From the NCBI GenBank assembly GCA_965202665.1, contig OZ241841.1:576001-640000 (forward strand): 64,000 bases of DNA, written 5' to 3'. Position numbers and translations under genes: made by a program. Source of the DNA: Candidatus Spongiisociaceae bacterium. Its GTDB lineage: Bacteria > Actinomycetota > Acidimicrobiia > Spongiisociales > Spongiisociaceae. This document shows positions 1 to 64,000 of this stretch, piece after piece. The notes beneath the pieces are model-generated. The model saw only the letters and a list, made by a program, of their open reading frames with translations. It did no database searches and was not told the origin of the DNA. Position 1 is the stretch's first letter. The number at the start of each line of letters is the position of its first letter.

Positions 1-1602
1 CTCCCGAACCACCTTTTTGTCGAATTTGCCGGTGCCGGTCTTGGGAATTTCGTCCGCGAACAGGTAACGGTCCGGCATCCACCATTTCGCCACCTTGCCT
101 TCCATGAACTGCTCCAATTGTTCCGCGGACACCTCCCGGTCGGGCAGGGTCACCACCACCGCCAGCGGACGCTCCTGCCATCTGTGGTGTTTGATCCCCA
201 CCACCGCCGCCTCCGCCACCGCCGGATGCCCCATAATCAGGTTCTCCAGGTCGATGGTGGAAATCCACTCCCCGCCCGATTTGATCATGTCTTTGGAGCG
301 GTCGGTGATGCGGATGTAGCCTTCGGGGGTGATTTTGCACACGTCCCCGGTGCGCAGCCACCCGCCGGCCATGGTTTCGGCGCTGCGCGGATCCCGGTAA
401 TACTCGGCGGCGATCCACGGCCCCTGAATCAGCAGTTCCCCGCAGGCCTCCCCGTCCCAGGGAAGTTCCGCCCCCTCCTCGTCCACTATTTTCACCCGCA
501 GGCCGGGGATGGGCAGACCCGCCGTTTCCAGGAAATCCAACTGCCGCTCCCACTCCCAGTCCTCCATATCGGGGCGGAGGTTGGCTACCGCCGCCACCGG
601 GTTGGTTTCGGTCATCCCCCATCCCTGCACCACCCGGATTCCCCGGTTTTTCCAAAACCAGTCGATCATCGCCCGGGGCACGGCCGAGCCGCCGCACAGG
701 AAAGAATGGATGGAGGAGGTGTCCCGCTCCGGATGGTCGGCCAGGTAGTTCTGCACCCCCAGCCACACGGTGGGAACCCCCGCCGAGAACGTGACCCGCT
801 CCTGCTCGATCAGCCCCACCAAGGCGGCGGCGGACATGTCATGGCCGGGATAGGTGAGTTTGGCCCCGGCGGCGGTGGCCATAAACGGATATCCCCAACC
901 GGCGGCGTGGAACATCGGCACCACCGGCATCAGGTTGTCGGCCGCCCCCAGCGGCTTGCAGGCGATGCCGGAGATGGTGTGCAGATAGGTGGAACGTTGC
1001 GTGTAGGCCACGCCTTTCGGGTTGCCGGTGGTGCCGGAGGTGTAGCAGAACATATGCGGGGACCGCTCGTCCAACTCCGGCCAGGGGCCTTGGTGCGGGG
1101 GGGCGTCGGCCAGCAACTCCTCGTAGGAAAGGACGCCGGGGAGGGAAACGTCGGCGGGGCCGCCGTCCAGCACCACCCAGTTGCGCACCCCGGGCAAATC
1201 TCCCGCCAAAGGCTCCAGGACGCCGGCCAGGTTGCGGTCCAGGAAAATGACTTCATCTTCGGCGTGGTTGATGATGTAGCGGAGCTGGTCGGCGAACAGG
1301 CGGATGTTGAGGGTGTGGCAGATGCGGCCGGTGTTGGCGGTGGCCCAATAGAGTTCATGGTGGCGGAACGTGTTCCAGGCGAAGGTGCCCACCACCCCGC
1401 CCCGCTCCACCCCCAGGCCCTCCAAGGCCGAAGCCAACCTCCGCACCCGCTGGTCGACGGCCCCGTAGGAGGTGCGGCGGAGGGAGCCGTCCGCCTCCAC
1501 CGAAACGATCTCCCGATCCGGGAAAATGCGGGCCGACCGCTCGTAGAGCGTGGACAGCAACAGCGGGAAGTCCATCATATGCGGAGGCCGTTTACCGCTC
1601 AT
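1..1602 (-). CDS. Long-chain fatty acid--CoA ligase (AMP-binding, AlkK/FadK-like); 3' end runs off the window
   Basis: Manual minus-strand translation from ATG at 1602: MSGKRPPHMMDFPLLL..., AMP-binding YTSGTTGNPKG, VVPMFHAAGWG, C-terminal KVAKWWMPDRYLFADEIPKTGTGKFDKK. Absent from the ORF track because it has no stop in the window. Confidence 0.9.
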   Translation of the reverse strand, partial: MSGKRPPHMMDFPLLLSTLYERSARIFPDREIVSVEADGSLRRTSYGAVDQRVRRLASALEGLGVERGGVVGTFAWNTFRHHELYWATANTGRICHTLNIRLFADQLRYIINHAEDEVIFLDRNLAGVLEPLAGDLPGVRNWVVLDGGPADVSLPGVLSYEELLADAPPHQGPWPELDERSPHMFCYTSGTTGNPKGVAYTQRSTYLHTISGIACKPLGAADNLMPVVPMFHAAGWGYPFMATAAGAKLTYPGHDMSAAALVGLIEQERVTFSAGVPTVWLGVQNYLADHPERDTSSIHSFLCGGSAVPRAMIDWFWKNRGIRVVQGWGMTETNPVAAVANLRPDMEDWEWERQLDFLETAGLPIPGLRVKIVDEEGAELPWDGEACGELLIQGPWIAAEYYRDPRSAETMAGGWLRTGDVCKITPEGYIRITDRSKDMIKSGGEWISTIDLENLIMGHPAVAEAAVVGIKHHRWQERPLAVVVTLPDREVSAEQLEQFMEGKVAKWWMPDRYLFADEIPKTGTGKFDKKVVRE

Positions 1603-1801
1603 CAACCGCCCTCTCCCCGCCCCCTCCGTTGATAATGTTTATCTCGGCGGCATCCTCCGCGGCGCCAAATTTGGGCTTGGTAACGGCGGCCAAAATTCGC
1701 CCTCCCCGATGGCTTCGCTGACCTCGGTTGGATTATAACAGCCGGGGACGGGCCCGCCCGGCGCCAATGGGGAAGGCGGCGGGTTGGTAGAATGGCGGTT
1801 T

Positions 1802-3400
1802 ATGCCCGCCGTGTTCCGAACCGAGTTGACCCCGCTCTCCTTTTTGGAACGGTCTTCCATCGTCTTTCCCAACCAGACGGCCATCCGGGACGGGGAAACC
1901 TCCATCACCTACGCCGAGATGGCGGAAAGCGCCCGCCGCCTGGCCTCCGCCTTGCGGGCCTCCGGGGTGGAACCGGGCGACCGGGTGGCCTACCTGTGCC
2001 CCAACATCCCGGAGATGCTGATCGCCCATTTTGCGGTCCCCCTTATTAAAGCGGTGCTGGTGGCGGTCAACATTCGCCTTTCGCTGGCGGAGATCGCCTA
2101 CATCCTGGACCATTCCGGGGCCAAAATACTGGTCGGGGAATCGGGGTTGCTGGCCGGGTTGGACGGAATTTTGGACGACCGCCCCCGCTTGGAGGAAGTT
2201 TTCGCCGTGGACCGGGGGGGACCGGCGGCGCCGCCCCCCGCCCGCCCCTTCGCCGACCTAACCGCCCGGGACGCGGGGGAGGCCCCGCCCTGGACGGTGG
2301 ACGACGAGGAGCGGGTCATCTCCATCAACTACACCTCCGGCACCACCGGCCGTCCCAAAGGGGTGATGTACACCCACCGGGGGGGCTACCTGAACGCCCT
2401 GAGCGAGATCATCCACTCCGGCCACACCCCCCGTTCGGTGTATCTGTGGACGTTGCCGATGTTTCATTGCAACGGCTGGTGCACCGCCTGGGCGGTTACC
2501 GGAATCGGCGGAACCCATGTTTGCCTGCCCAAAGCGGACCCGTCCCTCATCTGGGATCTGATCGACCGGCGGGGGGTCACCCATCTCAACGCCGCCCCCA
2601 CCGTGCTCATCGACTTGGTGAACGCCCCGCAGGCCCATCCCCTGCCGCAGCCGGTGACCATCACCACCGCCGGGGCCCCGCCCTCCCCCACCCTCATCGA
2701 ATCTTTGGAAAACCTGGGGGCGCGGCTGGTGCACATGTACGGCCTGACCGAAACCTACGGCCCGCACACGGTGTGCGAGATGCAACCGGGGGTGGGGGAA
2801 ATGGAGATGGCGGAACGGGCGGCTTTCCTGTCCCGGCAGGGCGTTTCCATCATCACCGCCGACCCGACGCGGGTGACGGACGAGGCGGGGGCCGACATCG
2901 CCCGGGACGCAACCGCCCTGGGGGAGGTGGTGATGCGGGGCAACAACGTCATGAAAGGCTATTACGAAAACCCGGAGGCCACCGCCGAGGCCTTCCGCGG
3001 GGGCTTCTTCCACTCCGGGGATGTGGCGGTGTGGCATCCGGACGGGTACGTGGACCTGCGGGACCGCTCCAAGGACATCATCATCTCCGGCGGGGAAAAC
3101 ATTTCCACCATCGAGGTGGAGCGGGCCATCGCCAGCCATCCGGCGGTGCTGGAATGCGCGGTGGTGGCCGTCCCCCACGAACGGTGGGGGGAGCGTCCCA
3201 AGGCTTTCGTGGTTCTGAAACGGGGCCACAATGCGCAACCGGAGGCCATCATCGGGCATGTCCGTCTGCATCTGGCCGGGTTCAAAGCCCCCGACGCGGT
3301 GGACATCGTGCCGGAACTGCCTAAAACATCCACCGGCAAAATCCAAAAATACGTCCTGCGCGACCGGGAATGGGCGGGCCGCGACCGCCGCGTCAACTAA
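1802..3400 (+). CDS. Acyl-CoA synthetase (AMP-binding)
   Basis: ELTPLSFLERS N-terminus, YTSGTTGRPKG, LPMFHCNGW, DIIISGGENIS, LPKTSTGKIQK. Confidence 0.92.
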   Translation: MPAVFRTELTPLSFLERSSIVFPNQTAIRDGETSITYAEMAESARRLASALRASGVEPGDRVAYLCPNIPEMLIAHFAVPLIKAVLVAVNIRLSLAEIAYILDHSGAKILVGESGLLAGLDGILDDRPRLEEVFAVDRGGPAAPPPARPFADLTARDAGEAPPWTVDDEERVISINYTSGTTGRPKGVMYTHRGGYLNALSEIIHSGHTPRSVYLWTLPMFHCNGWCTAWAVTGIGGTHVCLPKADPSLIWDLIDRRGVTHLNAAPTVLIDLVNAPQAHPLPQPVTITTAGAPPSPTLIESLENLGARLVHMYGLTETYGPHTVCEMQPGVGEMEMAERAAFLSRQGVSIITADPTRVTDEAGADIARDATALGEVVMRGNNVMKGYYENPEATAEAFRGGFFHSGDVAVWHPDGYVDLRDRSKDIIISGGENISTIEVERAIASHPAVLECAVVAVPHERWGERPKAFVVLKRGHNAQPEAIIGHVRLHLAGFKAPDAVDIVPELPKTSTGKIQKYVLRDREWAGRDRRVN

Positions 3401-3444
3401 CCCCGCCCCGCTCCCCTGCGCCCCCCGAACCCCCGAAACGCGGA

Positions 3445-3480
3445 CAACCCCGAGTGAGCCTGACGGCCCTCTCGGGGTTG
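3445..3480 (+). terminator. Stem-loop downstream of acyl-CoA synthetase (possible terminator)
   Basis: CAACCCCGAG...CTCGGGGTTG 10-bp perfect stem, 45 nt after the stop; no U-tract. Confidence 0.4.
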
Positions 3481-3957
3481 CCGTTGAACCTCGGCCGCCC
3501 GGAGATCCGAAAACCTCTGGGCCGCTCCGGCCCTTTTCGGAAACGGAAAATCCGCCGGTCTCAACCGCGTCCGGTCCAAACCCCTCGTCAGGGGCCGACC
3601 TTCGGAAAACCCGTTCCGAAAGCCCGGTGACCGCTCAGCAAACGGCCTCCGGATCCCGCCTTCGGATCGTTGGGCCGACCCGGAAGCGGGGCCGCCCTCC
3701 GGTCCATTCCTGAACCGGCGGACGAAACCCGAAACCGCAAATCACGGAAACGGCGCCGAAGCACCCTTCCCAAAACCTTTGGTCTCGGACCGGTCGCCCG
3801 GGGCGAACCCCGAATGACCAACGCCCACTTTAGACCCTCCGGGGAGGGAAAACCCCGGTTTCGCTCATTTAGTTTTCGCGTTCTAAAGATTTTTTTCGCG
3901 TTCCTCGGCGCCCTTTTCTCCCTCGCCCCCGCCAAGTAAAACCTTTTGACGCCCCTT

Positions 3958-3979
3958 TGTCCGGACAATGCCGTATAGT
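3958..3979 (+). promoter_or_regulatory. PafBC/RecA-NDp-like promoter
   Basis: TGTCCG-gacaatgccg-TATAGT directly upstream of the RecB-family nuclease. Confidence 0.65.
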
Positions 3980-4011
3980 AAAGCTCGAGAGACCGAAAGG
4001 TGATGGAGAAA

Positions 4012-4872
4012 ATGCCCCCACGAACCGAACCCGGCGGGTCCGCCCCGCGCTCCTACTCCCAAAACGGACTGACCACCCTCTCCCCCTCCCGGGCCAGCGA
4101 CTTCAAGCAGTGCCCGCAACTGTTCAAATTCCGCACCATCGACCGGATCCCCGAACCGCCCAGCGTCCACCAGGCCCGGGGCACCGCCGTGCACATGGCC
4201 CTGGAGCGCCTCTTCGAATACGCGGGCGAAGAACGCACCCGCGACCTGCTGTGCGACCTGTTCTACGAAGCCTGGGAGGAACTGCGCGCCGAATCCGGCT
4301 ACCGCGACCTGTTCGAAACCGAGGAGGAAGAAGCGGAATGGAGCGTGGAAAGCCTGGACGTGATCGACAACTACCTGGCTTTGGAAGACCCGGCCGACAT
4401 CACCCCCCTGGAAAGGGAGATGGGCATGAAAGAATCCTTGGGCGACATGACCATCCTGGGAATCCTGGACCGCATCGAAGAAAACTCAGACGGGGAACTG
4501 ATCATCACCGACTACAAAACGGGGCGCGCCCCGCCGGAACGTTTCATCCGCTCCGCCTTTTTCGCCCTCAAAATCTACGCCCTGCTCATCCGCAACCGCT
4601 TCGGGCGCACCCCGTCCGAAGTGCGCCTGATGTACCTGGGCAGCGGGACCGTCTACTCCCTGCCCATCATGGAACAGGCCTTGGCCGGCATGCTCAAACA
4701 ACTGGAAGCCCTGTGGTACGCCATCAACCGGGCCATACAAACCCAGAACTTCCCCACCCGGCTGCAGCCGCTGTGCAACTGGTGCTCCTACATGGACATC
4801 TGCCCGGCCTTTGAGGATCTGGACCTCAGCCAATGGGCCGGCTACCGCCCGCACGCCGAAGCAAAAACCTAG
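4012..4872 (+). CDS. RecB-family PD-(D/E)XK exonuclease with 4-Cys (Fe-S) motif
   Basis: LSPSRASDFKQCP, GTAVHMALE, GILDRIE..ITDYKTG, LCNWCSYMDICP; start could be 4000, 4003 or 4012. Confidence 0.88.
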   Translation: MPPRTEPGGSAPRSYSQNGLTTLSPSRASDFKQCPQLFKFRTIDRIPEPPSVHQARGTAVHMALERLFEYAGEERTRDLLCDLFYEAWEELRAESGYRDLFETEEEEAEWSVESLDVIDNYLALEDPADITPLEREMGMKESLGDMTILGILDRIEENSDGELIITDYKTGRAPPERFIRSAFFALKIYALLIRNRFGRTPSEVRLMYLGSGTVYSLPIMEQALAGMLKQLEALWYAINRAIQTQNFPTRLQPLCNWCSYMDICPAFEDLDLSQWAGYRPHAEAKT

Positions 4873-6134
4873 GGGTAAACCCCCCGCACCAACTTGGCCC
4901 GCTCCACCCGGCTTATCCCTTTCATCAGGGCCGCGGTCCGCAGATCCACCTTCCGGCGGCGGCTCCACTCCGCCACCTCCTCGAAGGCCCGGATCATAAT
5001 GTCCCGCAGGCGCTCCACGATCTCCCGCTCCGACCAAAAATAGTTTTGAACGTCCTGCACCCATTCGAAGTAGGAGACGGTCACCCCGCCCGCGTTGGCC
5101 AGCACATCCGGCACCAACAGCGCCCCGTTGTCGCGCAGAATCCGGTCCGCCTCCAAAGTGACCGGATTGTTGGCCCCCTCCAAGATCAGTTTGGCGCCGA
5201 TCCGGTCCGCGTTCCCCTTGTGGATGACGCCCCCCACCGCGGCCGGGATGATCACCTCCGACTCCAGCGCGAACAGGTCATCGGGATCCAAAGGATCGGC
5301 CCCGGGGAACCCCTCCACGCCCCCCCGCTCTTTCACATACCGGGCCAGCCGGCCCACCTCGATCCCCTGCCCGTTGTGAATGGCCCCGGTGATGTCGGAA
5401 ATCCCCACCACCCGGCACCCGATTTCGGTGGCGGCGATGGCCGCGTAGCGCCCCACGTTGCCGAATCCCTGCACCACCACCCGGGCGTCGTCCACCTCCA
5501 TCCCCCGCAAGTCGGCCGCGGGCGGCAACAGGCTCACCACGCCCCGGCCGGTGGCTTCGCGCCGGGCCACCGACCCGCCCAACTCCGGGGGTTTGCCGGT
5601 CACCACCGCCGGCACCGTGAAACCCTGATTCTGGCTGTAGGTGTCCATCATCCAAGCCATCACCTGCTCGTCGGTGCCCAAATCGGGGGCGGGAATGTCC
5701 TTCTGCGGGCCGATCATGTTGATGATCTCGGCGGTGTAGCGCCTGGTAACCCGTTGCTTCTCTTGGCGGCTCAGGGAGTTGGCGTCCACGCACACCCCGC
5801 CTTTGGCCCCGCCGAAAGGCAGCCCCACCAGGGCGCATTTCCAAGTCATCAGCATGGCCAAAGCGGCCACCTCCCCCAAGTTCACATCCGGGGCGTAACG
5901 CACCCCCCCTTTGGTGGGCCCCAGGGTGAGCACATGCTGCACCCGGTAACCGAACAGGGTTTGCACCTGCTGGTATTCGTCGCTGCGGTACGGGAAGGAA
6001 ACGGTCAGCGAACGTTGCGGATAGGCCAGGCGCTCCCGGACGTTGTCGTCCATGTTCATCAACTCGGCCACCTGCTGGAATTGGGCGACCGCCTCCTTGT
6101 ACATGGGGGAATCCCAGGCCGCGTCATGCGCCAT
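4869..6134 (-). CDS. gdhA: Glu/Leu/Phe/Val dehydrogenase (glutamate dehydrogenase)
   Basis: GPTKGGVRY, GGAKGG, DIPAPDLGT, ATGRG, VQGFGNVG, NAGGVTVSYFEW. Confidence 0.92.
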   Translation of the reverse strand: MAHDAAWDSPMYKEAVAQFQQVAELMNMDDNVRERLAYPQRSLTVSFPYRSDEYQQVQTLFGYRVQHVLTLGPTKGGVRYAPDVNLGEVAALAMLMTWKCALVGLPFGGAKGGVCVDANSLSRQEKQRVTRRYTAEIINMIGPQKDIPAPDLGTDEQVMAWMMDTYSQNQGFTVPAVVTGKPPELGGSVARREATGRGVVSLLPPAADLRGMEVDDARVVVQGFGNVGRYAAIAATEIGCRVVGISDITGAIHNGQGIEVGRLARYVKERGGVEGFPGADPLDPDDLFALESEVIIPAAVGGVIHKGNADRIGAKLILEGANNPVTLEADRILRDNGALLVPDVLANAGGVTVSYFEWVQDVQNYFWSEREIVERLRDIMIRAFEEVAEWSRRRKVDLRTAALMKGISRVERAKLVRGVYP

Positions 6135-6239
6135 TTTTCGTCGCCTCCTCCCGGCGCCGTCCGGCGCCGCCCGCCAAATTACCCGCCCCGCCCGGCGGAG
6201 GCGGCATTAGCGGCGAGGGCGGCGGGCCCGGCGCTCCGC

Positions 6240-7439
6240 TCACCATTCGGCCACCACCAGGCCGGAGCGGGGTTTGGGGGTGAACCAGGTGGACTTGGGG
6301 GGCATCAGCCGTCCCGCATCCGCCACCGCCAGCAACTGCTCGATGGGAACCGGGCACAGGGCGAATCCCATCACCCGCTCGTCGTCCCGCGCCCGGCGCT
6401 CCAAACGGTCCACCGCATCCGCCCCCACCACCAGCGACAAGCGGGGATCGTCGATCCGGGTCACCCCCAGCGCCGGGCCCAGAATGCGGTCGTGCAGAAG
6501 AGAAACGTCCAAACCTTCCACCGGGTCTTCGGATCGCCCGCCCCTGAACCGGAGCCGGCGCCAGGCCCCGCCGGTAAGCATGCTGATGTCCCCGGGCTGG
6601 GAGGGGCGGGCGGCGGCGGTCCCGATCCACCCCATTCCGGTCACCTCCCAGTCCGGCCCCAGCCGCCGGAAGAAATCGTCCAAATCGGGCTTTTCGTCCA
6701 AGACCACGCACCGGTTGTATTCCAGCACCCGCATCTGGCGGGCCGGGAACATCGCCGCCATGAACCAACCGGGCGCCGCCCCCTCCTCCCGGGAGGCGGC
6801 CACCCGGTGATGGCCGTCCGTCACGTACAAAGAGTCCAGCCCGCCCGCCGCCTCCGCTACCTCCGCCATCTCCTCCGGGTCGTCTACGACCCACAGTTGC
6901 TGGCGGACTTCGTCCCCGGTGGAAAAATCCCGCAACGGAGGGCGGTCGGCCAGCCGGTCCAGCAGGCTCAGCCATTTTCGGTCGGCCCGGAAAGCCAAAG
7001 CCACCGGACTGGACGTGAGACGGGCGGTGCGGTAGAAACCGGTCAAATCCCGGGCCCGGCTTTCGATAATTCCCTCATGGCCTTTGACCCGTCCCTCCGC
7101 CGCCGCCTCCATGCCGACGCCGGCCACCAGCCCGGTCTGCGACCCGCCGCCGTCCGACAACCGGTAGAGGAAAAAGGCGGGGGCCGGATACTCCTCGTAG
7201 AGGCCCCGTTGCTTCATTTGCCGCCAATGCCCGGCGGCCCGTTCCGCCACCGCCGCCGGGTCGGGGCGGGGTTCTGGGAAATCTTCGGCGGACAGGGTGA
7301 TGTTGATGAAACAGTCGGGATGCCGGAGGGCGAAGTCGTATCGTTGGCCGGGCGGGATGGAGTCGTACTGCGGCGCGGTTATTTTGGCCGCCCGTCCCGC
7401 CCGCGCCACCATGGCCCGCAGGGGATGAACCCGTATCAT
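6240..7439 (-). CDS. DUF1015 family protein
   Basis: APQYD, VKGHEG, LYVTDGHHR, LMPPKSTWFTPKPRSGL; ATG at 7439 chosen. Confidence 0.85.
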   Translation of the reverse strand: MIRVHPLRAMVARAGRAAKITAPQYDSIPPGQRYDFALRHPDCFINITLSAEDFPEPRPDPAAVAERAAGHWRQMKQRGLYEEYPAPAFFLYRLSDGGGSQTGLVAGVGMEAAAEGRVKGHEGIIESRARDLTGFYRTARLTSSPVALAFRADRKWLSLLDRLADRPPLRDFSTGDEVRQQLWVVDDPEEMAEVAEAAGGLDSLYVTDGHHRVAASREEGAAPGWFMAAMFPARQMRVLEYNRCVVLDEKPDLDDFFRRLGPDWEVTGMGWIGTAAARPSQPGDISMLTGGAWRRLRFRGGRSEDPVEGLDVSLLHDRILGPALGVTRIDDPRLSLVVGADAVDRLERRARDDERVMGFALCPVPIEQLLAVADAGRLMPPKSTWFTPKPRSGLVVAEW

Positions 7440-7627
7440 AGGGGCCGTCCCGTCTCCGGCTGATCCGGGCGGACCGGGGCATCGGCCAACGCCGCAAACA
7501 TAATCGGCAGGATACCGGCCCGGCCGCCCCAACGCCGCCCGAACCCGTCATTTCAGGCCGGGCCCGCGCGCCGGGCGGTGAAAAGCGGGAGAGAAAGTAA
7601 CATACGAGCAAAACGACTGAGGCGTCC

Positions 7628-10291
7628 GTGAACTCACAATCCCCAATGACGGTCGGCTTCGCCCAAGCCGACCCTGAAAACCGCGCCCTGCTGGGCGGCA
7701 AAGGATCCGGACTGGCGGCCATGACCCAAGCCGGCCTGCCGGTGCCGCCCGGCTTCGTCATCACCACCTCCGCCTGCCGGGACTACTACCGCTCCGGACG
7801 GCGCCTGCCGGACGGCCTGATGGAACAGGCCGCCGGGCAAATGGCGCAACTGGAGGAGGCGGTCGGCAAACAGTTCGGAGGGGGAACCCGTCCGCTGTTG
7901 GTATCGGTCCGGTCGGGGGCCCCGGCCTCCATGCCGGGAATGATGGACACCGTGCTCAACCTGGGAATGAACGGGAAGGCCGCCCAAGCCCTGTCCGACC
8001 TGTCCGGCGACCCCGATTTCGCCTGGGACACCTACCGCCGTTTTTTGCGCGGCTACGCCGAAATAGTGATGGGGGCGAACCCGGCCCTGCTGGACCAGGC
8101 CGGGGAAAACCCCGACCGGGCGGAGCGGCCGCCGGCCGACGTTTCCCGCCGCTGGGCAACCCGTCTGCAAGAAGTCATTCGAACCGAAACCGGGACGTTG
8201 TCGGCCCCTCCGGAGGATCCCTGGGATCAACTGCGGGAAGCGACGGCGGCCGTGTTCGACTCCTGGACGGGCAGGCGGGCGGCGGACTACCGGCGGATGG
8301 AAGGCATTCCCGAAACCTTCTACACCGCGGTCATCGTGCAGGCGATGGTGTTCGGCAACTCCGGCCCCCGGTCGGGCACCGGGGTGGTGTTCAGCCGCAA
8401 CCCGTCCACCGGCGAAAATGCCCTGTGGGGGGAGTTCCTGCCCAACGCGCAAGGCGAAGACGTGGTGGCGGGCCTCCGCACCCCCGGCCCGGCGGCGGCC
8501 CTGGCCGAACGCTCCCCGGCCCTGTTCGGGGAACTGTCCGACCTGGCCGCCCGGCTGGAAAAACATTACCTGGACATGCAGGACATCGAATTCACGGTGG
8601 AGGACGGAAAATTGTGGCTGTTGCAGACCCGTTCCGCCAAAAGAACCGGCCGGGCCGCCCTGCGCAGCGCGGTGGACATGGCCGATGAGGGGCTGATCGA
8701 CCGGGCGGAGGCGGTGCGCCGGGTGACACCGGGCCATTTGGAGGAACTGCTGCATCCGGTGGTGATGCCCCTCCCCGACTCCCGGGAGCTGGCGCGGGGA
8801 CAGCCGGCCTCCCCCGGCGGGGCCACCGGCGAAGCGGTTTTCACCGCCGACGAAGCGGCCGCCCTGGCCGAAGAAGGGCGGGACGTGATCCTGTTCCGGG
8901 AAGAAACCAGCCCGGACGACTTTCACGGAATGGCGGCCGCCCGGGCCATCGTCACCGCCCGGGGCGGAATGACCTCCCACGCGGCGGTAGTGGCCCGGGG
9001 GATGGGCAAATGTTGCGTGGTGGGTTGCGCGGGGATGGCGGTGGACCCGGAAAACGGCCGCTTTCTGACCGCTGAAACCGAAGTGCGGGCCGGGGAAGTG
9101 GTAACCGTAGACGGAACCAACGGGGTGATTTACGCCGGGGAGGTTCCCAAAGCCGACCCCGGGCAGGATGAATACTTCGACCGGTTGCTGGGCTGGGCGG
9201 ACGGCCTGCGTCGGTTGCGGGTGCGTGCCAACGCCGACACTTCGCCGGACGCCCGGACCGCCCGGCGGCTGGGGGCGGAAGGGATCGGCCTGTGCCGCAC
9301 CGAGCATATGTTTTTCGCCAAAGAAGGGGTGGCGGCCATGCGCCGGATGATCATGGCGTCCACCGCCGAAGAGCGGGCCGAGGCCCTCCGCCTGATCGAA
9401 CCGCGGCAGACCGCCGACTTTGCGGGCCTGTTCGCGGAGATGTCGGGGCTGCCGGTCACCATCCGCCTGCTGGACCCGCCTTTGCATGAGTTCCTGCCCG
9501 CCCGGGGGGAAACGGCCTCCGCTTTGGCCGAGCTGGGGCGGAAACTGGAGACTGCGACGGATCCGGTTGAGCGGGAGCGGCTTGAAGCAGAAATCTCCCA
9601 ACGGGAAAATCTGCTGTCCCGAATAGACAGCCTGTCGGAAGCCAATCCCATGTTGGGGCATCGCGGATGCAGGCTGGGGGTGTCGTTTCCGGAAATCACC
9701 GTCATGCAAGCCCGGGCTATTTTCACGGCCGCCGTCCGCAGCCGGCGGGAAGGGTGCGAAGTGGAGCCGGAAATAATGATCCCGCTGGTGGCTTACTCAT
9801 CCGAGTTTGCGCAACAGCGGGTGATCATAGACGGGGTGGCCGCCCAAGTGTTCGCCGCCGAAGGGACGACGGTTGACTACCGGGTGGGGTCCATGATCGA
9901 ACTGCCCCGGGCGGCCCTCACCGCCGGGGAGATAGCCCAAGACGCCCATTTCCTAAGTTTCGGAACCAACGATCTGACTCAGACCACCACCGGTCTCAGC
10001 CGGGATGATTCTTCCCGTTTCCTGCCCGAATACATGCGGCTGGGCATCATCGATGAAGACCCTTTCGAGACGCTGGACGCCACCGGAGTGGGGGCCTTGG
10101 TGGAAATCGGGGTGGAGCGCAGCCGGGCGGCCAACCCGGGCGTCTCCATCGGGGTGTGCGGCGAACACGGCGGCGATCCGTCCTCCATCGCCTTCTTCGA
10201 CCGGCTGGGCATCGACTACGTGTCCTGCTCCCCCTTTCGGGTCCCCATAGCCCGCCTAGCCGCCGCCCACATAACCCTCGCCTCCCGCTAA
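7628..10291 (+). CDS. ppdK: Pyruvate, phosphate dikinase
   Basis: LLGGKG, PLLVSVRSGA..SMPGMMDTVLNLG, GGMTSHAAVVARG, GIGLCRTEHMF, GVCGEHGGDP. Confidence 0.97.
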   Translation: MNSQSPMTVGFAQADPENRALLGGKGSGLAAMTQAGLPVPPGFVITTSACRDYYRSGRRLPDGLMEQAAGQMAQLEEAVGKQFGGGTRPLLVSVRSGAPASMPGMMDTVLNLGMNGKAAQALSDLSGDPDFAWDTYRRFLRGYAEIVMGANPALLDQAGENPDRAERPPADVSRRWATRLQEVIRTETGTLSAPPEDPWDQLREATAAVFDSWTGRRAADYRRMEGIPETFYTAVIVQAMVFGNSGPRSGTGVVFSRNPSTGENALWGEFLPNAQGEDVVAGLRTPGPAAALAERSPALFGELSDLAARLEKHYLDMQDIEFTVEDGKLWLLQTRSAKRTGRAALRSAVDMADEGLIDRAEAVRRVTPGHLEELLHPVVMPLPDSRELARGQPASPGGATGEAVFTADEAAALAEEGRDVILFREETSPDDFHGMAAARAIVTARGGMTSHAAVVARGMGKCCVVGCAGMAVDPENGRFLTAETEVRAGEVVTVDGTNGVIYAGEVPKADPGQDEYFDRLLGWADGLRRLRVRANADTSPDARTARRLGAEGIGLCRTEHMFFAKEGVAAMRRMIMASTAEERAEALRLIEPRQTADFAGLFAEMSGLPVTIRLLDPPLHEFLPARGETASALAELGRKLETATDPVERERLEAEISQRENLLSRIDSLSEANPMLGHRGCRLGVSFPEITVMQARAIFTAAVRSRREGCEVEPEIMIPLVAYSSEFAQQRVIIDGVAAQVFAAEGTTVDYRVGSMIELPRAALTAGEIAQDAHFLSFGTNDLTQTTTGLSRDDSSRFLPEYMRLGIIDEDPFETLDATGVGALVEIGVERSRAANPGVSIGVCGEHGGDPSSIAFFDRLGIDYVSCSPFRVPIARLAAAHITLASR

Positions 10292-10314
10292 CCCGGCCCC
10301 ACCCGCCAGAACCC

Positions 10315-11031
10315 TCAAAAACAGGCCAGAACGACGGGCAGGGCGCCCAAAGAGCGCAATCTGTCCTGGGAAATGAGCTCGTTGAGAATGTCGGCTTCTT
10401 TCCCCGCCGGACACGCGGCCTGCAAAGCCTCCAACGCCGCGTGGTATACGCAGTCCACCTCCCCGGTCCCACGGGCTATGGCCGCCAACCGCGAAGGCAA
10501 CGGCTCGGTCGTAACCGTGACTATGTGGGGCTGACGACCTCGACGACGGCTAGTTAAGATGACTCCTTCATGTCGGATGTTTTGAACGCGATCCGACCTG
10601 ATGGTCCATTTGCAAGAGATGGCCGCGTGCAAAAACGGGATGTCCTCCGTTTGCAGTCCAACCGTGATATCCGGCTTGATCAGATATTCGGTTCCCAACT
10701 CGGTTCGCAAAGTTCCGGTGTCATCTGCGTCAATCAACTCCCGCACCCGTCGTAAGTGCTCATATTGGGTGAAATCGGTGATTTTCTCCGCGCCGATTAC
10801 CCAACCGCGTTCCGGAGCCAGGCTGCGCAGTTCCTCTTCCACCCATGCCAGCACCGCCTTTTCGAACCGGCTGCCCAGGGTCTGGGGCGCTTCGGTGGAA
10901 CGGCGGTCGACCCCCAACCCTTCAAAAATTCCAGTAGCAATCTCTACGCTTACCGGGCTGGATCGGTCAGAAATATTAGGCCTGCCGTTACGCCGGCCAA
11001 ACAGTTTCCGAATAGCCGCCGGTACGCTCAC
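10315..11031 (-). CDS. NgoMIV-family type II restriction endonuclease
   Basis: IKPDITV...FLHAAISCKWTIRSDRVQNIRHE and TTEPLPSRLAAIARGTGEVDCVYH resemble NgoMIV motifs; GTG start overlaps the methylase stop (GTGA). Confidence 0.85.
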   Translation of the reverse strand: MSVPAAIRKLFGRRNGRPNISDRSSPVSVEIATGIFEGLGVDRRSTEAPQTLGSRFEKAVLAWVEEELRSLAPERGWVIGAEKITDFTQYEHLRRVRELIDADDTGTLRTELGTEYLIKPDITVGLQTEDIPFLHAAISCKWTIRSDRVQNIRHEGVILTSRRRGRQPHIVTVTTEPLPSRLAAIARGTGEVDCVYHAALEALQAACPAGKEADILNELISQDRLRSLGALPVVLACF

Positions 11032-12107
11032 CGACTCAGCAACCCGGCTAGGTAAACGGCTATCGCCTCGGCCAAAAGCGGGGGGACGGCGTTGCCTATC
11101 TGCCGGGCGATTTCTATCTTGGATCCGCACCAGGCGAAGTCATCCGGAAAGGTTTGGAGCCGGGCGGCCTCCCAATGGCTGATGACCCGATTTACCCGCC
11201 GGGCGGGATCGGACGGGTCCCATTGCGGGTGCAAGTAACGGCCTTTCTCCGGTTTGAAAAACTCGGTGCGAATGGTCAAGGCCGGTTTGTCCCACTCCAG
11301 CCGCCCCATCACATCCACCGTGCCGGACGGTTTCCTCCTCCAACAATCCGGCAACAACTCATCAGGCAGATCAAACCTGCCTCCGCCGGGCGGCACCGCA
11401 TCGTAACGTCGCAGGGACAACGGCCGGGGGGAGCGCGACAGGTGAAGCTCGGTGGCTTTAAACGGACCGGGGACGCCCGACGGCAAACGGCGGACCGGCA
11501 ACGCAGCCGGACCGGTCTCAAAAGGAATCCCCGTCAAAGCCGAACGCACCGTTCGCCACGATGGCAAATCCCCCTCTCGGCCGTGGGTGGCGGGGGGCAA
11601 GGCGGGGAGGCCGTTGCGCAAGCCGATCACGATGGCCCGGCGACGGCGTTGCGGAACCCCGAAATCGGCCGCGTTGAGCGTCCCGGCCGCCAGCTGGTAG
11701 TCGCGCAACGGCCCATCGTCCGTCCAAGAACGCAACAGGCCGAACTGATCGGATTTCAAAAATTGGGGAACGTTCTCAATCAGAAACGCACGCGGCCGAC
11801 TGAGGCGCACCACCCGCGCAAATTCCCGCCACATCTCGTTGCGGTGGTCGCCCGGGTCCCTGGTCCCCAAGGTGGAAAATCCCTGGCAGGGCGGCCCGCC
11901 GACCACCGCCTCCGCCTGCGGGAAGGCGTCATCCGGCAACCGGGCGATGTCATCCGTCAACACATGTCGGCCGAAGTTCGCTTCATAGGTGGCGGCCGCC
12001 GCCCGGTCCCACTCCACCGCCAAAACCGGCTCAAAACCGGCCCGGACAAACCCCTCGGTGATACCGCCGCATCCGGCGAACAGGTCGATCATTTGCATTT
12101 GCGGCAC
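11028..12107 (-). CDS. C5 cytosine DNA methyltransferase (cognate of the NgoMIV-like REase)
   Basis: DLFAGCGG (motif I), GGPPCQGFS (IV), IENV (VI), GVPQRRRR (VIII), RQIGNAVPP (X); RBS GGAGG before GTG. Confidence 0.95.
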   Translation of the reverse strand: MPQMQMIDLFAGCGGITEGFVRAGFEPVLAVEWDRAAAATYEANFGRHVLTDDIARLPDDAFPQAEAVVGGPPCQGFSTLGTRDPGDHRNEMWREFARVVRLSRPRAFLIENVPQFLKSDQFGLLRSWTDDGPLRDYQLAAGTLNAADFGVPQRRRRAIVIGLRNGLPALPPATHGREGDLPSWRTVRSALTGIPFETGPAALPVRRLPSGVPGPFKATELHLSRSPRPLSLRRYDAVPPGGGRFDLPDELLPDCWRRKPSGTVDVMGRLEWDKPALTIRTEFFKPEKGRYLHPQWDPSDPARRVNRVISHWEAARLQTFPDDFAWCGSKIEIARQIGNAVPPLLAEAIAVYLAGLLSR

Positions 12108-12150
12108 AGTTTACCTCCCGGAAATTACGAGAATGTTATTTGTTCCCCGC

Positions 12151-12172
12151 ATTTTGAACCGCGCCTGTGACA
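12151..12172 (-). promoter_or_regulatory. PafBC/RecA-NDp-like promoter facing the R-M operon
   Basis: Minus strand TGTCAC-aggcgcggtt-CAAAAT, 44 nt upstream of the methylase start; -10 begins with C. Confidence 0.45.
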
Positions 12173-12256
12173 AACGGGAGCTCCGCTTATCCGTCAGGGG
12201 ACCGGATGGCATCCCGGCCGGGGGAAACAACCCGGTCCGCCGCCTCCTCCCAAATT

Positions 12257-12278
12257 TGTCACACCCGCCCCCTACATT
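12257..12278 (+). promoter_or_regulatory. PafBC/RecA-NDp-like promoter of the small ORF-adnAB unit
   Basis: TGTCAC-acccgccccc-TACATT. Confidence 0.7.
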
Positions 12279-12326
12279 GATTTTCACCAAGCGCCGAAAG
12301 CCGGCGCGCTGATGAAAGGAGCAAAC

Positions 12327-12509
12327 ATGTTGACCAGGTTGCCAACCAGGGAGCGTCCCGCAACCGGGCGTCCGGACCCGTTCGCGTTCGCGGCCGCGGA
12401 GGCGGCGTTGCGGGAAGCGGGCATCGGGTTCACCGTGGTGGAAGATTCCGCTTCGACCCGGGAACCCCCGGCTGCGGCGGCCCCCGCCGGACGGCGCATC
12501 GCAGCCTGA
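12327..12509 (+). CDS. Small hypothetical protein (60 aa) preceding adnA
   Basis: AAAGGAG RBS 5 nt before ATG; MLTRLPTRERPATGRPDPFAFAAAEAALREAGIGFTVVED... Confidence 0.5.
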   Translation: MLTRLPTRERPATGRPDPFAFAAAEAALREAGIGFTVVEDSASTREPPAAAAPAGRRIAA

Positions 12510-12602
12510 TGGAACGGCTTCTTTTCCCGAGCGGCCGGATCCCCCGAATTTCGGGCCAAGCCGCCGCGCCTGTCCGATCGGGGAGAGGGACGTGTTATAA
12601 AG

Positions 12603-15600
12603 ATGGCTATGACCAACTTTGACGAACAACGCTTGGGGCCGGACCAGTGGTCCGATGCCGTGGCGGAGACGGACGGGCCGCAACTGGTGGTAGCCGGACC
12701 GGGCGCGGGCAAAACCGAATTCTTGGTGCGCCGGGCCGCCCATCTGGTGGACGAAGCCGGCCACCCCCCCGCCGCCCTGCTGGCCCTCACTTTCTCCCGG
12801 CGGGCCGCGGCTGACTGCCGGGAGCGCATCGGACGCGCCCTGCGCAACCCGGCCGGGACCATCGGGGCCTCCACCTTTCATTCGTTCTTCTACCGGGTGC
12901 TGGAAACCCATGCTCCGGAAGCGCTGGGATGGACCGAACTCCCCTCCATCCTGACCGGCCCCGAACAGATCAACCTGGTTTCCAAACTGCTGGCCGACGG
13001 CCCCGACGCCGACTGGCCGAAAACTTTCCGCTCCTTGTTGGGCACGCGCACTTTCGCCGCCGAGGTGACCGATTTCATCCTGAGGGCCAACGAGCGCCTG
13101 ATCTCCCCCGAAGAGTTGCAGGAGCGGGCCGCCGACCGGGCCGACTGGCGGGCCCTACCCGAATTTCTGCGCCGTTACCGCCGGGCCCTGGCCGAGAAGG
13201 GCCGCATCGACTACGGCACCTTGCAAGCCAAAACCGTGGAAATCCTGGAAAACGAGACGGTCAGGGAAAAGTTGGCCGACCAATATCGTTACCTGCTGGT
13301 GGACGAATACCAGGACACCACCGCCGCTCAAGCCCGGCTGTTGGTTCTGCTCAACGGGGCGCGGGGCAATATCACCGCCGCCGCCGACCCCTACCAGTCC
13401 ATTTACGGGTTCCGGGGCGCGGACCTGCGCAACGTTGTCCGGTTCGCCGATGATTTCCGCCCTCCCGCCGGGGACCCCGTTCGGCGGTGGGTGCTGGACA
13501 CCTCTTTCCGCACCCCGGCCGCCATTCTGGAAGCGGCCGTCGGCTTGACCGCCGGCATCGACCTGCCGGGCGCGGCCGGACCGGTGAAACCCGCCGACCA
13601 TCCAGGCCGGGTGGAGGCCTATGTATTCGACCACCCTTCCCAGGAATCGGAGTGGATCGCCGGCGAAGCGGTGCGCCTGCATTTGGAGGAACAGGTTCCC
13701 TACAGCCGCATGGCGGTTTTGGTCCGCACCAAACAGCGGTTGCTGGTGGAGTTGTCCAGGGCCCTGGAAAGGCGCTCCGTCCCCCATGACCGGCCCGATG
13801 TCCGGTTGGCGGACCACCCGGCGGCCCGCATCATCTTCGACTTGGCCCAGGCGACGGCGGCCGTAAACCCGACCGAGGCGGCCGCCCCCATGCGCCGCCT
13901 GTTGCTCGGAAAACTGTTCCGAATCGGAATAGGCGAATACCGTCGGTTGGAGCGTCGCGCCCTGGCGGAGAACGGGAGCTGGGCGGAGGTGATCCGAAAG
14001 GAACTGCCGTCGGGCGGGGCATTGGCCCGGTTGCTGGAAGACTCCGAATGGGCCAACCGACCGGCGGCGAGCGGCTTCTGGCACGCTTGGACGGAGCTCC
14101 CCCAGTTCGTCCCTTTGGCCTTGGACTCCCGACAAGGCGAATACCGGGCGGCTTGGGCCAGCCTGTCGCAGACGCTCCACCGGGCGATGGAGCGCAATCC
14201 TCGCCTCACCCTGACGGAGTATGCGCGTCTGGCCGACTCGGACGACTTCGAGGCCACGCCCCTGCTGGATTACCGCCCGGAAGGCCGGGACCAGCTGGTT
14301 CTTACCACCCTCCATCAGTCCAAAGGATTGGACTTTGAGGCGGTGTTCATCGCCGACGCGGTGGAGGGCGTTTTTCCCGATCTGCGCCGCCATCAGTCTC
14401 TCCTGCAAGTGGAACGGTTGCACCTGGAACAAAGCGACCGGGAAACCGCCGCCCTGCTCCGCCTGCAGGAGGAAACCCGCTTGGCGTACACCGCTATGAC
14501 CCGGGCCCGCACCCGGGTGGTGTTCACCGCCACCAAAGCCGGGGACGATCTGGAGCAACGCCCGCCCAGCCGCTTCCTCACCAAGGTGGTTCATCCCGCC
14601 CAACCCTCCGCGCCCGATGAACCCGGCGACGGTCAGCCGGTGACCCCCCAGCAGGCCGAAACCTGGCTGCGCGCCGCCCTGTCCGACCCCGGGCGCCCCG
14701 CTCCCCGCAAACTGGCCGCCGCCTATGTGCTGGCCGCCAACCCGCACCCGGATCTGCGCCGCCCCGACCAGTTCGCCATGGTGCGCCCCCCGGGCCCGGA
14801 CCGGGGCCTGGTACCGGAAGAATTTACTTTCTCCCCCACCAACGCCGAGAGCTACGACGCCTGCCCCCGCCGGTTCGTTTTGGAGCGTCTCCTGAAAATG
14901 TCCCTTTCCAAAGACCAGTACGCCGAGTTCGGTTCCCTCATCCACAAAGTGCTGGAACGGGCGGATCGCCGGGCTATGGAGGAAAGCCGGGCTTCCACCC
15001 TGCCGGAGGCCATGGACTTGTTGGAAGAGCATTTTCCCGAATACGATTTTGGTTCCGGCTCTTGGCCGGAAGCTTGGAAAAAACGGGCCCGCACCCTGCT
15101 GGAAAACTATTACGAACACATGGCCCCTCCCGACCCGCCGTTGCTGGTGGAGCACAAGGTGGAAACGGAGTTGGCCGGCATCCGCTGGAAGGGCAGGATC
15201 GATCGTATTCACCGCACCACAAACGGGGCGGCCCTGATCGATTACAAAACCTCCAAAAATCCGCCTTCCAAGAAAGAAGCGGCCGTCTCTTTGCAACTGG
15301 GCTTCTACCGCTTGGCCGCCCGGCGGGATCCAACCCTTGAGGAACTCCTGTCTCGAACTCCCGGCGGCATTTTCGCACCGGAACTTTCCGCCACCTTCTG
15401 GCATCCGCTGACTTTCAACGACCGCAACGAAAGCCGGGCGGTGCTGGATTTCGACCCCGGACAGGACGACGAGGTGCGGCAAAACCTGGAAGAAGCGGCG
15501 GCCGGCGTGCTGGCCGAGGACTGGGGACCGCAACCGGGGGCCCACTGCGGACGGTGCGATGTGCGCATCACCTGCCCGGCGTGGCCGCAAGGCAAGGAGG

Positions 15601-15614
15601 CTTATTCGCCATGA
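12603..15614 (+). CDS. adnA: AdnA-like UvrD helicase-PD-(D/E)XK nuclease subunit
   Basis: AGPGAGKT, LLVDEYQD, QSIYGFRGA, TLHQSKGLDF, C-terminal GRIDRI..LIDYKT..QL..Y nuclease. Confidence 0.85.
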   Translation: MAMTNFDEQRLGPDQWSDAVAETDGPQLVVAGPGAGKTEFLVRRAAHLVDEAGHPPAALLALTFSRRAAADCRERIGRALRNPAGTIGASTFHSFFYRVLETHAPEALGWTELPSILTGPEQINLVSKLLADGPDADWPKTFRSLLGTRTFAAEVTDFILRANERLISPEELQERAADRADWRALPEFLRRYRRALAEKGRIDYGTLQAKTVEILENETVREKLADQYRYLLVDEYQDTTAAQARLLVLLNGARGNITAAADPYQSIYGFRGADLRNVVRFADDFRPPAGDPVRRWVLDTSFRTPAAILEAAVGLTAGIDLPGAAGPVKPADHPGRVEAYVFDHPSQESEWIAGEAVRLHLEEQVPYSRMAVLVRTKQRLLVELSRALERRSVPHDRPDVRLADHPAARIIFDLAQATAAVNPTEAAAPMRRLLLGKLFRIGIGEYRRLERRALAENGSWAEVIRKELPSGGALARLLEDSEWANRPAASGFWHAWTELPQFVPLALDSRQGEYRAAWASLSQTLHRAMERNPRLTLTEYARLADSDDFEATPLLDYRPEGRDQLVLTTLHQSKGLDFEAVFIADAVEGVFPDLRRHQSLLQVERLHLEQSDRETAALLRLQEETRLAYTAMTRARTRVVFTATKAGDDLEQRPPSRFLTKVVHPAQPSAPDEPGDGQPVTPQQAETWLRAALSDPGRPAPRKLAAAYVLAANPHPDLRRPDQFAMVRPPGPDRGLVPEEFTFSPTNAESYDACPRRFVLERLLKMSLSKDQYAEFGSLIHKVLERADRRAMEESRASTLPEAMDLLEEHFPEYDFGSGSWPEAWKKRARTLLENYYEHMAPPDPPLLVEHKVETELAGIRWKGRIDRIHRTTNGAALIDYKTSKNPPSKKEAAVSLQLGFYRLAARRDPTLEELLSRTPGGIFAPELSATFWHPLTFNDRNESRAVLDFDPGQDDEVRQNLEEAAAGVLAEDWGPQPGAHCGRCDVRITCPAWPQGKEAYSP

Positions 15615-18600
15615 ATCACAACCCCGGCTTCGTCCCCTCCCCCGAACAGGCCGACATCCTGGATTACGAGCTGCAGCCGTTGCGGGTGGTGGCCGGGGCG
15701 GGCACCGGCAAGACCACCACCCTGGCCTACCGCATGGCGTCGATGATGGACCGCCACCGGATAGAACCGGAGCAGGTTCTGGGAGTCACGTTCACCAACA
15801 AGGCGGCCTACGAACTTTCCCAACGAGTGGGGGAAATCCTGGCCGCCGGGGAGCCCGACCCGGACCAGGTGGAACGGCGAGTGGAGATTTTCACCTACCA
15901 CGGCTTCGCCCACGACCTGCTGGAAACCTACGGGGCTTTGGCGGGAGTGGAACGCGACGCCCGGATCATCACGCCGGCCGTCTCCCGTGAACTGTTGCGG
16001 CGCAGCGTGCTGGCCGCCGACTTTGATTTCCAGGCGCTGGACATCACCCACCTCCCCACCGTCACCAAAGCCCTGCTGAACCTGGCGGGGGAATGCGCCG
16101 CCAACCTGGTGCGCCCCTCCGACCTGCTGAACGGCCCTCCCGGCGACCCGGCGGCGACGGAAGACGAAACAAGGGCCAAAAGGTCCGAGTTGGCCGCCAT
16201 TCTGCTCACCTACGAGGAGGAAAAACAAAGGCTGAACCTGTTGGACTACGGCGACCTGTTGCGCCGGGCGGTGGATCTGATAGAAAACCATTCGGACATC
16301 GCCGGACGCATCCGGGAGCGCTACCGGTGCGTTCTGCTGGACGAATACCAGGACACCGACCCGGCCCAGCGGCGCCTGTTCAGCCTCCTGTTCGGGGATG
16401 CCGGCCATGGCATCGCGGTCACCTCGGTGGGCGACCCCGACCAGTGCATTTTCGAATGGAGGGGGGCGTCCCGATTCAACTTCGAGGCCTTCGCCGAAGA
16501 TTTTCGCCGCTCGGACGGGTCCCCCGCCGACACCCGCAACCTGTCCATCAACCGCCGTTCCGACCGCCTCATCCTGGATTTGGCCAACCGCATCCGCGGC
16601 AAAATCAAAGAGCGGTCGCCGTCCCAAGACCTGCGACCCCTGCCGGAGGCGGGCGCGGGACGCGTCTACGCCAGCTGGCATCCCGATTTCCGGGCGGAGG
16701 CGCAGGCAGTCGCCGAACAGGCCCGCATGCATAACCAGCAGGGCGTCGCCTGGTCGGAGATGGCGGTGCTGTTTCGTAAAAACAAGGATATGGAGGCGGT
16801 GCGCCTCGCTTTGGAGGCCAACGGCGTCCCCTATCAGATGGCCGATCTGGGCGGTTTGCTGAAAGTGCCGGAAGTGGTGGAAACGGTGGCCTGGCTGCGA
16901 CTGTTGTCCGACCCGGAGGACGGGCCGGCCCTGGCCCGCCTCCTGCTCGGATCGCGTTTCCGCCTGGGGCTGGCCGACCTGCAACCTTTGACGGAATGGG
17001 CCGGGGGGCAGTTAAAAAACCGCGGCGACCGGGGCCCGGCCGCCCAGATTGAGGCCCTGGATCATTTGGACGAGGTGGAAATCTCCGAAGAGGCCGCCCG
17101 CCGTCTGGAAGAATTTCGCGTGTTGCACGATCGGTTGCTGGTGGAGGCGCAGTCCGCTTCGCTGTCGGAGCTGACCAGGGCGGTGCTGACCGAAACCGGC
17201 GCCTGGCAGGAAATCGATTCTCTTCCCGGCCACGCCCGGCTCACCGCCCGCCTCAACCTCTACTATCTCTTGGACCTGACCGAGCAGTGGGCCCCCTTGG
17301 AGGGCAGGCGTTCGCTGACCGGTTTCCTGGAGCATCTCAAGATTTTGGAGGACACCCCCCAAGAGGAACCGGATGCGGCCCGCATCAGCGCCGAAGAAGC
17401 GGTGACCCTGCTCACCGTCCACCGCGCGAAAGGCCTGGAGTGGGACGTGGTGTTCCTGCCCGCTCTCTACAAGGGCAATTTCCCCACCCAGCCCAGGGCC
17501 CTGCTGGACCCGGCCCGCCATCACTACACCCTCCCCTATGAGTCGCTGGTGGACCCCGGGCCGCGGGAGCAAATCGGATCGGAGATCGACGAGGAGGCGA
17601 GAAAAGAGTGGGGGCGGGAGAAGCATTACGACCAGGAATGGCGGTTGGCCTATGTGGCGACCACCCGCGCCCGGAAAGCCCTGCATCTGAGCGGGGCCTG
17701 CTGGTATGAGCTGTCCAACTCGCCCGAACCCAAAAAACGGGTGGACAAACCAAGCGAGTTGCTGGAGATGTCCCGGGACTTGCCCGGGGCGGAAGTCCCG
17801 GTGTGGAGCGACCCGCCCCCGGAGCGTCCGGAAAGCCTGCAACCGGCCATGGCGGAGCGCGCCCCGGACCCGGATTTGGGGGTGACATGGGATGAGGCGT
17901 TGCGGCGAACCTTGGCCGACCCGTCTTGGACGGAGCGCAAAGCCGAAGAACTGGGGGTGCGCGGGTCCTACGATAAGGCGGTGGAGGAGATGAACCAGGT
18001 TCTGTTTTCCCTGCCCGACCCGGCGGAGCCCGATCCGGAGGATGATACGACCCGGACGTCGGTGACCGCCCTAGTCGTCTACGCCGACTGCCCCAAACGG
18101 TTCTTCTGGTCGGAGGTGGACCGGCTACCCCGCAAACCCCCCGGCCCGGGCCTCCGGCGGGGCCTGCAACTGCACCGTCGCATAGAACTGTTCAACCGGG
18201 GGAATATCCCGTTCGAGGAGCTGAGCGAAAACCTATACGACCGGGCCCCGGACGAGGAGCAAGTAACAACCCCCGCCGCCCTGCCCGGAAAGAAACGTTC
18301 CGGATGGGAGGCTTTCCAAGAATCCCCATACGCCGAGCGGACCCCGTCGGCGGTGGAAAGCCTATTTGAGTTTCGAATTTCCCCCGAGGCGTGGATCCGC
18401 GGCCGGGTGGACGCCATCTACCCGCTAGACGGCGGCGGCTGGGAAATAGTGGACTGGAAGTTAGGCGGACCCTCCACTCGCCAATCAGCCCTGATACAAC
18501 TCCAGGCCTACGCCCTAGCCGCCAAAGCGGGCGCCCTGGGCCACCCGGTCCCCGACCAGTTGCAAGTAAGTTTCGTATACCTGGGCGCCGGCCCGCAGGT

Positions 18601-18784
18601 AGTAACCCACCAAGTGGACGAACCGTGGCTAGCCGAAGCCCGCACCCGCCTAGAAGGGTTGATGGCGAACATCCGCTCCGAACAGTTCGACCCCGCCCCC
18701 TCCCCCGCCTGCCGCACCTGCGACTTCCAAAAGTTCTGCCCCGAAGGCCAAGCCTTCCTATCCGCCGACGCCGACTCTAAATAA
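15611..18784 (+). CDS. adnB: AdnB-like UvrD helicase-PD-(D/E)XK nuclease subunit
   Basis: ATG overlaps the adnA stop; AGAGTGKTT, VLLDEYQD, TVHRAKGLEWD, GRVDAIY..IVDWK..QLQAY. Confidence 0.85.
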   Translation: MNHNPGFVPSPEQADILDYELQPLRVVAGAGTGKTTTLAYRMASMMDRHRIEPEQVLGVTFTNKAAYELSQRVGEILAAGEPDPDQVERRVEIFTYHGFAHDLLETYGALAGVERDARIITPAVSRELLRRSVLAADFDFQALDITHLPTVTKALLNLAGECAANLVRPSDLLNGPPGDPAATEDETRAKRSELAAILLTYEEEKQRLNLLDYGDLLRRAVDLIENHSDIAGRIRERYRCVLLDEYQDTDPAQRRLFSLLFGDAGHGIAVTSVGDPDQCIFEWRGASRFNFEAFAEDFRRSDGSPADTRNLSINRRSDRLILDLANRIRGKIKERSPSQDLRPLPEAGAGRVYASWHPDFRAEAQAVAEQARMHNQQGVAWSEMAVLFRKNKDMEAVRLALEANGVPYQMADLGGLLKVPEVVETVAWLRLLSDPEDGPALARLLLGSRFRLGLADLQPLTEWAGGQLKNRGDRGPAAQIEALDHLDEVEISEEAARRLEEFRVLHDRLLVEAQSASLSELTRAVLTETGAWQEIDSLPGHARLTARLNLYYLLDLTEQWAPLEGRRSLTGFLEHLKILEDTPQEEPDAARISAEEAVTLLTVHRAKGLEWDVVFLPALYKGNFPTQPRALLDPARHHYTLPYESLVDPGPREQIGSEIDEEARKEWGREKHYDQEWRLAYVATTRARKALHLSGACWYELSNSPEPKKRVDKPSELLEMSRDLPGAEVPVWSDPPPERPESLQPAMAERAPDPDLGVTWDEALRRTLADPSWTERKAEELGVRGSYDKAVEEMNQVLFSLPDPAEPDPEDDTTRTSVTALVVYADCPKRFFWSEVDRLPRKPPGPGLRRGLQLHRRIELFNRGNIPFEELSENLYDRAPDEEQVTTPAALPGKKRSGWEAFQESPYAERTPSAVESLFEFRISPEAWIRGRVDAIYPLDGGGWEIVDWKLGGPSTRQSALIQLQAYALAAKAGALGHPVPDQLQVSFVYLGAGPQVVTHQVDEPWLAEARTRLEGLMANIRSEQFDPAPSPACRTCDFQKFCPEGQAFLSADADSK

Positions 18785-18797
18785 TCTGGGAAACCAC

Positions 18798-21350
18798 CTA
18801 CTCGTCCAATTCCGCTAATGCCGATGAAAATTCCTCCTCGCTGAAAACCATCCGGAACACCCCCTTCGCTGGACCCCCCCGTACCGTCATTGTGCCATAA
18901 TTGAATGCCTCTTCCAATGCCTCTAATACCCGGCGTTTATAATCAGTATCATCACTACCTCGCATATGCTCCCCTTTTGTCTCATACACAAATATACTGG
19001 GTTTGCCATCATCTTCTCCAGACATAGCGATAAAATCGGGTAAGATTCTCCCTTGCTTCCAACCTCTCAGATAGTAATCACCCTTCTGACCTGTTGCTAC
19101 TCTATGCCACCAACGCAATGCTTTTTGCTCATCTAAATAACGGGCGAAATTCTGTTCCAATTTGGAGTCAAAATCACGAGCAAAAACCGGTTCAAACAAG
19201 CTCAGCTGTAGAGATTCTCCATATCTTTTGTGTAATATTGGTTCATCAGGACTTATGGAGAGTTCAAAACTATCAACTAAACGATAATTGGGCTGACCTG
19301 TCTCTAAATCAAAACGAATTTCTTTCCTTTGTAGTTTATTTACAAAAACTTCCTGAGCTTGCTTATTCAATTTTTCAGATACTTGTTTCCTTAAAATCTG
19401 CGACAAATCTGAACGACGGTCGTAGATTATTTCATTACGATCTTCTGTATTTTCAACTGGATATGAGTAGATCAGTTGCCTGGCTAAACGCGAGGCTTGC
19501 CAAGGATTAGGTACTATATCAGATAAATGACGAGCAAACCAAGATACTTGAATAGATTTGTCTATATGTATTAATTTTTCATTGTATATAGGTTCATATT
19601 CTCCTACATCGACCATAGCACTCTGTTGTCTTACTTTATTAGACAACATATAATTAGGAGGATCAATTTCTATTGAATCCCAATCAACGCTTGGTAAAAT
19701 ATGACGTTGGTAATCTAATTCTTCCCAACCATTGCAACTCGTATGAAGCACCTTAGGAAGAAATATAGTTTGATCACGAAATGGAACACGCCTCACTACC
19801 TTTACTTTCTCCATCTCTAGATCAGAGAAAGCGACCTCCTCTGCTAGGCCTGTAAGTCCCTCTTTTTCCAATCCATTTTTTACCTGCTTTACTACGGTTC
19901 CCACCTCAACATTATGGCAATAAACATAACACTGGTTTAGTAACTCTTGATCTGTAAGGTTTGCATGAGGTTGACGCATAACTCTCCCCACTAATTGAGT
20001 AATAGCAATCTGAGCTTTGGTGTTGTCTAACATTACTAGTATATATGCAAAGGGGCAATCCCAACCTTCCATCAAAGCTGACTTGGTAATGATCCATTGT
20101 ATCGGCGAAAATTCTGACAGAAGATTTTCATTACCTAACTCATCTAATTCCGATGATTTGACTGCAACTTGTTCAGGCGAAATACCCAAATTATGAGTAA
20201 GGTATTCTCTAACATCTTCCGCATGTATATACTCGCCATCTCGTTGATCTTTACCTGTACGTTCTACTCGCACTACTGCAATAGGTCTTATATACCTGCC
20301 CGTATTCATCTGAAGGGATTGCGCTGCTATGCTCAGCTGTTGCAGTTGTTCTTGCGCTTTTGTCAAAGTGTAGTGCCATTCCGTATTGGTATATGATGTA
20401 ATATTTATAGGTACTTTTATCATCTCCGCCTTCTTTAGCTCCATTCCGGTTATGTCTACCAGCAGGTTACTGATTCCTCGATTCGGAGTAGCTGACAACT
20501 CAATCACTAAACTGGGATCGAGTCGATTAACCGTTTCAACAAACTCTTCATTGGTAGCCTTGCGTTTACCATAAGCCTTATGTGCTTCATCTAAGATCAC
20601 CACCGGACGTAGTATTTTCAACACATTAAACAAACTATGTTTTACCGAACCGCCACTACTTAAATCCAAATCCGGGTACTGATTGCGTAAGCGGGCATCG
20701 CCAAACAGGTCATCGCCGTCTGGAAAAAAGGAAGGATAACGTCCCGAATCACGAAATATTCTCAGAAAATCTCTCCCTTTTCTGCGATTGGCAGCAGGTA
20801 ACATCAAAAGCATAATACACATATAGTGCTCTACATCCGCACTCGTAAACAGATTATCCTTTTCCAATAATTTCACTCTACCGCCACTAGCCCGTTCCAA
20901 AGTTTGTCGATAAGGATGTTCCCTATCTTTGAGTGCAATCTTCGTTTGTTCATATATGGACTTCGTAGGTACTATCCATAATGTAAAGTCAGTATCTCTA
21001 TCATCTTCTAGCCGCTGTAAATGATTTAGCCGTTCCAAAACAGATGCCGCCAACAATGTTTTACCACCGCCGGTCGGTACTTTGAAGCAGACATGCGGTA
21101 TTGGTCGATTTGCTCCATCGGTTCGCTTAACATAATCACCTGCGCTCTTAGCAATGTAACCTGACTCAACAAATTTCCGCCAAGCCCTTTGAGGATAATG
21201 GCGAACTTCTTCGCTTAAATATTCTTCACCCACAACACCTTGATCCACACGCTCCATCAAATCTTTGTAGGCGTGGAAAGCCTCGACCAGTGCTTCGTGC
21301 CATTGCACAAAAGTATCAAGGGCCTGCACCTGATATTCTTTCAATTCCAT
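18798..21350 (-). CDS. res: Type III restriction enzyme Res subunit (SF2 helicase/nuclease)
   Basis: KVPTGGGKT, ILDEAH, LSATP, LMEGWDCP, QLVGRVMR, C-terminal PDFIA..YETKG; AT-rich relative to flanks. Confidence 0.88.
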   Translation of the reverse strand: MELKEYQVQALDTFVQWHEALVEAFHAYKDLMERVDQGVVGEEYLSEEVRHYPQRAWRKFVESGYIAKSAGDYVKRTDGANRPIPHVCFKVPTGGGKTLLAASVLERLNHLQRLEDDRDTDFTLWIVPTKSIYEQTKIALKDREHPYRQTLERASGGRVKLLEKDNLFTSADVEHYMCIMLLMLPAANRRKGRDFLRIFRDSGRYPSFFPDGDDLFGDARLRNQYPDLDLSSGGSVKHSLFNVLKILRPVVILDEAHKAYGKRKATNEEFVETVNRLDPSLVIELSATPNRGISNLLVDITGMELKKAEMIKVPINITSYTNTEWHYTLTKAQEQLQQLSIAAQSLQMNTGRYIRPIAVVRVERTGKDQRDGEYIHAEDVREYLTHNLGISPEQVAVKSSELDELGNENLLSEFSPIQWIITKSALMEGWDCPFAYILVMLDNTKAQIAITQLVGRVMRQPHANLTDQELLNQCYVYCHNVEVGTVVKQVKNGLEKEGLTGLAEEVAFSDLEMEKVKVVRRVPFRDQTIFLPKVLHTSCNGWEELDYQRHILPSVDWDSIEIDPPNYMLSNKVRQQSAMVDVGEYEPIYNEKLIHIDKSIQVSWFARHLSDIVPNPWQASRLARQLIYSYPVENTEDRNEIIYDRRSDLSQILRKQVSEKLNKQAQEVFVNKLQRKEIRFDLETGQPNYRLVDSFELSISPDEPILHKRYGESLQLSLFEPVFARDFDSKLEQNFARYLDEQKALRWWHRVATGQKGDYYLRGWKQGRILPDFIAMSGEDDGKPSIFVYETKGEHMRGSDDTDYKRRVLEALEEAFNYGTMTVRGGPAKGVFRMVFSEEEFSSALAELDE

Positions 21351-21355
21351 ATTTA

Positions 21356-23085
21356 TTATCCTTTCTTACTAGGTAAGTGTATCTCATATGGTATTTGGCA
21401 AAATGCTATACCAAGATCACTTAAAAATCGTTGGCCCATATATTTACCGGGCGCAAAAACAATCGCCTTTCTATCTTTGCTTCTATTGCGCTTGCCGATA
21501 CGGACCGCATGTTCTTCTTTGAATATAGAGTCAGGACTTTTCAGCCATTCATGAGAAGGCCGATAAAACAAATAATAATCTCGTTCGTCATCACTATAAA
21601 ATAAGAAGTCCTCATTTCTGGGTGACAAATCATTATAGTTAGACGAAACACCGGAAGCCGTATACAAAATGTAGGCAGCTAAGGCTGGGTATTCCGGCAA
21701 CAATTCGCCGTTTAACATTTCCTCAATTTCGATAGGATCTCCTAGCGTGCAATACGTGAAAGATCCACCTAAACCTTCTGATAATTGTTTATTCTCGGCA
21801 TCCGGAATACCAGCAATCGCCCGACGGATTCTTTCGGCAGTAATTTCATTAGCATAATTTTCGCATTCCACAAGAATAAATTGGCGACTATCATTATTTT
21901 CTTTATTCAATTGTAAAACCGCATGAGCAGTAGTACCGCTACCAGCGAAAGAATCAAGTATTATATCCTTGGAGTTTGGAGCGCCAATTTGCAACAAGTC
22001 ATACATCAACGTTATCGCTTTAGGATATGGAAATGGTATAGATGCATCAGGTATCATATCTTGCAGTGTCACCCCTCCGGCACGGCTTCCGTACTCCGGC
22101 TTATAAAAAACAGTCTTTGGTTTCTCTGTTGGTATGTCCCAAAGCAAAGGGCGTTGCTTCGACTTTATTATGATACTACCATCCTTTCGACGTCCAATAA
22201 CTATTTCAGATGGGTTACTGCGTATCTTATTTTTACCCCATCTCCATATAGCCTTTTCCTTATTTCTAACCTTAGGATAAACTGCTGTATACGGGCCGCC
22301 ATCAGTTGGTTCTTTATCGTCATCCGTAATAACAAAATTACCATCTGGGTCAACAAATATTGGATAGTCCAAAGATTTAGAGTAAGATAAACTCCCTCTT
22401 TGTAGCTGTTCAAGTTTATAATAACCGACTTCGTCTTTATGCCATTCTGAGTGAATAATAGCTTCGTCAACTTCAAAGGACCCTAAAACGGCTTTATTAT
22501 GTATTTTGGCATACGCTAGACAATATTCGTGAGCACCCGCAAAACCAAACTGATCGCTACTGCCCGCAAGATTGGAAACTACAGCTATGCAGGTGATAAA
22601 GTTATCTGCGCCAAAAATTTCGTCCATCATCATTCGGAGATGGTGCTGTTCATTGTCATCAATCGAAACGAAAATGACGCCCTCGTCGGATAAAAGTTCG
22701 CGTAGCAAATGCAAACGAGGCCACATCATGCATAACCATTTATCATGTCGCTCCAAATCCTCACCGTCTACCGGAGCTACTTGTTCGAGCCATTCCTGCA
22801 TCTGAGTACTGTTCACACTGTCGTTATAAACCCAGTCTTCCTTACCCGTGTTATACGGTGGATCAATGTAAATGCATTTAACCCTACCGGCATACCGAGG
22901 CAACAACGCCTTCAGTGCGTGAAGATTGTCGCCTTGGATAATGAGGTTATCGTCAGCCGGGGGGGGGGGGGGGGCGAGTCGCTGGATGGTACGGATTTGG
23001 CCCGGTCAGGCACCAGCGGACGATAGGGCACCGTCAGGTGGTGAGCGTAAATGTACTGCTTGCCCTTGAAATCCAAGGTCGGCAT
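21356..23085 (-). CDS. mod: Type III R-M Mod methyltransferase, frameshifted at a C16 tract (OFF as assembled)
   Basis: 5' frame MPTLDFKGKQYIYAHHLTVPYRPL..., then C16, then a shifted frame ADDNLIIQGDNLHALKALLPRYAGRVKCIYIDPPYN...LDSFAGSGTT; one extra C restores a 576-aa ORF. Confidence 0.88.
22959..22974. repeat. G16/C16 homopolymer inside the mod 5' region
   Basis: 16 consecutive G on the + strand. Confidence 0.95.
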
Positions 23086-23149
23086 CACTCCCTCCCGGTT
23101 CGGTGTCGACACAGATAGTAGCGCCTAAAACTACTACCAACTCGGACGG

Positions 23150-23605
23150 CTAAACGACTTTGCCGTTGCGGGTTTCCACTAGCAGGGTGAAGGGGCCGTT
23201 GTTGCGCGAGTCCACCAGCATCATCGCCCCGAACCGGCCTGAGGCGGTCGGCACCCCTTCGGCTTCCAAACGGGCCGCGAATTCGTCCACCAGGCGAGCC
23301 GCCTGATCGGGGGGCGCCGCGGCGGTGAAACTGGGCCGCCGTCCCCGTCGTACATCGCTCATCAAAGTGAACTGGCTGACCACCAGGGCCGAACCGCCCA
23401 CATTCCGCACCGACAGGTTGAACTTCCCGTCGGCGTCGGCGAAAATCCGCAACCCCGCCACTTTGGAGGCAAGGGCGGCCGCATCGTCTTCGGTATCCTC
23501 CACCGCCACCCCCGTCAAGGCCAAAAGTCCCACGCCCACCTCCCCTACCACTTCCTCCCCCACCATCACTGAAGCCCGATCGACCCGTTGCAGCAACACC
23601 CGCAT
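23150..23605 (-). CDS. dtd: D-aminoacyl-tRNA deacylase
   Basis: [35 protein letters not shown]. Confidence 0.95.
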
Positions 23606-23682
23606 CCCACCAAATTACCAGCTCCGTTCCTTACAGTCATCGAGTCGAGCCCTCGTCCAAAATGTTTGGCTGGTTAATACAT

Positions 23683-23967
23683 AGAAATTGTCGCACCCCC
23701 CTATTACGTTGGGAGGTATGAAGCGTATTGCTAATTCCGAGCGGTTGCCGCAGGCGGCTGAACGCGTCGGCGAGGGTGCTGCTACGGGCGGAGAGAATTT
23801 GTCACAGCCCCCGGTTACGTTGGGAAATATGAAGCACATAGCTAATTCCGAGCGGTCACCGCAGGTTGCTGAGCGCGTCTACGCGGGCGTTGCGACGGGT
23901 GGGGAGAATTTGTCACAGCCGCCAGTTACGTTGGGAAATATGAAGCGTATTGCTAATTCCGAACGGC
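23683..23967 (+). repeat. 111-bp tandem repeat (about 2.6 copies), each with a promoter motif and ATG
   Basis: Units start at 23683, 23794, 23905; TGTC(G/A)C-N10-TACGTT at 23689, 23800, 23911; ATGAAGC at 23718, 23829, 23940. Confidence 0.92.
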
Positions 23968-25217
23968 TTCGGGCCGCCGACGAGCAGTTCGGGGCTTGGT
24001 TGGGCATCCTGGGGGAAGAAGCCGCCAATGCCGGGTCTCGGGCTGAGTTGGAGGATGTGGCGAGGGCGGTGAAGCGGGCCAAGTCCCAATTGGCCGCCTT
24101 GGAAACCACTATTGCTTTGCGGTTGTCCCGGGCGGAGGGGAAGCGGGAGGCGGCTGAGATTTTGCGGGATCAGATGGGCATGACCTCCCATCAAGCCAAA
24201 CATCTCACCAAAGTGTCGGAGGGGTTGGCGGAGATGCCCAATACGCGGGCCAAGCTGGCGGCGGGGGAAATCACCTTGGAGCACGCCTCCTCCCTGACCA
24301 ACGCCGCTCAGGAGTGCGGGGCGCGGCGGGTGGACCAGGACAAGGGCCTGTTGGGGGAGGCGGTTGTTTCCAACCCGGACGGGTTTCGCAAGAAGGCCCG
24401 GGAATGGACTTCCGCTAATAGCCGGGACCGGGAAGAAGAGTCTTTGCGGCGGCAACGTGGGCGGCGTAAGGCTTATATGTTTTGGGACCCGGCCAAAGAC
24501 ATGGGGGTGTTGCATGCTGAGTTGGACCGGATCGCTTTTGGGCAGGTGCGGCAGGCTTTGGACCTGGGAGCGGACCGGTTGCGGCGGGATGATTCTGGCC
24601 GCGGGGTTCCTCCCGATGAGGTTCGTTCCAACGAGCAACGACGGGCGGATGCTTTGTTTGAGCTTTTGACCGGTCGTGATTCTGAAACTTTTCAGCCGCT
24701 TCCCGAGGCGGGGACTCCGTCGGGTAAGCCTTCTACGCAGCTGGTGGTGGTGGCTGATATTGGGGTTCTGGACGGCTCCCGGCCGGAGGGGCGGTGCGAG
24801 GTTTTGGGGAGCGGGCCGGTGCCGCCCTCTGTTCTGGGGCGGCTCTCGTCGGATACCGCGCTTTCCGGGATTATTTTCGGGGGGAAAGGACGGGTGCTGT
24901 GGCTGGGGCGCAACCAACGTCTGGCAAACGCCGCTCAGCGGATGGCAGCCGCGGTGCGGGACGGGGGGTGCGTACGATGCGACATTTCCACCCACCAAAC
25001 CCAGTTGCACCATGTTTGGGACTGGTACGACGGCGGCCCCACCGACATCGACAACCTGGCGTCCCTCTGCGGGTCCCACCATCGGCGCTTGCAAGAACGC
25101 AACCTGGAACTTTTCCAGCAAGACGGCAGGTGGAAAACCCGGCCCCGTACCGGAGCCGCCCCGCCGTCGCCCCGAACCGTCAAACCCCCCGCCCGGGCCG
25201 GGCCCTCCGGCGCGTAA
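23718..25217 (+). CDS. DUF222/HNH endonuclease (13E12-repeat-like)
   Basis: QRRADALFEL, LWLGRNQRLANAAQRMAAAVRDGGCVRC, LHHVWDWYDGGPTDIDNLASLCGSHHR; alternative in-frame starts at 23829 and 23940. Confidence 0.9.
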   Translation: MKRIANSERLPQAAERVGEGAATGGENLSQPPVTLGNMKHIANSERSPQVAERVYAGVATGGENLSQPPVTLGNMKRIANSERLRAADEQFGAWLGILGEEAANAGSRAELEDVARAVKRAKSQLAALETTIALRLSRAEGKREAAEILRDQMGMTSHQAKHLTKVSEGLAEMPNTRAKLAAGEITLEHASSLTNAAQECGARRVDQDKGLLGEAVVSNPDGFRKKAREWTSANSRDREEESLRRQRGRRKAYMFWDPAKDMGVLHAELDRIAFGQVRQALDLGADRLRRDDSGRGVPPDEVRSNEQRRADALFELLTGRDSETFQPLPEAGTPSGKPSTQLVVVADIGVLDGSRPEGRCEVLGSGPVPPSVLGRLSSDTALSGIIFGGKGRVLWLGRNQRLANAAQRMAAAVRDGGCVRCDISTHQTQLHHVWDWYDGGPTDIDNLASLCGSHHRRLQERNLELFQQDGRWKTRPRTGAAPPSPRTVKPPARAGPSGA

Positions 25218-25272
25218 CATCGGATTATGGAACCCCGATGGCCGGGCGGCAACCATGATAACGTGCTGGTGG
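25161..25272 (+). repeat. Direct repeat copy 1: HNH 3' end plus abortive plsB 5' end
   Basis: Near-identical to 32605-32733; encodes MEPRWPGGNHDNVLVVA* (25227-25280). Confidence 0.85.
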
Positions 25273-25369
25273 TAGCATAGAAAATGCTTGTTGTCGGCAA
25301 TGCTCTGATCAGCGGCTTGGCCTGGTCGTGTTTTCGGGGTGCGGAGGGTTACTTCGAGAGGAGATTGCG

Positions 25370-28300
25370 GTGAGAAGGGGTACGAAAGGCGGGGCGGCGG
25401 CCCGGGTGGGGTTGGCCGCGGTGTTGGCGGCGGCGATGTTAGCGCCGGAGGGGTTGGGGGAGGCGGCGGCGCAGACGACGCCGGCGGCCTTGCCTGCTAT
25501 TACGTTGAGTGTTACCGAGTTGAGCGATACCTACGGGGAGGATCCCCGGTGGACGCCGGCAACGTCGATTGCAGAAGTCGGGCGGGGGTGGGTGCGGGTG
25601 GTGGCGACGGCGTCGGCGGCTGTAGCGGAGCAGGTGAGCCTGTCGGTGACGGTCGGGGGTGCGGGGAGCACCGCGGGCAAAGGGCCGAGGTCGCGGTCTC
25701 TTGCTCGTGCTCAGAAGGCTGATTACCATACGTCGGCGGACAGCGTAACGGTGACGATTGCCGCCGGGGAAACGTCGGGTTCGTCGGGTGATATCGTGAT
25801 TACGACTCGGGAAGATAATCTGGTGGAAGGGGATGAGACGATCCGGTTCACGGCGGAGGCGCCGGCCGGATATCCGACGATCCCGGCGGCGGAACTGGTG
25901 TTGCTCGACGAAGACGATGATATCCAACTGCTGGTGAGCCCGGAGACGGTGGTGGAGGGAACGGCGGAGACGGTTACGGTTACCGCCGGGTTCCGGAGTG
26001 GAAGGTCGTCGGCGCTGACCTCTGACACGGATGTGACGGTTACGGTGGCTTCGGGCGACGGTCCCAACGGGGCGACTTTGGGATCGTCCGGTGATTTCAC
26101 CACCGACGCGAAGGGGAATCAGGTTACGGTTACCATCCCGGCGGGGAAGGTGGGCGGCAACGCAACGTTCACGCTGACCGCATCCTCGGATGACGCCGAC
26201 GAGGGCGTAGAGAAGGGGAATCTGACCGGAACCGCTTCAGTAGGCGGTTCGGCGGTAACCGTGTCAGGAAACAGTATCGGAATTGTCGACCCCTCCCTCG
26301 GCGTGGGTTTGACCGTGGACGCCGACGCGGACACGCCGGGGATACAGTCCTCGTTGGGTGAAGACGCCGGTAAGGTGACTGTTCGGGTTACCGCGTCCCT
26401 GGCGTCGGGGACCGCGCCGTCCGGAGGTTTGACGATCGGGATAAGCGCGTGGGGCGTCCACCCCGCCCGGGGGAGGCTGAACGAGAGGGGCGGCCGCAGC
26501 CGTGTGTACAAAGGGCCTTCTTCTTTCAGGGCGGGGGATGACTATTGGGTTATCTACCCGTCGGATCAGTCCCCGCGGCCGCCGCGCGGTGACTACCTGG
26601 CGATCCGGATCCCCCAGGGTAAAAGTTCCGGGTCGGCTGACATAACCGTGGCGATGAACGACGACCAGGTGGCCGAAGACGAAGAAACGTTGCTGTTCAC
26701 GGGCGGCGACGTTTCCGCCGGGGGCAACACCTACAGGATAGTCGCCGCGCGGGTGAGCCTCATTGACAACGACGGCAACGACCCGACGCCCGACGCCGAA
26801 AGTATCGGCGTAAAGCCGTCTATTGTGTTGAGTTTTACCAATGGGCAGTCGGCGGTTGCGTCGGTTGATGAGCGGGCGGGGCGGCAGCAGGTTCGGGTGG
26901 TGGCGACGGCGTCGGCGGCTGTTACGGAGCAGGTGAGCCTGTCGGTGGCGGTCGGGGGTGCGGGGAGTACCGCGGGCAAGGGTAGAGGGAAGGGTTATGA
27001 TTATGTGACGTCGGCGGACAGCGCAACGGTGACGATAGCCGCCGGGGAAACGTCTGGTTCGTCGGGTGATATTTTTATCACGCCTGGGGATGATTATCTG
27101 GTGGAGGGGGATGAGACGATCCGGTTCACGGCGGAGGCGCCGGCCGGGTATCAGGCGATCCCGGCGGCGGAACTGGTGTTGCTCGACGAAGATGATGATA
27201 TCGGCCTGCGGGTGAGCCCGACGACGGTGGCGGAGGGCACGAGTGAGACGGTGACTGTAACCACCCGATTCTTCGGGGCGTCGTCGGAGCTGACCTCCGA
27301 CACGGATGTGACAGTTACCGTGGCTTCGGGCGACGGTCCCAACGCGGCGACTTTAGGATCGTCCGGTGATTTCACCACCGACGCAAAGGGGAATCAGTTT
27401 ACGGTTACCATCCCGGCGGGGAAGGTGGGCGGCAACGCAACGTTCACGCTGACCGCAGCCGCGGATAACGCCGACGAGAACGTAGAGAAGGGGAAGCTGA
27501 CCGGAACCGCTTCAGTGGGCGGTTCGGCGGTAACCGTGGAAGGAACCCGTATCAGAATTGTCGACCCCTCCCTCAGTGTGAAATTGACCGTGGACGCCGA
27601 CGCGGACGCGCCGGGGATACAGTCCTCGTTGGGTGAGGACGCCGGTGAGGTGACTGTTCGGGTTACTGCGTCCCTGGCGTCGGGGACCGCGCCGTCCGGT
27701 GGTCTGACGATCGGGGTGAAGGCGTTTGGCGTCGGCGCCAACCAAAGGTTGAAAGGGTACAAGGGGCCTTCTTCTTTCAGGGCGGGGGATGACATATGGA
27801 TTATCTTCCCGTCGGGTCAATCCCCGCCACCGCCGCGCGGTTACGACCTGGCGATCCGGATCCCCCAGGGCAAGAGTTCCGGGTCGGCTGACATGACCGT
27901 GGTGATGCACGACGACCAGGTGGCCGAAGACGAGGAAACGTTGCGGTTCGAGGGGCGCGACGTTGCCGCCGGGGGCAACATCTACAGGATAGTCGCCGCG
28001 CAGGTGAGGCTCATCGACAACGACGGCAACGACCCGCCGCCCGCCGCCGAAAGTATCGGCGTAAAGCCGTCTATTGTATTGAGTCTTACCAATACGTCGA
28101 TTGAAGAGGCGGCCGGTGGGCGGGTACGGGTGGTGGCGACGGCGTCGGCGGCTGTCGCGGAACAGGTGAGCGTGTCGGTGACGGTCGGGGGTGCGGGGAG
28201 TACCGCGGGCAAAGGGTCGAGAGCTGATTATCGGACGACGGCGGACAGCGTAACGGTGACTATTGCCGCCGGGGAAACTTCTGGTTCGTCGGGCAACATC

Positions 28301-30082
28301 TGGATTGACACTTGGGAGGATTTCCTGGTGGAAGGGAATGAAACGATCCGGTTCACTGCGGAGACGCCGGCCGGGTATCAGACCATCCCGGCGACGGAAC
28401 TGGTGGTGATCGACGAAGAAACCGATATCAGCCTGTTCGTGAGCCCGGTGACGGTGGTGGAGGGAACGAGTGAGACGGTGACTGTGACCGCCCAATTCTT
28501 CGGGGCGTCGTCGGTGCTGACCTCCGACACGGATGTGACGGTTACGGTGGCTTCGGGCGACGGTCCCAACGGGGCGACTTTAGGATCGTCCGGTGATTTC
28601 ACCACCGACGCGAAAGGGAATCAGTTTACGGTTACCATCCCGGCGGGGAGGATAGGCGGCAGTGCTGCGTTCACGCTGACCGCGGTCGCCGACGCCGTCG
28701 ATGAGAGATTCGAGCAGGGGAAGCTGACTGGAACCGCTTCGGTGGTCGGTTCGGCGGTCGCCGTTGTAAATGAGAACCTCGAGCAAGGAGAGCGGACCGG
28801 GTCGGTTTCAGTGGGCGGTTCGGCGGTAACCGTGTTAGGGAGGGGAATAGGAATCGTAGACGCCCGCTTCGGCGTGGGTTTGACCGTGGACGCCGACACG
28901 GACACGCCGGGGATACAATCCTCGCTGAACGAGGACGCCGGTGAGGTGACTGCTCGGGTTACCGCTTCCCTGGCATCGGGGACCGCGCCGTCCGGGGGTC
29001 TGACGATCGGGATGAGCGTGTGGGGCGTCGGCGCCACAGGGAGGCTGAATGAGAGAGGCGGCGGCAGCCCTCGTGTATATGAAGGGCCTTCTTCTTTTGA
29101 AGCGTGGGATGATTATTGGATTATCTACCCGTCGGGTCAGTCGCCGCCGCCGCCGTTCGGTCACTACCTGGCAATCCGGATCCCCGAGGGCAAGAGTTCC
29201 GGGTCGGCTGAGCTGACCGTGGTGATGAACGACGACCAGGTGGCCGAAGGCGAGGAAGGGTTGCTGTTCGTGGGCGGTGACGTTACCGCCGGAGGCAACA
29301 CCTACAAGACGGTCGCCGCGCAGGTGAGACTCATCGACAACGACGGCAACCCCCCCGCGCCCAACGTCGGCGCACCCCCGGTCACCAACAACGGCAACGG
29401 CGGCGCGCCCCCGGTCACCAACGGCAACGGCGGTACGCCCCCGGTCACCAACAGCGACGGCGGTACGCCCCCGCCCGACGCCGACGGCGCCCCCGAATCC
29501 CCGGCCTCGGCGTGCGTCGGACGGTTCTGCGACGAAGACGACAGCGTCCACCAAGCCAACACCGAACGCATCGCCCAATGGCGGATCACCCTCGGATGCA
29601 GCGCCGCCGACCCCACCCTGTTCTGCCCGGGCGCCGACATCACCCGACGGCAGATGGCCGCCTTCTTGTACCGGGCGGTGTCGCAACGCTGGACCATCCA
29701 GGCCCCCGCCCGGGCGGAGCTGTCCGACGTAGCCGACGACGCCTGGTTCCGCACCTACGCCGACTGGGTGATCTCGGTAGACGCCTTCGCCGCCCCCGGA
29801 GGCGTGTTCAACCCGGGCGGGGTGGTAACCCGGGCGGATATGGCCGTCATGATGATCGCCGCGTTCCCCCACCTGGAAGCAGTCGCCGAACCAGAAGGCC
29901 TCTTCCAGGACGTCCAGGACGCCGACCCCGCAGTAGCACGGGCAATCGAGGGCTTGTACAGGGCGGGCGTTACCCGAGGGTGCTCCACCGGACCGCTCAA
30001 CTACTGCCCCGACCAGCCCGTAACCCGGGCGCAGATGGCGTCTTACTTCGTCAGAGCCATCGACCGAGCCCCCGCCGCCTGA
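25370..30082 (+). CDS. Large secreted surface protein with three ~410-430 aa repeats (Calx-beta/Ig-like) and a C-terminal SLH-like anchor
   Basis: GAGGAG RBS + GTG, signal-peptide-like N-terminus, repeated DxLVEGDETIRFT and DDQVAEDEETL motifs, GRFCDED...ITRRQMAAFLYRA...VTRAQMASYFVRA. Confidence 0.85.
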   Translation: MRRGTKGGAAARVGLAAVLAAAMLAPEGLGEAAAQTTPAALPAITLSVTELSDTYGEDPRWTPATSIAEVGRGWVRVVATASAAVAEQVSLSVTVGGAGSTAGKGPRSRSLARAQKADYHTSADSVTVTIAAGETSGSSGDIVITTREDNLVEGDETIRFTAEAPAGYPTIPAAELVLLDEDDDIQLLVSPETVVEGTAETVTVTAGFRSGRSSALTSDTDVTVTVASGDGPNGATLGSSGDFTTDAKGNQVTVTIPAGKVGGNATFTLTASSDDADEGVEKGNLTGTASVGGSAVTVSGNSIGIVDPSLGVGLTVDADADTPGIQSSLGEDAGKVTVRVTASLASGTAPSGGLTIGISAWGVHPARGRLNERGGRSRVYKGPSSFRAGDDYWVIYPSDQSPRPPRGDYLAIRIPQGKSSGSADITVAMNDDQVAEDEETLLFTGGDVSAGGNTYRIVAARVSLIDNDGNDPTPDAESIGVKPSIVLSFTNGQSAVASVDERAGRQQVRVVATASAAVTEQVSLSVAVGGAGSTAGKGRGKGYDYVTSADSATVTIAAGETSGSSGDIFITPGDDYLVEGDETIRFTAEAPAGYQAIPAAELVLLDEDDDIGLRVSPTTVAEGTSETVTVTTRFFGASSELTSDTDVTVTVASGDGPNAATLGSSGDFTTDAKGNQFTVTIPAGKVGGNATFTLTAAADNADENVEKGKLTGTASVGGSAVTVEGTRIRIVDPSLSVKLTVDADADAPGIQSSLGEDAGEVTVRVTASLASGTAPSGGLTIGVKAFGVGANQRLKGYKGPSSFRAGDDIWIIFPSGQSPPPPRGYDLAIRIPQGKSSGSADMTVVMHDDQVAEDEETLRFEGRDVAAGGNIYRIVAAQVRLIDNDGNDPPPAAESIGVKPSIVLSLTNTSIEEAAGGRVRVVATASAAVAEQVSVSVTVGGAGSTAGKGSRADYRTTADSVTVTIAAGETSGSSGNIWIDTWEDFLVEGNETIRFTAETPAGYQTIPATELVVIDEETDISLFVSPVTVVEGTSETVTVTAQFFGASSVLTSDTDVTVTVASGDGPNGATLGSSGDFTTDAKGNQFTVTIPAGRIGGSAAFTLTAVADAVDERFEQGKLTGTASVVGSAVAVVNENLEQGERTGSVSVGGSAVTVLGRGIGIVDARFGVGLTVDADTDTPGIQSSLNEDAGEVTARVTASLASGTAPSGGLTIGMSVWGVGATGRLNERGGGSPRVYEGPSSFEAWDDYWIIYPSGQSPPPPFGHYLAIRIPEGKSSGSAELTVVMNDDQVAEGEEGLLFVGGDVTAGGNTYKTVAAQVRLIDNDGNPPAPNVGAPPVTNNGNGGAPPVTNGNGGTPPVTNSDGGTPPPDADGAPESPASACVGRFCDEDDSVHQANTERIAQWRITLGCSAADPTLFCPGADITRRQMAAFLYRAVSQRWTIQAPARAELSDVADDAWFRTYADWVISVDAFAAPGGVFNPGGVVTRADMAVMMIAAFPHLEAVAEPEGLFQDVQDADPAVARAIEGLYRAGVTRGCSTGPLNYCPDQPVTRAQMASYFVRAIDRAPAA
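29369..29472 (+). repeat. ~30-bp coding minisatellite (GxPPVTNxxG) in the surface-protein linker
   Basis: CCCCCGGTCACCAAC repeated three times plus a partial unit. Confidence 0.8.
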
Positions 30083-30111
30083 CCCGAACCCCGTCGACTC
30101 AGGCGTTTTGC

Positions 30112-31523
30112 GGCTCTTCGCGTTTGAGGGGGGAGTAGGGGGTTAGGGGGTTGCGCTGGTTTTGGGGTGGGGTCCTCCATAATCGGAGTTGTAAACACAT
30201 TCCGAGGGTTAGGAGGACCCCTGTGGCGGCTGATTGTACGCGGGTGAGTAGGGTTTTGGCGGGGGTTGGTGGGTGTTGAGGTGGTGGGGGCGGAGGAGAC
30301 GGCCGGGGGGCTGGTGGTGGGGGTGCGGTTGGTGGGGAGGCCGCGGTGCGGGGGGTGTGGGGGCGGGGTGTTGAGTAAGGGTTTGAGGAGGGCGCGGTTG
30401 GTGGATCAGGCCTGTTTCGGCCGGTCGGTGATTTTGGAGTGGTCCAAACGCCGGTGGCGGTGTCCTGATGCGGGGTGCGGGGTGGGGTCGTTTACGGAGC
30501 AGGACCCGCGGATAGCCCCGGTGCGGGCCCTGTTGACCACGCGGGCGGCTAGGTGGGCGACGCAGCAGGTAGGCCGGGGGCGGACGGTGGTGGATGTGGC
30601 GGAGGAGCTGGGTTGCTCGTGGCATACGGTGTCCAAGGAGGTGAACCGGTGGGGGGAAGCCCTGCTGGAAGCCGACCAGGATAGGGTGGGGATAGTGGAG
30701 GCTTTAGGGTTGGACGAGACCCTGTTCCTCCGCCAGGGCCCTTGGCGACGGAGGATGTGGATAACCGCGGCGGTGGACATCCGCAACCGTCGGCTGATCG
30801 ACGTTTTCCCAGGTAAAGACGCTAAAGGAGCCGTCCGCTGGCTGCTGGACCAGCCGGCCTGGTGGCGGGAGAAAATACGATGGGCCACCCTGGATCTGTC
30901 CGGAGCTTACCGGGCCGCCTATAACCAGGCGCTGCCCAACGCCGTTCAGATCGCCGACCCGTTCCACGTCGTCCGACTGGCCAACCTGTGCCTGGACCGG
31001 GTGCGCCGCCGCGTGCAAGAAGAAACCCTCGGACACCGCGGACGGAAAGACGACGACCTCTACCGGATACGCAAACTCCTCACCCTCGCCCGCGAACGGC
31101 TCGACCCCCGCAGCGAACAAAAACTGACCGGCCTCCTCCAAGCAGGCGACCCCCGCGGGGAAGTCCAGGCCGCTTGGCACGCTAAAGAAACCGTTCGGGG
31201 AATCTACCAAACCAGCCATCCAGGCGAAGGCGACGAATACAACCGTCTGCTCGCCGCAGAACTCCAAGACCAATCCTGCTCCCCCGAACTCAACCAACTC
31301 GGACGCACCCTCCGCACCTGGCATTCCCAGATCGTGGCCTGGCATCACGCCCGCGTGAGCAACGGGCCTACCGAATCAGCCAACAACCTCATCAAACGCG
31401 TCAAACGCGTCGCCTTCGGATTCCGCAACTTCCGCAACTACCGAACCCGCATCCTCCTCTACGCAGGAAAACCCAACTGGAACCTACTCCACACCCTCAC
31501 TCCCCCCTAAAACGCGAAGAGCC
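30112..31523 (+). mobile_element. ISL3-family insertion sequence
   Basis: Terminal IRs GGCTCTTCGCGTTTGAGGGGGGAGT (30112-30136) and ACTCCCCCCTAAAACGCGAAGAGCC (31499-31523); 8-bp target duplication CGTTTTGC at 30104-30111 and 31524-31531. Confidence 0.93.
30223..31510 (+). CDS. ISL3 transposase (extra base in G5 at 30261-30265 relative to the RBS-linked GTG start)
   Basis: LGLDE, ATLDLSGAY, IADPFHVV, SNGPTESANNLIKRVKRVAFGFRNF; AGGAGG precedes GTG 30223, whose frame joins the main ORF only if one G is removed. Confidence 0.88.
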
Positions 31524-32409
31524 CGTTTTGCTGGGGATGATAGGGTTTGATCGTGATGTGGCGGATGTGGTGTTGGGCGAGCAGGGAAGCGAATAGGCGG
31601 CTGTGGGGGTAGTTGCGGTGGTTGTCGGTCATGATCTCCGCTATGTGGGTGGTGTCTAGTTGGTGGAAGTGGTTGAGGGCGCGGGCGGTGAACGCGGCGA
31701 CGGTGGTTCCCTTCTCGTCTGATAGCGTTTCGGAGTAGGCGAGGCGGGTGTAGTCATCCATGACGGAGTGCGCAAAAGTCCATCCCGCTCCTCCGGCGGG
31801 GGCGTTGCCCCGGCCGTGTACTCTCCATCCCCCGCCGGGGGGTATGGAAGAAAGCTTCTTAACATCCATATGCAGCAACTCACCAGGCCGTTCCCGTTCA
31901 TACCGCACCACCGGCCCGGGAGGGGACTTGAGCGGCTCGCCGGTCAGCAGGTCGCATTCCCACAGACGCAACATCCCGCGGCGGCGGAGGATACGGCTGA
32001 TCGTCCGCTCCGGCACCCCCGCAAACACCGACAACCGAGCCGGCCCCGCCCGCAACAGCCGCCGCGCCCGCAGCACCAGCTCTTCCACCTCCGGGCTGGT
32101 ACGCATAGGGGAACAACGCGGCCGCGACGACCCGTCTTCCAAACCGGCCTCGCCTTCCTCCCGGTAACGGCGCACCCACTTGGACACGCACTGCCGGGAC
32201 AGGCCCACACCGCCGAGCCACCCGCGCCACCGGCTCGCCCTCTCTTACCAGCAACACCATCCCCAAACGTCCCAAAGGCGACGACCTCGCGTTACCATGC
32301 ATCCCTGAAGACCTCCTCCCGTGCTATAGGGTGCTTTCACTCCCCATAACACCAGGAGGTCTTCACCTATGCAACAACCAAACCGTCACCAACGTCCTGG
32401 CCAAGTACA
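31524..32409 (-). mobile_element. IS481-family element remnant (frameshifted, 3'-truncated transposase starting at 32302)
   Basis: MHGNAR start, frameshift near 32205, KWVRRYREEG, PGELLHMDVKKL, DDYTRLAY, IMTDN, KPYHPQQN; left end starts TGT at 32409. Confidence 0.85.
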
Positions 32410-32427
32410 CCTAGAGTAGGAAACCGC

Positions 32428-32659
32428 CTGAGATTTTGCAGGATCAGATGGGGATGACTTCCCATCAGGCCGAATATCTCGCCAAAGTGTCGGAAAAGTT
32501 GGCAGAGATGCCCAACACGCGGGCCAAGCTGTCGGCGGGGGCATCACACTGGAACACGTTTCCTCTTTTCCGATTCCGGATGGGTTTCGCAAGAACGGCC
32601 GGGACCGCCGTCGCCCCGAACCAGTAAACCTCCCGCCCGGGCCGGACCCTCCGGCGCGT
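32428..32659 (+). pseudogene. Internally deleted second copy of the DUF222/HNH gene
   Basis: Matches 24154-24295, then 24368-24403, then 25161-25217 (QDQMGMTSHQA..LAEMPNTRAKL). Confidence 0.85.
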
Positions 32660-32670
32660 AACATCGGATT

Positions 32671-34995
32671 ATGGAACCCCGAGAACCCCGATGGCCGGGC
32701 GGCGGTCATGACAATGTAGACAATGTACTGGTGTTGTCCGATGCGGCTCACCGGTTGGAGGCCCGGCTGGTCCGGGAGTGGGCGGCCCGGGCCAAACCGG
32801 ACGGCGTCGCCGTCGACATAACTTTTATACCGTCCGCCCGGCGGAGGAGACCTTCCCGGCGGGTGATGCGCCGTCTGTCCGCCCGGTTGGACCGCCCCGG
32901 CGACCCCCTGCTGGTTCCGGCGCGGGTGGTGTGGACGCCGCCCGTCCAGCGCGGCGCGCGCGCCCTCGGCTGGCGCAACTTTCTCACGTTGCGCGACCCC
33001 CGTTATCCGGGCCCGATTGCCGGACGGCTCATCCTGGCCCGCCGCCCGCACCGGATGCGGATCGCGCTCGGAGAACCCGCCCCTCTGTCGGAACTGCGCC
33101 GGGACTGGTCATCGGAAGGAAAGAAAGAACCGCTTGCCCGGTTCGTCGCCCGCCGCGCTCTGCTCGCCTTGGGACGGGCCGAACGGGAAATCCGGGGGGC
33201 CCGCTACAAGGTCCCCCGCCTGGTCAAACAGGACATTCTGACCGACGCCGCCTTCCAAAAAGGCTTAGCCGACGCCGCCCGCCAAGCCGGCCTCTCCCCC
33301 GGCGCGGCCCAGAACCGGGCCCGCCGTTACCTGAAAGAAATCGCCGCCTCCCACTCCCCTTTCGTGATCGACCTGGTGGCGGCCGCCACCCGCCTGCTGT
33401 ACCGGCAGGGCTACGAAGCCATCAACTACGACCCGGCGGAACTGGAACGGGTGGCGCAGCTGGCCGCCCGCTATCCGGTGGCGTTCCTGCCCTCCCATCG
33501 TTCCAACATGGACCGGCTGTCCCTGCAGTACCTGCTGTGGGAAAACAATCACCCGCCCAACCACACCGCGGGCGGCATCAACATGAACTTCTTCCCGGCC
33601 GGGCCCGTCATCCGCCGGGCGGGGGTGTTTTTCATCCGCCGCACCTTCCGGGACAACCCGGTCTACAAATACGTGTTGCGCTCCTATCTGCACTACCTGT
33701 TGGAAAAACGCTTCTCCCTGGAATGGTACATAGAAGGCGGGCGCAGCCGAACCGGGAAAATGCTCGCCCCCCGCTACGGCCTGCTCGGATACGCGGCCGA
33801 AGCCGTCGCCGCCGGGAAAGCCGAAGACGTATACCTGATCCCCACCGCCATCGGCTACGACCAGATTTTTGAAGCGGGGGCCTACGCCGCCGAACAGCAG
33901 GGAATGGCCAAGCAAAAAGAAAACCTGGCCTGGATGGCGGCCAGCGTCAGGCGGTTGCGCAAACGGCACGGAGCCATCCATCTCCGATTCGGGGAGCCCC
34001 TGTCCCTGCGCGGGGCCCTCGGCCGTCCCGTCCCCGCCGCCGGCCGGGCGAGGAACCTGGCCGTCCAAAAAACGGCTTTCGAAGTGTGCGTGCGCATCAA
34101 CCGGGTTACGCCCGTCACGCCAGCTTCTTTGGTTACCGGAACGCTTCTGACCGCCGGGGCCGACGGCCTGCCCAGTTCGGAACTTACCGCCGCCCTGGCC
34201 GAACTGGCGGAAGACGCCGCCGCCCGCAACTTGCCCGTCACCGAACCGTTGGCCGTCCTGCTCACCGACCGGGGACTGGAACGGATCTTGGAAATCCTCT
34301 CCGAACACGGCCTCGCCGAAACCGTCCGCCGCCCGCCGGACAACCGCCCCGTCCACCGCATCGCCCCCGGCAAACATTTGGCCGCCGCTTACTACCGCAA
34401 CGGCGTCGTCCACTTCTTCCTGGCCCGGGCGGCGGCCGAACTGGGGCTGGCGGCGGCGGCGGACCCCCCGGCCGGTTCCGACCCGCCCGCCGTGTTCCTA
34501 GAGCAGGTGGAACGTTTGCGGGACCTCCTCAAATTCGACTTTTTCTTCCCGGCCCGGCCCGTCTTCCGCCGGGAAGCGGCCAGCGAAGTCGCCCGCCGGG
34601 ATAAAAACTGGGAGAACCGTCTGGCCGACGGCGAAGCCGGAAACCTGCTGGCGGAACTGGCCCCCCACCGCGCCCCTTGGGCGTTGCGCTCCTTCCTGGA
34701 GGCCTATCTGATCACCGCCCGGGAACTGAACGAGCAGCCCATCGGCCAACCTTGGACGGAAAAAGATTTCCTGGCCTCCGCCCTGCGCCGGGGCGAAAGC
34801 GCCCTGGCCGACGGAACCATCGCCGACCCCGCCGCCCTGTCCCAGCACCTTTTTCGGACCGCCCTGCAACTGGCCGGCCACCGCCGCCTGCTCCATCCCG
34901 AATCGCCCGACCGCCGCCGGGAATGGATGGGGGAAATGGAGCAGCTGACCGGCCTGTTGAACCGTCTCGCCGTCAAACCGCCGCCGGTGGAATAA
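32671..34995 (+). CDS. plsB: Glycerol-3-phosphate O-acyltransferase
   Basis: FLPSHRSNMD (HxxxxD), FFIRRTF, WYIEGGRSRTGK. Confidence 0.9.
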   Translation: MEPREPRWPGGGHDNVDNVLVLSDAAHRLEARLVREWAARAKPDGVAVDITFIPSARRRRPSRRVMRRLSARLDRPGDPLLVPARVVWTPPVQRGARALGWRNFLTLRDPRYPGPIAGRLILARRPHRMRIALGEPAPLSELRRDWSSEGKKEPLARFVARRALLALGRAEREIRGARYKVPRLVKQDILTDAAFQKGLADAARQAGLSPGAAQNRARRYLKEIAASHSPFVIDLVAAATRLLYRQGYEAINYDPAELERVAQLAARYPVAFLPSHRSNMDRLSLQYLLWENNHPPNHTAGGINMNFFPAGPVIRRAGVFFIRRTFRDNPVYKYVLRSYLHYLLEKRFSLEWYIEGGRSRTGKMLAPRYGLLGYAAEAVAAGKAEDVYLIPTAIGYDQIFEAGAYAAEQQGMAKQKENLAWMAASVRRLRKRHGAIHLRFGEPLSLRGALGRPVPAAGRARNLAVQKTAFEVCVRINRVTPVTPASLVTGTLLTAGADGLPSSELTAALAELAEDAAARNLPVTEPLAVLLTDRGLERILEILSEHGLAETVRRPPDNRPVHRIAPGKHLAAAYYRNGVVHFFLARAAAELGLAAAADPPAGSDPPAVFLEQVERLRDLLKFDFFFPARPVFRREAASEVARRDKNWENRLADGEAGNLLAELAPHRAPWALRSFLEAYLITARELNEQPIGQPWTEKDFLASALRRGESALADGTIADPAALSQHLFRTALQLAGHRRLLHPESPDRRREWMGEMEQLTGLLNRLAVKPPPVE

Positions 34996-35007
34996 TATGA
35001 TTGGAAA

Positions 35008-36021
35008 ATGACCCACGCCCGAACCTTGGAAGCAAACAACGACCGGCTGAACGGGGAACTGTCCCTGTCCGGCCAGGAACGGCGCAACCTGCTCTACTGG
35101 ATGCGCCTCACCCGCACCTTGGACGACCAGTTGGTCGCCCTGTGGAAGCAGGGGCGGGGGGTGGGCGGGACTTTCAACCAGAAAGGCCACGAGGCGATCA
35201 GCGTCGGAACCGGCGCCGCCCTGCATCCCGCCGACGTGGTGGCCCCCATCCACCGCGACCTGGGCTGCTATCTGATCCGGGGAATGACCCCCCGGCGCAT
35301 CGTCGCCAACCAGTTGGGACGGGCCACCGGGGTTACGCAGGGCCGCGACGCCAACCTGCACGGCTGCGGCGACCTGGCCTTGGGCATAATCGGTTTTGTC
35401 AGCCACATCCCGCAGTCGGTTTCCACCGCCCTGGGAGCGGCCATGTCTTTCACCTACCGGGGCGAGAAACGGGCGGCCATGACCTACCTGGGGGACGGGG
35501 GCACCACCACCGGGGTGTTCCACGAAGTGTTGAACATGGCGGCGGTGACGGCCGCCCCGCTGGTGGTGGTGGTGGAAAACAACCAGTACGCCTATTCCAC
35601 TCCCCTGCGCCAGTCCATGGCGGGCGACAACATAGCCGCCCGCAGCGAAGCCCTGGGGGTGCCCGCCCAAGTGGCGGACGGCAACGATCTGGAAGAGGTT
35701 TACCGGTGCGCGGTCATCGCCTTGGACCGGGCCCGCGCCGGGGGCGGCCCGTCCCTGATCGAAGCCAAAACGATGCGCATGCTGGGCCACGCCATACACG
35801 ACGGAGCCGAATACGTGCCCCCGGAGTTGCTGGCCGAATGGGAGGCCAAAGACCCCATCGCCCGCTACGAGCGGAAACTGCTGGAAGCGGGGATTGCGGA
35901 CCGGGCCTACCTGGAGGCGGTGGCGCGCAACTGCCGGGAAGTGGCCGACGACGCTATCCGATTCGCCGAAGCCAGCGACTGGCCCGACCCGGCAACCGTG
36001 CAACAAGGGGTGTTCGCGTGA
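35008..36021 (+). CDS. TPP-dependent 2-oxoacid dehydrogenase E1 alpha subunit
   Basis: GHEA, GDGGT...ENNQYAYST TPP motif, RMLGHAIHD. Confidence 0.9.
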   Translation: MTHARTLEANNDRLNGELSLSGQERRNLLYWMRLTRTLDDQLVALWKQGRGVGGTFNQKGHEAISVGTGAALHPADVVAPIHRDLGCYLIRGMTPRRIVANQLGRATGVTQGRDANLHGCGDLALGIIGFVSHIPQSVSTALGAAMSFTYRGEKRAAMTYLGDGGTTTGVFHEVLNMAAVTAAPLVVVVENNQYAYSTPLRQSMAGDNIAARSEALGVPAQVADGNDLEEVYRCAVIALDRARAGGGPSLIEAKTMRMLGHAIHDGAEYVPPELLAEWEAKDPIARYERKLLEAGIADRAYLEAVARNCREVADDAIRFAEASDWPDPATVQQGVFA

Positions 36022-37055
36022 GCGACCGGGACGGCAACTTCGGTTTCGCCGAATCGGACGTCCCCGCCGGGGGGACGGCGGGCGGGGAAATGACCTATCT
36101 GGAGGCGATCAGCGACGGGTTGCGCACCGAAATGCGCCGCGACCCGGACGTGTTCGTGATGGGCCAAGACATCGGAGGGGATTTTGGAGGGGCGTTCAAA
36201 ATCACCAAAGGCTTTGAGGGCGAATTCGGCCCCCGGCGGGTGATCAACACCCCCCTGTGCGAACAGACCTTCGTGGGGGCGGCCAACGGGATGGCCCTGA
36301 TGGGGTTGCGTCCGGTGGTGGAAATGCAGTTCGCCGATTTCATCTCCACCGGCTTCGACGCCATCGTCCACTACGCGGCCAGCAACTTTTACCGCTGGCG
36401 GGCGCCGATTCCCTGGGTGATCCGGGCCCCCAGCGACGGGGGAATACGCTCCGGGCCTTTCCACAGCGCCAACCCGGAAGCCTGGTTCGTGCACACCCCC
36501 GGCTTGAAAGTGGTCGCCCCCGCCACCCCGGCCGACGCCAAAGGCCTGCTGATTTCCGCCATCCGGGACGACAACCCGGTCATCTACTTCGAAGCCAAAA
36601 ACCTGTACCGGAGCATCCGGGGGCCGACGCCAGCCGGGGAATATGCGGTCCCGCTGGGTTCGGCCCGGGTGGCGCGGGAAGGGACGGAGGCGAGCGTGAT
36701 CGCCTACGGGGCGCAGGTGCATCAGGCCTTGGCGGCGGCCGGGGAACTGGAAGGAGAGGTTTCGGTGGAAGTGGTGGACCTGCGCACTTTGAAACCGCTG
36801 GATACGGAGACGGTTCTGGCCTCGGTGCGCAAAACGGGCCGGGCGTTGGTGGTGCATTCCGCCACCCGCTTGGCCGGGGTGGGAGCGGAAGTGGCGGCGC
36901 TCATCGCCGATGAAGCCTTCCATTTCTTGGACGCCCCGGTGGAACGGCTGGGCGGATTGGACGTCCCCGTCCCGTTCAGCCCGCCTTTGGAGGACGCCTA
37001 CCGCCCCGACGCGGCCAAAATCACCGCCGCCCTCCGCCGTTTGACCGCCTTCTGA
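36018..37055 (+). CDS. 2-oxoacid dehydrogenase E1 beta subunit
   Basis: MTYLEAI, NTPLCEQ, PVVEMQFADF, VVDLRTLKPLD; GTG overlaps the alpha stop (alternative ATG 36090). Confidence 0.9.
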   Translation: MSDRDGNFGFAESDVPAGGTAGGEMTYLEAISDGLRTEMRRDPDVFVMGQDIGGDFGGAFKITKGFEGEFGPRRVINTPLCEQTFVGAANGMALMGLRPVVEMQFADFISTGFDAIVHYAASNFYRWRAPIPWVIRAPSDGGIRSGPFHSANPEAWFVHTPGLKVVAPATPADAKGLLISAIRDDNPVIYFEAKNLYRSIRGPTPAGEYAVPLGSARVAREGTEASVIAYGAQVHQALAAAGELEGEVSVEVVDLRTLKPLDTETVLASVRKTGRALVVHSATRLAGVGAEVAALIADEAFHFLDAPVERLGGLDVPVPFSPPLEDAYRPDAAKITAALRRLTAF

Positions 37056-37117
37056 CCGCAGGCGCGCATCGCGCAACGCGCAACGCGCAGGAGCCGAAAG
37101 GAGAAACAGAAACACCC

Positions 37118-38035
37118 ATGGAACGTTTCACCGTTGACGTGCGGGGACCGGTGCACGGAATCGACTACGGCGGGGAAGGCCCCCTGGTTTTGCTGGTGCA
37201 CGGGCTGGGAGGTTCGTCCGTCAACTGGGTGGACATCGGAGGGAGCCTGACCCGGTTCGGGCGGGTTCTGGCCCCCGACCTGCCCGGCTTCGGGCGCACC
37301 CCCCCGGCGGGGCGCTCCGCCGCGGTGCGGGGGCTGGCCGACTTCCTGGCCGAGTTCATCAAGGCCCGCACCGACCGGCCGGCGATCGTGGTGGGCAACT
37401 CCATGGGGGCTCTGGCGGCCATGTTGCTGGCCGGGGAGCATCCCCGCTTGACGGAGAAAATGATCCTGATCGATCCGCCCGCCCCCGGCGGCGACCTGCG
37501 TTCCCTGAACCCGGTGTGGGCGGCGACCATGCTGGCCTATTTCATACCGGGCGTAAACCGGGCCCTCATGGCCTGGGTGTACCGGGGCTCCACACTCCGC
37601 CAACGGACCGCGGACGGGTTGCGGGTGCTGGCGGGCGACGGGTCCCAGGTATCCGACGAAACCGTGCGTCTCCATCTGGAAACGGTGATGGAACGCAGTC
37701 ATATGCCCTGGGTTTACCAAACCTACTTCAAGGCTTACCGTTCCATTTTCCGGCAGTTGCTCCCCGCCTGGAAATACGATCGGATGGCGCGCCGCATCAC
37801 CTGCCCGGTCCTGCTGATGCACGGCACCGCCGACTCGGTGGTCCCGTTCCGGGCGGCCGCCCGCCTGGCCGGAAAGCGCCCCGACTGGGACTTCGCCCCC
37901 CTCGCCGGGGCGGGGCATATCGCCATGCTGGAAACCCCCCGCCTGTTTCTGGAACTGGCTTCCGATTTCCTCTCCCGGCCCGCCTCCGGGGCCCTCCCGC
38001 CGGGCGGCGTACCGGTAAAATCGCAACCGTTGTAA
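37118..38035 (+). CDS. Alpha/beta hydrolase
   Basis: LVHGLGGS, DLPGFG, GNSMG nucleophile, HGTAD, AGH; AAAGGAG RBS. Confidence 0.9.
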   Translation: MERFTVDVRGPVHGIDYGGEGPLVLLVHGLGGSSVNWVDIGGSLTRFGRVLAPDLPGFGRTPPAGRSAAVRGLADFLAEFIKARTDRPAIVVGNSMGALAAMLLAGEHPRLTEKMILIDPPAPGGDLRSLNPVWAATMLAYFIPGVNRALMAWVYRGSTLRQRTADGLRVLAGDGSQVSDETVRLHLETVMERSHMPWVYQTYFKAYRSIFRQLLPAWKYDRMARRITCPVLLMHGTADSVVPFRAAARLAGKRPDWDFAPLAGAGHIAMLETPRLFLELASDFLSRPASGALPPGGVPVKSQPL

Positions 38036-38190
38036 AATGCGCAAATGCTTAGGCGCGCATAGGCGTGCTTAGGCGATGACAGAAGCGAGGGCGGCGGTCG
38101 GCGAACGGGCGCGGCGAGCCCGCCCCCGGCCGCGGGCGCCGGACACGGGAACGGCCGTCCGAAGAACGAAAGGGAAAAGGAGGAAACGCA

Positions 38191-38880
38191 ATGCCCAGCA
38201 AGCCGGAAATAGTTTTCCAACCGTTGTACACGGTTGAGCAGGCGGCGTCCATCTCCCAAGTGCCGGTTGACGTCGTGACGGAGTGGGCGCAACCGCCCGA
38301 TTTCATTATCAGCCTCCCCGACTCCGCACCCGGTGAAGCTTCTGTTTCCTTCACCGGAATGGTGGAACTGCTGGTGCTGGCCATCATCAATCCCGATCAG
38401 GACTTTCTGGAACATTTTTACCCAGCCCTGCCCTTTTTGGAATACAAATTTGGAAGAAACCGCCCGGTGTGCCACTACTGGTTCAAACACGACGGGCCCA
38501 AATTGCTGTGGGAATATTACAACCTTCATTCCACCCCGGAAAAAGCGGTAAAATTGTTGGATAAGTTTCACGGTTTAATCAGTTATGTAGGCGATCTAAA
38601 GGATTTTCTTTTCTGGGCCGAGTACAACATTAACAGATACACGCAACGCATTCAACTGCCCCAGTTTGAAACGGCCCCGGTATTGATGGATCCCGAAAAC
38701 CATTCCGGCTTTCCCTATTTCAGAGAAGGCGGCAGCAAGGTGGAGGATGTCATCAACTCTTTCCTAGCCGGTAACTCTTTGCAGGATTGTTCCATGGAAT
38801 ACGACGTTCCCGTCTTCCACATTGAAGATGTTCTCAAAAACAAGGACAAACCCTTCCACAACCCGCCGTCCCGTCCCTGA
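38191..38880 (+). CDS. DUF433-domain protein (antitoxin-like)
   Basis: N-terminal PLYTVEQAA HTH-like segment, C-terminal MDPENHSGFPYF..KVEDVINSFLAGNSLQDCSMEYDV; AGGAGG RBS; lower GC. Confidence 0.65.
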   Translation: MPSKPEIVFQPLYTVEQAASISQVPVDVVTEWAQPPDFIISLPDSAPGEASVSFTGMVELLVLAIINPDQDFLEHFYPALPFLEYKFGRNRPVCHYWFKHDGPKLLWEYYNLHSTPEKAVKLLDKFHGLISYVGDLKDFLFWAEYNINRYTQRIQLPQFETAPVLMDPENHSGFPYFREGGSKVEDVINSFLAGNSLQDCSMEYDVPVFHIEDVLKNKDKPFHNPPSRP

Positions 38881-39031
38881 ACATTCCCCGCCGCGTTTCA
38901 GTGTGTCCCACCTGCGGAGACGCCGATGTCATCCGTGTCCAGCCATTGGCCTGGTGGTTTTTGATTACGTTGTGTGTTACAGGTGGTATACTTGTGGTTG
39001 TCAGTAGGCAAGTGGAAGGATCTGATAGCAG

Positions 39032-39403
39032 ATGGACTTTTCTCAGCAGGTGGTTGCTTTGGAGACTGTAGACGATTGCATGCATCTCGTCCGTTTTCAG
39101 GAGGAGGAGGCTGTGCAGCTGGAGCGGGAGTTTCGGGTTGCGCTGTCTCGGGCGCGGGCGTCGGGGGCGGACGAACGGAAGTGCCGTATGGCGGAGATGC
39201 AGTTGGAGGATTTTATGGACGAGAGGCGACGGCGGGTACGTCTGTTACACGAGAGGGCTGAAGAGATAAAACGCAACCGGGCGAGCAACGCCGTAGACCT
39301 TGACCGCGGCTACTGCAACTACGACACGCAATCTACCGCTCCTCACTGGCGAGAGCTAGTGATTTTGCCAGATGACGTTCGGGGGCCGCCGCATAGCGGC
39401 TGA
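39032..39403 (+). CDS. Hypothetical helical protein
   Basis: 123-aa ORF with coiled-coil-like composition; no recognised motif. Confidence 0.45.
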   Translation: MDFSQQVVALETVDDCMHLVRFQEEEAVQLEREFRVALSRARASGADERKCRMAEMQLEDFMDERRRRVRLLHERAEEIKRNRASNAVDLDRGYCNYDTQSTAPHWRELVILPDDVRGPPHSG

Positions 39404-39752
39404 TGTGACGCATGGCGTCCCAGATCAGTGCAATGAGGGCGATGAACAGGGCGGCCTTCGACCAGAAGGATGGTTGTCCGCCGCTTCGGGGTGGTAGGTA
39501 GCGGTCAGTCCGGGGGGAGGTTGGTGGCCGCTGTGTAGTATCCGCCGGGTTACGGTCAGTTCTCCGTTGCGGATGATGGAGGACATCGTGATTACGGCCT
39601 GTTCGGCGACGGCGGCTATTTTCGGCGTACCGGTCTGAGGTAATCCGGGACTGAAACCACCGGCGGCGGAACCCAGAGTCTGGGTAGCCCAAAACGGGGC
39701 GCGTGCGGGCCTCGAACGAACCGGAACCCATGGGCCTCGCTAGTATGGGGAT

Positions 39753-40445
39753 ATGAGCGAACGGGTTCGGTTTTACAAACGACGGGGGTTCATCATCGGG
39801 GCGGTGTTGGTTGCCGTTCCGGCGCTGGCCGTTGCGTGGTGGCTGGGTTCGCCGCTGTTCATCGACCGGGTGGTGGACGAACCTTTCCCGCGGGCGGCGA
39901 TGGCGGTGGTGCCCGACGACATGACCGAAGAGCAGGTGGAGGAAATAATGGTGGAGGCCGAAGCCGAAGACGCGATGGTGGACGAACCGATGCCGGAAAT
40001 GCCCGCCCCCGCCGAAACCGCAACGACGACCGCCGAAACTACGGCCGCGACCGTCGCGGAAACTACCACCACCGCCGCCCCCCAACCGGCCGGGCCCGTT
40101 CTCCTCTACCAGGGAGTGTTCGTGGACGGCGACTCCTTTCACACCGGGTCGGGGGATGTGAAGGTTTACCGGCTGGAAGACGGCTCGTTGCTGTTGCGAC
40201 TGGAAGACATCGAAGTGCGCAACGGCCCCGATCTGAACGTGATCGTCACCCCCAGCCCCACCGTGGCCGGGCGGGACGATGTGCGGGTGGAAGGACACTT
40301 GGACCTGGGCGACCTGAAAGGCAACATCGGCTCTCAGAACTACGAATTGCCCGCCGAATTCACCCCGCCCGATGAGTTTTCGGTGGTGGTGTTCTGCGTT
40401 CCCTTCCAAGTGGTTTTCGCCTCCGCCGAAATGCGGCCCGTTTGA
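39753..40445 (+). CDS. DM13 domain-containing membrane-anchored protein
   Basis: N-terminal TM, GSGDVKVY..LRLEDIEVRNGPDL..DLGDLKGNIGSQNYELP. Confidence 0.88.
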   Translation: MSERVRFYKRRGFIIGAVLVAVPALAVAWWLGSPLFIDRVVDEPFPRAAMAVVPDDMTEEQVEEIMVEAEAEDAMVDEPMPEMPAPAETATTTAETTAATVAETTTTAAPQPAGPVLLYQGVFVDGDSFHTGSGDVKVYRLEDGSLLLRLEDIEVRNGPDLNVIVTPSPTVAGRDDVRVEGHLDLGDLKGNIGSQNYELPAEFTPPDEFSVVVFCVPFQVVFASAEMRPV

Positions 40446-40462
40446 CATCGGGGAGAAACCTG

Positions 40463-40921
40463 ATGAGCGGCGGCCTGTCCATGGAGGATGTTCGGAAGTT
40501 TGCGGCGGCGGACCGGGGGTTGGCGGTGGTTTCGCTGGCCCGGGAAGACGGGTCGGTTCATTCCTCGGTGGTCAACGCCGGGGTGCTCCACCACCCGCTG
40601 ACCGGTGAAAGCGCGGTGGGAATGGTGGTGCGGGGCGGAACCGTGAAACTGCGCCGCTGGCGGACCTTGCCGAAAGCCGCGGTGGTGTTCAGAACCGGCT
40701 GGTCGTGGATCGGCGTCGAAGGGGAAGTTTCCATTATCGGCCCCGATGACCCGGCGGAAGGTTTCAACCCGGCCGGCCTGTCGCAGTTGCTGCGGGATGT
40801 TTTCACCGCCGCCGGAGGAACCCACGACGACTGGGACGAATACGACCGGGTGATGCGGGAAGAGTCCCGAACGGCGGTTTTCGTCCTCCCCTCCCGCATC
40901 ACCGGGAGCGGCCGCCTCTAA
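40463..40921 (+). CDS. PPOX-class F420-dependent oxidoreductase
   Basis: REDGSVHSSVVNAG, GWSWIGVEG, AAGGTHDDWDEYDRVM. Confidence 0.85.
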   Translation: MSGGLSMEDVRKFAAADRGLAVVSLAREDGSVHSSVVNAGVLHHPLTGESAVGMVVRGGTVKLRRWRTLPKAAVVFRTGWSWIGVEGEVSIIGPDDPAEGFNPAGLSQLLRDVFTAAGGTHDDWDEYDRVMREESRTAVFVLPSRITGSGRL

Positions 40922-40947
40922 AACCCGGTTAAAATCCCCGGCTATTT

Positions 40948-41121
40948 TCAGCGGCGGCGGGAGGGGATGTCCAACAGGAAAAACACCACTCCCGCCAGCC
41001 AAACTGCGGAACCCCACGTCGTCCACCAGTCGCCGGCCCGCAACGCGCCGACCAAAAACGCGACCCCTGACAGGAAAAAGAGCCCCCACCCCAGCATCTC
41101 GAAGCGGCCGCCCAAGGTCAA
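40948..41121 (-). CDS. Small two-TM membrane protein (57 aa), not in the ORF track
   Basis: MTLGGRFEMLGWGLFFLSGVAFLVGALRAGDWWTTWGSAVWLAGVVFFLLDIPSRRR; TTG overlaps the upstream stop (TTGA). Confidence 0.65.
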   Translation of the reverse strand: MTLGGRFEMLGWGLFFLSGVAFLVGALRAGDWWTTWGSAVWLAGVVFFLLDIPSRRR

Positions 41122-42578
41122 CCCAGCCCGGTGCGCTCGTTGAAGGCGGTTATCAGTTCGTCCAGCGGCCCGGCCTGGGCCTGAATCCCCGTCCAGTAAT
41201 CATCGTCGTACCACTGCGCCTGCAACTCTTCGGCGGTGCGGCCCTGCTGCTCCACCCAGGTGTAGTACTTGAGGTTGTGGATCCGTTTGCGGTCGTAGTA
41301 GCCCAACTCGCGTGTGTGTTCGGTGGAGGCTCCCAGCAGATGACGATGGAAGGCGGCGGCCGCGTCCCGGTCGGTGAAAGACCCCCGATCTTCGGCCAAC
41401 TCGTGCAGTCGGCTGCGATACATGTCCATGGAGTCGGTGGCGATGGTGGCCAGCACGTCCCGTTCGGTCATCTCCAGGTATTTGGCCAGTTTTATAGCGG
41501 ACAGGAGATTGGCGATCCCGGACACGCCCAGCAGGGGAAGGTCGGCGATGGTTTCGGGGGGGACGCCCTGATCGGCCAGAAAGTCCTGACCGGCCGGTTC
41601 GTTGAACAGCCGCTCCAAGGCCACCGCCGCCTCGTCGTCCACCCCGATGGCGAAGTCGGTGTTTTTTACGTTGTGCACCCAGGGAATGTGCTTGTCGCCT
41701 ATGCCTTCGATGCGATGCTCGCCGAAGCCGTTGAGCAGGATGGTGGGGCACTGCACCGCCTCCCCGGCCGCGATCAGCGACCCGGGGAAAACCTGTTTCA
41801 GATAGTCGCCGGCGGCGATGGTGCCCGCCGAACCGGTGGTGACCGCAAACCCCCGGAAGCGGTCCCGCCCGCCTGAGACGGCGCGCACCGCCTCCTCCAC
41901 GGCCGGGCCGGTAACCGACGTATGCCACAGGTAGTTGCCCAGCTCGTCGAACTGGTTGAAGATGACCAGATCCTGGCCGGAGTTTCTGAGCTCGGCGCAT
42001 TTGTCGAAAATCTCTTTGACGTTGGATTCGGAACCGGGCGTTTTGATTATCTCCCCCGCCACCGACTCCAGCCAGGCGAAGCGCTCCCGGCTCATCCCCT
42101 CCGGGAGGATGGCGATGGATTCGCATCCCAGCAGATGGGAATCGTAGGCCCCGCCCCGGCAGTAGTTGCCGGTGGACGGCCACACCGCTTTCTGCGCGGC
42201 CGGGTTGAAAGTTCCGGTCACCAGGCGGGGGGCCAGGCAACCGAAGGCCGCCCCCACCTTGTGGGCCCCGGTGGGGAACCATTTGCCGACCAGGGAGATA
42301 ATCCGGGCGGGGACGCCGGTCAGTTCCGGGGGCCACTGCACCGCGTTGACCGGTCCGAAGCCGCCCCCCCGTTCCACCGGCTGGTTGTGCCAGGTGATGC
42401 GGAACAGGTTCAGGGGATGCAGATCCCACAGCCCGATTTGCCGCAGGTCGTTTTGGACGTCGGGGGGAATCAGGGACGGATCGCGCATCTGGGCCAAAGT
42501 GGGAATGCGCACCCCGCGGCGGCGGGTGTGTTCCACCACCTCCGGCAGGGCCGCTTGGTTGACGGTCAGATCGATCAT
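41118..42578 (-). CDS. PLP-dependent enzyme, cysteine synthase/TrpB-fold
   Basis: FPTGAHKVGA (PLP Lys), WPSTGNY, TGSAGT, HRIEGIG. Confidence 0.85.
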   Translation of the reverse strand: MIDLTVNQAALPEVVEHTRRRGVRIPTLAQMRDPSLIPPDVQNDLRQIGLWDLHPLNLFRITWHNQPVERGGGFGPVNAVQWPPELTGVPARIISLVGKWFPTGAHKVGAAFGCLAPRLVTGTFNPAAQKAVWPSTGNYCRGGAYDSHLLGCESIAILPEGMSRERFAWLESVAGEIIKTPGSESNVKEIFDKCAELRNSGQDLVIFNQFDELGNYLWHTSVTGPAVEEAVRAVSGGRDRFRGFAVTTGSAGTIAAGDYLKQVFPGSLIAAGEAVQCPTILLNGFGEHRIEGIGDKHIPWVHNVKNTDFAIGVDDEAAVALERLFNEPAGQDFLADQGVPPETIADLPLLGVSGIANLLSAIKLAKYLEMTERDVLATIATDSMDMYRSRLHELAEDRGSFTDRDAAAAFHRHLLGASTEHTRELGYYDRKRIHNLKYYTWVEQQGRTAEELQAQWYDDDYWTGIQAQAGPLDELITAFNERTGLG

Positions 42579-42707
42579 CGCCTCCCTTTCCGGTCGCGCT
42601 GTTCGGGCCCGGGCGCCAGCGGGAGAAACCGGGGCCCTGTCCTGTTTCTACCTTCAATCTACAAATCTACCCGTCCCGCGCCGGACGGCGCACCCGCCGG
42701 CGGGCAT

Positions 42708-44003
42708 TCACCGCTGGCCGCGTTCGCCCAGGGCCCGGGCGATTTCGTCCAAGGCGGCCGGGCCGGGGGCGATGCGCAACGGTTGAATCCCCGACCTTTC
42801 CATGCCGTCCAACACCCCGCGCACGTCTTTCAGCCCGGAACCGGTGGAAATGACCACCGCCCGGTCTTGGGGGCCGGTCCCGGGGAGGTTGCGGGCCGCG
42901 GCCCGGGCCAAACCGGCGAAAGCGGCGGCCGCGGCCGGCTCCGGGAAAACCCCGGTGCGGGCGGCCGCGGTAGGAATCATGCGCAGAATCTCATCATCGT
43001 CCACCACCACCCAGCTCCCCCCGGAGTCCCGGACGGCGGCGGCCGCCTTCACCCGGTCGCGGGGCAGGTCGGCGCTGATTGAATCAGCCGCGGTTTGCGC
43101 CGGGACGGGAAGCTTGGCCGCCACATCCTCCCGGTCGGCGGCGGCCTGCGCCAGAAAAGAACTGCCCCGGGCCTGCACCCCGTACAAGCGGGGCATGCGG
43201 TCGATCCAGCCCAGGGCCAGGGCGTCCCGGAAGCCTTTGTGAACGCCGCCGATGATGGAGCCGTCCCCCACGCTGACGAAAACCGCCTGCGGGGGGTCCC
43301 ACCCCGTCTGCTCGGCGATTTCCAAGGCGACCGTTTTCTTCCCCTCCCCCACGTAAGGGTTCACTCCGGTGTTGCGGTTGTACCAGCCGAACCGCTCCAC
43401 CGCCGCCTGGCACAGGTCGAAAGCGGCGTCGTATCCGCCTTCCACCAGCACCACTTCGGCGCCGAAGGCCAGCAGTTGCGCCACTTTGGCTTCGGGGGCG
43501 GCGGCGGGGACGAAGATCACCGCCCGCTGGCCGGTTTCGGCCGCCAAACCGGCCAGGGCGGCGGCGGCGTTGCCGGTGGAGGCGGTGGTCGCCGCCTCCG
43601 CTTTTTCCTCCGCGGCCCGGGCCAGGGCCACCGCCGAAGCCCGGTCTTTCAGGGAAGCGGTGGGCCCGCGGCCTTCGTCTTTGACGAGAACCTCCCCCAC
43701 CCCCCATTCCTCCGCCAACCGGGGGGCGGCCAGCAAGGGCGTGCCCCCCACTCCCAGCCGGGAACGGGGCGCAATCGGGGAGTTGCTTTGGGTTTGGCGG
43801 AGGGGCAGCAGGGGCAGGTAGCGCCAGAGTGACCGGTCCGGGTCGGCGGCCAAACTTTCCCGGGTGAGAACCCGTCCGACGGCCCGGTAGTCGTATTCCG
43901 CATCCAAAGTGCCCGCCGGTCCGCACCGGTCGCAGGTGTAGCGCCCCGGTTGCATCCGGTAGATTTCCCCGCACAGGGTGCAACGCAGGCCTGTGACGAA
44001 CAT
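42708..44003 (-). CDS. Threonine synthase-like PLP enzyme
   Basis: N-terminal CxxC..CxxC, PTASLKDR, ASTGNAA, EGKKTVALE, SVGDGS, TGSGLKD. Confidence 0.85.
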   Translation of the reverse strand: MFVTGLRCTLCGEIYRMQPGRYTCDRCGPAGTLDAEYDYRAVGRVLTRESLAADPDRSLWRYLPLLPLRQTQSNSPIAPRSRLGVGGTPLLAAPRLAEEWGVGEVLVKDEGRGPTASLKDRASAVALARAAEEKAEAATTASTGNAAAALAGLAAETGQRAVIFVPAAAPEAKVAQLLAFGAEVVLVEGGYDAAFDLCQAAVERFGWYNRNTGVNPYVGEGKKTVALEIAEQTGWDPPQAVFVSVGDGSIIGGVHKGFRDALALGWIDRMPRLYGVQARGSSFLAQAAADREDVAAKLPVPAQTAADSISADLPRDRVKAAAAVRDSGGSWVVVDDDEILRMIPTAAARTGVFPEPAAAAAFAGLARAAARNLPGTGPQDRAVVISTGSGLKDVRGVLDGMERSGIQPLRIAPGPAALDEIARALGERGQR

Positions 44004-44051
44004 TTCCGGCTCCTTCGTTCCCGTTCTCTTCCCCGGCGGGCGGTCCATTCG

Positions 44052-44990
44052 CTAATCGGGGGGGATGGCGCCCCGGCGTTCGGTGATCAACCGGTAATAC
44101 TCCGGCATTCGGTAGATATCGAAGTCGAACAGGGTGCCTTTGTAATGTTCGCAGAAGTCCAAATCCAGCACCGCCGACACCACCTCGTCTTCGGTGGTGA
44201 TGGCCTGGGCGATGATTTGGCCGGAGGGGGCGATGATTACGCTCTGCGCCAGCGACTCCACTCCCTCCTCGATGCCGCCTTTGGCCACCCCCACCACGAA
44301 CGCCCCGTTGTGGTAGGCCCCCGCCTGCATGACCAGATGGTTGTGGAAAGCCGCCAAGGCGTCCTGGCTGGGATCGGGCGCGTAATAGAGGGGGGTGTTG
44401 TAACCGATCAGGATCAACTCCGCCCCTTGCAGTCCCAGCACCAGGTAGGTCTCCGACCAGCGCCGGTCGTTGCAGATGGCCATCCCCACCACGCCGTTGA
44501 AAGCCCGCCAGGTACCGAACCCGTCCGGGCCTGGTTCGAAATAGTGGCGTTCGGCGTGTTGGAAAGGGCGCCACGACTCGTTGCGGTCGTGGCCGGGGAT
44601 GTGCACTTTGCGGAATTTGGCCACCTCGGATCCGTCCCGCTCCACTAAAATGTAGGAGTTGTAGCGGTGTTCCACTCCGGCGGAGTCGGTGTGGATTTCG
44701 GCGTATCCGAGGGCGAACCCGATTCGGAGGCGGCGGGCTTCTTCGAACAGGGGGGCGGTGTCCTCATCGGGCATCTCCCGGTGGTAGTAGTGGTCGAATT
44801 CGGAAACGTCTTCCACGTACCAGCGGGGAAAGAAGGTGGTGAGGGCCAACTCCGGGTAGACCAGCACCTCCACTTGGCGGTCGGCCGCCTCCCGCAACAT
44901 GGCGATCAGGCGCTCCACCACCTCCGATTTGGACTCATCGCGGGCGATGGGGCCCATCTGGGCCGCCCCCACCGTTATCAGTCTGGCCAT
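44052..44990 (-). CDS. N-carbamoyl-D-amino acid amidohydrolase (nitrilase family)
   Basis: AAQMGPI, YPELALTTFFPRW, FRKVHIPGH, ICNDRRW, GYNTP. Confidence 0.9.
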   Translation of the reverse strand: MARLITVGAAQMGPIARDESKSEVVERLIAMLREAADRQVEVLVYPELALTTFFPRWYVEDVSEFDHYYHREMPDEDTAPLFEEARRLRIGFALGYAEIHTDSAGVEHRYNSYILVERDGSEVAKFRKVHIPGHDRNESWRPFQHAERHYFEPGPDGFGTWRAFNGVVGMAICNDRRWSETYLVLGLQGAELILIGYNTPLYYAPDPSQDALAAFHNHLVMQAGAYHNGAFVVGVAKGGIEEGVESLAQSVIIAPSGQIIAQAITTEDEVVSAVLDLDFCEHYKGTLFDFDIYRMPEYYRLITERRGAIPPD

Positions 44991-45260
44991 CGTCAACCTC
45001 CGCTCGCTCCGTTACCCGGTCATCCTCCCCCGGCGGCCTTTCGTTCTCCGGGCGGTTGCGCTCGTCCCTCCCCCGCTTACGACGCTTGCGAAAACCGGGG
45101 TTGCGCGCTTTTGGGCGGGGCGGGGGCAGGGCGATTTTTTGGGCGAGCCTCGCTGGAACTCGTATGTTGAATGCTGAATACTAGTTTGCGTTTGAGGGCG
45201 GCGCGGGCATTGGAGGCGGCAGGGACTCTGCCGGCGGGCTTATGTTTGCGGGCGGCGGGA

Positions 45261-47183
45261 TTACTCGCCGCCTTCTCCGGCCGGGACGGGAACGGGTTGG
45301 GAGCGAAACTGGGTGCGGTACAGACGGGCGTACAATCCGTCGGCGGCCAGCAGTTCGTCGTGGGTTCCCCGCTCCGCCAACCGCCCCTCGTCCATCACCA
45401 GAATGCGGTCCGCGGACAAGATGGTGGACAGGCGGTGGGCGATTACCAGCGAAGTCCGGCCCCGCATCACCCGCTCCAAAGCCTCCTGGATGAGGGCCTC
45501 CGACTCGGAGTCCAGATGGGCGGTGGCTTCGTCCAAAATCAGGATGCGGGGGTCTTTCAAAATCACCCGGGCCAAGGCGATGCGCTGCTTCTCTCCCCCC
45601 GACAGGCGGTAGCCCCGTTCCCCCACCACCGTTTCGTATCCTTCCGGCAAAGAAACTATGAACTCGTGGATGTTGGCCGCCCGGGCCGCCGCCTCCAACT
45701 CCTCCCAGCCGGCGTCCGGTTTGGCGTAACGGAGGTTGGCGGCGATCGTGTCATGAAACAGAAACGTCTCCTGGGTGACCATCCCCACCGCCTCTTCCAG
45801 CGAATCCAGGTCGGCCCGCCGCACATCCACTCCCCCCACCCGCACCTCCCCCCGGTCGATGTCGTACAAGCGGGGAACCAGATACCCTATCGTGGTCTTG
45901 CCCGCCCCGGAAGGTCCCGCCAAAGCCGTCAACTCCCCCGGCTCGATGCGGAACGACACATCCTGCAAAGCGTGGGGCCGCCCCACGGCCGGAGCCGCCT
46001 CCTCCTCCCCGTCGGGCTGGTCGGGGGCCCCGAACCGGGCCACGGCCTCCAACCGGGCCGCTTGGCGCGAATGGTAGGAAAACCACACCCGGTCGAACTC
46101 CACCGACCCCGGCCGGGAACGGACGTCGACCGCCCCCGGTTCGGACTTTATTTCAACTTCCAGATCCAGCACCTCGAACACCCGCTCGAACGACACCAGG
46201 GAAGTGGCGAACTCCACCCGGGCGTTGGATATGGCCGACAGCGGCCCGTACAACTGGACCAGCAAAGTGGAGAACATCACCACCGTCCCCAGGCTCAAAC
46301 CGCCCCTGATTACCAGATACCCGCCGAACCAGAACACCACCGCCGTCCCGATGGCGCTCACCAGCCCCAGCGCGGCGAAAAACCACATTCCGATCAGGGC
46401 CCCCCGCACCCCCAGGCGGCGCACCTCGGCCGCCTCTCCCGAAAACCGGTCCGCCTCGTCTTTTTTACGTCCGAACAGTTTCACCGCCAACGCCCCGCTC
46501 ACGTTGAACGTTTCGTTGAGAATGGACGACATGCGGGCGTTGTGCTGCATCTGGCGGTGGGTCACCTTGCGCAACATCCGGGCCACGCGGCGGGCCGGGA
46601 AAATGAACAGGGGAAGGGCGGCCACCGCCAGCAAAGTCAGCCGCCATTCGGCCCGCAGCATCACCGACATCACCACCGCCACCGAAACCAGATTGGAGGC
46701 GATGGTCACGAAAGTGCCGGTGATGGCCGTCTGCGCGCCCACCACGTCGTTGTCCAAGCGGGACACCAACTCCCCGGTTTTGGTGGCGGTGAAAAACCGG
46801 AGCGACATGGACTGCAGATGCCGGTACAGCCCGCACCGCAGGTCGAAGATGATCCCCTCCCCGGCGGCGGAGGCCATCCAGCGCTGGGCTATCCCCACCA
46901 GGGCGTTGACCAGGGGAACGGCCACCATTCCCGCCCCCAGCAGGGTCAGCAGGCCCAGGTCGGCCTCGGGGATGGCCCGGTCCACCAGCTCCCGCACCAG
47001 CAGGGGCGGGACCACCGTCAGCCCGGAAATAATGAAGATGGTGACCAGCACCCCGAACAGGGCCCAGCGGTAGGGGCGGCCGTAGGCGAACACCCGGCGC
47101 AACAGGTCCCGGTCGAACTCCGGCGCCCGTTGCCGGTCGTCGTGCAAGAAGCCCCTCCACCCGTATCCCCAACCGCTCCACAT
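45261..47183 (-). CDS. ABC transporter, fused permease/ATPase
   Basis: TM domain plus GPSGAGKT, LSGGEKQR, LILDEAT, IAHRLST. Confidence 0.92.
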   Translation of the reverse strand: MWSGWGYGWRGFLHDDRQRAPEFDRDLLRRVFAYGRPYRWALFGVLVTIFIISGLTVVPPLLVRELVDRAIPEADLGLLTLLGAGMVAVPLVNALVGIAQRWMASAAGEGIIFDLRCGLYRHLQSMSLRFFTATKTGELVSRLDNDVVGAQTAITGTFVTIASNLVSVAVVMSVMLRAEWRLTLLAVAALPLFIFPARRVARMLRKVTHRQMQHNARMSSILNETFNVSGALAVKLFGRKKDEADRFSGEAAEVRRLGVRGALIGMWFFAALGLVSAIGTAVVFWFGGYLVIRGGLSLGTVVMFSTLLVQLYGPLSAISNARVEFATSLVSFERVFEVLDLEVEIKSEPGAVDVRSRPGSVEFDRVWFSYHSRQAARLEAVARFGAPDQPDGEEEAAPAVGRPHALQDVSFRIEPGELTALAGPSGAGKTTIGYLVPRLYDIDRGEVRVGGVDVRRADLDSLEEAVGMVTQETFLFHDTIAANLRYAKPDAGWEELEAAARAANIHEFIVSLPEGYETVVGERGYRLSGGEKQRIALARVILKDPRILILDEATAHLDSESEALIQEALERVMRGRTSLVIAHRLSTILSADRILVMDEGRLAERGTHDELLAADGLYARLYRTQFRSQPVPVPAGEGGE

Positions 47184-47253
47184 ATTTCACCTCCGGCTGC
47201 TAAGAAGGGCTATTTTACGACAGCACGGCGGTTACCGGAAACGGGGCCGGAAA

Positions 47254-49101
47254 TCAGGTGGGCAGGGCCCGGTAAAAGAAGGACGCCAACTGGGCCCGGG
47301 TCAGGGGCCGGTCCGGGCAGAACCGCCGCGGCGCGGCCTGGCATCCGGAGGTCACCCCCGCCGCGTACAGGCCCTCCGCCGCCCGCGCCTCCTCCCCGTC
47401 CCGCCCGGCCAGGTCGGCGAAGGCCGCCGCCTCCCCCTCCCCGGCCGGTTGCAGATGGTCGAAGGCGGCCATCAACATGCGGGCCGCCTCGGCCCGGGTC
47501 ACCGCCCCGTTCGGGCGGAACATTCCGCCGGGGGCCTCCATCACCCCGTTGGCCGCCGCCCACCGGGCAAACCTGCCGTACCAGGCGTCCTCCGGCACAT
47601 CGGCCAACTCGGTGGGAGGGACCTCGATCTGCGGGAAATCCCGCCACCATTCGTAAGCCCGGTAGAGAAAGGCGGCCATGTGGCGGCGGGCGACCGCCAA
47701 GCCGGGGCAGAACCGGTCCGCCTCGCATCCCAGCATCAGCCCCCGTCCCGCGATCGTTTCCACGGCCTCCTCATGCACGCTCCCGTCCTCGTCGCAGAAA
47801 CGGCCCGCGAACTCCCCCCGGCAGACCCCCGGCGGAGCGGACGGGACCGGGCCGGTCAACAGGTTGCCGTCCAGCCGCAACTCCGCCAACCGCAGACGGG
47901 AAACCTCTTCCGGAACCGGCCCGCGCAGGCGGTTGTTTTGCAGGTACAGCCACTCCAGGTTGCCCAAACCGCCCAGCGACTCGGGTATGGGGCCGGACAG
48001 GCGGTTGCCGGAGGCCCGCAACGCGGTCAGCCGGGTCAGGGAGCCCAGCGAGGCGGGGAGGGGGCCGGACAGGCGGTTGTCGGAGAGGTCCAGTTCCCGC
48101 AGATTGGACAGCCCGCCCCACTCCGCCGGGACGGGACCGGACAGCCGGTTGCCGTACAGCAACAAAGACTCCAGTTGGGACAGGGCTTCCAATTCGGGCG
48201 GGAGGGGGCCGGACAGGTCGTTTTGGTATATCCACAGTTCGGTCAACCCGGCCAAGCCGCCCCACTCGGCCGGGATGGAACCGGACAGCCGGTTGCCGCC
48301 CAGGCGGAGGCTGCCCAGTTTGGACAGCCGCCCCAAGCCGGCCGGGAGGGGGCCGGACAGTTGATTGCGCTCCAGCCAAAGCAAAGTCAGTTCCGACAGG
48401 CCGCCCAGCGACTCGGGGATGGGGCCGGTCAGCCGGTTGTCGCGCAGGGACAGGGCCGTCAAATTGCGCATGCCGTCCCATTCCGCGGGGATGGAACCGG
48501 TGAAATCGTTTCCGAACAGGGACATCAACTTCAAAGAGGCGAGCCTCCCCAACTCGGGAGGCAGGGGGCCCTCCAGGCTCGACCCCCATGCGAACAGCTC
48601 CTCCAGGTTTTCCAAATCCCCCAGCCGGGCGGGCAGGCGGCCGGTAAAGTCGTTGCCTCCGATGCGCAGGCTGGCCAAGCCGTCCAAGCGCCCTATCTCC
48701 GGCGGGAGCGGTCCGCCGATGCCGGCGTTGGTGAAAAACAACTGGTCCACCCGCCCTTCCCCGCTCACCCGGACCCCCGGCCAGTCGGTTATGTCCGCCG
48801 CCTCCCCCCGCCCCCAGGCCCGCAGCAGATGGTCGGCGGGAAGGCGGGCGTTGTCGGCATGGGCCAGCCATTGATTGCGCATCTCCGCCAACGTCCGGCA
48901 GTCGGCCGCCAGGCCCGGGTTGGCGGCCGGGTCGGCCACGTATGTCCCGTCGGCGCATCCGGCGGGGTCCAACATCCCCGTCTGGGCGGGGGCATGATTC
49001 ACCGCGGCCGCCAGCCCCCAGCAGGCGAGAAGGGCCGCCGGCCACATCAACCGGCGCCGGGCCCGCCGCCGGGCCGCCCCGGCCGCCGGCGGGTTATCCA
49101 C
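47254..49101 (-). CDS. Secreted leucine-rich-repeat protein with SLH-like anchor
   Basis: Signal peptide, about 12 x 24-aa LxGxxPxxLGxLxxLxxLxLxxNx repeats, GRFCDED...LTRAQLASFFYRA. Confidence 0.9.
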   Translation of the reverse strand: MDNPPAAGAARRRARRRLMWPAALLACWGLAAAVNHAPAQTGMLDPAGCADGTYVADPAANPGLAADCRTLAEMRNQWLAHADNARLPADHLLRAWGRGEAADITDWPGVRVSGEGRVDQLFFTNAGIGGPLPPEIGRLDGLASLRIGGNDFTGRLPARLGDLENLEELFAWGSSLEGPLPPELGRLASLKLMSLFGNDFTGSIPAEWDGMRNLTALSLRDNRLTGPIPESLGGLSELTLLWLERNQLSGPLPAGLGRLSKLGSLRLGGNRLSGSIPAEWGGLAGLTELWIYQNDLSGPLPPELEALSQLESLLLYGNRLSGPVPAEWGGLSNLRELDLSDNRLSGPLPASLGSLTRLTALRASGNRLSGPIPESLGGLGNLEWLYLQNNRLRGPVPEEVSRLRLAELRLDGNLLTGPVPSAPPGVCRGEFAGRFCDEDGSVHEEAVETIAGRGLMLGCEADRFCPGLAVARRHMAAFLYRAYEWWRDFPQIEVPPTELADVPEDAWYGRFARWAAANGVMEAPGGMFRPNGAVTRAEAARMLMAAFDHLQPAGEGEAAAFADLAGRDGEEARAAEGLYAAGVTSGCQAAPRRFCPDRPLTRAQLASFFYRALPT

Positions 49102-49339
49102 CGCCCAGCGGCGGCAGAAAATGAACTTCGGCCCCGTCGGGCAACGGCAGGTAGGCGGCGTCGCTCATGATCTCCCCGTCGATGGCCACCGCCGTCCCGG
49201 AGGACAACCGCTCCCCCAAACCGGGAAAACGCTCATCCAGGCCGGCGATCAACTCCCGCACGGTGGGGGCCTCCACCTCCACTTCCGCCTCCCCTCCGGT
49301 AAAAGCGCGCAACGGGGAGGCCAGGAACACCCGGGCCAT
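49094..49339 (-). CDS. MoaD/ThiS family sulfur carrier
   Basis: 81 aa, AVAIDG, C-terminal PPLGGG. Confidence 0.88.
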   Translation of the reverse strand: MARVFLASPLRAFTGGEAEVEVEAPTVRELIAGLDERFPGLGERLSSGTAVAIDGEIMSDAAYLPLPDGAEVHFLPPLGGG

Positions 49340-49345
49340 GACCGG

Positions 49346-51607
49346 CTAGTCCCCGGCTTCGTCCAAAGCGGCCAGCACCCGCACCGGCGACATCGGCAAG
49401 TCGCGGAACCGGCGGCCGGTGGCGTCGTGCACCGCGTTGGCCACCGCCGCCAAAGGCGGGACGATTCCCACCTCGCCCACCCCCCGCACTCCGTACGGGT
49501 GACGGGGGTTGGGAACCTCCACCACCACCGTGTCGATCATCGGCAGGTCGGAGGCCACCGGCATCCGGTAATCCAAAAAACCGGGGTTTTCCATCGTCCC
49601 CGACCCGTTGAAAATGTATTCCTCGTTCAAGGCCCAGCCGATGCCCTGCGCCACCCCGCCCTGCATCTGGCCTTCCACGTAACTGGGGTGGATGGCCCGG
49701 CCGGCGTCCTGGGCGGTGGTGTAGCGGAGAATCTTCACCGCCCCGGTGTCCCGATCCACTTCCACATCGCACACCTGGGTGGAATAGGCCGCCCCCGCCC
49801 CCCGGGCGTTGAGGGCGGCGCTGGCGGTCACCGGGCCGCCGGTCTGGGCGGAGGCTTCGGCCAGCTCGGCCAAAGTCAAAGGCGGATGGGATCCGTCCTT
49901 GTGCTGGGCGGAGCCGTCCACCCACTCCACCTGCTCCTCCTCCGCCCCCCACATCTTGGCCGCCCGGGAGCGCAATTCGGACACCACTTTGCGGCACGCC
50001 TCCACCACCGCCATTCCGGTGGCGAAAGCCACCCGGCTGCCGCCGGTCATGGCGGTGAAACCCACCGACTCGGTGTCGGCCACCGCGGGGCGGATCAGGG
50101 TCACGTCGATTCCCAGCTCTTCAGCGGCCATCAAGGCTTGGGAAGCCCGCGAACCGCCGATGTCGGGGCTGCCGGTCATCACCGAAGCGGTGCCGTCCTC
50201 GTTGATGTGGACGGTGGCGCTGGACTCCCCGCCGATGTTGAACCAGAAACCGGTGGCCACTCCCCGGCCCTGTCCGGGTTGGAGCGGGGCCCGGTAGTGG
50301 GGATGGTCTTTGACGGCCTGCAAGGTTTCCCGGCAGCCCACCACCCGGATTTTGGGGCCGTAGGTGGACTGGGAGCCTTCCGCCACCGCATTGGCCAGCC
50401 GCAGATCGATGGGGTCCATTTCCAACTCCCGGGCGATCTCGTCCAAAACCGTCTCCGACGCGAAAGAGGCCATCGGGGCGCCCGGCGCCCGGTAGGCGGC
50501 CACTTTGGGGGTGTTGGTGACCACATCGAAGCCCTCCACCCGCACGTTGGGAATCTCGTAGGGGGCGAAAATGCACATTCCGCCGGGACCGACCGGCGAG
50601 CCGGGGAAAGCCCCCGCCTCGTAGGCCAGCCAGGCGGTGGCCGCCGTCAACCGGCCCTCCCGGTCCGCCCCCGCCTTGACCCGTATGCGGGTCCCGGAGG
50701 TGGGGCCGGTGGCGGTGAACACCTCCTCCCGGCTCATCACCATCTTCACCGGCCGCCCCGCCCGTTGCGAAAGCAGCACCGCCAGCGGCTCCAAGTAGAT
50801 GGTGGTTTTGCCTCCGAACCCGCCCCCGATCTCAGCCGGGATGACTTTGATGCGGCCCGGCTCCCATCCGATCACTTTGGCGGTCATGGAACGCACCGCG
50901 AAATGCCCCTGCGAGGAGCACCACACCACCGACCGTCCGTCTTCGCCGGTGTCGGCCACCACCGCGTGCGGTTCTATGTAGCCCTGATGCACCGCCTTGG
51001 TGGTGAACTCCCGTTCCACGATCACCTCCGCCTGCGCGAAGCCCTCCTCTGCGTCCCCGTGCTCGTAGAAGTAGCGGGAGGCGATGTTGGAAGGCTGGTC
51101 GGGGGCCGGTTCCACCCCTTTGGTGAACAGGTCGTCGTGCAGGAGGGGCGCCCCGGGGGCCATCGCCTCGTCCACGGTCAGGGCATGCTCCAACACTTCG
51201 TATTCCACTTTGACGGCGGCCGCCGCCGCAACGGCGGTCCGTTTGTCGACGGCCGCCACCGCCGCTATCGGATGCCCGGCGTAGAGGACCTTGTCGCGAG
51301 CCAGGATGTTGCGGGACAGATCCCGGAAGTCGACTTCCGCCTCCCCGCCCGACGCGGCCTCCGATTCCAGTTCCGGCAGGTCGGCCCCGGTTATCACCGC
51401 CTTCACCCCCTCCATCCGTTCGGCGGCGGAGACGTCGAGGGAAAGAATCCGGGCGTGGGCGTGGGGGGAGCGCAACACCGCCCCCATCAGCATTCCCGGC
51501 AGGGCCCAGTCGGCCCCGAAACGGGCCCGCCCGGTGACTTTGTCCAGCCCGTCGTGGCGGACCGGCCGGGTCCCCACCCACTTGTAGCCGTTGGCAGCGG
51601 TGGTCAC
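49346..51607 (-). CDS. Xanthine dehydrogenase-family molybdopterin subunit (CoxL-like)
   Basis: KVTGRARF, RSPHAHARI, GGGFGGK, AYRAPG, EGQMQGG, GVRGVGE. Confidence 0.92.
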   Translation of the reverse strand: MTTAANGYKWVGTRPVRHDGLDKVTGRARFGADWALPGMLMGAVLRSPHAHARILSLDVSAAERMEGVKAVITGADLPELESEAASGGEAEVDFRDLSRNILARDKVLYAGHPIAAVAAVDKRTAVAAAAAVKVEYEVLEHALTVDEAMAPGAPLLHDDLFTKGVEPAPDQPSNIASRYFYEHGDAEEGFAQAEVIVEREFTTKAVHQGYIEPHAVVADTGEDGRSVVWCSSQGHFAVRSMTAKVIGWEPGRIKVIPAEIGGGFGGKTTIYLEPLAVLLSQRAGRPVKMVMSREEVFTATGPTSGTRIRVKAGADREGRLTAATAWLAYEAGAFPGSPVGPGGMCIFAPYEIPNVRVEGFDVVTNTPKVAAYRAPGAPMASFASETVLDEIARELEMDPIDLRLANAVAEGSQSTYGPKIRVVGCRETLQAVKDHPHYRAPLQPGQGRGVATGFWFNIGGESSATVHINEDGTASVMTGSPDIGGSRASQALMAAEELGIDVTLIRPAVADTESVGFTAMTGGSRVAFATGMAVVEACRKVVSELRSRAAKMWGAEEEQVEWVDGSAQHKDGSHPPLTLAELAEASAQTGGPVTASAALNARGAGAAYSTQVCDVEVDRDTGAVKILRYTTAQDAGRAIHPSYVEGQMQGGVAQGIGWALNEEYIFNGSGTMENPGFLDYRMPVASDLPMIDTVVVEVPNPRHPYGVRGVGEVGIVPPLAAVANAVHDATGRRFRDLPMSPVRVLAALDEAGD

Positions 51608-51641
51608 TTCTCCTCCTTGTTTCTTGGTTTCTCGTTATACG

Positions 51642-52127
51642 CTAGGCGGGGGCGGTTTCCCGCATTTCGCGGGCCGCGTCCAAGATGGAGCGGACGATCT
51701 TGTCGTAACCGGTGCACCGGCACAGGTTGCCCGCCACCCCGTAACGCACCTCCTCTTCGGTGGGGTCGGGATTGCGATCCAACAGGGCTTTGGCCGCCAT
51801 CAGAAAACCGGGGGTGCACACTCCGCACTGCAACGCCGCCCCTTCCAAAAAAGCCTCCTGCAGGGGATGGAGTTTCCTCCCGTCGGCCAAACCTTCGATG
51901 GTGTCGACGGCCGCCCCGTCCGCCTCCGGGGCGGGAACCAGGCAGGAGCAGGTGAGCCGCCCGTTCATGATCACCGAACAGGCCCCGCAGTCGCCGGTGG
52001 CGCATCCTTCTTTGGTTCCGAACAGGCCCAGCGTGTCGCGCAACGCGTCCAGCAGGGTCTGGTCGGCCCGGCACAGAAACTCGGTGGGGTCGCCGTTGAC
52101 GACGGCCGATACGGGATGGTTGATCAT
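51642..52127 (-). CDS. (2Fe-2S)-binding subunit (CoxS-like)
   Basis: GCATGDCGAC, QCGVCTPG, NLCRCTGY. Confidence 0.93.
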   Translation of the reverse strand: MINHPVSAVVNGDPTEFLCRADQTLLDALRDTLGLFGTKEGCATGDCGACSVIMNGRLTCSCLVPAPEADGAAVDTIEGLADGRKLHPLQEAFLEGAALQCGVCTPGFLMAAKALLDRNPDPTEEEVRYGVAGNLCRCTGYDKIVRSILDAAREMRETAPA

Positions 52128-52984
52128 CTACGCTCCTTTGCGCGCCCGGCGGCCCGGAGCACGGCCCGGCGGGCCAGCGTCCCGGCCACCCGCCGCCGAA
52201 ACTGTTTGGTGCCGCGTTTGTCGTCGATCGGGTCGCAGGCGACGGCCGCGGCCTCCTCCAGCCTGCGCAGGTCCTCCTCTTCTATAGGGCCGCCCGCCAG
52301 CAGGCCGGGGGCTTCCGCTATCCGCACCGCGGTGGGGGCCACCGCCCCCAAAGCCACCTCGGCGTCCAGGCACGCCCCTTCCCCGTCCAAGGCGATGCGG
52401 GCGGCCGCTCCCGCCGCGGCAATGTCCATTTCGGTGCGGGGAATGAAGCGCAGGTAGGCGTCGCAGGTTCCCGGAGGGGGGCGGTCCACTTCAAACTCCA
52501 CCACAAACTCCCCTTCCCGCAACGCGGTCGTTCCCGGTCCGGTCGCCACTTCCGCCGCCGGGACGGTGCGCATCCCGCCCGGCCCGGCGATCACCGCCCG
52601 GGCCCCGTTGACCGCCAAAGCCGGAACCGAATCGGCGGCCGGGGAGGCGTTGCACAGGTTCCCCCCCAGGCTGGCCCGGGACTGGATCTGGTCGGAGCCG
52701 ATAAGGGCGGCCGCTTCCACCAGTCCGGGCAGATCGGACGACAGTTGTTCGTTTTCGACGAGGGCGGCGGCCGGGGCGGCCGCTCCGATGATCCAGGTTC
52801 CGTTATCAGAACGGATGTCCATCAAGCGGGGAATCCGTTTCAGATCCACCAGCAGGGAAGGTTCGGGCCGGCCCAGGCGAAGTTGCGGAATCAGGTCGGT
52901 GGAACCGGCGTAGGGCCGGGCCTGCGGGTCGCCGGACAGCAATCCGACCGCCTCTTCCACGGAGGCGGGTGTTGCGTACTGCAT
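52124..52984 (-). CDS. FAD-binding subunit (CoxM-like)
   Basis: AGSTDL, ASLGGNLCNASPAAD, PIDDKRG. Confidence 0.92.
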   Translation of the reverse strand: MQYATPASVEEAVGLLSGDPQARPYAGSTDLIPQLRLGRPEPSLLVDLKRIPRLMDIRSDNGTWIIGAAAPAAALVENEQLSSDLPGLVEAAALIGSDQIQSRASLGGNLCNASPAADSVPALAVNGARAVIAGPGGMRTVPAAEVATGPGTTALREGEFVVEFEVDRPPPGTCDAYLRFIPRTEMDIAAAGAAARIALDGEGACLDAEVALGAVAPTAVRIAEAPGLLAGGPIEEEDLRRLEEAAAVACDPIDDKRGTKQFRRRVAGTLARRAVLRAAGRAKERR

Positions 52985-53101
52985 TGCTTTGCTACCTCGT
53001 TTCCTGGATTCGTCCGGCGGCGGGGCGGGCGCCCTCGAAGCGTAAGAATAGCACCCCCGCCGGACAAACCCTCCTCCCCCGCCGGGCTATACCATAACCG
53101 G

Positions 53102-53848
53102 ATGCGCCTGCTATGCGAACCCGGCCCGGAGGAGGCGGCCTTGCAGACCGGGCTGACGCGGGCGGTCCTCTACGAGACGGCGGCGGGCCGTTCGCCGGAA
53201 ACGCTGCGCCTTTACCGGCCGGGGCGGGTGGTCGCCTTCGGGCGGAGGGACGTTTCCGCCCCCGGCTTTCAGCGGGCGGCGGAGGCGGCGGAAAAAGCCG
53301 GTTATCAGAGTACGGTGCGGGCGGCGGGCGGACGGGCGGCGGTGTTTCATCCGGGGACCATCGCTTTCGCCTGGGCCCGCCCCGACCCCGAACCGGCCCG
53401 GGGGGTGACCGACCGCTACCGGCTGGTGAGCGGGGTGGTCCGGGAGGCCCTGTCTTCCCTGGGAGTGGACGCCCGGGTGGGGGAAGTGGCCGGGGAGTAC
53501 TGTCCGGGTGCTTGGTCGGTGAACGGGTCCGGACGGCGCAAACTGATGGGAACCGGCCAGCGCCTGATACCGGGGGCGGCCCACACCGGCGGGGTGATAG
53601 TGGCGGACAACGCCCCGGAAACCCGCAAGATCCTGGAAGCGGTGTATGCGGCGTTGGAAATCGACTGGAATCCGGACACCGCGGGGGCGGTGACCATGTA
53701 CGCCCCCGTTACCTGGGAGGAAGTGCGGGATGCGACGCTGGAACAGTGGCGGCGGGCGGGCCTGGGTCCGTTGCGCGAAGGCGGATGGACCGAGCGGGAG
53801 AAGGAAACGGCCCGCCGCTTGGCGGAAGGGGGAGCCGGGCGGGGGTAG
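53102..53848 (+). CDS. Lipoate-protein ligase family protein (LipL-like)
   Basis: VAFGRRD, RAAGGRAAV, GEYCPGAWSVN, KLMGTGQR. Confidence 0.8.
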   Translation: MRLLCEPGPEEAALQTGLTRAVLYETAAGRSPETLRLYRPGRVVAFGRRDVSAPGFQRAAEAAEKAGYQSTVRAAGGRAAVFHPGTIAFAWARPDPEPARGVTDRYRLVSGVVREALSSLGVDARVGEVAGEYCPGAWSVNGSGRRKLMGTGQRLIPGAAHTGGVIVADNAPETRKILEAVYAALEIDWNPDTAGAVTMYAPVTWEEVRDATLEQWRRAGLGPLREGGWTEREKETARRLAEGGAGRG

Positions 53849-53858
53849 CCTGTAGGCG

Positions 53859-55028
53859 ATGAAATACCTGTTGCTCAACGGACCGAACCTGAACCTGCTG
53901 GGAACCCGGGAACCGGAGGTGTACGGGCGCGAAACGTTGGAAGATGTGGAAGCCAAATGCCGGGCCTGGGCCGGGGAACTGGGCGGGACGGTGGAAGCCG
54001 TTTGCTCCAATCATGAAGGGGAACTGATCGAAGCGGTGCATTCCGCCCGGGGGCGGATAGACGGGATCGTGTTTAACCCGGGGGCCTACGCCCACACCAG
54101 TTACGCCCTGCACGATGCGGTGGCGGCGGCGGAGACTCCCACCGTGGAAATCCACATTTCCGATGTGGAATCCCGGGAACCCTGGCGGAGGATTTCCCGC
54201 ATCGGGCCGGCTTGCGCGCATCGCATCTTCGGGCGGGGAGTGGAAGGTTACAAGTGGGCCATCCGCCACCTCCATTACCGGGCGCTCCACCCGCCGACCA
54301 CCCGCGCCTACGGGGAAGACCCGGACAATGTGGGCGACCTGCGCCTGCCCGAGGCGGGACGGGACGGGGGCCCTTATCCGGTAGCGGTCCTGTTTCACGG
54401 GGGCGGATGGCGGCGGGTCATCACCCGGGATGTGATGGACGGGGCGGCGGTGGACCTGGCCCGGCGGGGGACGGCGACGTGGAATGTGGAATATCGCCGC
54501 ATCCCGCCGGTGGGAGGGTGGCGTGCCATGCTGGAAGACGGGACGGCGGCGGTGGATCACCTGCGGGATCTGGCGGACGAGTTTCCGCTGGACATAGAGC
54601 GTGTGACGACGGTCGGGCATTCGGCGGGAGGGCACGTAGCGTTTTTCGCTTCCCGCGCGGCCCGCAACGCCCGGGTACAACCCGCCCGGTTCGTCCCCCT
54701 GGCTTCCATGCTGGACTTGGATCTATCGGCCCGCTCGCACCGCCTAGGGGTGTTGGTGGAAAGATTGCTGGGAGGCGAAGAGGGGGCCTTCGACGACCTG
54801 AACCCGACCGGATTGGTTCCGCTGGGAATACCCACCGTTGCCTTGCACGGAACGGCCGACGAGTCGGTGGATGTGAAACAGAGCCGCAACTACGTGCGAG
54901 CCGCGCAAGAAAAAGGCGACCAAGCGGAGCTGATGGAAATACCCGGCGCAGAACACGGAGATTTCCTAGAACCAAACTCAACAGCCTGGCAGGCGGCGGC
55001 CCAACAAATAATCGAGCCGCCCGCCTAG
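53859..55028 (+). CDS. aroQ: Type II 3-dehydroquinate dehydratase fused to an alpha/beta hydrolase
   Basis: LNGPNLNLLGTREPEVYG, SNHEGELI, NPGAYAHTS, EIHISD; then FHGGGW, NVEYRR, GHSAGG, HGTAD, EHGDF. Confidence 0.88.
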   Translation: MKYLLLNGPNLNLLGTREPEVYGRETLEDVEAKCRAWAGELGGTVEAVCSNHEGELIEAVHSARGRIDGIVFNPGAYAHTSYALHDAVAAAETPTVEIHISDVESREPWRRISRIGPACAHRIFGRGVEGYKWAIRHLHYRALHPPTTRAYGEDPDNVGDLRLPEAGRDGGPYPVAVLFHGGGWRRVITRDVMDGAAVDLARRGTATWNVEYRRIPPVGGWRAMLEDGTAAVDHLRDLADEFPLDIERVTTVGHSAGGHVAFFASRAARNARVQPARFVPLASMLDLDLSARSHRLGVLVERLLGGEEGAFDDLNPTGLVPLGIPTVALHGTADESVDVKQSRNYVRAAQEKGDQAELMEIPGAEHGDFLEPNSTAWQAAAQQIIEPPA

Positions 55029-55216
55029 CATTCCCCGCTTAGAAGCCCCACCGCGCGCCCCTAACACCCTCCCCTGCCATAGCGCAACCCACCAAGACCA
55101 TCCGCATCAAATAGGGGAATACGGAGACGAAACAACGACACGGTTCGCAAGGGCCCAGAACCCAAGCCGGAACAGAAGAATTCCTAGGCTGACCAGGCAA
55201 AAGGAAAGTAAGAACA

Positions 55217-55684
55217 ATGCCTGAAATCAAATTACGGGAACCAGCGGCCGGCTCCGCGTTGCGCGGAGGATTCGTGAAGTGGACGGTCCCCGGCGACACC
55301 GTGGAGGGCGTGGCGACCTTCGTTGACTTGGAGAAGGGCAGCCGCGACATGAACGGCAACGTTCACGGCCTCCTCCAGGTTTACGACCCCACGGTCGGCG
55401 ACCAGGGCGATGATGGTTTCTACCGGCAGATCGACCTGAACCAAAAGGGCTTGCTGGCGGAGGTTGACCGGTGCATCCGTTCCGGGCTACAGCCCGGCTG
55501 GCACATTCGGTTGACCTTTGTGGAGGCCTTGACCAGCCAGAAGAACAGCGCCTACACGTGGAAGCGGTTCAAGTCGCTGTTCGCCAAACCCACTTTGACC
55601 GAGGCCGAATTGGCGTTGCTGATCGCCAACGGGCGGTGCGACGGGGAGAACGGAACGGCCCCGGCCCGGCAAGCTCCGGCCTAA
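55217..55684 (+). CDS. Phage-like protein, probable ssDNA-binding (OB-fold)
   Basis: RBS AAAGGA; FVKWTVPGDTVEG...GLQPGWHIRLTF...KRFKS pattern recalls actinophage SSBs (recognised by eye only). Confidence 0.45.
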   Translation: MPEIKLREPAAGSALRGGFVKWTVPGDTVEGVATFVDLEKGSRDMNGNVHGLLQVYDPTVGDQGDDGFYRQIDLNQKGLLAEVDRCIRSGLQPGWHIRLTFVEALTSQKNSAYTWKRFKSLFAKPTLTEAELALLIANGRCDGENGTAPARQAPA

Positions 55685-55876
55685 CCGGGCCCGTCGCTCC
55701 GGGCGCCCCGGCCCCTATTTGACCGGAGGGTCAGTATCCGGAGGGGAGGGTCTTTGATCCATTACCACGTCGTTAGGGGAGGGAATTTTTGGCTTCCCCC
55801 CATACGACCACCGAGGAATGGGATCGCCAGTTCAGTTTGTGTTTTGCCGTTTACCGTCTTGGGAGCCGACCCCGCT

Positions 55877-57169
55877 TTACCCGGCCGCACCTCCCTCCCT
55901 CGAATCGTTCCACGCCTCATTCGCAGAACCCAAAAAATCTTTGATGTCCAACAACCAGGTGAACAGGGCGTGATGCTCCGCCAACTTGGCGCGGCTCAGG
56001 AACCTGGCCTCGTATTTGCCCGACTGCTCCAGCAGCGCCACCGCCGCCGCGCTGGGGAACGCCACCTCCCGCACAATCCCGCCCCCGTCGATCATCCAGT
56101 CGGCGCCCGCGTAGGCGGCCAACTGCAGGGCGTTGTCCGGGTAGCGGTAATTAGAGGTTTTCCAATCCACCATCACATGCGCCCCTCCGATTATCCCGGC
56201 TGGCCGGTGGTGGTAGAGGTAATTAGAGGTTTTCCAATCCACCATCACCACTTTGCCGGAGCGGGAACGGGCCATCAAATCCACGGTGCCCGCGTAGTTG
56301 AACCGGTCGGAGAAGACCCGGTATTCCACGGCCAGCACCCCCAACAGGTTCTCCTCGCAAAAAGCGCGCGCCGCCGCCACGTAACCGTCGATAACGCCAT
56401 CGGCACACCAGACGGCCACTGGCGGGGAAACCGGTGAAACTGGGCGAGGGCGGTGCGGCGGAGACAACGGAAGGGGGCGGCTCACCCTACCCCGTTTAGC
56501 GGAAGTTAATAGGAGGGAACTTTCCACTGCTTGCCGGAGGCGGGGGCCGGACCGATACGGGCGGAGGGCGGCGAAAACTGCGAATTGGCCGAAAAAGGGC
56601 GCTCATAGAGGGCGATTTCCGGCGTTTGTGGGCACTCCCCCTAACTGAAGTACAAGGAAATCGGGGGACTTAAAGGGAAAATATGGTATAGTTCGGGGCG
56701 GCGGGCGGGCGCCCGATTGGCGGGCAAACGCGTTTTTTCCATTACCGCGTTCCTTCCCCGTCCGCCCTTTTTCCCGCTGGACACTCGCACTCCTCCAGCG
56801 CCTCCGCGTGCCCCTGCCGGTAACCGTCCCTCCATCCCGCCCGGTATCCGCCATCCGGCGGTGGCGGCGCCTCCCGGGGGCCAGGATTTTCTCCAGCTGG
56901 TCGCGCACCGCAGCACCCTGGTTTCCCCGCATTCGCATATAACGGTAGGGAGCGCGTTGCAGGTAAGCGAGCGCCTCTCGCTCCGACATCCCCTCGTGCC
57001 CGCCCTCCACCGCCGCCTGTGCGGCCATCTTGGAGCCCCACCCCACCAGGTGCGGCTTGGGGTAGGCCTCGGAGAGGATGGTGGTAACCGAGGGGTAACG
57101 CCGCCCCCTGGTTTCGTAAACTCGCCGTCCGGAGGAATTCTCATGTACCCTCAGTTCCGGTGCGTTCAT
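55877..57169 (-). pseudogene. Interrupted phage-type PD-(D/E)XK (RecB/Cas4-like) exonuclease
   Basis: N-part RYPSVTTILSEAYPKPHLVGW; C-part AVEYRVF..YAGTVDL..VDWKTS..ALQLAAY; separated by ~450 bp of unrelated DNA with a stop at 56603-56605. Confidence 0.75.
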
Positions 57170-57208
57170 TTTTTACCTTTCATTGTCCGATATCTTCCGG
57201 CGCAAAGG

Positions 57209-58036
57209 TCAACCGGCCTGGGGGTGGGCGGTTTTTCTTATCTGTTGGCGGGTGGCGGCTATGTAACGGCAGGCTTCCAACAGCGGGCCGTGGACCGCAT
57301 CCGCCCATAGGCGGTGTCCGGATGCGTTGGGATGAAACAGGTCGGGGCCGAACAGACCGGGGTCGGAACGGAACGACTGGCTCACCCCCTCCCACATTGA
57401 CAGGGTGGTCACCTTCGGATTTATCCGCTCCATGCGCCGGTGCGCCCGGTCGCCCCGCCGGGAACGCCAGGTGAGCAGGGCGGCCAGCGGCTGCGGGGCG
57501 CGGGGGATGGAACCCAAATCTCCGATCCCCATGAAGATGACCTTTTCCGCCGTCTGGGAAAGCAGCTCGGCCACATGGGACAGCCGATGTTCTATCAGGC
57601 GGGCGGGAACCCCCCGCAACAGGTCGTTGGCCCCGCCCGACACCACCGCCACATCCGGGGCCATCGCCAGCGCGACGGGCAGTTGCCGGTCCCTGACTTC
57701 CCGGGATCGGGCTCCGCCCCGGGCTAAAGAACTCAGGACGATCCGGTACCGGTAAGGCAACCGGCGCACCGCCTGTCGCAACCACATGTCGGACGGGTCG
57801 GACAAACCGGCCCCGGTCAGCACGCTGTCCCCCAAAGCGACGATGCGGATGGGGACGCCGTCCGGATGGCCAAACGAGCCGGAGCATTCCAAGTCGGGAG
57901 AATGAGGCAAACGGCGATGCCCGGCGTAGTAAACCTGGGCGGCCAAACCCCCCGCCGCGGCGGCCGCCGCCCAACCCGCCGCCTGGGCGGCGCGGCGAAC
58001 GGCGCTTCCGGTTGCGAGACCGAGGTTCATATCCAA
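57209..58036 (-). CDS. SGNH/GDSL hydrolase
   Basis: ALGDSVLTG, GGANDL, DLFHPNASGH. Confidence 0.88.
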   Translation of the reverse strand: MDMNLGLATGSAVRRAAQAAGWAAAAAAGGLAAQVYYAGHRRLPHSPDLECSGSFGHPDGVPIRIVALGDSVLTGAGLSDPSDMWLRQAVRRLPYRYRIVLSSLARGGARSREVRDRQLPVALAMAPDVAVVSGGANDLLRGVPARLIEHRLSHVAELLSQTAEKVIFMGIGDLGSIPRAPQPLAALLTWRSRRGDRAHRRMERINPKVTTLSMWEGVSQSFRSDPGLFGPDLFHPNASGHRLWADAVHGPLLEACRYIAATRQQIRKTAHPQAG

Positions 58037-58077
58037 ATTTTACCGCGCCGGGGGAGTTAGATAACGGGGCCCTCCCG

Positions 58078-58659
58078 CTATGCGGGCGCGACTCGGCGGA
58101 CGCCGGACTGGGTGGCCAGGTGGGTCACGGCCGCATCACGGTCGGCGGTGGGGATGCGCTCCACCACCATTTGGTCGGTCGTCACCCCAACTAGGGCGGC
58201 GCCGGGATTGATTTGGGGCAGGAGCCCGTCGTAATAACCGGCCCCCCGGCCCAGGCGGGAACCGGCGCGGTCGAACACCAACCCGGGGACCAAAACCACC
58301 CCCACCGCGGACGGTTCCACCGGCGGGGATTGGGGGGCGGGCTGGGCGAACCCGTAACGATGGGTTTCCAGAGGACCGTCCGCCCGGTGGAGGGTGAGCG
58401 GGCCTTGGGGCGGGGTGCGGGTGAGGGCGAAGGGGCGGGCGGCGCGCCGGGGCAGGTCGGCCAAATCCGCTTCGTCGGGCAGGGCGCAGAAGGAAACCAC
58501 CCACCCGGGGGGCGCGGTGGGAAGCCATTCGGCCAGCCGGGCCACCACCTGTTCGGAGATGTCCGCGGGCAGGACGGCGGGGCGGACGGCGCGGGCCCAC
58601 CGGCGCCACTCCCGCTTGGGGGCGTCGGCGGCGGGAGGCGGAGGCGGGCCGGGGTTCAC
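58078..58659 (-). CDS. 5-formyltetrahydrofolate cyclo-ligase
   Basis: LVPGLVFDRAGSRLGRGAGYYD; GTG overlaps the upstream stop. Confidence 0.88.
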   Translation of the reverse strand: MNPGPPPPPAADAPKREWRRWARAVRPAVLPADISEQVVARLAEWLPTAPPGWVVSFCALPDEADLADLPRRAARPFALTRTPPQGPLTLHRADGPLETHRYGFAQPAPQSPPVEPSAVGVVLVPGLVFDRAGSRLGRGAGYYDGLLPQINPGAALVGVTTDQMVVERIPTADRDAAVTHLATQSGVRRVAPA

Positions 58660-59870
58660 AGAGCAGCCCGCAGGGGCCGGATCAGGTTGCCTTTCCGCCC
58701 GGGGGCGACATCGGACAGGCCCAGCCAACCGGCCAGAAGGCGCAGTTCGGCGGCCAGGGCCTTGGCCGTCGCCGGGCGGTCCGCGTCCGGTTCGGCGAAG
58801 GCGGCGGGTATGCGCAGAATCCCAGCCGGGCGGTCGGCTTTGACATCCACCCGCCCCGCCATCCGCCCGTTCAGCAGAAACGGCAGCACGTAGTAGCCGA
58901 ACACCCGCTTGGGGCGGGGCGTGTAAATCTCGATTCGGTAGCGGAACCCGAACATCCGCTCGGTGCGGGCCCGATCCCACACCAGCGGGTCGAAAGGGGC
59001 CAGCAGGGCCGTGCCCCGGCGACTGCGGGGAATGGCCAGATCCGGGGAGGCGTAGGCGGGTTTGCCCCACCCGGACACCTCCGCTTCCCGCAACTCCCCC
59101 CGCTCCACCAGGGCGCCGACCGCCTGGGAGGCGGCCGCTTTGCGCATTCGGAAAAAGTCGGCCAAGTCGTCGACCGTCCCCACCCCCAGGGCGGTAGAGG
59201 CCTCCAAAACCATCATCCGGTCGGCCTGCGCCGCATCGGGCGGGGGGACCTCCCGCAGTCCGGGGGGAATGACCCGCTCCGTCAGGTCGTACCAGCGTTG
59301 GAAGTTGACCCGTTTGGCCACCGAAACCGCCCCGGTTGCGAACAGCCATTCCAGCGCCAACCGGGTTCGTCCGTAACTTTTCCACCATCCGCTAGAGGGG
59401 GCGACGGCCTCCCCTTCCCCTATCCGCCGGGCGGGGGCCGGGCCGAGGCGGGCCACCCTCTCCAAAACTTCGGCTACGAAATCGGGGGAGGCGAGGGCCA
59501 ACTCCCGCACCTGTCCCCACGGGTGGTCGCGCATCGCCTCCATGCGGGGCCGCAACATCGGATAAAAGTCAACGGGGGCGTAGGAACGTTCGTGGCACCA
59601 GTATTCGAACATCGCCTTGTCTTCATATATCCACCGGTCGAGGGCGGCCCGGTCGTAGGGGCCGAGGCGGGAGAACATGGGCAGATAGTGGGCCCGGACC
59701 ACGGTGTTCACCGAATCGATCTGCAACAGGCGTATGCGGCGGATGACCCGGCGGAAATGGCGGACGTCCGTCCGGCCGGGGCGGCCGTCGGCGAACCCTT
59801 GGGCGGCCAGATAAGCGCGGGCGGCGGCCTCGTTGCTTAAACGAATCGGTTGGCGACGGGAAGTCGGCAT
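58656..59870 (-). CDS. YcaQ/AlkZ-family (HTH_42) crosslink-repair DNA glycosylase
   Basis: LLQIDSVN, FSRLGPY, FEYW, LLAPFDPLVWDR, FRYRIEIYTP, GYYVLP. Confidence 0.9.
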   Translation of the reverse strand: MPTSRRQPIRLSNEAAARAYLAAQGFADGRPGRTDVRHFRRVIRRIRLLQIDSVNTVVRAHYLPMFSRLGPYDRAALDRWIYEDKAMFEYWCHERSYAPVDFYPMLRPRMEAMRDHPWGQVRELALASPDFVAEVLERVARLGPAPARRIGEGEAVAPSSGWWKSYGRTRLALEWLFATGAVSVAKRVNFQRWYDLTERVIPPGLREVPPPDAAQADRMMVLEASTALGVGTVDDLADFFRMRKAAASQAVGALVERGELREAEVSGWGKPAYASPDLAIPRSRRGTALLAPFDPLVWDRARTERMFGFRYRIEIYTPRPKRVFGYYVLPFLLNGRMAGRVDVKADRPAGILRIPAAFAEPDADRPATAKALAAELRLLAGWLGLSDVAPGRKGNLIRPLRAAL

Positions 59871-59978
59871 CCTGGCGTTTTCTCCTAAAATCTTTCGTCC
59901 CGTCGGGGCGGCGTTTGCGGGGCGGGGGCGGGTGAACGGGCGTCGGCAAGATTAGCGGACGGCGTTCCAAAGGTTTTT

Positions 59979-60000
59979 TGTCACAGCCCGCCTTTATCCT
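59979..60000 (+). promoter_or_regulatory. PafBC/RecA-NDp-like promoter upstream of glgA
   Basis: TGTCAC-agcccgcctt-TATCCT, ending 9 nt before the glgA ATG. Confidence 0.55.
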
Positions 60001-60009
60001 GGGTTTGAT

Positions 60010-61377
60010 ATGAGAATCCTGCTGGCCGCCGCCGAATGTTCCCCCCTGGCCCGCACCGGCGGGCTGGGCGAAGCCGTCGCCGGGTTGGGGGCGGGGTTGC
60101 GGCGGATGGGCGTGGAGGCGACCGCGGTCATCCCCGGCTATCGGCATCTGGCCGGGTTGGGGGAACCCGCGGGACAGGCGCCCGGTCCGGCGGCGGAGTT
60201 GCGTCGGGTCGACGCGGGGGAACTGCCGGTTTTGCTGGTGGACGACCCGGAGTCGTTCGACCGCCCGGGCATTTACGGCCCCGAACCCGGCTCCGGCTAC
60301 GACGACCAGTGGAGACGCTTCGGACGTTTCTCAACGGCGGTGCGGGAAATGGCCGCCGGCTACGACCTGCTCCATCTGCACGACGGGCATTGCGGCCCGG
60401 CCGCCCTGTCCGCCCCGGTTCCCACCGTGTTCACCATCCACAACGCCGCCTATTCCATCCTGGGGCCGCTTCGGGAAACCGCCCGCCTGGTGGGGGCGAC
60501 GGCGGAGGAACGGGCCCCCGGCGGGGCTTTGGAATGGTTCGGGCGGGCCAACTTTCTGAAAGCGGGAGCGGCCGGGGCGGGGGCGGCGACCGCCGTCAGC
60601 CCCGCTTTCGCCCGGGATTTAATGACCGATCCGGAGACGTCGGGGGGGTTGGACGGGGTGCTGGCCGCCCGGGGGTCGCCGGTGACGGGAATCCTGAACG
60701 GGATCGACTCCGACTCCTGGGATCCGGCCCGCGACCCGGCCCTGCCCGCTTTTTTCTCAAAAGGACGGCTGGCGGGGCGGGCCGAGGCGCGGCGGGCCCT
60801 GCTGGAACGGGCCGGTTTGGAAGAAGGGGAGATGGTGCTGGGGGCGGTGACCCGGATGACCGGCCAGAAAGGAATCGACCTGTTGCATCCGGTGATGGAC
60901 GATTTGACGGCGGAGGGCCTGCGGTTCGCTTTCGTAGGAGGGGGGGATTTGGAGGGGATGGTGGACAGGTGGGCGGAACGTCATCCGGGGGCGGTGCGAC
61001 GGTTGCCTTACGAGGAAAACCTGGCCCGGCTGGCGTGCGCCGGTTCGGACGCTTTTCTGATGCCGTCCCGGTTTGAGCCGTGCGGGTTGGGGCAGATGTA
61101 CGCCATGCGCTACGGGGCGCCGCCCATTGCGCGTCTCACCGGCGGGTTGGCCGACACGGTGTTCGACTTGGACGAGCATCCGGAGCGGGCCACCGGCTTC
61201 GGTTTCCGGTCGCCGCAACCGGAAAGCCTGGCTAAAACCATCCGCCGCGCCCGCCGAGTTTTCCAACGGCACCGCTCCGAATGGCGGCGCCTGCAACGAA
61301 ACGGAATGTCCGCCGACTTCTCCTGGACCGCCCCCGCCGCCCAATACGCCGCCCTCTACCAAGACCTAATCGCATAA
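60010..61377 (+). CDS. glgA: Glycogen synthase (GT5)
   Basis: RTGGLGE, TIHN, GILNGID, QKGIDL, MPSRFEPCGLGQMYAMRYG, GGLADTV. Confidence 0.9.
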   Translation: MRILLAAAECSPLARTGGLGEAVAGLGAGLRRMGVEATAVIPGYRHLAGLGEPAGQAPGPAAELRRVDAGELPVLLVDDPESFDRPGIYGPEPGSGYDDQWRRFGRFSTAVREMAAGYDLLHLHDGHCGPAALSAPVPTVFTIHNAAYSILGPLRETARLVGATAEERAPGGALEWFGRANFLKAGAAGAGAATAVSPAFARDLMTDPETSGGLDGVLAARGSPVTGILNGIDSDSWDPARDPALPAFFSKGRLAGRAEARRALLERAGLEEGEMVLGAVTRMTGQKGIDLLHPVMDDLTAEGLRFAFVGGGDLEGMVDRWAERHPGAVRRLPYEENLARLACAGSDAFLMPSRFEPCGLGQMYAMRYGAPPIARLTGGLADTVFDLDEHPERATGFGFRSPQPESLAKTIRRARRVFQRHRSEWRRLQRNGMSADFSWTAPAAQYAALYQDLIA

Positions 61378-61570
61378 CCCCCGCTTAGGCAACCCATTTA
61401 GACGGAAACTGAAAACTATGCGATGAACCCGCCAGCGAGAGACCATACCTGATTTAAGCCACCGGATTAGATTATATAACTGCCTGGAAAACCAGAACCA
61501 AACAATAGCAAGAAAAAATCATCCAGGGCGTTGCTCACTAAGCAACGGTTTACATAAGGAGGTAACCGAC

Positions 61571-62641
61571 ATGATCGAAAATCTTAGGCCCGCCCGCCCG
61601 GCCGTTGCTGTTCTGCTGGTGTTGGCTGTTGTGGCTGTCGCTTGCGGTGAGCAGGAGGCTTCGTTGCCGATTGAGCCTGCTGGGCCCCGACCGGCTACCA
61701 GCACCACCACCGCCGAAGCCGCCCCCGAGGTGGTGGTGGAGGTTCCGACCGTCACCCCCCCGACTGAACCGGAGGCGGTGCTGGTGGCGGTTGAGGCGCC
61801 GCCCGCTACGACGGCCCCTGATCCGGATGTGGTGGTGACTACCCAGCCGGAGGCGGAGGAGGGGTTTGTGGTGATGAACACCTGGGTGGATGATCCCACG
61901 GTCACTGCGGAGGCTCCTACTACTACGTTGGCTCCTACGACGACTGCCGCTCCTACTACGACTACGACTGAGGCGGTGCCGGTTTCTACGATTGTGGTGG
62001 TTCCGGCTACGACTACGACGATGGCTCCGCCCACGTCTACGACCACTACGACTACTACGACTTTGGTTCCGGTTACGACTTCGACTACGGGTGCTCCTTC
62101 TACGACGGTGGTTCCGCCGATTCCTCGTGTGGGTGATGAGGGTGTGCCGGAGGTGAACGACCATGAGTCGAATGTTCGTCCGGTTGAGGTTGATTTGTCG
62201 TGGTTTCCGGAGATGAAGAATGTTATCACGTGGGAGGATTGGAACAGGGTTGATGAAGCGGCCACTCCTGAGTGGGACAGGTATGATAGTGGTAATTGCG
62301 CGCCGCGTAGGTGGTGGTCGTATCCTTTGACGATTCAGGTTGGTACGGTGATTGCAAACGCTCCGCTAGTTTCTTATTGCGATTTTACTCGTCCTCAGTC
62401 GTATGTGGTTACTCGTATGTATCCGTTGCCGGTTTGTGAAAATGAGGATCAGCGAGGGTGTTCGCACTCTACGAGTTATGAGGGGTTGGATCTGTGGCAG
62501 ATTGTGGTGTGTGGGTATACCTTTGGGGGTAGTATTGCTGATTTTGGTATTAGCTATCGTGCTGGGGCGTTGCGGCAGGATGATGGACGCTTTCGCGTGT
62601 TTACTAACTCGCTATATAGCCCGCGGGAGTGCAACAGATGA
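61571..62641 (+). CDS. Thr/Pro-rich lipoprotein with a Cys-containing C-terminal domain
   Basis: AAGGAGG RBS; lipobox-like AVAC; poly-Thr linker. Confidence 0.75.
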   Translation: MIENLRPARPAVAVLLVLAVVAVACGEQEASLPIEPAGPRPATSTTTAEAAPEVVVEVPTVTPPTEPEAVLVAVEAPPATTAPDPDVVVTTQPEAEEGFVVMNTWVDDPTVTAEAPTTTLAPTTTAAPTTTTTEAVPVSTIVVVPATTTTMAPPTSTTTTTTTTLVPVTTSTTGAPSTTVVPPIPRVGDEGVPEVNDHESNVRPVEVDLSWFPEMKNVITWEDWNRVDEAATPEWDRYDSGNCAPRRWWSYPLTIQVGTVIANAPLVSYCDFTRPQSYVVTRMYPLPVCENEDQRGCSHSTSYEGLDLWQIVVCGYTFGGSIADFGISYRAGALRQDDGRFRVFTNSLYSPRECNR

Positions 62642-64000
62642 GTGGTTCCTCCAATAAACCCTTAAAAGCAAGGTGGTATCTGTCGTTTGCGCTTGCTTTG
62701 ACGGCAGGGGTGCTGGGGTTGCTATTTGGAATGTCATTGCAGGCGGATGGGAATGTCACAAATTCGGAACATACTCATGTGTTCTCCGATGATATAACCA
62801 AAAGGGAGAAAGTGAGGCATGCAACACGGTGGTCTGCCCATCCAACATCTTCAGATGGATGGGCACCCTGGTGTGAGGATCGGTACGATTGTGATCATGA
62901 CGATATTAAGGGCTGGGGGAGATATTTGGGGCATAAGACGGAGTTGAGGGTTACGTGGTCGTGTTCCGACGGTGGGCATAGCAAGACATATTCTACTACA
63001 TATAAGGTGTCTCATCCGAGGGCTCATAGTAGGAGTGATTTTAGTCCGCCTGCGGTTCCTGCGGGGTGGTCTGATCCGTGTGAGTGGGTGGTGACGCATA
63101 CTGCGCCGCCGACTACGACTACCACTACTACCACGCTTCCTGATGAGGATCCGCCGCCTGTGTCGTCTACGACTACGACTGTTAGAACTACTCTTCCGGA
63201 GTCTCCGTGTTTGGAGGATTGGTGGTGGGATGGGGCGTTTTGTCAGCCGCCGTCGAGGCCTACGACTACTACGTCGACTTCGTTTCCGGCTCCGTTGCCG
63301 GGGAGTTGGTCGGGTGCGTGTGCGTTTACGTGGCGGGTGGGGGATACGATTGTGGGTGGTGGGTTGTTTGATCCGAATGTGGTGTCTTCGCATGGGCGGT
63401 TTACGGGGGTGCGGTTGCCGACTTATGGGGGTTTGAGGTCGTATGTGTTTAGGGGGAGTGTGCCTTCGGGGATGGATTGGGTGATGTTTGGTTCTGCTGA
63501 TAAGTTGTATGATGGTACTGGTGTGGGTGTGTGGGGTTCTCCGACTGCGGCGGGTACGTGGAGGGGGAATCTGACGTATACGACGTCGTATAGCAGTGTT
63601 GGCGGTTCTGTCTCGTTTACGGGGTATACGACGCCGTGTACGTTTACGGTGTTGGCGGCTGCTGTTCCGGGGGAGGGGCCGGTGCGGGCTTGTACGGCGG
63701 CGGTGTCGGAGGGGGTTTTGGAGGGGGTGCGTGGTTTGGTGTCGTGGCGGACGAATTTTGTGCCGGTGGATGATGGTAGCGGGGTGGATTTGGAGGCGGC
63801 GATGCGGGAGTTGGGGGTGTTGGAGTCTCCGGCGTTTCCGTCGGCGGTGGCTGCTGGGGGGTTGGGGGATCCGGATTATGATTTTCGGGTGTGGCCGTTT
63901 TGGCCGCCGGATAGGATTGGGTTGGCGGATGTGGTGGATACGGCGGAGTGTTCGTGGGGGGCGCGTAGGGTGATTACGCGGATGTGGCCGAGGGTGATGT
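62638..64000 (+). CDS. Secreted Thr-rich protein (open to the window end)
   Basis: ATGA overlap with the previous stop; manual translation MSGSSNKPLKARWYLSFALALTAGVLGLLFGMSLQADG...PPTTTTTTTTLP... with no stop up to 64000. Confidence 0.75.
   Translation, partial: MSGSSNKPLKARWYLSFALALTAGVLGLLFGMSLQADGNVTNSEHTHVFSDDITKREKVRHATRWSAHPTSSDGWAPWCEDRYDCDHDDIKGWGRYLGHKTELRVTWSCSDGGHSKTYSTTYKVSHPRAHSRSDFSPPAVPAGWSDPCEWVVTHTAPPTTTTTTTTLPDEDPPPVSSTTTTVRTTLPESPCLEDWWWDGAFCQPPSRPTTTTSTSFPAPLPGSWSGACAFTWRVGDTIVGGGLFDPNVVSSHGRFTGVRLPTYGGLRSYVFRGSVPSGMDWVMFGSADKLYDGTGVGVWGSPTAAGTWRGNLTYTTSYSSVGGSVSFTGYTTPCTFTVLAAAVPGEGPVRACTAAVSEGVLEGVRGLVSWRTNFVPVDDGSGVDLEAAMRELGVLESPAFPSAVAAGGLGDPDYDFRVWPFWPPDRIGLADVVDTAECSWGARRVITRMWPRVM

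Follow-up and report, generated by a model that had tools for sequence, protein, structure and literature searches.

The locus examined here raises the question of why a nuclease gene of a sponge-associated bacterium would carry its promoter and start codon three times over, and whether the repeat serves expression, the protein, or neither. In the window, by which we mean the whole 64-kb (64,000-nt) stretch of DNA that was analyzed, three TGTCRC-N10-TACGTT-N7-ATG units recur every 111 nt, each sharing the frame of a DUF222-HNH gene (Table 1). All three starts read ATGAAGC (23718, 23829, and 23940), and a single frame is open until the stop at 25217.

Layout of the array and the gene behind it

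The repeat was recovered by TRF with a period of 111, 2.6 copies, 83% matches, and a score of 386, which makes it the top-scoring array of the window. Moreover, the promoter motif occurs five times in the window against 0.72 expected, a count that was reached in 0 of 100 shuffles. As the third unit is the DUF222-HNH gene's own promoter and start, with only ~62 nt that align well, there are two extra copies rather than three. Here, the gene-proximal promoter (23905-23966) is the counterpart of the single promoter found in other DUF222 paralogues, while the 27 codons that follow the first ATG (23718) have the 5' end of the DUF222-HNH gene as their source. An assembly artefact was ruled out, with all three units being spanned by single contigs from each of the runs X1 (possibly the source sample), X7 (labelled marine metagenome), and X11 (labelled sponge metagenome). 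The original prediction of three in-frame 111-bp promoter-ATG units is thus confirmed by the coordinates, TRF, and the bridging contigs, none of which holds a single unit. The unit count was three in each of these three contigs, bearing in mind that contigs drop rare variants. Identity between units is 77-86%, and hence not the near-identity by which a fast-slipping VNTR would be recognized.

Table 1. Coordinates of the array and of the gene that follows it, as positions in the window
Feature	Position	Strand	Details
Unit 1 (111 nt)	23683-23793	+	TGTCGC -26 element 23689-23694; -10 TACGTT 23705-23710; ATG 23718
Unit 2 (111 nt)	23794-23904	+	TGTCAC -26 element 23800-23805; -10 TACGTT 23816-23821; ATG 23829
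G-rich tail of unit 2	23897-23904	+	X11 contig variant record, depth 16.5
Gene-proximal promoter and start	23905-23966	+	TGTCAC 23911-23916; TACGTT 23927-23932; ATG 23940
74-codon in-frame extension (2 x 37 codons)	23718-23939	+	Weakly constrained
DUF222-HNH (13E12-type) gene	23940-25217	+	425 aa from ATG3, 499 from ATG1
DUF222 domain (PF02720)	24066-24962	+	E 5e-13, above cut-off
HNH domain (PF01844)	24969-25091	+	E 8e-7; intact CxxC...HH...N...CxxHH pattern

Its domains place the gene in the 13E12/DUF222 family (DUF222 and 13E12 being one family; PMC13157036). In agreement, the Atlas clusters closest to the protein are HNH/DUF222. The genome (G000; 2.77 Mb, one contig) holds eight dispersed DUF222 copies and one fragment, and the pattern of catalytic and zinc residues of the HNH domain is complete in all eight paralogues. 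In line with lineage-specific sites, none of five relatives has a DUF222 gene at the site adjoining dtd. A sequence search of the PDB gave a single weak match, the HNH domain of IscB (E 0.15), but the protein is not an IscB, because the NCBIfam IscB model scores 22 bits, far under the cut-off of 175. Likewise, a mosaic origin of the gene's 3' tail was not supported, as a similar tail is found in the sister-species orthologue. A single-sequence AlphaFold model (mean pLDDT 38) was unusable and says nothing on the 74-codon extension.

As for the surroundings, directly after the nuclease gene comes a 1584-aa repetitive surface protein with a C-terminal SLH domain (window 25328-30082, plus strand), and further on there is an internally deleted DUF222 remnant (window ~32382-32720, plus strand), which has the nuclease gene's 3' end and downstream flank and stands in front of another long ORF. 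On the other side, a type III R-M methylase gene (window 21356-23085, minus strand) is split by a G16 run (22959-22974) ~110 nt after its start; it is out of frame as assembled, and the X1 contig is one G shorter. This methylase looks like a phase-variable mod gene, with its res gene next to it at 18798-21350.

A probable PafBC-type promoter and leaderless start

To begin with the candidate activator, the genome has a pafB-pafC-tatAC arrangement, in which two adjoining WYL genes are followed by tat genes. One WYL gene shows the PafC HTH. The other matches Mycobacterium smegmatis PafB (7P5X chain, E 9e-28), and R46 and R50, the residues with which PafB reads the GTC triplet (PMC8635444), are conserved in it. 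The published consensus of such sigma-adaptation promoters is tGTCgg-N10-tANNNT in a -26/-10 architecture without a -35 (PMC8635444). Our units resemble it in the GTC core, the 10-nt spacer, the SigA -10, the lack of a -35, and a host pafBC with R46/R50, but differ in their local consensus, TGTC(A/G)C, and in a host that is an uncultured actinobacterium far from mycobacteria. Moreover, they occur in stacks of as many as four in this genome, and of as many as six elsewhere.

Spacing lends weight to this resemblance. Over the whole genome, TGTCRC-Nn-TANNNT is found 61 times at n=10, as opposed to 3-14 times at each of nine other spacings (6 to 15). The motif precedes two recA copies, ruvC, ssb, recR, lhr, and dnaG (genes named by eye from their N-termini), lies upstream of an adnAB-like pair in the window, and stands before all eight DUF222 paralogues and many homologues across the order. 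Inside the array, no sigma-70 -35/-10 pair was found. A LexA operator was tried as a conserved part of the unit and rejected, with no box of fewer than two mismatches near any of the eight paralogue starts. As regards the start codon, 20 of the 61 strict motifs have an ATG precisely 7 nt downstream of the -10, where ~0.7 would be expected, and in the DUF222 paralogues it is at +7 in seven of eight and at +10 in the remaining one. Taken together, it is well supported at the sequence level that each unit is likely a PafBC-activated promoter, and both the PafBC-type promoter and the leaderless start that had been predicted gain from these data, the former by the presence of pafBC with R46/R50 kept, the enrichment at spacing 10, and the motif at repair genes, and the latter by the fixed ATG position.

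Several related observations were made along the way. The two recA genes (132501-133547 and 1276072-1277112, minus strand) are full-length and nearly identical, each with a PafBC-type motif, and a perfect SOS box lies at 133846, upstream of the first copy. In addition to the PafBC motif, the DUF222 paralogues at 456128, 1196733, 2445012, and 2532880 show by eye a second, sigma-70-like promoter (TTGACA-N17-TAGAAT) ~80-90 nt upstream of it, which is absent from the arrayed subfamily. Within the window, 12257-12506 (plus strand) contains a PafBC-type motif and, behind it, a 65-aa ORF that matched nothing in Pfam or NCBIfam; after this ORF comes the adnAB-like pair (12603-18784).

A promoter of this kind on 13E12 genes is, however, already known, a point missed by the original prediction. 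In M. tuberculosis, the 13E12 genes have been presented as insertion elements induced by DNA damage, their promoter being of the RecA-NDp (PafBC) type, and LexA binds six 13E12 loci (PMC3381160). Our genome is like that of M. tuberculosis in having multi-copy DUF222 (plus HNH) genes of the 13E12/REP13E12 type (PF02720) with a PafBC-type promoter; it is unlike it in that promoter and start are tandemly multiplied, with no LexA box found at the starts. Two further papers (PMC5656591 and PMC8151990) added nothing on the promoter of the DUF222 family.

Descent and recurrence of the stacked units

The original prediction called for a comparison with the other DUF222 paralogues of the genome. Along with the motif before all eight of them, this revealed homologous unit arrays in front of two more, paralogue B with four units (ATG spacings of 111, 110, and 111) and paralogue C with two (111). 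When the gene in the window is taken as A, units pair better across loci (A1-B2 85%, A2-B3 86%, and B1-C1 86% identity) than within this locus (A1-A2 80%), which shows that the array travelled along with the gene. In the sister species (G001), the orthologue of B is found at the same site with three in-frame units spaced 153 and 144. The array has thus been retained across a split at ~71% protein identity, complete with motifs, ATGs, and an open frame, while the paralogue-C site of the sister species is occupied by a copy of a different DUF222 subfamily. A DNA search with the array among 40 relatives gave a match in the sister species only. Moreover, the tail of each unit is a diverged copy of the first 21-27 codons of the DUF222-HNH gene. 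From these sequence comparisons, it is shown that the units derive from the gene's own start, and that the array is older than the split from the sister species and has been carried to new sites with the gene. Local duplication as such is frequent here, the genome having 122 local repeat clusters that contain eight of the 61 motifs, from which it follows that the lineage duplicates readily.

To see how far such arrays extend, one genome per species (185,579 in total) was scanned for two promoter-N7-ATG units 100-130 nt apart; the scan covers this single period range and likely favours long-read assemblies. This returned 61 loci, of which 31, from 18 genomes, belong to the Actinomycetota. Foremost among these are Ca. 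Poriferisodalis and other Acidimicrobiia records (24 of 31), with the remainder in Tessaracoccus, two mycobacteria, Nitriliruptoraceae, and one unplaced bin. In 30 of the 31 cases the units precede DUF222 genes (25 by our own profile, five by Pfam), the exception (L159) showing the unit pattern of the nurA array (see below); the other 30 scan loci gave no DUF222 match. As a denominator, which could be had for this genome only, DUF222 genes make up seven of the 18 loci with such a promoter. A wide-gap search for tandem motifs found them in one of 28 other genomes of the family, again the sister species. In random samples, a motif pair was present in eight of 400 genomes of the class and three of 400 of the phylum, and none of the 12 class and phylum loci with a motif pair showed a unit-length repeat, so arrays are rare overall. 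A metagenome scan for the unit motif gave 0 matches.

At the last junction of the 30 DUF222 arrays, the frame is continuous and open in 16, not so in 12, and unclear in two. In a quick tree of 53 proteins, from which L150, L174, L172, L187, L057, and distant homologues were left out, arrays are spread over many clades. Counted by clade, the junction is in frame in six of 11-13 (p 0.12-0.24), or in nine of 16 if the clades are split finely (p 0.05), an in-frame excess of doubtful significance. Two arrays (L163 and L176) have a multiple-of-three spacing although they are out of frame with the gene, and slippage in triplet-like GC repeats can also give multiples of three. What is new is neither the promoter nor its presence on this family, but the recurrence of stacked promoter-start units before DUF222 genes; stacked PafBC promoter-start units on DUF222 genes were not found described in open-access full text. 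The original prediction had treated a single locus, and had not recognized the array as an inherited, recurrent feature of the DUF222-HNH family.

The sister species also carries promoter-plus-stub pieces upstream of six of the other 14 DUF222 copies fetched. None of ten such stubs, which come from another DUF222 subfamily, is both in frame and open. Some are closer to other paralogues than to their own neighbour, with L104u2/u3 at 87-88% against 66-67% and L106u1 at 80% against 65%, and two single-promoter genes start like upstream stubs, as if an array had collapsed. Trains of five and six motifs likewise occur in this species, before nurA and a recQ-like gene. In the former (L110:1698-4195), five PafBC-type motifs lie in ~380-nt repeats before the NurA-domain gene; the NurA homologue of G000 (942632-943630) has no motif or repeat nearby. 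In the latter (L111), six motif-bearing repeats stand in front of the homologue of a recQ-like gene of G000. In G000, right after DUF222 paralogue F (2341569-2343474, minus strand), a PafBC motif and a recQ-like stub are followed by ~450 nt of unrelated DNA, a mutated motif, and the frameshifted recQ-like gene. Behind one further DUF222 copy of G001 (L115:1546-3744), the 3' end of this copy is repeated in tandem several times, at ~380 nt per repeat. DUF222 copies are also often placed directly behind one methylase-like gene family or other restriction-modification genes (named by eye); such neighbours, including a fragment without Pfam match, were noted at L008:2917-3891 and, in G001, near 1000098, 1125889, 2505112, and 2564736.

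Reading frame and what the array may do

Across the gene body, A, B, and C differ at 4-5% of non-degenerate sites and 17-22% of fourfold sites. The units behave otherwise. In three unit pairs of this genome, 23 of 150 non-degenerate and 8 of 43 fourfold sites differ (p 0.64), which amounts to 15% replacement against 19% silent change, as compared with about 5% and 19% for the gene. Nine unit pairs from other in-frame arrays gave 56/458 against 28/141 (p 0.027), and all in-frame arrays pooled gave 79/608 against 36/184 (p 0.03); the out-of-frame control (11/247 against 3/86) contained few changes only. Purifying selection on the repeat peptide comparable to that on the gene was thus not found in these comparisons, and the peptide is under weak coding constraint at most. 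In-frame stops are absent from all eight upstream units (P ~0.09 by simulation of neutral change). Of the 11 columns that make up the motif core and ATG, one is variable, as opposed to 31 of the 65 free columns (p 0.02), albeit gene conversion from the proximal promoter could likewise yield such conservation.

Frame is not kept in all alleles either, as three of the ten readable ones are frameshifted, each at a G-run. At this locus, three of four alleles are in frame (G000/X1, X7, and, over the covered part, X4), while the X11 strain has an extra G at 23900, by which ATG1 and ATG2 lose the frame of the gene. Paralogue B lacks one base before ATG3 in G000/X1 and before ATG4 in X7 (an allele assigned to B by sequence signature), and is in frame in the covered part of X4 and X11; X6 had no coverage of the B array. 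Paralogue C and the G001 orthologue of B are in frame. The indels listed for the gene body, by comparison, occur as compensating pairs.

How, then, might such an array act? Leaderless mRNAs begin with the ATG itself, and translation starts at that first triplet. An old tandem duplication multiplied the gene's 5' end, comprising the promoter motif, the ATG, and some 21-27 codons, and we propose that under DNA damage PafBC-RNA polymerase would fire at up to three stacked promoters, with the leaderless mRNA from each unit starting at its own ATG. By eye, the G-rich stretches lie too near the downstream ATGs for good Shine-Dalgarno function, and, as no well-spaced Shine-Dalgarno is found there, in-frame read-through would be the only way for upstream transcripts to yield nuclease. 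The product would then carry a tolerated 37- or 74-residue tail, and more units with an open frame would mean more nuclease. Accordingly worded, our preferred reading, to which we assign a probability of roughly 0.55, is that the array is a loosely kept expression-dosage repeat in which a unit counts only while in frame. Copy-number tuning, as it was originally suggested, may play a part: units number two, three, and four between paralogues, but three in every bridging contig at this locus. There is a precedent in the variable-number tandem promoter repeats of M. tuberculosis dop, lpdA, and cysG, for which a role in tuning expression has been suggested (PMC12817950). The mycobacterial repeats are located in front of the start and differ within populations, whereas each unit here is a whole promoter with ATG and coding stub, is ~80% identical to its neighbours and hence old, and differs in number between paralogues but, in the bridging contigs, not at this locus.

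The explanation that survives best next to this dosage repeat is that the array is neutral debris of tandem duplication and gene conversion within a repeat family prone to recombination, whose units may fire but whose number and frame are irrelevant. We consider this rather unlikely, yet worth serious attention. It would account for the near-neutral unit codons in this genome, the frameshift alleles, the out-of-frame stubs of the sister species and the 12 of 30 arrays elsewhere that are out of frame, and it sits well with the many unrelated local duplications and the similar trains before nurA and the recQ-like gene; 13E12 loci have, in addition, been reported as hotspots of conversion and recombination (PMC13061034 and PMC13157036). 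Less easily reconciled with mere debris are the retention of motifs, ATGs, and open frame across the ~71% identity split, the pooled signal of weak coding constraint, and motif columns that vary less than the spacer columns.

Alternatively, the units could be scars of mobility, wherein promoter-plus-stub pieces are repeatedly left behind when the nuclease cuts close to the element's 5' end or when a new copy inserts into one already present. The near-exclusive association with DUF222 genes in many clades would fit, as would unit starts that in many cases lie just a few nt from the -26 element, sister-species stubs that are closer to other paralogues, and the different subfamily copy at the paralogue-C site. 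Even so, we regard mobility scars as improbable, for the freshest cases look like plain tandem duplications (L150 is 100% identical, with a 2-nt microhomology by eye), the right-hand breakpoints differ widely from case to case, this gene has no displaced full-length 3' part behind it, arrays are also found before nurA and recQ-like genes, and no terminal repeats were seen.

That the upstream units instead act as a damper, lowering nuclease output by promoter occlusion, PafBC titration, or dead-frame ribosomes and so shielding the host from a toxic nuclease, strikes us as very improbable: out-of-frame arrays do persist in several clades, and another brake could be useful given that the eight starts lack a LexA box of fewer than two mismatches, unlike in M. 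tuberculosis (PMC3381160), but in-frame arrays are at least as common, and promoter tandem repeats usually raise expression (PMC12817950). Equally hard to credit are three N-terminal forms with distinct roles encoded by the 37-residue repeats, since the open frame of this locus, of paralogue C, and of the sister species, together with the stop-free units, is offset by replacement changes about as frequent as silent ones, by the frameshift alleles and out-of-frame arrays, by unit sequences that look unrelated by eye in other clades, and by most paralogues having one start. The meaningful isoforms of the original prediction are therefore weak, and the array likely raises or varies nuclease output rather than providing functionally distinct protein forms.

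In a broader and more speculative joint reading, which we think unlikely as a whole, DUF222-HNH genes would be selfish elements plugged into the host's PafBC damage response that amplify it by stacked modules, with unit number and G-run slips serving as a nuclease-dose dial, stubs as a store from which alternative N-termini could be drawn, and the stacks as scars of spreading.

DUF222/13E12 genes are widespread in actinobacteria, though we know of no defined function and no mode of spread for them. Among genes with such promoters, this family is almost alone in gaining stacked promoter-start modules. In a leaderless gene, duplicating the promoter also duplicates the start codon, and therefore frame likely decides whether an extra promoter counts. 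Arrays of this kind mislead gene callers on the start, and in assemblies from short reads they probably end up broken or collapsed. For the family itself, the stacked modules offer a handle on DUF222 regulation, and perhaps on its mobility.
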